A stretch of DNA of 38,262 nt from Candidatus Omnitrophota bacterium (GTDB lineage: Bacteria; Omnitrophota; Gorgyraeia; Gygaellales; Profunditerraquicolaceae). Position 1 is the stretch's first letter. Each line of letters begins with the position of its first letter. Location of the stretch: NCBI GenBank assembly GCA_028715095.1, contig JAQUSM010000001.1, forward strand, positions 1 to 38,262, read 5' to 3'. The notes under the pieces are model-generated. The model did no database searches. It was not told the DNA's origin and saw only the letters and a list, made by a program, of their open reading frames with translations. The translations under genes were made by a program, and so were the position numbers. Positions 1 through 38,262 of the stretch are shown piece by piece.

Positions 1-2
1 TG

Positions 3-1361
<1,359 letters not shown>

Positions 1362-1362
1362 T

Positions 1363-2199
1363 ATGGAAATAATGACGCCGGATAAATATAAGAAAAGCAT
1401 TCATCCAGTTGCAATTTTTAAGGAGGCCTGGGGCATCTGCAGGAATAATTTAGGGAAATTAGGCGCTATCTATTTTATTTTTAATTTGCCGATTATTATT
1501 TTTTACTTAACCCCTGTGGCAAGCAAGCTGCAGGATCAGAAACCAAACCTTCAGGTGTTTCTTGGGTTTTTTATTCCGGCCCTGATAATCAGCATTTGGT
1601 GCCATATTTCTTTATTGCTGGGGGTTAAACAGGCGGTTGGTCTTGAGTTTTGGACAATCGGCCAAAGCATCAAGCAGACAAAAAAATTCTTCCTTAAATA
1701 TTTAGGCACGGTTTTGATAGTTTTTTTATTTTTAATGGGCATGATAATACTGGGGGGTTTATCTGCCGCAATAATTTTACCTTTATTATTGAAAGTTAGC
1801 AAAATACTGGCTGCGTTGATCTGCCTTGTTTTAGTAATTGTGCTTATTCTTTTTTTGGCTTATTTTATGATTCTTTGGTCTCTTGCCACAACGGTATGCG
1901 TACTTGAAAATGTTCGTGCCGTTACTGCTTTGAAGAAAAGCTCATCTTTAATTAAAAACTATGTGCTTCCGGTTACAGGAACTTATTGTTTGATTATACT
2001 GGTATATATTGCCTGCCTGCTTCCTTTTATTATTATAGGAACATTTCTAGGCTTGGGTAATTACCCTGATATGGCCAACCGGGCGGGCACAATATATAGC
2101 ATGTTTATCAATATTCTCCTGGTGCCGTTTTGGACAGCGATTGCTGTAATATTGTATAAAAAATTAAAAGAGGTCTTAGAGGCTCATGTATGCGCGTAA
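1363..2199 (+). CDS. Hypothetical polytopic membrane protein (about 6-7 hydrophobic helices) wedged between gyrB and gyrA
   Basis: The 278-aa ORF starts 1 nt after the gyrB stop and overlaps the gyrA start by 14 nt. It has repeated 20-30 aa hydrophobic stretches (e.g. [49 protein letters not shown]). I recognise no catalytic motif. Confidence 0.7.
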
Positions 2200-4618
2200 C
2201 GAAAAAATAATTCCGGTTTATATTGAAGATGAGGTAAAAGATTCTTATCTGAATTACGCGATGAGCGTAATTGTCGGCCGCGCCCTGCCTGATGTGCGCG
2301 ATGGCTTAAAGCCGGTGCATCGCAGGATTCTTTATGCTATGCAGGAGCTTAATCTCGAACACTCCAAGCCTTATAAAAAATGCGCGCGTATAGTCGGTGA
2401 AACCATGGGTAAATACCATCCGCATGGAGACATGGCTATTTATGATACCCTGGTAAGAATGGCGCAGGATTTCACCTTACGCTATCCTCTCGTGGATGGC
2501 CAGGGGAACTTCGGTTCGGTTGACGGAGATACTGCCGCAGCTATGCGTTATACCGAAGCCCGGCTTGCCGCTATTTCCGAGGAATTGCTCGGAGATATTG
2601 AAAAAGATACGGTTGCCTTTGGGCCTAATTTCGATTCTTCTTTAAAAGAACCCTTGCTGTTGCCGGCCAGCCTTCCAAACCTTTTAGTCAATGGTTCAAG
2701 CGGAATTGCCGTAGGTATGGCCACAAACATACCGCCGCACAACTTGAATGAAGTCTGTGATGCGATTATCTATCTTATTGATAATCCCGATGCGGAAATT
2801 AAAGACCTGATGCGTTATATTAAGGGGCCGGACTTTCCTACCGGAGGATTAATTTGTGGAAAATCCGGGATCAAAGATGCGTATATGACAGGAAGAGGCA
2901 AGCTTTTGGTGCGCGCCAAGGCAACTGTAGAGCATCAGAAGAATGGCAAAGACCTGATTATTTTTACCGAGATCCCTTATCAGGTGCAGAAATCCAGTGT
3001 TATCGAAGCAATTGCCGCTTTAGTTGATGATAAGAAGATTGAAGGCATATCTGATATACGCGATGAATCGGACAAAGAGGGTATGCGTATTGTGATTGAG
3101 CTTAAGCGTGATATTGAACCGCAGATTATCCTAAACCAGCTTTTTAAGCACACCCAGCTGGAAAATACATTTGGGATTATTATGCTGGCATTGGTGGATA
3201 ACCGGCCCAAGGTTTTGAATTTGCGCCAGGTATTGGATTGCTATATTGAGCATCGCAAAGTCGTTATCCGCAGGCGTACCCAATTTGAATTAGATAAGGC
3301 TTTAAGGCGCGCGCATATTTTAGAAGGACTGAAAATAGCGCTTAAATTTATAGACCGGATTATCAAAGTTATTAAGACTTCCAAGAGCGTGGAGAGCGCT
3401 AAAGTTAACCTAATGAAAGAGTTCGGGCTTTCCGAGATCCAGTCGCAGGCTATTCTTGAGATGCAGCTGCAGCGCTTGACTGCTCTTGAACGTGATAAAA
3501 TTGATGCAGAATATGAGGAGCTTTTAAAGAAAATTGAATTGTGCAGGGCGATTTTAGCTTCACAGAAAAAGATTGAAGCCATCATTAAGGAAGAGCTTGA
3601 GAACTTAAAGAAAAAGTATGGAGACCAGCGGCGCACGGATATCGTAGGGGAAGCAGAAGAGCTGGAGGTCGAAGATTTAATTGCTGAAGAAGATGTAGTG
3701 GTAACAATCAGCCATGGCGGCTATATTAAGCGTTTGCCGGTAAGTTCCTACCGTAAGCAAAAACGCGGAGGCACTGGAGGCACGGGCGCGGAACTTAAGG
3801 AAGAGGATTTTAGCGAACACCTTTTTGTTGCCTCAACTAAAGACTACCTGCTTATTTTTACCGACAAAGGCCAGGTGCACTGGTTGAAGGTTTATGAAAT
3901 ACCCCAGGCCAGCCGCATTTCTAAAGGAAAAGCAATTGTCAACCTTGTGCAAATGGAGCAGTCAGCTAAAGTTAGTTCAACCATACCGGTAAAGGAATTT
4001 TCCCCGGATAAGTATTTAGTGATGGTTACTAAGCTGGGCCAAGTCAAGAAAACTAAACTTGAGGCATACGGCAATCCGCGTAAGGGCGGGATTATCGGGA
4101 TTACTTTAGATAAAGATGATGTTTTGATCGGAGTGGAGATGACCGATGGTAAACAGGAATTGCTTATCGGAACTAAGCAGGGTAAGGCGATAAGATTTTC
4201 CGAAGAAAAGGTGCGCGATATGGGCAGGGGGGCCCAGGGCGTACGCGCTATATCTTTAGCAAAAAAAGATGAAGTTATAGATATGGTAGTCCCGCAGAAG
4301 GGCTCTACCATACTTACAGTCACAGCTTTAGGTTTTGCAAAACGCACCACCGTTGATGAATATCGATTGACCAGCCGTGGTGGCAAAGGTGTAATCAATA
4401 TCAGGGTCACGGAGAAAAACGGCGAAGCCGTAAATTTAAAATCCGTAAATGACAAAGATGAGCTTATGGTTATTACCCAAAACGGAATATTTTTACGCTG
4501 TGCAATAAAAGATATCCGTGAAACCGGACGTTCATCCCAAGGTGTGCGGTTAATTAAGCTACAGGATAAAGACCGGGTTTCTTGTGTTGCCCCGGTCATT
4601 GCCGAAGAGGAAGAGTAA
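2186..4618 (+). CDS. gyrA: DNA gyrase subunit A
   Basis: The 810-aa product carries N-terminal [29 protein letters not shown], the active-site tyrosine motif [15 protein letters not shown], and C-terminal beta-pinwheel repeats (QGRGGKG-like RGGKGV, GVRAISL, GVRLIKL). Confidence 0.97.
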
Positions 4619-4623
4619 AGCCT

Positions 4624-4698
4624 GACCCTGTCGTCTAGCCTGGTCCAGGACAAGAGCTTTTCAAGCTCTCGACACGGGTTCAAATCCCGTCAGGGTCA
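4624..4698 (+). tRNA. tRNA-Glu (anticodon UUC)
   Basis: Hand-folded cloverleaf. The acceptor stem is GACCCTG/CAGGGTC with discriminator A. The anticodon stem is AGAGC/GCTCT with loop TTTTCAA, giving anticodon TTC. The T arm is ACGGG-TTCAAAT-CCCGT. The layout parallels canonical bacterial tRNA-Glu with its 3-bp D stem. No CCA is encoded. Confidence 0.85.
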
Positions 4699-4699
4699 C

Positions 4700-4757
4700 T
4701 AAATTTGCTGGCTTTTGTGTCAGACAAATTTGTTCCGAAGCCTGCGCAGCAAATTTA
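4700..4757 (+). promoter_or_regulatory. Long imperfect hairpin carrying repeated AAATTTG/CAAATTT motifs, between tRNA-Glu and glmS
   Basis: TAAATTTGCTG (4700-4710) is a perfect complement of CAGCAAATTTA (4747-4757). Inner GCTT (4711-4714) pairs with AAGC (4738-4741). The loop holds the 10-bp palindrome ACAAATTTGT (4724-4733), and a further GAATTTGCAA lies at 4774-4782. No T-tract follows. Confidence 0.35.
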
Positions 4758-4818
4758 AACACAAAATATCAGGAATTTGCAAGCGTTTAGGCGAGGGATT
4801 AAAATTGAAGGTGTTATT

Positions 4819-6654
4819 GTGTGCGGAATAGTTGGATATATAGGTGAAAGGCCGGCTCAGGAAATACTCTTGACCGGCCTTAAGCGTTTGGAATACCGAG
4901 GGTATGATTCCAGCGGTATGTCGGTCATTCTGCCCGGGAAAAACACTCCTTGCGTCAGAAAAGCCCCAGGTAAAATCAACGCTTTAGAAAAACTACTTAA
5001 AGTCAGTCCACTTAAAGGATTTGTCGGGATCGCGCATACTCGCTGGGCTACTCACGGAGCTCCTACCCGATTCAATGCCCATCCCCATGCTGATTGTGAA
5101 AACGAAATAACGCTTGTGCATAACGGGATTATCGAAAACTATGAGACCTTAAAGGCACAGTTGCTCAAAGAAGGGCATTTGTTCCGCAGCCAGACCGATA
5201 CCGAAGTTATTGTGCACCTTATCGAGAAGTTTTATAAGAATATACCATTAGAAGAAGCAGTCAGTAAAGCCTTGAAATTAGTCGCCGGGTCTTTTGCTAT
5301 TGCGGTTATCGCCAAGCAAGAGCCGGATAAACTTGTTGGCGCCCGCTCAGGAAGTCCTTTGATCGTGGGGATTGGCAAGGGAGAGAATTTTCTTGCTTCG
5401 GATGCCCCAGCCATCCTTGAACATACCAAAGAGATAATTTTCTTAGAGGAAAATGAGGTAGCGGTATTAAGTAAAAACGGCTGCACAATAAAGGATCTTA
5501 ACGGCAAAACAGTAGCCAGGGGAGCGGTGCGGCTAAATTGGGATATTGAGCAGGCCCAGAAACAAGGGTATAAACATTTTATGCTCAAAGAAATCAATGA
5601 GCAGCCTCGGATTATTGCAAGCCTGCTCGACCTAAGGATCAAGAAGGATAACAGGATTATTTTTAAAGAACAAAACATCGCGCCTGAGAAACTGAAAAAT
5701 ATAAAGAGTATTTTTATCGTTGCATGCGGAACAGCATATCACGCCGGCTTGGTGGGCAAATATGTTTTAGAATCACTTTGTAAAATACCAACATATATAG
5801 ATGTTTCAAGCGAGTTTCGTTACCGGGATTTGCTTATTGATGAAAACACCCTGGTGTTAGCGATCAGCCAATCCGGAGAAACTGCGGATACGCTGGCAGG
5901 TATCAGAGAAGCAAAAAAGATGGGAGCTTCGGTAATTTCTATATGTAATGTGCTGGGTTCGACCTTAACCCGTGAATCAGACGGGGTGATGTATACCCAC
6001 GCCGGACCTGAAATCGGGGTTGCCTCTACTAAGGCCTATACTGCGCAGTTAACTGCAATTTATTTATTTGCCTTTTATCTTGCAGAGGCGCGCAATATAA
6101 TCCCGCAGAATAAAATAAATAAATTCATTGATGAGATAAGGGCCATACCCAAGAAACAGGAGGAGATTCTAAAAAAACAGGATTCCATCGCTCGTGTCTC
6201 TCATCGGCATTCGCATTTTGGTTCTTTCCTGTATTTAGGCAGGAATGTAAATTATCCGTCTGCTTTAGAGGGGGCATTGAAATTAAAAGAAATTTCGTAT
6301 ATCCCGGCAGAGGGTTATGCTGCCGGAGAGATGAAGCATGGCCCCATTGCTTTAATTGATGAATATCGCGGCGTAGTCTGCATTGCTCCGGAGTCCAAGG
6401 TATATGAAAAGATGGTCTCTAATATCCAGGAGATCCGTTCGCGGAAGGGTAAAATTATTGCTATTGCCACCGAGGGGGATACTAATATTAAAGAGTTGAC
6501 CGGAGAGGTTATTTATATCCCTAAGTGTGATGAATTATTTTCTCCTCTTTTGGTGGTATTGCCGCTGCAGTTACTAGCCTACCATATAGCGGTAAAGCGC
6601 GGATGCGATGTGGACCAACCGCGCAACCTGGCTAAATCAGTAACCGTGGAATAA
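4819..6654 (+). CDS. glmS: Glutamine--fructose-6-phosphate aminotransferase (isomerising)
   Basis: I chose the GTG at 4819 because it yields the obligatory N-terminal (M)CGIVGYIG with catalytic Cys2, and GAAGGTG sits 6 nt upstream. Two SIS domains and the canonical C-terminus NLAKSVTVE are present. The tracked ORF extends 14 codons upstream of this start. Confidence 0.93.
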   Translation: MCGIVGYIGERPAQEILLTGLKRLEYRGYDSSGMSVILPGKNTPCVRKAPGKINALEKLLKVSPLKGFVGIAHTRWATHGAPTRFNAHPHADCENEITLVHNGIIENYETLKAQLLKEGHLFRSQTDTEVIVHLIEKFYKNIPLEEAVSKALKLVAGSFAIAVIAKQEPDKLVGARSGSPLIVGIGKGENFLASDAPAILEHTKEIIFLEENEVAVLSKNGCTIKDLNGKTVARGAVRLNWDIEQAQKQGYKHFMLKEINEQPRIIASLLDLRIKKDNRIIFKEQNIAPEKLKNIKSIFIVACGTAYHAGLVGKYVLESLCKIPTYIDVSSEFRYRDLLIDENTLVLAISQSGETADTLAGIREAKKMGASVISICNVLGSTLTRESDGVMYTHAGPEIGVASTKAYTAQLTAIYLFAFYLAEARNIIPQNKINKFIDEIRAIPKKQEEILKKQDSIARVSHRHSHFGSFLYLGRNVNYPSALEGALKLKEISYIPAEGYAAGEMKHGPIALIDEYRGVVCIAPESKVYEKMVSNIQEIRSRKGKIIAIATEGDTNIKELTGEVIYIPKCDELFSPLLVVLPLQLLAYHIAVKRGCDVDQPRNLAKSVTVE

Positions 6655-7307
6655 TGTTTTATATTGTCGCTACCCCGGTAGGCAATTTAAAAGACATAAC
6701 TTTGCGGGCAATTGAAGTTTTAAAAGATGTGGATTTAATTGCCTGTGAAGATACCCGTCACACCAAGATTTTGCTCCAGCATTACGCTATCAAAACTCCC
6801 ACTACCAGTTTTTACCAGCACAACAGAATCAGTAAGGGCGAATATATTATAGGCCTGTTAAAAGAAGGTAAAAATATCGCCTTGGTTTCTGATGCCGGCT
6901 CACCAGGCATACTTGACCCGGGATATAATCTGATTAATCTGGCGATAAGGAATAATCTGGAGATGACTTTTATCCCGGGAGCTGCGGCTTTTATAAATGC
7001 GCTGGTGCTTTCCGGGAAGCCGGCCCATGAATTTTTCTTTGCCGGGTTTCTTGTAAATCGCCAGCAGGCGCGTAAAAATCAACTGGAAAAATTAAAACAA
7101 CTCAACTGTACGGTTATCTTTTATGAGTCCTGCCATAGAATTTTAGCCTGCCTGGAAGATATTCAGGCAATTTTTGGAGACAAGCAAGTGGTTGTAGCCA
7201 GGGAACTTACTAAAAAGTTTGAAGAAATCAAGCGCGCTAGCGCAAAAGATATCCTGGAGTCTTTCAAGAAACAAAAACCCCGGGGCGAATTCGTAGTAAT
7301 TATATAA
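6654..7307 (+). CDS. rsmI: 16S rRNA (cytidine1402-2'-O)-methyltransferase RsmI, short form (217 aa)
   Basis: Motifs are MFYIVATPVGNLKDITLRA, IACEDTRHTKILL, SDAGSPGILDPG, FYESCHR and RELTKKFEE. The protein ends just after GEFVVII, so it lacks the C-terminal extension of longer homologues. Its start overlaps the glmS stop (TAATG). Confidence 0.85.
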   Translation: MFYIVATPVGNLKDITLRAIEVLKDVDLIACEDTRHTKILLQHYAIKTPTTSFYQHNRISKGEYIIGLLKEGKNIALVSDAGSPGILDPGYNLINLAIRNNLEMTFIPGAAAFINALVLSGKPAHEFFFAGFLVNRQQARKNQLEKLKQLNCTVIFYESCHRILACLEDIQAIFGDKQVVVARELTKKFEEIKRASAKDILESFKKQKPRGEFVVII

Positions 7308-7479
7308 CCGCAAGAAAACGCTTTCCTGAAAACCCCCAAATGCCCTTGTAAGCACTTACCTATAATATATACTTTTTCTAACAAGGCTGATAAATGTCCT
7401 CTATATATTGACCTCAGAGGGCATCCTGCGAAGCCCTGATATTTCCTTCAGAAGGCTTAAGCGGGACCTTAAGAATAAG

Positions 7480-7566
7480 ATGAAAATAAAAACAATAAGA
7501 AGTTTTAAAATCATTGCTATTATTTTATCCTTTTTGCTTATTTTTGAGCAATCCGGGTTTGCCCAA
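7480..7566 (+). other. N-terminal Sec-type signal peptide of the giant protein
   Basis: The n-region is basic (MKIKTIRSFK), the h-region is 13 aa (IIAIILSFLLIF), and the c-region is EQSGFAQ with small residues at -3/-1 before IAGE. Confidence 0.7.
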
Positions 7567-10500
7567 ATTGCCGGAGAGCTGGATATTTCAAGTCACTTCT
7601 TAGCCCTGCGGAACAATTTTATTCAAGAGAGATTCCGCCCGTTGCACTTAAGATACCTCTCCTATGATCCAGGGGTCAATAACTTTAATCTGCTTTTAGA
7701 CAAGGGAGATTTTGTGAAGGGCGTCTCTGCAAAGGGGGCTGTCCTCCAGGAGAACTTACAACAAGAAACTAAGATCCTGCTCGATTATTTTTTTGTGGGG
7801 ATATCCTTGCCTAATGAAGCCTTCTGGGTAAACCTCCGGCCGGATGCAGAAGATAACATTATAGATAGAGAACTGGCCGAAACTGACGTAGGAAGAATTC
7901 TGTTAGAGGCAGATTTACAACTTAAAAAAGACACAGCTAATTTTACCTCCCCCCAGACTCCCGAAGGGAAAGAGTATTGGAATAAGCTCTACAGTAAGGC
8001 AGAAGAGCTCTATGGTAATGAAAACATAACTATACCTACGCTAACCCGGCCCTGGATTGTACCGGATGAAATTATCATCAGGGAGAGTTCAGATAATGCC
8101 TATATCTATAAAGCAACGCTCAAAGTCATGCTCGAGCAGGATTACCTTAAGGATTCATCTACTTATAGTTTTCAGGACCAACGTTCCAAGGCCCTGAATG
8201 AATACTCATCCCGGCTCATCAGAGAAACAATTATCCCCAAGTTAACCAAAGAAGTTAATTCCTCCAAAAGATACGCTCCCTTAAGGCAGGTTTACTATTC
8301 TCTTATCCTCGCGCAATGGTTTAAGCAGGAATTTTATGGTAAATCAGGATTATATTCCTACCTCATAGACAGGCATAGACTGGATGGCTTAACTTCTAAA
8401 ACCTCCTGGTCTAAAACAACTTATTTTAACTCCTACAAAACTTCCTTCCAGCAAGGAGAATACAATATTAAAGAGCCGCGCTCCACTCCTTACGGCCAGA
8501 CTATCAGGAGCTATATGAGCGGGGGGTTGGATTTAGGGCAAATAGTATCTTCTGCGATTATACAAGGAGCTGTGCAGGGCAATAAAGATTATGGATCCGG
8601 GTTGTTAATTTCTAAACATGGATTAGGCTTCCATTTTTCAGGTGGCACTGCGAGTAATCCTTTTGGGCTGGAAGTAGATGTAGTTTTGCCTATCGATACA
8701 GACATACCAAGAGCGATTGGACAGCTACCTGTTGTTGGCTCTCCGCTTTCCGGTAATAGCCCTTTCTTACAAAAGCAGGTTTTTTCTAGATCATTGATTT
8801 CCAAAAATAATGAAACTAATTTTTTATCCCGCGCCTTGAAAAATTTAAGCGCGCTGGCAAGGGCAGTGTTTGCATCTAGAAGTGGATCTAAGAGAGGTGC
8901 GTTAGAGCGTATGCTTAACAGTCAGGGTATTAATTTTAAAATCGATGTTTCAATCGGGGACATCGCGGATGATTTTATGGAACTGTCTGCTTTTACTGTC
9001 TCTTTAATTCCTCAAAAAGTACTAAAGGAGTGTGTGAGTGGCTTGGAATTTGGCGCAGATCCCGCTGGAGCATATACAGATGCCGATGAACCGGGTTCGT
9101 ATTCTAACGAAGATAAAATAGCCTATGTATATCAACGATCATTCGCTTTCTGGGATGCTTACTTACTGGCGAGGATAATTTTACATGAGGTAGGCCATGG
9201 ATTCGAGGGCGGTTTTTCCGAAGAAGACGCGGGTAAGATAAAAGCGGCGTATTCACTTATCAGACAAAAAATTCTAAATGGCTATAAAGATTATTCCTTG
9301 TACCTTAAGCAGGATGATAATATTTTGAGCCTCGATAACAGGAAGGCGATTGTAATATATACCGATAAACCGGATGCGTCGCAATTTATAGCCGAGTTTT
9401 TTAGAGAGTTTATTTTAAACGGTGAAGAATTAAGGGCAATGATACAAAGCCAGAAAGACGGCGAAGTCAAAGAAGCGCTGGGTACCATCTATGGTATTTA
9501 TAAGAAGCGTTTTAATAAGGAATATTACACAAGAGACGTAAAGGGGTTGCGGGGCATGCTGGAAAGAATTCCAGCAACGGTAGCAAAACATATCGCGAGA
9601 GATTATAAGCAATTTAGCGAATTTAGGGGAGTTGCGGGAATCTTTTATTTACGCTACGGCCTGACTTTAGATGAATATACCGCATTGGCCGAAAAAGAGG
9701 GGCAAAATGTTTCCGTTGAAGTTCTTTATAAAATAATCCTTAGCAGCCTCGCAAGTAAAACACAGGTTGAGTTTGAGCATTGGAAACTAAAACTAGCATC
9801 AACCCAGCAGGCGTTATATGACAAGCTTATTTCAGTCCTTCACGATTACGCGCAGGCGATTACAAGTATGCATAGCGGCAATATAGATGATATGGAATTG
9901 CATGGCATATTACAAGATCTTAGACAGGTGTTATTAGAAATTAAAACCCAATCTAGCCCAAAGAGTAATGAATATATTCTCGCTACTGAATACGCGCCTA
10001 TCGTGTTTAACGTATCGCTTTCCGCATTAAGCCAAGAATCGCACTTGCCTTCTCTCGATGATATTTTATCAAAACAGCATCAATCTGCCATCTCAGCGGC
10101 TGAAGTTTCCAGCTCGGGGTTGGCCGTAAAGGATGAACTAATATCAAGCGTTAAGGATAATAGTTGGAAACCGGTTGTTCCCGAAGGCCCGTCACAATAC
10201 GGAATTTTATCCTCACTTTTTTACAGGCTGGACAAAAACTCAGTCCCTGAAGAGTTTCCGATTGTTTCTGTAGTTGATGATGGTTTGCAATTGCCGGATT
10301 CGGATGAATTATGTCTAAGTGATAAGGTAACCGCCAGCCGCTTGAAGGATGAAGGCATAGAATTTCTTTCCGGAGAATTGCTGGGCAGTAAGAATTTCCT
10401 CAATGCCCTTAAAGCAGAATGCGCTCAAAAAGGGTCTGATTTGAAGAAGTTTTTAAAGCAGCATCTTATATACGCTATGTCTCCGTCTTTGTTACGGAAA

Positions 10501-22500: not shown

Positions 22501-25500
22501 GCGAGGTTGCAGGAAGTGTTTAAATGGGATGATTACTTCGGGAATTTTACCTCTGAGATGTGGATTGAGCTTTTACGTTGCAAGGGAGTTAAAGAATTAA
22601 AGGGCTTAGATATAAAGGATGGAATACTAATAAAACAGGGTGATACCGTAAATGACGAGCAGGCAATGTTCCTTATTGAAAAAGGAGGGGTGAGGGTTAG
22701 CGAAGATGCACATGGAATTTGGATCGCGGATTTAGAGGAAGGAAATTATGTCGGAGAAATAGGCGCGGGATCTTCAAATAGGCTGCGTACAGCCACAGTG
22801 CGGATAAAAGAGGGAGCATCGGAAACGAAATTTTTGGCAATACCTATGAGTGTATTTAGTGCCCTGGGGCTATCCCGGGTATTTTCGGAAATAAGCAGGC
22901 AACGCAGCAACCGTCTGAAAAGCAGGGAAAGATTAGCCGAGAAGGATTACACTCGTATATTGAAAAAATATCCGGATACAGAGTTTGATGAAGATAGCCC
23001 TGTAACAAAAGCTTATAACCTGGCATTAAAAATTATCAATCCAAAAGAAAACCCGTTGTCCGTGGACGTTACTTACCATAATCCTTACCATTGGAATGAG
23101 TTGCTTGATTTTATCGATGTTGTCCTCCAGGGTATGGGGGATAATCTAAAGAATAAGAATAGGAAAATTATATTTATGTTGGCAAGGGTTGCGGCATATT
23201 TGCACGACATAGGGTATTATTTATCTAATGACCAAGGGAAGTTCACCGTTGTTGGACACGAAGACAGAAGCAAGGAATTTGTGCGTAACAATATGAAAGA
23301 GTTAGGGCTTAGCAGCCGCTATGTCAATGCAATCCAGTTTATGATAGAACATACTAAACTTAAAATAGGGGAGGAATTTGAAAATAAATTGGGTTTAATA
23401 AACCGGGCGTTAGCGGAAATGCACAATGGTAAATTATCTGATAAAACAGAGGTTTTTCTTAAAGAAATTTTGCCTGATTTAGACTTGAATCTGGCTAGTG
23501 ATCTTGATTTTGCTAACGATGTTTTAATCGCTGCTAAGGCTCTTGCCGTAGCAGACCTGTATGCGGCAACTGTTGATATGGTTCCGTTTTTGTGGCTTGA
23601 ATTTACGTTGGAAGGTTCTCCGGCAGGCAAGACGACTATGTTAGAACAAATAGCGGCCTCCCGCGATTTTCATAAAGGCGTTGTTGAACCGCAACGGTTA
23701 AAATTGCTTTTAGGGGGAGGTTTCGGGTTAGAAAAGTTAATAATGGATAGTGGCTTGTTAGAGCGGTTAAAGAGCGCCAGAGAGAAAAATATCGGCATAA
23801 TGCAGCAGTATGCCGAAGCGGTAAAGCAGATAAAGGCAATTGATACTGCCGAATCAGTTAAAAAAACAGCTGAAACGAATTTAGTAAATCTTATTAACGG
23901 CCTTGATGATGATATGGTTGGTCCGCTTAAAGATGAGTTGTTGGCTGAAGTAAAAACACTTGTTTTAAAAAGCAGCGCTGTTGGCGCGGGTTCGGCTTTA
24001 CAAAATCCGGAAACAGGATTAATCGGCAGTAAAACACTTGGAAATTATAAATTTGTTCTGCAAGGCCAGGGCAAAGAAGGATACTTGTTAAAGATTTTTG
24101 GCAAAAGGGGTGTCGCAGGAGAAATAAAATTTAGATTATATAATCTTCCCGATGACAGAAAAGGAGTCTTTGTGGAAAATGTATTTGCTAGTGATGCTTA
24201 TCGCAAAGATTTTAGGAAAGATTTTGAAAAAGGGATATATTCAAATATGCTAAAAGAGATTATAGAGATAGGGGAACAGTATTCCCGTGGCATAAATAAA
24301 GTAACCGAAATAACCGGAGCGATAAATAATCTGGAGACTCTTCAGGGTCTTTATGGCGCTATTGCCGGCAGTCGCCCAACAGAAGAACGGGAAGAGGTTG
24401 AAAGGCTAAGTGGTGTAGAGAAAAAGAATTATTATGAACATACAGAACCGCTGATTAAGATGTTAAAGAAAGCCATAATTGAAGAGATGGGTAGCGAAGA
24501 AGGCAGGATGGAGCTTGATAGGAAACTTCCGGATACCCTTTTAGTAAAAGCCAGGTCAGGCGGGGGTTTCTCGGGAAATCACCATATGCGGGTAGAGGGA
24601 GATCAGATAATCCTTATATCTAATACGCCGGTTAATTCCGCAGGCTCCTCACTCGAGATGCGTCCAGAAGAAGCCGCTAAATTAATAAGGGAGGCAGCGC
24701 AGGAAAACTATGAAAAATGGGGCCTTTTATCCGAGCGTTTAAAAACAGCAAGGCGTATTTTGGTCCGGGTTCCCGGACGCGATAACCGTGGCGGCCACGA
24801 ATTTCCATTAGGGGAGATAGCTGCTACTCTGCCCATATTAATCAAAGCGCTGATTATTTCTGGAGAAAGCATCGAAAAAATAATAGTGCAATGTGATTCT
24901 TATCCGGAATTGGTAGAAGCGTTAGGAGAAAATAGGGTCAAATTAGCTGAGCCTAGTAAGACAACCGACGAATTAAGGTCTATTTATTCCCCGGATTTGG
25001 TTATTGATTTTGACACGGTAGCATTAGGTGAAGAAATTCCGGAAAACACAGTAAAGTTCCCAGTGGCAAAATTATGGATGTCTTTAGATCGTCACAGGGA
25101 AATGCGTGAAATTTTAACTTCAGCAGGATTAAGCATTCCTAAAGAAGGCCAAGCAATTATCAGGAGAGAAAGGGAAAAGGATGGGCAGACGGCCATATTT
25201 GTAAATCCGCATAGTGACAGCAATAAGAATGATAATGTAGATTTGTGGGTAGGGTTAATACGGGAACTTGTTTCAAGGGGGTATAAAGTAGTACTTAATT
25301 CGGGTAAAGAGGCAGGAAAAGACCAGGCACATACAAAAAATATATTAGAAAAGCTTAGAGAAGAAGTGAGATTGGGGGATGTGAAAGAATTTAAAGGGAG
25401 TATTACGGATCTTTTAAATACCTTCTCAAAGAAAATAGACGGAGTAGTAACTATCGATAGCGGTATATTCCACGTAGTGCACAATTTGTATTCCTTACCT

Positions 25501-27915
25501 GCAGTCGTTTTTACTACGTCGAACACATTAGGATGGATTCCGCAGGAAAAGGAGGGGTTATTATTTAAGAGGGTTCAATACTCAGATTTGAAAAATTCTT
25601 CTACTGCGGTAGAGTTATTGCGGAGTTTATTAGATAGAGAAGAAAAAGTAAGCGTCAGTTCTCCGGCTGTACAGGAAGACCTTGCTGGTCCTCAAGATTC
25701 GACTTCGAAGCTTAGCGTAGGATTATTGTCGAAAATCGAGGATCATATGAGAGCGGAATTAAAAAAGATAGATGATGAGATTGATAAGGAAATAGAGGTT
25801 ATGCCTTTTGATGATAAACCGCACCGATTGTCCAACAAAATAATGGAACGCTACCGCCTCTTGTTTAACGAACTTTGCGGAATTGGCCGTGGCAAACCGG
25901 AATTTGATCACTTATCATATTTAATGCAGGACGGAAAATTTACTCCAACAATGGCTATGAACGCATTGCAGAGGTTATTCTTAAAAGAAAACAGGCTTTT
26001 AGTATTTTCTATTGGAAGAGATCCTGTTGATGGAAGAATTATAGAAAATATGCCCGCGCTTTCAGTGTTTAAGGTAAAAGAAACGCAACTAGTTACAGAA
26101 GATATTATAGATAAACATGTAGACGCATTGGCAATATTTGTTGATGGTTTGATTGTGCAAGATTACGCCACAAGACGCCGTATGGGATTTGAATCTTATC
26201 TAGCATTTGCCATACATGGGGTGACCATTGATGGAGCAGTCCCAGTTGTAATAAATAAAGGGAGTATTGCTGCTGAGCTTAAGCGTTACTACGGAATACG
26301 TTTAGAAATGGAAGCTACGGGTCAGCTTCCGGATTTCTATAGAAAGAATATTCCGCTTCTCAATGAGGCGTTGGCAAAACTTTTGATAAAACAGTGGCCT
26401 CAACCAAACAAAGATATCTCCGATTTTATTGCGAAGCATTTGGACGAATACATACGTAGAATTATATTGCATGAGTTAACGCATGTGCATATAGCAGGCA
26501 CGGATGATGATGAAATATTCGCATATCTTGTCGAGATCGCACAGACGCCTTATAGCTGGTTAAGGCTATTTGATGTCGTTTATAGTATTAGTCCCCCAGT
26601 TAGAAGCACGTCGATCGAGCATGATTATGCCTCAAATAATTTTCTGCGCAACTTTATTCAGGGTATTTTCCAAAAGTATGAACCTGGTTCGTTAAAAGAC
26701 ATTCCTGAGGATCGGCATCGTGCTGCGGCAACCAAATTACCTGATACTTATCCTGCAGGACTATTCATGGCGATCTCTGATATTCCTGAAGAAGTGCTTA
26801 AAGCAGAGGCGAAAACAAAATTCTTAGAGTTAAAAGAAAAAGCCCCGACTTCCATTACTCCTGACGGTTCTTCTCTGCCGGGAGCAGCCGGCAGCTCGCC
26901 GATACAATTAGATAATACTTACGATGGACTTATTAACCGTTTTAAAGGCATAGGAAAAGAGCTAAAAGTAGTAAATTTAAAGTTTTCTGAGGAAGTATCC
27001 CATAAGCTTAAAACAAGGATGGTCGGGTGGAGGAACGGATTGAAAGCAAGGAAGAAAGAGCTTGATTTGTTTTTTACTAATAATCAAGCGTTGAGCGAGG
27101 AGGATAGCCGTAAATTAAATAAATTTATAAGCGGGATTGCTGAGTATGTAGAAAAAAGACGCAACCTCATCAGGCCGCAGGAGCCTTTAGCCGTTGCCGA
27201 AAAGATATTGTTTACTACAGTTGGATATGGGTATCCTTATGCGGAAATCGATATAACAAGTGTTCCTGGAGCAGTGAGAGTTTATAGTACAATTCTAGCC
27301 AAGAGCAATAATGAGAAGTTTAGAGAATTAATGGATGAAGCAATGGTGAGAATGCAGAGGATACTTGAGGTTTTAAACAGGGTGATAGAAGAAGGAAGTA
27401 TAGATTTAGCACTTGCCGGAAGAAGTGGGCAGCAGGTTGTGGTAGTAAAAGAAGAAACGATACGAAGGATCTACAATGAAGTAAGCGGAGTTTCCAGCTC
27501 TCCAGTAGAAGATGAAAAAGGCGGTATTGATATGCGGTCGCTTACCAGGTATACCAAGGTGGAGCAGATACGCAGCCGCGTTTCGGGTGAACAGCCTCAG
27601 CTAGCAGGGGCAGCTCCGGCTTCTGATAAAGAATGGCAGGAGATAGAAATGATGGCAAGTTCAGGCATAGCTCCTTCTTGTGAGCGATTAAGAGAATACC
27701 TTTTGTCTTTGCAGGATCCAAGTAACCAGATAGACAAAGTCCTTACTTGTATCGCGGATATCTTGAGGCAGGAGGAGGAAAAGGCCTGTTGTACGGAATC
27801 ATCTTTGAGAGAAATACTGATTCTGCTTGAATCAGGCAGGCCGGTAAATGAATTAAGGCTGGCATTGGCAAAGATACAGGTTTTGTCTAAAGAGCCGCAA
27901 TTGATAGAGCAATAA
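7480..27915 (+). CDS. Giant multidomain secreted or membrane-associated protein of 6,811 aa (6,835 codons if the TTG at 7408 is counted); overall function unknown
   Basis: A single stop-free frame runs for 20.5 kb in AT-rich DNA, while every other ORF in the other five frames across this interval is under 160 codons. The ATG at 7480 opens a classical signal peptide, MKIKTIRSFKIIAIILSFLLIFEQSGFAQ. Sub-features below list the recognisable motifs scattered along it. A hairpin plus T-tract follows the stop. Confidence 0.9.
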   Translation: MKIKTIRSFKIIAIILSFLLIFEQSGFAQIAGELDISSHFLALRNNFIQERFRPLHLRYLSYDPGVNNFNLLLDKGDFVKGVSAKGAVLQENLQQETKILLDYFFVGISLPNEAFWVNLRPDAEDNIIDRELAETDVGRILLEADLQLKKDTANFTSPQTPEGKEYWNKLYSKAEELYGNENITIPTLTRPWIVPDEIIIRESSDNAYIYKATLKVMLEQDYLKDSSTYSFQDQRSKALNEYSSRLIRETIIPKLTKEVNSSKRYAPLRQVYYSLILAQWFKQEFYGKSGLYSYLIDRHRLDGLTSKTSWSKTTYFNSYKTSFQQGEYNIKEPRSTPYGQTIRSYMSGGLDLGQIVSSAIIQGAVQGNKDYGSGLLISKHGLGFHFSGGTASNPFGLEVDVVLPIDTDIPRAIGQLPVVGSPLSGNSPFLQKQVFSRSLISKNNETNFLSRALKNLSALARAVFASRSGSKRGALERMLNSQGINFKIDVSIGDIADDFMELSAFTVSLIPQKVLKECVSGLEFGADPAGAYTDADEPGSYSNEDKIAYVYQRSFAFWDAYLLARIILHEVGHGFEGGFSEEDAGKIKAAYSLIRQKILNGYKDYSLYLKQDDNILSLDNRKAIVIYTDKPDASQFIAEFFREFILNGEELRAMIQSQKDGEVKEALGTIYGIYKKRFNKEYYTRDVKGLRGMLERIPATVAKHIARDYKQFSEFRGVAGIFYLRYGLTLDEYTALAEKEGQNVSVEVLYKIILSSLASKTQVEFEHWKLKLASTQQALYDKLISVLHDYAQAITSMHSGNIDDMELHGILQDLRQVLLEIKTQSSPKSNEYILATEYAPIVFNVSLSALSQESHLPSLDDILSKQHQSAISAAEVSSSGLAVKDELISSVKDNSWKPVVPEGPSQYGILSSLFYRLDKNSVPEEFPIVSVVDDGLQLPDSDELCLSDKVTASRLKDEGIEFLSGELLGSKNFLNALKAECAQKGSDLKKFLKQHLIYAMSPSLLRKGESNNSALRYLREMLGDDIVEKYPKTTQAFIPLILSIFQKSSQVSAINFFESGAGGTSCGNTRRSLSGTIPLTKMLVYVYQLNAVMEEAYLKTNKSPGELVEALINLGFGPPLYNSVETISYALELLLAQWEKDGFTENAFMFFTMGLEQALESTSSAPYRQYIRRPAGLKDKNWFAGVTDDFSTIDNNLTKEGWLYFITHEKDFSEFIGILTGNGYRFSRFDIKELLMLSKKEGMKDFIADLGAYGYKFKKEHTSALLEMFGRREEIIKKIKEMKVIRPEYTYYIFEDGSKYHYDPEEVLIHSLVNYEIGFYEDLNKLFGVLNSEFAPFAEDIRVELFKVYSDFSKPGYQSVMRYLSMSKESPAQKIKSVKELVKLAGFINGLAEPGTSSKNEIGAIVKALLSVDTSYREAGINFLMSDENSVLATVKIELLRYLLTLGFPQGVLLAIINRAEKINRTMRLEFYRGINNILRTKSMLEIDSVADWNTMLNDYISRFGFLTERNLILLHRYLFNEMPLEDARIQQFLPEGIDAAVYLLSENDSWFISTALRLALASVHALEKMRIPAKGIRDWLSKTRLFTERKGVLTSTGVKGIEEIENIFKGAWLRLLEEETLDTKTLSLPILDALLGGKLGFYTSQWGHGSSRGMKLRDFTFAFNNLKRRGMIPELSPVFAQSGKFTVRKRGRIEFTSDEQNKFSEFSLLIKEAAGLSAEPIDKQVQQFKLKAVEIVEAKLQELNSKVDTSEGKAKEAMVRQIDKLDNVLISINSAKYDNLIGLAEELVSVKELSNIVELVLLTYSLGGQRESILLKNIMEAVNGDISEIALRRIIELKTHTIKDHTLAAVEKNTKAYLLKTINIAIFQKALARVEAISGDNIEVKAFATKGILGELAGDIGDACYTGQSNIMARISPSQITAVIFSAGNGLNTELIGSMLILENTINGKPAFILRAVNPSESFLSRYDAEDFLKGAIKYIEERVGGKTEFVVAPTGNTGALSNRNEINTAFKKFTDNEKLDLDKEETFNGYNITKGIVSKVSSSPLSGAKDISFADDDTLIGESDELPNSLSVASSTVDQSKENNIDLSRRKGIIISLATVLSLKILGPSKALAQLLNSDEMFYLHLAGSDPKKTVLDFKKYEGQTFAKNVLKAAINKNADVVLEHAEVFINETYAQELFELATQTWPQSVLRHAYQIIKQPYAQKIIEAAASKYPMGALEYSFNYAKQSYAEEIIAAAAKSEPVAALKFAKAYIEEPYAKGILEGAAKKNYLATLEYSKNYFNKQYMRPIIEQCVRRSAWGALRFASGYLDMPGARALIEGAAELRPDTAMRYSFEYMAAPYAKDIIIKSALQEPAAAIIETRGVGWVLEEKRKDVPEIDIILRIAASEYRGKQERIGALLDMIMDDIGSGIDADRAMYKASKISENDNEFFKELMRIKSKKSPRGAASVDRFLKRLSLILIRDMNDMHDLTAERRFRALNDYDAGMLYTMIVYGEDEVYTSTFNGIFNILVKKMKENNISGEKLLEMVGKNKFRVFIKLTAAFKRLNEFWDILEVKSKKDELIKEFVQGLAGIRIDNERLSQTIAVADTFSVINGGYQQVILREAIDEYKKMETAGNKEGVRVYGILIGIFGSQLSIEEPWFQKMYQDYPVPDLTAIDGSQLFDPNGAQVNTQVHFFYNDPDGKNSFDNFKKLFKKNEIKESPDKSFIVITKQRADKKIIIYANNPYTDAVKGQMQVDKALKERGIEPQVVVHRGHSFHLGDTIERITAKAKIVFLGACGGYNYIVDVLERAPLAHIVSTKGTGKNDVNNPLLDMLNNELLSGKGIQWEGFWQKAKKRLGESKDFSDYVPPHRNLGVLFLKTYYNVTENVSKTIPHTGNQGFLREIIDSLTPEVILPITVFNMAINKITGRDPMDRREFLGLGRKTEQLGSADSSLSREEIQMKWENFINTAYFYHGTSSLFKNSIIENGLDASLKPFDRKEILDFFNIYYKKFSGMNDSPKNEGNIDKIFLTTNQKTAEIYAENPPEVINILLRACGEMEEAYEQKTEAGKKLNSDDLEFIKNMFDKYNHYKENHRPLVMKIKIKAAIEAALRYRLSVLGDEELKKYGLADSERNLGGILAAKTKGKLAPEQLLNIDGLFSALDFDVFMAYSQNVKGMFKQNWDDFLSQTFPRLISGPTDEIAIQQVASKEIEAVAGSSLQNPLPAAPASALQGGQENKNGMNRRTFLGILGLGGLAVLLGLSDSGNAGEPLREDAQPEEGVQKQVDWDKARGFIADKLAEKYPEKKQAQDIKNVFGGYEKDKSKAYREISKLLNSMAKEMDKEQRIGSNSNGWFTMYFIYIDGLYENFGQKIIFPFGKKFAFLDSSNNQGTRKIMEDMLEEEASTAKKWLGRIGGIFAAAGTGALIYNNIIKPWFARRFARALKEELGAINSITFNDDGFTLRTRSSRIEIDFSAKSIKIFSTSGGKEKMAHKRQDSRRYYDYYGFSIESAAWDYIIAGQDKEMLLNYIPIKLRDNEYYGYMSTRLKMESLLKGIVATIRDFNEYSFQDLLRIVELLEKEERVSQQALVRWLIEAKKRGQALRSALDKLQDLLKLLDGQPQEAVDAGMNLLITKPYLDTPHLRVWLEDAVSRGQDKAKLVSDLNDYYSITRALLRLGDYENETAQTIHLILRDNPEIKRHNLLSWLRDAKQGGKDGKEFLSGLKRLVLINKRFIEDREAHWPRSGYADDYKRLEDVLLSQSGKLLLTLGGIYDAGYLNSLLQLYIGGYLSASLWGKEYQHFKEIENILEENINLIDAANLLELKKKEISGNNKLEALILAKASVDPSFVGSIAENIKKETSPQVNKNLINLLFSFEGAEETIRDILMGINPEDAAQKHIRNEYSWQWQLLEEWPDNEKSIARIMKKYPELLSKVLAIAKPLVPSYKGNPPYYKRHFPLIISAALSNIRELSVSADEFRDLLEMLNNWQCRPDCLKAISYAVLNNPALYQELLAEENIFDAEYLLGVKMLPVWLRMKLQRQFLEHFKYAFSQLRPDQSSTILAAMIRNMVLNGRVEARDLDLLTTLSERSEAVNTVFFCRELRKIGYEIDKSDYFTYGDFRFIHKLAQQPGITAFLRKLRSYGFILRDDFGAKIGMLRSIFENRAEYFPKIEAIRSVLPDFKYRPLLEDLSPASVLISFLEKYPSRAVSMMSNLEGVLAAVNPEAVPYAEKIREVCATLNYPAFLVNSFLNGSLNELLQKFTGTDDFLRFMLTENIPEADFKKEFILFLAGYTRATQSQFDILIETFRSTLNNPQQSAQIADIIGSWFSSADTTFSLPRDVSTAMKNISSGNMDNSDLMHVLANYLAISKALQQEGMQRSIAYKDVLELIKKRSNGATVFEDIPEEHTRNIEGLVYEAIIIWNKLLEIERAGKKQIVVANLSYGGVAVTPITEERNNQAYIVATQIPVWYTKVGSTPAHNNEYVLVPGLFTPNQIKFLIEEKPYVSVVDGSTSVAASDRSSPHIPDAFKGYRNYFIVLNHALGETFDPKDFDVDEEFVNGLLATAEAQELIKKIQILAIKPRAPNGYKFGFSYERKADSEKSEFLYLRESKKEAAEAKKLNINEALKQNNPFCIFHQSGVHPNDVDSELMPEKYQPCFFDDKDHFKQFYLDYEDGYGVVLSKRYAYAARELFRRFMLQKGVDVMSGRFTTDSIRPIDTLVLDLDGTLTEAVGGNIENGTANIINYLLKKGVRIIIITDDVKANVEKRIAKLDKSPNLVVFTDGGARADGGVFEQYNAKNIISPDLREKILNMARANFPFGAWKEGENDSPYRIQITDIQERTNFIERFQDLLDKEGIEAKVYKVGKNSARVTLAHKEVAFTEAIKTFNLDVSKSLIIADSARSYRIDRKLLTDFPESVSVNIGKFSPSIEKDNQRIVQYAGQGTAATKMLLSSVAFRGGLPQRLLISFVQSQPLEYAEAASSLTNAVESAGSALEEVNPQKISAALGKMEKQAVGEREIYGLAARLQEVFKWDDYFGNFTSEMWIELLRCKGVKELKGLDIKDGILIKQGDTVNDEQAMFLIEKGGVRVSEDAHGIWIADLEEGNYVGEIGAGSSNRLRTATVRIKEGASETKFLAIPMSVFSALGLSRVFSEISRQRSNRLKSRERLAEKDYTRILKKYPDTEFDEDSPVTKAYNLALKIINPKENPLSVDVTYHNPYHWNELLDFIDVVLQGMGDNLKNKNRKIIFMLARVAAYLHDIGYYLSNDQGKFTVVGHEDRSKEFVRNNMKELGLSSRYVNAIQFMIEHTKLKIGEEFENKLGLINRALAEMHNGKLSDKTEVFLKEILPDLDLNLASDLDFANDVLIAAKALAVADLYAATVDMVPFLWLEFTLEGSPAGKTTMLEQIAASRDFHKGVVEPQRLKLLLGGGFGLEKLIMDSGLLERLKSAREKNIGIMQQYAEAVKQIKAIDTAESVKKTAETNLVNLINGLDDDMVGPLKDELLAEVKTLVLKSSAVGAGSALQNPETGLIGSKTLGNYKFVLQGQGKEGYLLKIFGKRGVAGEIKFRLYNLPDDRKGVFVENVFASDAYRKDFRKDFEKGIYSNMLKEIIEIGEQYSRGINKVTEITGAINNLETLQGLYGAIAGSRPTEEREEVERLSGVEKKNYYEHTEPLIKMLKKAIIEEMGSEEGRMELDRKLPDTLLVKARSGGGFSGNHHMRVEGDQIILISNTPVNSAGSSLEMRPEEAAKLIREAAQENYEKWGLLSERLKTARRILVRVPGRDNRGGHEFPLGEIAATLPILIKALIISGESIEKIIVQCDSYPELVEALGENRVKLAEPSKTTDELRSIYSPDLVIDFDTVALGEEIPENTVKFPVAKLWMSLDRHREMREILTSAGLSIPKEGQAIIRREREKDGQTAIFVNPHSDSNKNDNVDLWVGLIRELVSRGYKVVLNSGKEAGKDQAHTKNILEKLREEVRLGDVKEFKGSITDLLNTFSKKIDGVVTIDSGIFHVVHNLYSLPAVVFTTSNTLGWIPQEKEGLLFKRVQYSDLKNSSTAVELLRSLLDREEKVSVSSPAVQEDLAGPQDSTSKLSVGLLSKIEDHMRAELKKIDDEIDKEIEVMPFDDKPHRLSNKIMERYRLLFNELCGIGRGKPEFDHLSYLMQDGKFTPTMAMNALQRLFLKENRLLVFSIGRDPVDGRIIENMPALSVFKVKETQLVTEDIIDKHVDALAIFVDGLIVQDYATRRRMGFESYLAFAIHGVTIDGAVPVVINKGSIAAELKRYYGIRLEMEATGQLPDFYRKNIPLLNEALAKLLIKQWPQPNKDISDFIAKHLDEYIRRIILHELTHVHIAGTDDDEIFAYLVEIAQTPYSWLRLFDVVYSISPPVRSTSIEHDYASNNFLRNFIQGIFQKYEPGSLKDIPEDRHRAAATKLPDTYPAGLFMAISDIPEEVLKAEAKTKFLELKEKAPTSITPDGSSLPGAAGSSPIQLDNTYDGLINRFKGIGKELKVVNLKFSEEVSHKLKTRMVGWRNGLKARKKELDLFFTNNQALSEEDSRKLNKFISGIAEYVEKRRNLIRPQEPLAVAEKILFTTVGYGYPYAEIDITSVPGAVRVYSTILAKSNNEKFRELMDEAMVRMQRILEVLNRVIEEGSIDLALAGRSGQQVVVVKEETIRRIYNEVSGVSSSPVEDEKGGIDMRSLTRYTKVEQIRSRVSGEQPQLAGAAPASDKEWQEIEMMASSGIAPSCERLREYLLSLQDPSNQIDKVLTCIADILRQEEEKACCTESSLREILILLESGRPVNELRLALAKIQVLSKEPQLIEQ
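9172..9210 (+). other. HExxH zinc-metallopeptidase-like motif 1 (ARIILHEVGHGFEGG)
   Basis: HEVGH is encoded at 9184-9198 and is preceded by a hydrophobic helix (FWDAYLLARIIL). I could not identify a third metal ligand by eye. Confidence 0.4.
13741..13830 (+). other. Internal signal-peptide-like or transmembrane segment 1 (DLSRRKGIIISLATVLSLKILGPSKALAQ)
   Basis: A basic RRK is followed by a ~16-aa hydrophobic stretch and then an A-x-A-type ALA-Q box. This is the same architecture as the N-terminal signal peptide. Confidence 0.55.
13912..14590 (+). repeat. Eight tandem copies of a ~28-aa (84-nt) helical repeat, consensus roughly PYAxxIIExAAxxxPxxALxYxxxYxxx
   Basis: Units read in register include TYAQELFELATQTWPQSVLRHAYQIIKQ, PYAQKIIEAAASKYPMGALEYSFNYAKQ, SYAEEIIAAAAKSEPVAALKFAKAYIEE, PYAKGILEGAAKKNYLATLEYSKNYFNKQ, PGARALIEGAAELRPDTAMRYSFEYMAA and PYAKDIIIKSALQEPAAAIIE. 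The DNA copies have diverged. Confidence 0.75.
15500..15960 (+). other. Possible Cys/His (clan CD-like) alpha/beta peptidase-type module
   Basis: Hydrophobic strands alternate (VHFFY, FIVITK, IIIYAN). PQVVVHRGHSFH follows, with His codons at 15745, 15754 and 15763. About 25 aa later comes KIVFLGACGGYN with Cys at 15823-15825. His-after-strand and Cys-after-strand is the caspase/gingipain/CHAT pattern. This rests on motifs only. Confidence 0.3.
16342..17070 (+). other. Possible ADP-ribosyltransferase-fold (H-Y-E / Tpt1-like) module
   Basis: AYFYHGTSSLFKNSIIENGL (YHGT at 16351-16362) resembles the diphtheria toxin / exotoxin A YHGT...SI..G motif. KIFLTTNQKTAEIYA resembles the toxin F/Y-S-T-x-x-K...Y segment. 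A candidate catalytic Glu lies in PTDEIAIQQV (Glu codon 17032-17034). Confidence 0.35.
17155..17235 (+). other. Internal twin-arginine (Tat)-like signal or transmembrane segment (MNRRTFLGILGLGGLAVLLGLSDSGNA)
   Basis: An in-frame ATG at 17155 is followed by RRTFLG (Tat consensus S/T-RRxFLK), a 16-aa hydrophobic stretch and then a small-residue region. AGGAAAA lies 10-17 nt upstream. A second hydrophobic helix, IGGIFAAAGTGALIYNNII, follows at about 17665-17720. Confidence 0.6.
21580..22260 (+). other. HAD-superfamily phosphatase-like module
   Basis: Motif I is LVLDLDGTLTE, with Asp codons at 21595 and 21601. Motif II is a hydrophobic strand plus Thr in VRIIIITDD. A motif IV-like LIIADSARSYRID lies near 22118-22155. 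Confidence 0.6.
22481..22880 (+). other. Cyclic-nucleotide-binding (CAP/CRP-type) like module
   Basis: GILIKQGDTVNDEQAMFLIEKGGVRV ... EEGNYVGEIGAGSSNRLRTATVRI ... TKFLAIPMSVF matches the G-x-x-x-GE ... R-[TS]-A-T-V phosphate-binding-cassette pattern. Confidence 0.55.
23070..23360 (+). other. HD-domain phosphohydrolase-like module
   Basis: YHNPYHWNELLDF ... ARVAAYLHDIGYY (His-Asp codons at 23203-23208) ... VVGHEDRSKEFV follows the H...HD...H/D spacing typical of HD domains. Confidence 0.5.
24751..25560 (+). other. Glycosyltransferase family 9 (heptosyltransferase)-like module
   Basis: The N-terminal half starts RILVRVPGRDNRGG...LPILIKAL. The C-terminal half, AIFVNPHSDSNKND..LWVGLIRELVSRGYKVVLNSGKEAGKD...EFKGSITDLLNTFSKKIDGVVTIDSGIFHVVHNLYSLPAVVFT, aligns position for position with the WaaC/WaaF pattern (F..(S/T)...K.W....W..L...L...G..vvL.G......L.G.tsL.el..li..a...v..DSG..Hla.al..P.v.lfG). 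Confidence 0.55.
26458..26500 (+). other. HExxH zinc-metallopeptidase-like motif 2 (RRIILHELTHVHIAG)
   Basis: HELTH is encoded at 26470-26484. It shares the RIILHE context with motif 1 at 9172-9198. Confidence 0.4.
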
Positions 27916-27987
27916 AAGGGGCGCTTACCTTCCCAAAAGGTTTATCAGCCAGAAAGAAGGTTCCCTAATAAGCGTCCCTTTTTATTT
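27916..27987 (+). terminator. Rho-independent terminator of the giant gene (compound hairpin plus T-tract)
   Basis: AAGGGGCGCTTA (27916-27927) pairs with TAAGCGTCCCTT (27969-27980) for 12 bp including one G-U. An inner CCTTC/GAAGG helix is also possible. TTTTTATTT follows. It starts 1 nt after the TAA stop. Confidence 0.6.
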
Positions 27988-28009
27988 ACGATAGCACGGA
28001 GAAATAGCC

Positions 28010-28038
28010 TTGACAAAGTGCCTTTGAAGTGCTATATT
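28010..28038 (+). promoter_or_regulatory. Near-consensus sigma70 promoter of the pyr operon
   Basis: TTGACA (28010-28015), an exact 17-nt spacer, then TATATT (28033-38). It lies 135 nt upstream of the pyrR ATG and just downstream of the preceding terminator. Confidence 0.7.
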
Positions 28039-28094
28039 TATATAAATAAATTAACCTTTAAGCTGGCTCTTGAGAAGTCGGCAAGGCAGATAAA

Positions 28095-28169
28095 ATGCTG
28101 AATAAAGTTATGGAAAATAAGAACCCTTGGCAGAGAAACCAAGGGTATTTTTTTGCCCGCAAAGGATAA
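28095..28169 (+). CDS. Candidate 24-codon leader peptide (MLNKVMENKNPWQRNQGYFFARKG) in the pyrR leader
   Basis: The ATG at 28095 has AAGG 8 nt upstream. The ORF reads straight through the attenuator hairpin. It stops at 28167-28169, 3 nt before the pyrR ATG, and overlaps the pyrR Shine-Dalgarno AAAGGA. Confidence 0.4.
   Translation: MLNKVMENKNPWQRNQGYFFARKG
28123..28154 (+). terminator. Attenuator hairpin plus U-tract in the pyrR leader, with a PyrR-box-like CAGAGA loop
   Basis: ACCCTTGG (28123-28130) pairs with CCAAGGGT (28139-28146). The loop is CAGAGAAA. ATTTTTTT follows, with the T run at 28148-28154. It lies 19 nt upstream of the pyrR start. Confidence 0.6.
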
Positions 28170-28172
28170 ACC

Positions 28173-28712
28173 ATGAAAGAAAAAGCCAAGATTCTGGACA
28201 AAGAAGGGGTACAGCGCGCGGTTACGCGTATTGCCCATGAGATAATTGAAAAGAATAACGGTATAAATGAACTTTGTTTAGTGGGTATCAGGAACCGCGG
28301 GGTTTATATAGCTAAAAGGATCGCGGATTGTATTGGTAAAATAGAAAGTAAGCAGGTTCCCACGGGAGCCCTGGATATTACTCTTTATCGTGATGACCTG
28401 GCTTTAGCCAGCGGCCAGCCGTTGGTGCGTAAAACCGAGATTGATTTTGATATCAATAACAAAACCCTTGTGCTTGTTGATGACGTGCTTTATACCGGCA
28501 GGACTATCCGCGCCGCCCTGGATGCGTTGATAGATTTTGGCCGGCCGAAAACAATACAACTGGCGGTATTGATTGATAGGGGGCATCGTGAACTTCCTAT
28601 CCGGGCAGATTTTGTGGGTAAAAATATACCGACATCTAGAAAAGAATCTGTAGAAGTGCATTTGCTTGAGCCTGATGGCAGGGATGAAGTAGTAATTATG
28701 GAGAAAGATTAG
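28173..28712 (+). CDS. pyrR: Bifunctional pyrimidine operon regulator / uracil phosphoribosyltransferase PyrR
   Basis: The 179-aa product has the PRTase motif [21 protein letters not shown] and C-terminal [18 protein letters not shown]. It is first in the pyr operon. Confidence 0.93.
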
Positions 28713-29645
28713 ATGTCCTGGACAAAGAAAGATCTCTTGGGCCTGGAATACCTGACTAAAGAAGAGATAGAATTGATTCTGGATACCGCTGATTCTTTCA
28801 AAGAGGTCTCTACCAGGGAGATCAAAAAGGTCCCTGCCCTGCGCGGCAAGACGGCGGTAAATCTTTTTTATGAACCGTCAACCAGGACAAGAGTTTCTTT
28901 TGAGGTCGCGGCGAAGAGGTTGTCTGCCGACGTAATTAATATCGCTACCGAGACATCCAGCGTACGTAAAGGGGAAACCTTGATTGATACGGGGAAAAAT
29001 ATCCAGGCGCTAAAAGCCGATATAATTATTATGCGGCATAATTGTTCGGGGGCGGCAAACATGCTTGCCCGAGCGTTGGATATCAGCGTGGTAAATGCCG
29101 GAGACGGCTGGCATGAGCATCCTACACAGGCATTGCTTGATATCTTCACTCTTAAAGAAAAACTGGGGAAAATAAAGGGTTTGAATGTAACTATTGTAGG
29201 CGATATCGCGCATTCACGGGTTGCCCGCTCCAACATTTGGGGGCTGACTAAATTAGGGGCCAATGTTACGGTATGCGCACCGGAGATGCTGCTTCCGGTT
29301 GCGATAGAGAAGACCGGGGTTAAGACCTCCAGCAATATAGACGAAGCTTTAAAAGACGCTGACGCGGTAAATGTCTTAAGGATGCAGTTTGAGCGCGATG
29401 AGGGCGCTGCGTTTCCAGAGCAGCTGGATTATTTTAAGAGGTTTGGTATTACCGGGGAGAGATTAACTAAGGCCAAGAAAGATATTATTGTCATGCATCC
29501 CGGGCCGATTAACCGGGGGATTGAGATGTCCAGCGAGGTGGCGGATGGAGCAAATTCGGTGATTTTAGAGCAGGTAACCAATGGCATTGCCGTAAGAATG
29601 GCGGTTTTATTCCTGGTAGCCCAGGCAAGGGAAATAAAAACATGA
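28713..29645 (+). CDS. pyrB: Aspartate carbamoyltransferase catalytic subunit
   Basis: Motifs are FYEPSTRTRVSFE, HEHPTQALLD and HPGPINRG. The start abuts the pyrR stop. Confidence 0.95.
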   Translation: MSWTKKDLLGLEYLTKEEIELILDTADSFKEVSTREIKKVPALRGKTAVNLFYEPSTRTRVSFEVAAKRLSADVINIATETSSVRKGETLIDTGKNIQALKADIIIMRHNCSGAANMLARALDISVVNAGDGWHEHPTQALLDIFTLKEKLGKIKGLNVTIVGDIAHSRVARSNIWGLTKLGANVTVCAPEMLLPVAIEKTGVKTSSNIDEALKDADAVNVLRMQFERDEGAAFPEQLDYFKRFGITGERLTKAKKDIIVMHPGPINRGIEMSSEVADGANSVILEQVTNGIAVRMAVLFLVAQAREIKT

Positions 29646-30931
29646 GTATACTGATTAAAGGCGGAAGGGTAATTGATCCGGCAAATAAAATTGATGCTTT
29701 TTTGGATATTTTAATTGAAAATAATAAAATATCCAAGGTTGCCAAGGATATTAAAACGCAGGCAAGCAGAATGATTGATGCAACAGATAAAATTGTTGCT
29801 CCGGGAATAATAGATATGCATGTGCATTTGCGCCAGCCAGGCAGGGAGGATAAGGAGACAGTAGCCACTGCCACAGCGGCCGCTTCCAGGGGAGGGGTAA
29901 CCACTGTTTTGGCTATGCCGAATACCAATCCGGCTATGGATTGTTTAGAGAACATTGAATTGTCGCAAGGGATAATTAATAAGGATGCCAGAATTAAAGT
30001 GCTTATCTGCGGCGCGATTTCCAGGGGCCGCCTGGGAAAGGAATTAAGTGATGTCGCCTCGTTAAAGAAGGGTGGAGTTTATGCTATATCCGATGATGGT
30101 TGTTCGGTAGATAGCGATGAGTTGATGTTTGAGGCGCTTAAAGAAGCAAAACAGTCGGAGGTTTTAACTATTTGCCATTCTGAAGATAAGAAACTTTCAG
30201 GCAGAGGGGTAATTAATATGGGTTTTAACTCTACGCGGCTGGGGCTGCGCGGGATTTCTAATGAATCGGAGTACAAAAGAGTTGCGCGCGATATTGAATT
30301 GGCAGAAAAAGCCGGCGCGGCTGTACATATTGCCCACGTTAGCTGCCGGCAGTCAGTAGAAATAATTGCCAAAGCCAAGAAAAAAGGAGTAAAATTGAGT
30401 TGCGAAACCGCTCCTCACTACTTCTCTTTAACGGAAGATGCGCTTTTGGGTTATGATACAAATATGAAGATGAATCCTCCCTTAAGAAGTTCCGAAGATG
30501 TTGCGGCAATTAAGCAGGGGTTAAAAGATGGTACGATTGATGTCATCGCTTCAGATCATGCCCCGCATACTGAGAATGAAAAAGATATTGAATTTGAACG
30601 CGCAGAGTTTGGAGTAGTAGGTTTGGAGACTGAATTGTCTGCGGGTATAACCGAGTTGATTGACACAAAATTACTTGACTGGAATCAACTTTTTGAGAAA
30701 ATTGCCCTTAATCCTGCCAGGATCCTGGGGTTAGATAGTGGTTCTTTGAGTGAGGGCAGGCCGGCAGACATAGTGATTATTTCAGGAGATAAAGAGTGGA
30801 CAGTTAAGAAAAACGAACTGATCTCTAAGTCTAAAAATTCCGCATTCCTTGGCCGCATCTTAAAAGGTGTGGTAGATTATACAATTTGCGACGGAAAGAT
30901 AGTTTATACCCGTAAGTTAAACGCTCATTAA
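29642..30931 (+). CDS. pyrC: Dihydroorotase (long, type I form, 429 aa)
   Basis: Motifs are GIIDMHVHLRQPG, the metal-binding region HIAHVS and ASDHAPH. An ATGA overlap links it to pyrB. Confidence 0.93.
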   Translation: MSILIKGGRVIDPANKIDAFLDILIENNKISKVAKDIKTQASRMIDATDKIVAPGIIDMHVHLRQPGREDKETVATATAAASRGGVTTVLAMPNTNPAMDCLENIELSQGIINKDARIKVLICGAISRGRLGKELSDVASLKKGGVYAISDDGCSVDSDELMFEALKEAKQSEVLTICHSEDKKLSGRGVINMGFNSTRLGLRGISNESEYKRVARDIELAEKAGAAVHIAHVSCRQSVEIIAKAKKKGVKLSCETAPHYFSLTEDALLGYDTNMKMNPPLRSSEDVAAIKQGLKDGTIDVIASDHAPHTENEKDIEFERAEFGVVGLETELSAGITELIDTKLLDWNQLFEKIALNPARILGLDSGSLSEGRPADIVIISGDKEWTVKKNELISKSKNSAFLGRILKGVVDYTICDGKIVYTRKLNAH

Positions 30932-30933
30932 AA

Positions 30934-32172
30934 ATGGAATTTATAGCCGATTTTCATATTCATTCCAAATATTCCCGGGCAACCAGCCGGGATATGGATG
31001 TCAAACATCTTGCAGAGTGGGCAAAGCTCAAAGGTGTCAGTCTTATGGGCACCGGGGATTTTACGCACCATCTCTGGCTGGAAGAGCTAAAGCATACATT
31101 AGAAGATTGCGGCAACGGTTTGTATAAGTACGCGGGTATATATTTTATGCTTACTGCCGAGGTAAGCAGTATTTATTCTAAGAATGGGCGTACCTACCGT
31201 ATCCATAATTTAATTTTTAGCCCTTCTTTTAAAAGTGTGGATAAAATAAATGAAAGGCTGGGCAGGATAGGCAATTTAGCTAGCGATGGCCGGCCGATAT
31301 TAGGTTTAGATGCCGCGGAACTGGCGCGTATTGTTTTTGACATAGATGAAAACTGCATGATTGTGCCCGGGCATATCTGGACACCCTGGTTTTCCGTATT
31401 TGGTTCGATGTCGGGTTTTGATAAGATCGAAGATTGCTTTGAGGCGCAAACGGAGAAGATTTTTGCGCTTGAGACCGGTCTTTCAAGCGATCCGACAATG
31501 AATTGGCGCCTGAGCGCTTTAGACAGGTTTACTTTAATTTCTAACAGCGATTCGCATTCCCCTTCAAGGATCGGGCGGGAGGCCAATGTTTTTAATTGCG
31601 ACCTGGATTATAAAACCATAAGAGAGGTTTTAAGAACAAAAGACAAAAAAAGGTTTCTTTACACCATAGAATTTTTTCCGGAGGAAGGTAAATACCATTT
31701 TGACGGCCACAGGCTTTGCGGAATCCGTTGGTCGCCTCAGGAAACCAGGGCGCATAACGGGAAATGCCCAAAGTGCGGCAAGAACGTGACTGTGGGGGTA
31801 GTTAACCGGGTTGAGAAATTAGCTGACCGAGCCGAAGGTTTTGTTCCTGATAATGCCATACCTTTTAAGAACCTTGTTTCGCTGGATCAGATAATCGCAG
31901 AATCAAAAGGCGTTGCCAAGACTAGCGTAGGGGTAGAAAGAGATTACCGAAGCTACTTAGCAAATTTTGGAACAGAGTTTGATATATTGATGCGCGCTTC
32001 CAGGGAAGATTTAATTAAAAAATTGCCGGCTAAGGTTGTTGAGGGCGTGTTGAGGGCGCGGGCCGGAAAGATAAGCATAAAGCCCGGTTATGATGGAGAA
32101 TACGGAATAATTTCAATATTTGATAAAGATACGCCCGAACAAAAACACGAACAACAGCTTGATTTGTTTTAA
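30934..32172 (+). CDS. Endonuclease Q-like PHP-domain nuclease with C-terminal zinc ribbon
   Basis: ADFHIHSKYSRATS, GTGDFTH, VPGHIWTPWFS, LETGLSSDP, ISNSDSHSPSRIGREANVF, GKYHFDGH and GKCPKCGKNVTVGVVNRVEKLADR parallel, block for block, the Pyrococcus EndoQ sequence as I remember it. Confidence 0.75.
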   Translation: MEFIADFHIHSKYSRATSRDMDVKHLAEWAKLKGVSLMGTGDFTHHLWLEELKHTLEDCGNGLYKYAGIYFMLTAEVSSIYSKNGRTYRIHNLIFSPSFKSVDKINERLGRIGNLASDGRPILGLDAAELARIVFDIDENCMIVPGHIWTPWFSVFGSMSGFDKIEDCFEAQTEKIFALETGLSSDPTMNWRLSALDRFTLISNSDSHSPSRIGREANVFNCDLDYKTIREVLRTKDKKRFLYTIEFFPEEGKYHFDGHRLCGIRWSPQETRAHNGKCPKCGKNVTVGVVNRVEKLADRAEGFVPDNAIPFKNLVSLDQIIAESKGVAKTSVGVERDYRSYLANFGTEFDILMRASREDLIKKLPAKVVEGVLRARAGKISIKPGYDGEYGIISIFDKDTPEQKHEQQLDLF

Positions 32173-32197
32173 ATAAAGCTTACGGTTAAAGGAATAC

Positions 32198-32269
32198 GCG
32201 CCTGTGGCCCAACGGATAGGGCATCAGCCTCCGAAGCTGGTGGTGCAGGTTCAATTCCTGCCAGGCGCA
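32198..32269 (+). tRNA. tRNA-Arg (anticodon CCG)
   Basis: Hand-folded. The acceptor is GCGCCTG/CAGGCGC with discriminator A. The D stem is GCCC/GGGC. The anticodon stem is TCAGC/GCTGG with loop CTCCGAA, giving anticodon CCG. The T arm is GCAGG-TTCAATT-CCTGC. Length is 72 nt and no CCA is encoded. Confidence 0.85.
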
Positions 32270-32350
32270 ATAAAACTATGGCAGGAAGCATGGTTCACCC
32301 TGCCTCGTAAACTCGGCAGGACTTCGCTAGATAAAGCTATAAGGTGCTTG

Positions 32351-32367
32351 ATTCCTGCCAGGCGCAA
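32351..32367 (+). repeat. Exact 17-nt direct repeat of the tRNA-Arg 3' end (ATTCCTGCCAGGCGCAA)
   Basis: The sequence is identical to 32254-32270, which spans the T loop 3' part, the acceptor 3' strand, the discriminator and 1 more nt. The copy lies 97 nt downstream and is not part of a foldable second tRNA. Confidence 0.8.
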
Positions 32368-32380
32368 ATAGTATGAAAAA

Positions 32381-32839
32381 ATGCAGAAGAAAATAGTTTC
32401 AGTGATAGGTGGGCATAACTGTACGGAAGAAGTGGAGCAAGAAGCCTTTGATTTAGGCAGAAATCTGGCTAAAGTGGTTGATATTCTTGTTTCTGGCGGT
32501 TTGAGGGGAACGATGAAGGCAGTTTGTTCTGGTTTTAAAGCAGGCGGAGGACTAACTATAGGCATTATACCAAGCTATAATAAAAATGATGCTAATAAAT
32601 TTGTAGATGTAGTTATTCCTACAGGCTTAGGATTAGCTAGGAATGTATTAGTTGTTAAATCCGCAGATGTAGTGGTAGCCCTGCCGGGTAAAGCAGGAAC
32701 TCTTTCTGAAATCGCCTATTGTTTGCAGTTTGGGATTCCGGTAATCAGCTTAGGCTCCTGGGATATCAAGGCAGTTATTAAGGTTGCCACTGTCAAGGAT
32801 GCTGTTATGCAGGTCAAAAGGATTTTAAGAAAGGACTGA
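32381..32839 (+). CDS. TIGR00725-type Rossmann-fold protein (LOG / SLOG-like, lysine-decarboxylase-like family)
   Basis: The 152-aa product has VIGGHNCTEE, VSGGLRGTMKAVCSGFKAGGGLTIGIIP and ALPGKAGTLSEIAYCLQFGIPVISLG, the GGxxGxM ... PGGxGTxxE pattern of this family. Confidence 0.7.
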   Translation: MQKKIVSVIGGHNCTEEVEQEAFDLGRNLAKVVDILVSGGLRGTMKAVCSGFKAGGGLTIGIIPSYNKNDANKFVDVVIPTGLGLARNVLVVKSADVVVALPGKAGTLSEIAYCLQFGIPVISLGSWDIKAVIKVATVKDAVMQVKRILRKD

Positions 32840-32840
32840 A

Positions 32841-34409
32841 ATGCAGAAGAAGGTGATTATCTTAGGGGGTGGCCCAAACAGGATCGGCCAAGGCATTGAA
32901 TTTGATTATTGCTGCTGTCATGCCGCATATGCGCTTAAAGAGGAAGGTGTAGACAGCATTATGGTTAACTGTAATCCGGAGACAGTCTCTACCGATTATG
33001 ATACCTCTGACCGGCTTTATTTTGAACCGCTTACATTCGAAGATATTATGAATATTATTGAATTGGAAAAGCCAATAGGCGTGATTGTGCAATTCGGCGG
33101 ACAAACTCCGCTTAATCTGGCAGTAGCTTTACGGGAGGCGGGGGTAAATATTTTAGGGACCAGTTCAGAAAATATTGATATTGCCGAAGATCGCAAACGT
33201 TTCAAGCACATGATTGATAAATTGGGCCTGTTGCAGCCGAATAGCGGCACGGTGTTTACCTTTGAAGAGGCGCAGAAAGTAGCCGGAAATATCGGTTATC
33301 CTGTATTGGTCAGGCCGTCGTATGTTTTGGGCGGCCGGGCGATGGAGATTGTTTATGATGCAGAATTATTAGAAAGATTCATTAAGGAGGCAGCTGAGGT
33401 TTCCGGAGAGCATCCGATATTGATCGACAAGTTCTTAGAAGATGCCATTGAAGTGGATGTGGATTTAATCGGAGACGGAGAAACTTTTGTTATCGGCGGG
33501 ATTATGGAGCATATTGAACAAGCAGGCGTACATTCGGGGGATGCGGCGATGTCTCTTCCTACCTATACTTTATCTCCGGATATTTTAAAGAAGATAAGAG
33601 AAGCTACTTATTGTCTGGCCAGGGAACTCCATATCGTGGGTTTAATGAATGTGCAGTATGCGGTTAAAGATGCCAAGGTTTATATTTTAGAGGTTAACCC
33701 CCGCGCATCGCGTACCGTGCCATTAGTTTCCAAGGTTATCGGTGTGCCCCTGGCAAAGTTAGCTACCAAGGTTATGTTGGGAAGGAAATTGAAAGATTTG
33801 GGTTTTACCGAAGAAACCATACCTCGGCACGTGGCAGTGAAAGAATCAGTTTTTCCTTTTAACCGTTTTCCGGGAGTAGATGTAATGCTGGGGCCGGAGA
33901 TGAAATCTACCGGCGAGGTCATGGGGATTGACGCGGATTTTTCCAGCGCTTATATCAAAAGCCAGATTGCCGCAGGGCAAAAGATCCCCAAAAAAGGCAA
34001 TGTCTTTATCTCTGTGCATGACCGGGATAAAAGAGATGTGATTTCTATCGCCAGGAAATTAAAAGATTTAGGGTTTAACATTTTTGCCTCTAGCGGAACA
34101 GCCTCGGTTTTAGAAAAGAATAATATTCCGGCTAAGGTGTTGCCTAAGATCACCGAGGGCAGGCCGAATATCCTGGATCTGATGAAAGACGGCAAGATCC
34201 AAATGGTTATTAATACCCCTTCAGGCAGGATACCCCGCCAGGATGAGGTAAAGATACGCTCGCAGGTAATTCTTTATAATATTCCCTATACCACTACAAT
34301 CTTTGGGGCGCAGGCAACGGTAAACGGGATCGAAGTGTTTATGAAAAAAGACTTAAGTGTAAAATCATTGCAGGAGTATCATAAGATTAAAGGCAGGAAA
34401 GTTAAATAG
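32841..34409 (+). CDS. carB: Carbamoyl-phosphate synthase large subunit, stand-alone C-terminal half (second ATP-grasp plus MGS-like allosteric domain)
   Basis: The 522-aa product starts KKVIILGGGPNRIGQGIEFDYCCCHAAYALKEEG..IMVNCNPETVSTDYDTSDRLYFEPLT. It is collinear with residues ~555-1073 of E. coli CarB (GGIMEHIEQAGVHSGD, NVQYAV, EVNPRASRTVP, GPEMKSTGEVMG). No N-terminal half or carA is present in the window. Confidence 0.9.
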   Translation: MQKKVIILGGGPNRIGQGIEFDYCCCHAAYALKEEGVDSIMVNCNPETVSTDYDTSDRLYFEPLTFEDIMNIIELEKPIGVIVQFGGQTPLNLAVALREAGVNILGTSSENIDIAEDRKRFKHMIDKLGLLQPNSGTVFTFEEAQKVAGNIGYPVLVRPSYVLGGRAMEIVYDAELLERFIKEAAEVSGEHPILIDKFLEDAIEVDVDLIGDGETFVIGGIMEHIEQAGVHSGDAAMSLPTYTLSPDILKKIREATYCLARELHIVGLMNVQYAVKDAKVYILEVNPRASRTVPLVSKVIGVPLAKLATKVMLGRKLKDLGFTEETIPRHVAVKESVFPFNRFPGVDVMLGPEMKSTGEVMGIDADFSSAYIKSQIAAGQKIPKKGNVFISVHDRDKRDVISIARKLKDLGFNIFASSGTASVLEKNNIPAKVLPKITEGRPNILDLMKDGKIQMVINTPSGRIPRQDEVKIRSQVILYNIPYTTTIFGAQATVNGIEVFMKKDLSVKSLQEYHKIKGRKVK

Positions 34410-34418
34410 GCCAAAAAT

Positions 34419-35219
34419 ATGCCGGAACTTCCAGAAGTAGAGACAATCAAAAGGGATTTACAAGAGATAATTCTGGGTAAGAAAATCACCGAGGTTTGCG
34501 TGTATAACCCCGCGGTTATACGGGAACCATCGCCTGATGTATTTAAGAAATCTCTTAAAGGACTGGTTGTAAAGAATATCTTACGCCGGGGAAAACTTTT
34601 AATTTTAGAGCTATCAAATGGCCTATCTTTAACCATACACTTAAAGATGACCGGCCAGCTGGTTTACCCCGGAGGATCTAAGAATAGCCGGGTGGCTTTT
34701 CATCTGTCCGGAGGAAAAATTCTGGATTTTAATGACCAGCGTTTATTCGGGGAATTACGTTTGGTTGATGACTGGAGGAAAATAAAATTTATCCGGGGAC
34801 TTGGCCCTGAGCCATTTGATTTGACTTACGCCGATTTTAGGGATATGCTCTCTAAGAAGAAAACCAAAATCAAGCCTTTATTGATGGACCAATCGTTTAT
34901 TTCCGGGATCGGGAATCTTTATGCCTCCGAAATCTTATTCCGGGCCAAGATTGACCCGCGCAGGCCTGCACAAAGTTTGACCAAAGCGGAAAAAGGAGTT
35001 CTATATAAAGAAACCAGGGAAGTTTTAAGCAGCGCGATTGTACATGGCGGTTCTTCTATTGATGATTACGTGCGCCTTTCCGGCGAGCCGGGAGGTTATG
35101 TTAAGTTCCACCGTGTTTATGGCAGGCAGGGTAAGCTTTGTTTTGTCTGTAAGGGTTTGATTAAAAAGATCGCTCAGGGGGGAAGAGGTACTTATTTTTG
35201 TCCTAAATGTCAGAGGTAA
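34419..35219 (+). CDS. mutM: Formamidopyrimidine-DNA glycosylase
   Basis: It has N-terminal MPELPEVET (catalytic Pro2/Glu3), H2TH region LMDQSFISGIGNLYASEILF and the C-terminal zinc finger CFVCKG...RGTYFCPKCQ. Confidence 0.93.
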   Translation: MPELPEVETIKRDLQEIILGKKITEVCVYNPAVIREPSPDVFKKSLKGLVVKNILRRGKLLILELSNGLSLTIHLKMTGQLVYPGGSKNSRVAFHLSGGKILDFNDQRLFGELRLVDDWRKIKFIRGLGPEPFDLTYADFRDMLSKKKTKIKPLLMDQSFISGIGNLYASEILFRAKIDPRRPAQSLTKAEKGVLYKETREVLSSAIVHGGSSIDDYVRLSGEPGGYVKFHRVYGRQGKLCFVCKGLIKKIAQGGRGTYFCPKCQR

Positions 35220-35222
35220 ATT

Positions 35223-35930
35223 GTGAAAAAGCGCCTTAAAATCAACGGAATAATTATGGGTTGTGCTGCAATTATGGTTGTATTCTTCCCCGGGGTTTTC
35301 TTCCGCCGCAATGTTAACGGAGGAGCGGAGGAATATATAGAGCTTCTAGGGTTTTCGCTTATTCTCCTGGGCCAAATAATCCGCGTCTCTGCCCGTGGCT
35401 ATAAAGCAGAGCATTCTTGCGAAAGCCAGGCGTTAATTCAAGGCGGCCCTTATCAAATAGTGCGTAATCCTATGTATCTGGGGATATTTTTAATCGGTTT
35501 AGGCGTGGTATTGGCAGTATTCAAGTGGTGGGCAGTGATAATTTTTATTATAGTTTTTGTTATCCGGTACATAATGCTTATCTACAAAGAAGAAAGAAAA
35601 CTTTTAGCTTTGTTTCCTGAAGCATACAAAGATTACTGTAAGAAGGTACCGCGTATTCTTCCGGCACTGTCTACGATAACCAGTTTGGACATAAGCGAGT
35701 ATTTACCTGTAAAGCTAATTTGGTTTAGAAAGGAAATCGGTTCTATTGTAACGCTTCTTTTGTTGACTTTATTGGTAGAATCCTGGGAGGATATTTCCTG
35801 CAGGGGGCTTAAGGTATATTTTTATCAATCCGCATGGTTATTTTTGACCTTTGTTTTATTTATAATTTTCGTAATCCTGCTAAGCAATTGGACATATAAA
35901 AAAAATGGAAGCGGCGCAGTTAAAAGCTAA
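35223..35930 (+). CDS. Membrane methyltransferase of the isoprenylcysteine carboxyl methyltransferase (ICMT) / phospholipid methyltransferase family
   Basis: It has a GTG start and about 5-6 hydrophobic helices. LIQGGPYQIVRNPMYLG followed by EERKLLALFPEAYKDY is the signature region of ICMT-like proteins. It overlaps pyrK by 26 nt. Confidence 0.65.
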   Translation: MKKRLKINGIIMGCAAIMVVFFPGVFFRRNVNGGAEEYIELLGFSLILLGQIIRVSARGYKAEHSCESQALIQGGPYQIVRNPMYLGIFLIGLGVVLAVFKWWAVIIFIIVFVIRYIMLIYKEERKLLALFPEAYKDYCKKVPRILPALSTITSLDISEYLPVKLIWFRKEIGSIVTLLLLTLLVESWEDISCRGLKVYFYQSAWLFLTFVLFIIFVILLSNWTYKKNGSGAVKS

Positions 35931-36696
35931 AATAATTTCCAATAAACAACTCAAATGTAATTATTGGCATTTAGAATTTGACTCGGGCATAATTGCTAAG
36001 AACGCCTTGGCCGGGCAGTTTATAGAGATCAAAGTCAATAATGGGATAGATCCATTATTAAGAAGGCCAATCAGTATTCACAGTGTAAGCGGAACAAAGG
36101 TTAAGCTTATTTATGAAGTTATTGGCAAGGGCACGCAGATTTTATCTGAGAGAAAACCCGGTGATTTCCTGGATGTTATTGGCCCGCTGGGTAATGGTTT
36201 TGAATATAAGTGGCTAACCAAAAAATTAGATAACCGGAAAACCATTTTAGTTGCCGGAGGCATGGGTGTGGCGCCTTTGGTTTTTCTGGCAGGAAAGATA
36301 AAATTTTACAGGCCGCTGGTCTTGATTGGAGCCAGAAAGAAAGAACAGGTTCTCTGCTCTCAAGAATTCAAAGCTTTAGGTTGTAAAGTAGTAACCGCTA
36401 CAGATGACGGATCCCTGGGGTTTAAGGGCAGGGTCACGGATCTTTTAAAAGGCTTCTTATCGGAAAACCAGAAAACAGGCAAACCTGAACATATATACGC
36501 CTGCGGCCCGCAGCCAATGTTAAAAGCTGTTGTTCAGATCTCTTGTGAAAATAATATTGCCAGCCAGCTTTCGCTGGAAACTCATATGGCATGCGGATTT
36601 GGGGCCTGTCTCGGGTGTGTTGTATCTACTAAATCCGGATATAAAAGAGTTTGTAAGGATGGCCCGGTTTTTATGGGCAAGGAGCTGATTTGGTAA
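35905..36696 (+). CDS. pyrK: Dihydroorotate dehydrogenase B electron-transfer subunit
   Basis: The flavin-reductase-like N-terminus has RRPISI, followed by VAGGMGVAP and the C-terminal 2Fe-2S cluster motif CGFGACLGCV...CKDGPVF. Confidence 0.9.
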   Translation: MEAAQLKAKIISNKQLKCNYWHLEFDSGIIAKNALAGQFIEIKVNNGIDPLLRRPISIHSVSGTKVKLIYEVIGKGTQILSERKPGDFLDVIGPLGNGFEYKWLTKKLDNRKTILVAGGMGVAPLVFLAGKIKFYRPLVLIGARKKEQVLCSQEFKALGCKVVTATDDGSLGFKGRVTDLLKGFLSENQKTGKPEHIYACGPQPMLKAVVQISCENNIASQLSLETHMACGFGACLGCVVSTKSGYKRVCKDGPVFMGKELIW

Positions 36697-37634
36697 AACA
36701 TACCAAACCAAATTTGAGCGTAAATATAGGAAACCTTGTTTTAAAGAACCCGGTAATGGTTGCTTCCGGGACTTTCGGTTATGCCGAAGAGTTTAGTTGT
36801 CTCCTGGATTTAAAGAGGCTGGGGGCAATTGTTACCAAAACCATTACCATCAAGCCTAGGCACGGCAATCTTCCTCCCCGGACCTGCGAAACTCCTGCCG
36901 GCATGCTTAATTCCATCGGTTTGGAAAATCCCGGCATAGATAATTTTATTAAAAACAAGCTTCCCTTTTTAAAAAAACTGGGCATTCCCATTATTGTAAG
37001 TATCGCCGCTGAAGATGATCCCGGCGAATTTTATATTTTGGTTGGGCAGTTGGATAAAATAAGCGCGGTTTCCGCGATTGAATTGAATATCTCCTGTCCG
37101 AACATGCAGAAGAACATATTGATCTCTCAGGATGCCAAGGAAACATCCGCGTTAGTCAGCTCAGTGCGTAAACTTACCAGGAAATGCTTAATTACTAAAC
37201 TCTCTCCTAATGTAACCTCCATCTCGGATATTGCTTTAGCCGCTCAGGATGCAGGCAGTGATGCCGTAGCTTTAATTAATACGCTTTCCGGTATGAGCAT
37301 AGATGTGCATAAGTGTGCGCCCAGGATTGGATCCTGGGTTGGCGGCTTAAGCGGACCGGCAATCAGGCCGGTAGCAGTAAAGATGGTTTGGGAGGCCTAT
37401 AACAAGATTAAGATTCCCATTATCGGCATGGGTGGTATAATGGACATTGACAGCGCCTTGGAATTTTTCTTTGCCGGCTCTACGGCTATCAGCGTGGGAA
37501 CAGCAAATTTTATTAATCCGGGAGTAAGCCTTGAAATTATCTCCGGATTAGAAAAATATATGACAGATAATGGAATCTTAAATCTGAATAATATTACCGG
37601 AAAATTGAAAGCATGCGAGGACTTAGCCAGATAA
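36690..37634 (+). CDS. pyrD: Dihydroorotate dehydrogenase B catalytic subunit (class 1B)
   Basis: Motifs are LKNPVMVASGTFGY, NSIGLENPG, ELNISCPN, the catalytic Cys region, and GMGGI. The TTG start at 36690 overlaps the pyrK stop, and no in-frame ATG is available nearby. Confidence 0.9.
   Translation: MVKHTKPNLSVNIGNLVLKNPVMVASGTFGYAEEFSCLLDLKRLGAIVTKTITIKPRHGNLPPRTCETPAGMLNSIGLENPGIDNFIKNKLPFLKKLGIPIIVSIAAEDDPGEFYILVGQLDKISAVSAIELNISCPNMQKNILISQDAKETSALVSSVRKLTRKCLITKLSPNVTSISDIALAAQDAGSDAVALINTLSGMSIDVHKCAPRIGSWVGGLSGPAIRPVAVKMVWEAYNKIKIPIIGMGGIMDIDSALEFFFAGSTAISVGTANFINPGVSLEIISGLEKYMTDNGILNLNNITGKLKACEDLAR

Positions 37635-38262: not shown

Follow-up and report, generated by a model that had tools for sequence, protein, structure and literature searches.

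Giant genes of the Omnitrophota have already been described. Seymour et al. 2023 (PMC10066038) found open reading frames above 20 kb in most classes of the phylum and called them poorly conserved; shared terminal domains were not reported. A first-pass annotation of the present DNA had mentioned such earlier reports, and this publication bears it out. The Archaeovorins (West-Roberts et al. 2023, 10.1101/2023.11.21.568195) are larger still, with more than 30 kaa, many transmembrane helices, SecA_DEAD and C39/S8 domains, and T2SS/Tad and downstream pilZ genes as neighbours; cleavage of these proteins was suspected, and the cleavage points were stated to be unknown. The catalogue of Nielsen & Lui 2026 (10.64898/2026.06.07.730766) starts at 10 kaa and, in the part of that text available to us, internal signal-peptide calls are suppressed as chunking artefacts and no family with a common head and tail is reported. 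Omnitrophota giant genes are among the largest known, and they raise the question whether they yield one chain or many products; a gene of 6.8 kaa is small enough to dissect. Two other kinds of system are relevant. Polymorphic toxin and effector families and two-partner-secretion (TPS) exoproteins join a conserved N-terminal trafficking domain to a variable payload, and surface polyproteins such as the P97/P102 adhesins of Mycoplasma hyopneumoniae and the gingipain/HagA proteins of Porphyromonas are cut at short motifs.

The window, i.e. the whole stretch of DNA that was analysed, is an entire contig of 38,262 bp from an Omnitrophota metagenome-assembled genome (MAG). On its forward strand one reading frame stays open between 7408 and 27915 (6,835 aa when counted from a TTG in the ORF listing); from the ATG at 7480 to the stop at 27915 it measures 20,436 nt and encodes 6,811 aa. 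The product is identical to NCBI MDD5408473.1, "HD domain-containing protein" of Candidatus Omnitrophota (P0001 below). We take the ATG at 7480 as the correct start because the product equals the deposited protein, and because alignments with the orthologue and with some 120 relatives begin at that residue. The identity to MDD5408473.1, together with nearest loci that lie in Omnitrophota MAGs, settles the taxon, which the first-pass annotation had considered beyond reach from this window. The ends of the gene are marked by the following features:

7346..7373, forward strand: weak promoter-like site TTGTAA-16-TATACT in the spacer between rsmI and the giant gene (9/12 positions, not above shuffle expectation)
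7480..27915, forward strand: giant gene, 6,811 codons plus stop (MDD5408473.1)
7480..7566, forward strand: Sec-type signal peptide, aa 1-29, with the family-conserved end FEQxGFAQ (Q24, G26, A28 and Q29 invariant or nearly so)
7567..8544, forward strand: conserved head domain, aa 30-355 (from 120/120 relatives, 7,453 clusters and an AF2 model)
27490..27912, forward strand: conserved tail, aa 6671-6811, with VSSSP junction, GGIDMR, Pro-rich linker and helical bundle (C-termini of relatives)
27914..27988, forward strand: terminator-like hairpin and U-run (from folding energy)

The 20-kb frame is a genuine gene, as had been claimed from the letters alone, and its source is an uncultivated Omnitrophota bacterium. 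At a G+C content of 41.9% over the gene stops should turn up about once in ~15 codons, more often than the 20 codons first assumed, and the longest ORF in the other five frames across the span has at most 154 aa, in line with the short shadow ORFs noted earlier. The orthologue P0002, which comes from an independent assembly of another sample (a 113,887-bp contig), is likewise one ORF, of 7,391 aa, and occupies the identical place between rsmI and pyrR, and dN/dS between the two is 0.09-0.38 in all 300-codon windows. An artefact, be it an assembly chimera, genes joined via collapsed frameshifts or a decaying pseudogene, might be entertained for a MAG contig and for two genomes that differ by large module-sized indels, but it is hardly conceivable given a chance probability of ~1e-206 for 6,835 open codons, an independent assembly with one ORF, the same caps and the same synteny, purifying selection in each window, more than 100 sampled relatives that run from head through tail as single ORFs, and indel breakpoints that coincide with the junction motifs described below. 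The signal peptide reported earlier also stands, as does a terminator-like structure after the stop. The N-terminus, MKIKTIRSFK-IIAIILSFLLIF-EQSGFAQ, is built like a Sec signal peptide, with a charged, a hydrophobic and a small-residue region, and the hairpin at 27914-27982 (-27.1 kcal/mol, z = -3.85) is followed by CCCUUUUUAUUU; a simple terminator scan had missed it because its loop is long.

Homology searches show that the predicted proteins capped by this head and tail form a very large and mostly Omnitrophota-specific family, which is apparently undescribed. Its features, all found in the giant, are a signal peptide plus head, a tail with the motif GGIDFRxLP (GGIDMR here) and Ser-rich junctions. 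The head (~325 aa) carries the motifs FRPxHLRYLSYD, FWVNLRPD, ADLQLKKD, RPWIVP and LRQVYYSL and ends with SGGLDL. It is N-terminal in 120/120 relatives, aligned from residues 1-30, and signal peptide plus head (the first ~355 aa) are present in no fewer than 7,453 protein clusters (clustered at 50% identity), of which 5,725 match with E <= 1e-30. The tail (~140 aa) is C-terminal in 104/120 of these relatives, which had been retrieved with aa 1-5000 as the query and thus with the tail excluded, and in 194/246 sampled proteins. On the window ORF the head and tail HMMs score 628 and 156 bits, respectively. AF2 models the core of the head with a pLDDT of ~85-95 (72 overall, i.e. medium confidence) and the helical bundle of the tail, aa 6714-6800, with ~94. 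Between these caps lies a cargo that varies from ~0.25 to 6.5 kaa, so that complete members range from ~780 to 7,391 aa. There are 425 loci in GTDB species genomes, the best 80 of which are nearly all from Omnitrophota; at least 10 assemblies hold 2-3 copies, and a tandem arrangement of two copies was observed once.

Neither cap matched Pfam, NCBIfam or PDB in sequence and profile searches (nothing was significant for the tail profile against PDB), and Foldseek returned no match at E <= 1e-3 for the head against PDB and viral libraries or for the tail against PDB. A phage origin was considered and rejected, as nothing in the phage collection matches the head. The best Foldseek match over head and tail was NheA (E = 0.39, TM 0.11), which is no evidence of relationship. 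The lowest E-value of the PDB profile searches with head, tail and His/Cys module was 3.6e-4, for a designed PPR protein matched over 33 residues, with no individual segment reaching significance. GGIDFR was also considered as a general internal junction and rejected, since it is essentially confined to the tail: 105/120 relatives have one copy and 11/120 have two; no internal match to the tail HMM was found in family proteins.

It is instructive to compare the gene with the giants of Seymour et al., to which it belongs by their definition, being an ORF of 20,436 nt in an Omnitrophota genome. It resembles them in phylum, in a length just over the 20-kb threshold, in having few annotated domains and a poorly conserved body, and in the presence of a signal peptide or hydrophobic segments. 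Unlike the giants as they were described, however, the present proteins are conserved in the head (~65%) and in the tail (~40%) across the sampled paralogues, and their architecture extends down to proteins of ~800 aa. Giant ORFs of this phylum as such had thus been published before; what the first-pass annotation had missed is the architecture, namely membership in a capped modular family and a conserved slot whose cargo is exchanged between species.

The cargo of the giant contains two HExxH modules, helical repeats, a His/Cys module, a HAD domain, a cNMP-binding and an HD domain and a GT9-like module:

8734..8748, forward strand: junction motif 1 (VGSPL, aa 419)
8899..10035, forward strand: Module A, aa 474-852, with HExxH no. 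1 (ILHEVGH, aa 569); homologue in L016, no match to a known family
11740..13620, forward strand: Module B, aa 1421-2047, dark, ending at junction VSSSP (aa 2042); homologues in other proteins
13885..16080, forward strand: Module C, aa 2136-2867, ~36-aa helical repeats followed by the region of the RxHS...G[AS]CG pair; homologue P0188
17077..17091, forward strand: junction motif AGSSL (aa 3200), at a breakpoint with the orthologue
21586..22137, forward strand: HAD-IIB phosphatase-like domain, aa 4703-4886 (DLDGTL); Pfam Hydrolase_3, 25 bits, cut-off 20.9
22624..22863, forward strand: cyclic-nucleotide-binding-like domain, aa 5049-5128; Pfam cNMP_binding, 26.7 bits, cut-off 27.5, hence borderline
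23179..23373, forward strand: HD phosphohydrolase domain, aa 5234-5298; Pfam HD (PF01966), 26.7 bits, cut-off 22
23986..24642, forward strand: Module F, aa 5503-5721, dark, with AGSAL and AGSSL junctions at its edges; common to P0003 and L004
24640..25656, forward strand: GT9 (heptosyltransferase)-like module, aa 5721-6059; Pfam GT9, 17.8 bits, below cut-off
25711..26850, forward strand: Module H, aa 6078-6457, with HExxH no. 2 (ILHELTHVH, aa 6331); homologue P0125
26887..27492, forward strand: Module I, aa 6470-6671, dark; found in the orthologue only

The four domains from HAD to GT9-like lie in the 3' third and agree with the enzymatic and signalling tail suggested earlier, whereas the single HExxH of that reading has to be corrected to two, at aa 569 and aa 6331. 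The HD domain, which gave the protein its NCBI product name, scores above the gathering threshold and makes up ~1% of the chain. The cNMP-binding-like domain also matches the CRP model of NCBIfam weakly, and the GT9-like module matches TIGR02193 (E = 6.7e-5) and has a homologue in L009 that scores above the Pfam cut-off (27.3 bits). About 85% of the cargo is without a match to a known family. The HExxH modules and the His/Cys module matched no protease family in Pfam or in a PDB sequence search, and phmmer of both protein halves against PDB gave nothing at E <= 0.1. The His/Cys pair RxHS...G[AS]CG (aa 2755-2785) is conserved in four proteins; a profile of its module found no match in PDB. For the repeats of Module C, whose unit was read from the translation, no Pfam repeat family was found, and P0188 aligns to them in several registers. 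Two readings by eye, aa 2640-2870 as a clan-CD (caspase-like) peptidase from RxHS...GACG and aa 2943-3200 as an ADP-ribosyltransferase/Tpt1-like domain from FYHGTS, were dropped, since Pfam and PDB give no support for either.

Tracing within 247 family proteins and 80 loci shows the predicted cargo to be a mosaic of modules that are shared with paralogues in other orders. Nearly all 400-aa tiles of the cargo have a homologue at a different position in another family member. Module B, for example, occurs at other positions in P0133, P0122, P0009, P0006 and L038, and P0003, P0004 and P0005 share Module D (aa 4144-4974), which encloses the HAD-IIB domain. A word-index search with aa 420-3200 and aa 1246-2047 returned no match, even to the protein itself, which reflects a limit of the index and not absence. 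Elsewhere in the family much of the cargo is of types that usually operate in the cytoplasm, among them a DnaJ (J) domain, FHA, kinases, glycolytic enzymes, radical SAM and nucleotide-sugar glycosyltransferases. Taken over these alignments, gain, loss and shuffling of modules are shown to be the way in which the predicted proteins evolve.

The modules meet at short Ser-rich junctions with the consensus [AVG][GS]S[SA][LP] ('ASSP/AGSSL'), and the motif coincides with each module boundary found. All nine junction motifs (9/9) lie within 15 aa of the edge of a homology block (P = 5.5e-6), and the ends of blocks are enriched ~5-fold within 10 aa of a junction motif. In the cargo of the whole family the motif occurs 193 times versus 42 in shuffles, and 'ASSP' is enriched 24-fold. 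The motif could be a plain flexible linker that travels with the shuffled modules; together with internal signal peptides it also provides candidate boundaries for the cleavage discussed below.

The position of the gene is as conspicuous as its content. Upstream lie gyrB, a 278-aa ORF, gyrA, tRNA-Glu, glmS and rsmI; downstream follow pyrR, pyrB, pyrC, a TIGR00375 protein, tRNA-Arg and a TIGR00725 protein, and then the C-terminal half of carB, fpg, a methyltransferase, pyrK and pyrD. This gene order agrees with the earlier placement between rsmI and the pyr operon, and no secretion, transposase or integrase genes are found in the 38,262-bp window. At the gathering threshold Rfam reports two tRNAs in the window and no PyrR element. 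Among the best 80 of the 425 loci the gene directly upstream is rsmI in 26/80, glmS in 25/80 and gyrA in 21/80, and pyrR lies downstream wherever the end of the gene is visible. The slot rsmI-X-pyrR near dnaN/gyrBA is occupied by proteins of 1.4-7.4 kaa in different species, and these positional orthologues have in common the head, the tail and an occasional module, their cargo being otherwise different. The comparison of loci shows a conserved chromosomal slot in which the predicted cargo is swapped between species. Within the giant gene dS ranges from 0.065 to 1.6, as against 0.28-0.69 in the flanking genes, which indicates recombination. A fixed slot by replication-origin genes with a different payload in each species is a pattern typical of host-interaction genes.

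In this respect the family is reminiscent of polymorphic toxins and TPS proteins. Like these, it has an N-terminal export module that is conserved and a payload that is hypervariable, a genome may hold several paralogues, recombination drives the turnover, and dN/dS is raised relative to housekeeping genes. It differs from polymorphic toxins in its conserved C-terminus and in payloads that are metabolic and regulatory enzymes, not recognisable toxins. Pfam and NCBIfam gave no TPS (Haemagg_act), haemagglutinin, Rhs, LXG or other known trafficking domain and no T9SS sorting domain, and no TpsB, transporter or immunity gene lies near the giant gene in the window. The P97/P102 and gingipain/HagA proteins provide another parallel, as they are also large secreted precursors (secretion is predicted in our case) with short recurring junction motifs and protease-like modules inside; there is no sequence relationship to them, however, and processing of the present protein is a prediction.

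The Archaeovorins and Dockerin-type giants are similar in biochemical content, i.e. in combining many enzymes (HEAT repeats, glycosyltransferases and glycolytic enzymes occur elsewhere in our family), in the suspected post-translational cleavage, and in the puzzling prediction that enzymes of 'cytoplasmic' type lie outside the cell. One might think of a predation or adhesion 'coat' protein of Archaeovorin type, which binds and degrades host walls with the help of Tad/type II secretion; the phylum, the signal peptide, the helical repeats and a family cargo that overlaps the listed repertoire (HEAT, glycosyltransferases, glycolytic enzymes, methyltransferases, HATPase) would fit. We nevertheless consider this quite improbable for the present gene. 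The domains SecA DEAD, C39 and S8 gave no Pfam match even at E <= 10 in ten segments, and Pfam likewise revealed no dockerin, discoidin, lytic transglycosylase or glycoside hydrolase. The giant, at 6.8 kaa, falls short of the class-defining proteins by a factor of 4-12, it has a few hydrophobic segments at most, and its neighbours are housekeeping genes and not secretion (T2SS/Tad), pilus or pilZ genes. A likeness to the Pfam 'Module 1' proteins of Nielsen & Lui can be added from the available part of that catalogue: HAD and HD belong to a signal-transduction/regulatory module there, and the proteins are likewise multi-enzyme with no dominant repeat.

The topology of the chain deserves separate discussion, as the giant has two putative signal peptides in its interior:

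13750..13830, forward strand: internal Sec-like signal peptide, aa 2091-2117 (RRKG-IIISLATVLSLKIL-GPSKALA/Q), conserved in the orthologue P0002
17155..17247, forward strand: internal twin-arginine-like signal peptide, aa 3226-3256 (MNRRTFLGILGLGGLAVLLGLSDSGNA/GE), Pfam TAT_signal

Both start 26-45 aa after a junction. Pfam TAT_signal (PF10518), the model for S/T-R-R-x-F-L-K signal peptides, matches aa 3226-3245, an internal segment, with 18.1 bits (E = 0.0025), below the cut-off of 22.7; the homologous segment of P0133 scores 24.7 bits, and P0124 and P0133 are both above the cut-off. Altogether 22 internal Tat-type signals were found in 20/247 family proteins, as opposed to 0 in reversed sequences and 2 in the KK control, and 12/22 follow a junction-like motif at a distance of no more than 80 aa, versus 7% at random. 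The ATG at 17155 has no convincing Shine-Dalgarno sequence that would mark it as an internal translation start, and the true start at 7480 is also without one. Hydrophobic segments of the giant comprise one N-terminal and 2-5 weak internal ones, from which simple hydropathy does not settle the topology. Of the surface-anchored protein with a cytoplasmic tail that was first proposed, the N-terminal export signal and the enzymatic and signalling 3' third hold, while the anchor and the cytoplasmic location of the tail are not established.

One uncleaved chain anchored in the inner membrane, with the head outside, one or more internal segments spanning the membrane and the HAD/cNMP/HD/GT9 part as a cytoplasmic scaffold, would suit the C-terminal third, whose domains need cytoplasmic ligands (cNMP, nucleotide sugars, phosphorylated substrates). 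A strong transmembrane helix immediately after the head in ~12-16% of the members, 3-fold over other windows, suggests cytoplasmic cargo in those proteins, and in the accessible part of their text Nielsen & Lui 2026 take the HAD/HD/methyltransferase domains of longer Omnitrophota proteins as cytoplasm-facing. We still regard the uncleaved chain as unlikely for the giant. More than 1,000 aa after its head are without a hydrophobic segment (maximum Kyte-Doolittle 1.04 in a 19-residue window), and the candidates at aa 2091 and aa 3226 have basic residues (RR/K) on the N-side and acidic or small residues with cleavage-like sites on the C-side, so they look like signal peptides running from the cytoplasm to the outside and not like stop-transfer anchors; two segments that both run in-to-out cannot alternate. 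Moreover, members with a signal peptide, a head, ~50 aa and then a perfect Tat signal cannot satisfy both signals within a single chain.

Cleavage of the predicted chain at some or all junctions after synthesis is the most likely alternative, and we favour it over a single membrane-spanning chain because two modules appear to carry their own signal peptides in the wrong orientation for stop-transfer. The best overall explanation, to which we give slightly better than even chances, is that of a capped modular family in which head and tail would serve all paralogues as common handles for export, anchoring or envelope assembly, the head being exported, while the cargo between them would be a variable payload that is probably released by post-translational cuts at the junctions. 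The payload may act at the cell surface, in the periplasm or inside a host or prey cell, which would fit the host-dependent lifestyle proposed for the phylum. Several observations count against this explanation: cytoplasm-type cargo domains are hard to reconcile with export of an entire chain by Sec, and an internal Tat-like signal occurs in ~8% of the sampled members only, that of the giant itself being below the Pfam cut-off. The reading of the junction as a mere linker, the lack of a protease-family match for the HExxH and His/Cys modules, and the helix right behind the head in some members count against it as well.

A bolder form of this explanation, which we offer tentatively and do not expect to hold, is that the capped proteins are polyprotein payload carriers throughout the Omnitrophota, cut at their junctions, with modules routed separately and some of them via internal Sec/Tat signals. 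Head and tail would then be handles of universal use, serving export or head-to-tail assembly, the latter conceivable in that the GGIDFR strand of the tail repeats the strand that opens the head-like domain. Were the polyprotein reading true, the cleavage points that are missing so far would be at hand, cytoplasm-type enzymes outside the cell would be accounted for, and the larger giants of the phylum could be scaled-up versions. There are three handles for testing: the caps, which define thousands of proteins, the junction motif, and the internal signal peptides that follow junctions. If the caps are targeting or assembly signals, they would also make it easy to inventory the dark proteome of an ultra-small, host-dependent phylum and to compare its contents.

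We predict export of the head because it is preceded by a signal peptide, and because its homologues in Streptomyces lie between a signal peptide and a hydrophobic anchor. The latter proteins are arranged as signal peptide, variable domain, GGIDF, head-like domain, GGVDF, and a C-terminal hydrophobic segment with a basic tail, and one of the three (L084) has a LADTG (LAxTG-type) sortase motif before the hydrophobic segment. The variable domains fused to these head-like domains comprise two with an HxE...CxxC deaminase-like motif, which takes the PCxxC form (with a preceding Pro) in L083 only, and one that is PD-(D/E)xK-like.

The giant gene is real. On the + strand, the ORF listing of the window has one frame without a stop across 7408-27915, and translation from the ATG at 7480, from which residues are counted here, yields 6,811 aa. 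With 41.9% G+C, stops should come every ~15 codons, rather than about every 20 as the first-pass annotation had put it, and 6,835 open codons would therefore occur by chance with a probability of ~1e-206. The remaining five frames over the same span hold ORFs of 154 aa at most. The N-terminus (MKIKTIRSFK / IIAIILSFLLIF / EQSGFAQ) shows the full three-region layout of a Sec signal peptide, and a hairpin at 27914-27982 (-27.1 kcal/mol, z = -3.85) with a U-run lies immediately 3' of the stop. The neighbours on both sides are housekeeping genes.

Gene order around the giant gene
5' side, in order: gyrB, 278-aa ORF, gyrA, tRNA-Glu, glmS, rsmI
3' side, in order: pyrR, pyrB, pyrC, TIGR00375 protein, tRNA-Arg, TIGR00725 protein, carB C-terminal half, fpg, methyltransferase, pyrK, pyrD

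The first-pass annotation had claimed a giant single ORF with only short ORFs in the other frames, a signal peptide, a terminator after the stop and surroundings including rsmI and the pyr operon, all of which agree with these results. Its guess of Omnitrophota was also right, as the product is already in public databases as the Omnitrophota protein MDD5408473.1 (100% match over all 6,811 aa).

A split of the orthologous locus into separate genes, a possibility raised at the outset, was not seen: the closest relative, the orthologue P0002, is one ORF of 7,391 aa on a contig of 113,887 bp that comes independently from a different sample. Its locus has the same order as the window (dnaN, gyrB, 278-aa ORF, gyrA, glmS, rsmI, the giant gene, pyrR, pyrB, pyrC onwards). 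The two proteins are collinear at aa 1-875, 2075-2942 and 3197-6811 with 81-88% identity, and the stretch between the first two blocks is swapped and expanded. Compared with P0002, dN/dS (Nei-Gojobori) is 0.09-0.38 in all 300-codon windows of the collinear blocks versus 0.02-0.15 in the flanking housekeeping genes, which points to purifying selection, somewhat relaxed, along the whole aligned length. Within the pair, dS is 0.065-0.18 at aa 4997-6500 (window 22470-26980) and 1.2-1.6 at aa 3497-4396 (window 17970-20670), with 0.28-0.69 in flanking genes; this mosaic is best explained by recombination inside the giant gene.

The two ends of the protein, a head (aa 30-355, after the signal peptide) and a tail (aa 6671-6811), are caps that define a very large family. 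A query with aa 1-5000 retrieved 176 proteins. The first ~350-430 aa are common to 120/120 listed relatives (44-89% identity), in each case at the relative's N-terminus, and the last ~140 aa to 104/120, at the relative's C-terminus; the tail region is absent from the query that retrieved these tail-bearing proteins. The cargo between the caps is covered by only a few relatives per position. An exhaustive HMMER search with the head alone reached 7,453 clusters, each counted by its 50%-identity representative, at E <= 1e-3; for 5,725 of them E was <= 1e-30, and the match started near the first residues in 150/150 matches listed; many of the shorter head-bearing proteins are probably cut off by contig ends. 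A search of GTDB species genomes gave 425 head-encoding loci, and the best 80 of these are nearly all from Omnitrophota MAGs. Among these best 80, at least 10 assemblies have 2-3 loci each and one contig carries two family members in tandem. The tandem pair, at locus L034 (SCRK01000074.1), consists of two complete head-to-tail genes, 1-5973 and 5977-11913, with a spacing of 3 nt.

The family statistics refer to 247 proteins and 80 loci, fetched by likeness to the giant protein's head. ORFs that are complete from head to tail measure between about 780 aa and 7,391 aa, a continuous spread in which the giant gene is among the longest. Among the cargo of other members are glycolytic enzymes, methyltransferases, HATPase, HEAT repeats, M48 and UbiB, as well as radical SAM, AAA, DnaJ, a metallophosphatase with FHA and GT4 with a kinase.

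The giant protein's cargo is a mosaic whose pieces are bounded by junctions. When 400-aa tiles were compared with the 247 proteins and 80 loci, almost every tile had a homologue in another member, where position and order differed, and a Ser-rich junction motif, [AVG][GS]S[SA][LP], was found at nine sites in the giant protein.

Homology blocks and junctions of the giant protein
aa 419, junction VGSPL
aa 474-852, module
aa 1421-2047, module
aa 2042, junction VSSSP
aa 2136-2867, module
aa 3200, junction AGSSL
aa 4144-4974, module
aa 4974, junction AGSAL
aa about 5171-5500, module
aa 5503, junction AGSAL
aa 5503-5721, module F
aa 5721, junction AGSSL
aa 5721-6059, GT9-like module
aa 6059, junction VSSPA
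aa 6078-6457, module
aa 6470, junction AGSSP
aa 6671, junction VSSSP
aa 6671 onward, tail

All nine junctions lie within 15 aa of a block edge, where 26% of the protein is that close (binomial P = 5.5e-6), and 8/9 do so with the close orthologue left out (P = 6e-5). Family-wide, 'ASSP' is 24-fold over-represented in cargo regions and the junction motif occurs 193 times versus 42 in shuffles. Block ends lie within 10 aa of the motif in 9% of cases versus 1.7% of random positions, and the tripeptides most enriched there are SSP, SPV, ASS and SSS.

The locus is conserved while its cargo turns over. Among the best 80 of 425 loci, rsmI is directly upstream of the head gene in 26, with glmS (25 loci) and gyrA (21) further upstream, and pyrR comes next where the family gene ends inside the fetched flank. 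The proteins at this rsmI-pyrR slot measure 1,459, 1,463, 1,606, 1,879, 2,368, at least 2,400, 4,873, 6,811 and 7,391 aa, and besides the caps no more than one module is common to them and the giant protein (GT9-like in the relative at locus L009, module F in that at L004). A second recurrent neighbourhood is found within the 6 kb upstream of the head gene in L006 and 5-8 further loci; directly upstream it has a RarA-like ATPase (7 loci), a ~1,026-aa protein (9) and a secreted cyclophilin-type PPIase (6).

Neither head nor tail matched Pfam, NCBIfam or PDB sequences, whether the query was a single sequence or a profile. The AlphaFold2 model of the head (20-sequence alignment) is mixed alpha/beta, with long helices and three beta-hairpins (core pLDDT about 85-95, mean 72, pTM 0.67), and Foldseek against PDB and BFVD gave nothing at E <= 1e-3. 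The tail consists of a disordered stretch with a near-invariant GGIDFRxLP, a Pro-rich linker and a predicted helical bundle (pLDDT about 94); a fold search with it gave no match. Six Streptomyces megaplasmids encode a head-like domain (28-36% identity, E = 1e-30 to 1e-43), so the head is not found strictly in Omnitrophota. Three of the six proteins, of 759-793 aa, were examined.

Streptomyces hypothetical proteins with a head-like domain, by megaplasmid locus
L082:6864-9185
L083:6873-9152
L084:2828-5209

All three run from a signal peptide through a variable domain, GG[IV]DF and the head-like domain to GGVD[LF], a C-terminal hydrophobic segment and a basic tail; in L084 only, an LADTG (LAxTG-type) sortase motif precedes the hydrophobic segment. 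By eye, the variable domains of L082 (FCxxC) and L083 (PCxxC) have an HxE...CxxC deaminase-like motif and that of L084 a PD-(D/E)xK-like motif; none of these proteins matched Pfam, NCBIfam or PDB. Judging from the signal peptide and the hydrophobic C-terminus, the Streptomyces domain is probably extracytoplasmic; it is joined to variable partners, as the head is in Omnitrophota. The GGIDF strand at the start of the tail is the motif that opens and closes the Streptomyces domain.

Only four domains are detectable in the giant protein.

Detectable domains
aa 4703-4886, HAD-IIB, above cut-off
aa 5049-5128, cNMP-binding, borderline
aa 5234-5298, HD, above cut-off
aa 5907-6001, GT9-like, below cut-off (the L009 homologue is above)

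The two regions in which the first reading recognised nothing still gave no match in Pfam, NCBIfam or PDB. The single HExxH that it reported has become two, in similar contexts (ARIILHEVGH and RRIILHELTH). Helical repeats of about 36 aa occur at aa ~2136-2420. A pair of motifs ~25 residues apart, RxHS...G[AS]CG[GS]Y (aa 2755-2785, window 15742-15834), recurs in four proteins, whose identity goes as low as 22%, and may be a catalytic His/Cys dyad of an enzyme or protease.

Topology was read from simple hydropathy, by which the giant protein has no hydrophobic segment for >1,000 aa after the head. The best internal segments are at aa 2091 (RRKG-IIISLATVLSLKIL-GPSKALA/Q), 49 aa past the junction at aa 2042, and at aa 3226 (MNRRTFLGILGLGGLAVLLGLSDSGNA/GE), 26 aa past that at aa 3200; both look like signal peptides rather than anchors. 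The latter scores 18.1 bits (E = 0.0025) with the twin-arginine model, below cut-off, and the homologous segment of P0133, a 23%-identical paralogue (VSRRNFLKWLG...), scores 24.7 bits, above it. A Tat-like pattern (RRx[FL][LIVMF], then 11 or more uncharged residues) was counted at 22 internal sites in 20/247 family proteins, versus 0 in reversed sequences and 2 with KK for RR, though K is commoner than R. Many occurrences are perfect S/T-RRxFLK signals at aa ~390-460, right behind the head, and 12/22 lie within 80 aa past a junction-like motif, versus 7% at random. A Sec signal with an exported head and then a Tat signal ~50 aa later cannot both function in one uncleaved chain, because the Tat signal must be read on the cytoplasmic face.

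We propose that head and tail would be common handles for export, anchoring or assembly, with the head outside the cytoplasm, and that the chain is probably cut at the junctions, which would let modules that carry signals be routed separately. The main rival is the model of the first-pass annotation, in which the chain stays uncleaved and anchored in the membrane and its tail is cytoplasmic. Such a chain fits the ligands that the cNMP, HD, HAD and GT9 domains need and the TM helix after the head in 12-16% of paralogues, but it does not fit the polarity of the giant protein's hydrophobic segments. Full export leaves much of the family's cargo, which needs cytoplasmic cofactors, unexplained; this cargo could mean host-cell delivery, export of modules in folded form by the Tat route, or that the uncleaved chain is right after all.

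The available text of Seymour et al. 2023 (PMC10066038) describes giant ORFs >20 kb, poorly conserved and with few domains, in most Omnitrophota classes. That of West-Roberts et al. 2023 (bioRxiv 10.1101/2023.11.21.568195) classes proteins >30 kaa as Archaeovorins and Dockerin-type, and that of a 2026 preprint (bioRxiv 10.64898/2026.06.07.730766) gives HAD, HD, methyltransferase and HATPase modules for proteins of at least 10 kaa. The giant gene thus adds a member to an already reported kind. Unlike Archaeovorins, its product lacks SecA_DEAD and C39/S8 and has few TM segments, and the gene is without secretion neighbours, so the features specific to Archaeovorins are absent. In the available parts of the Omnitrophota giant-protein literature we found no description of the two caps, the Ser-rich junctions, the slot between rsmI and pyrR or internal Tat signals, although descriptions may exist elsewhere, and in the literature searched no joint mention of Omnitrophota and twin-arginine or polyprotein. 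The 2026 catalogue of long Omnitrophota proteins, in its available text, explicitly suppressed internal signal-peptide calls (bioRxiv 10.64898/2026.06.07.730766).

A few features of the flanks deserve mention. The 278-aa ORF between gyrB and gyrA (window 1363-2199) has no match in NCBIfam or Pfam, and its counterpart (89% identity, dN/dS 0.14) occupies the equivalent position on the orthologous contig. A promoter close to consensus, TTGACA-17-TATATT preceded by TG, lies in the pyr operon leader (28010-28172), together with a hairpin of terminator type (28123-28146) and its U-run, 26 nt 5' of the pyrR start; the leader looks like PyrR-type attenuation, but no Rfam PyrR element was found in it at gathering score. 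The carB gene appears split: window 32841-34409 encodes the C-terminal half of the carbamoyl-phosphate synthase large subunit alone (model positions 551-1058), as a separate 522-aa gene placed after the TIGR00725/LOG-like gene. Two tRNA genes were also found, tRNA-Glu(TTC) at window 4624-4699 between gyrA and glmS, and tRNA-Arg(CCG) at window 32198-32269, flanked by the TIGR00375 and LOG-like genes.
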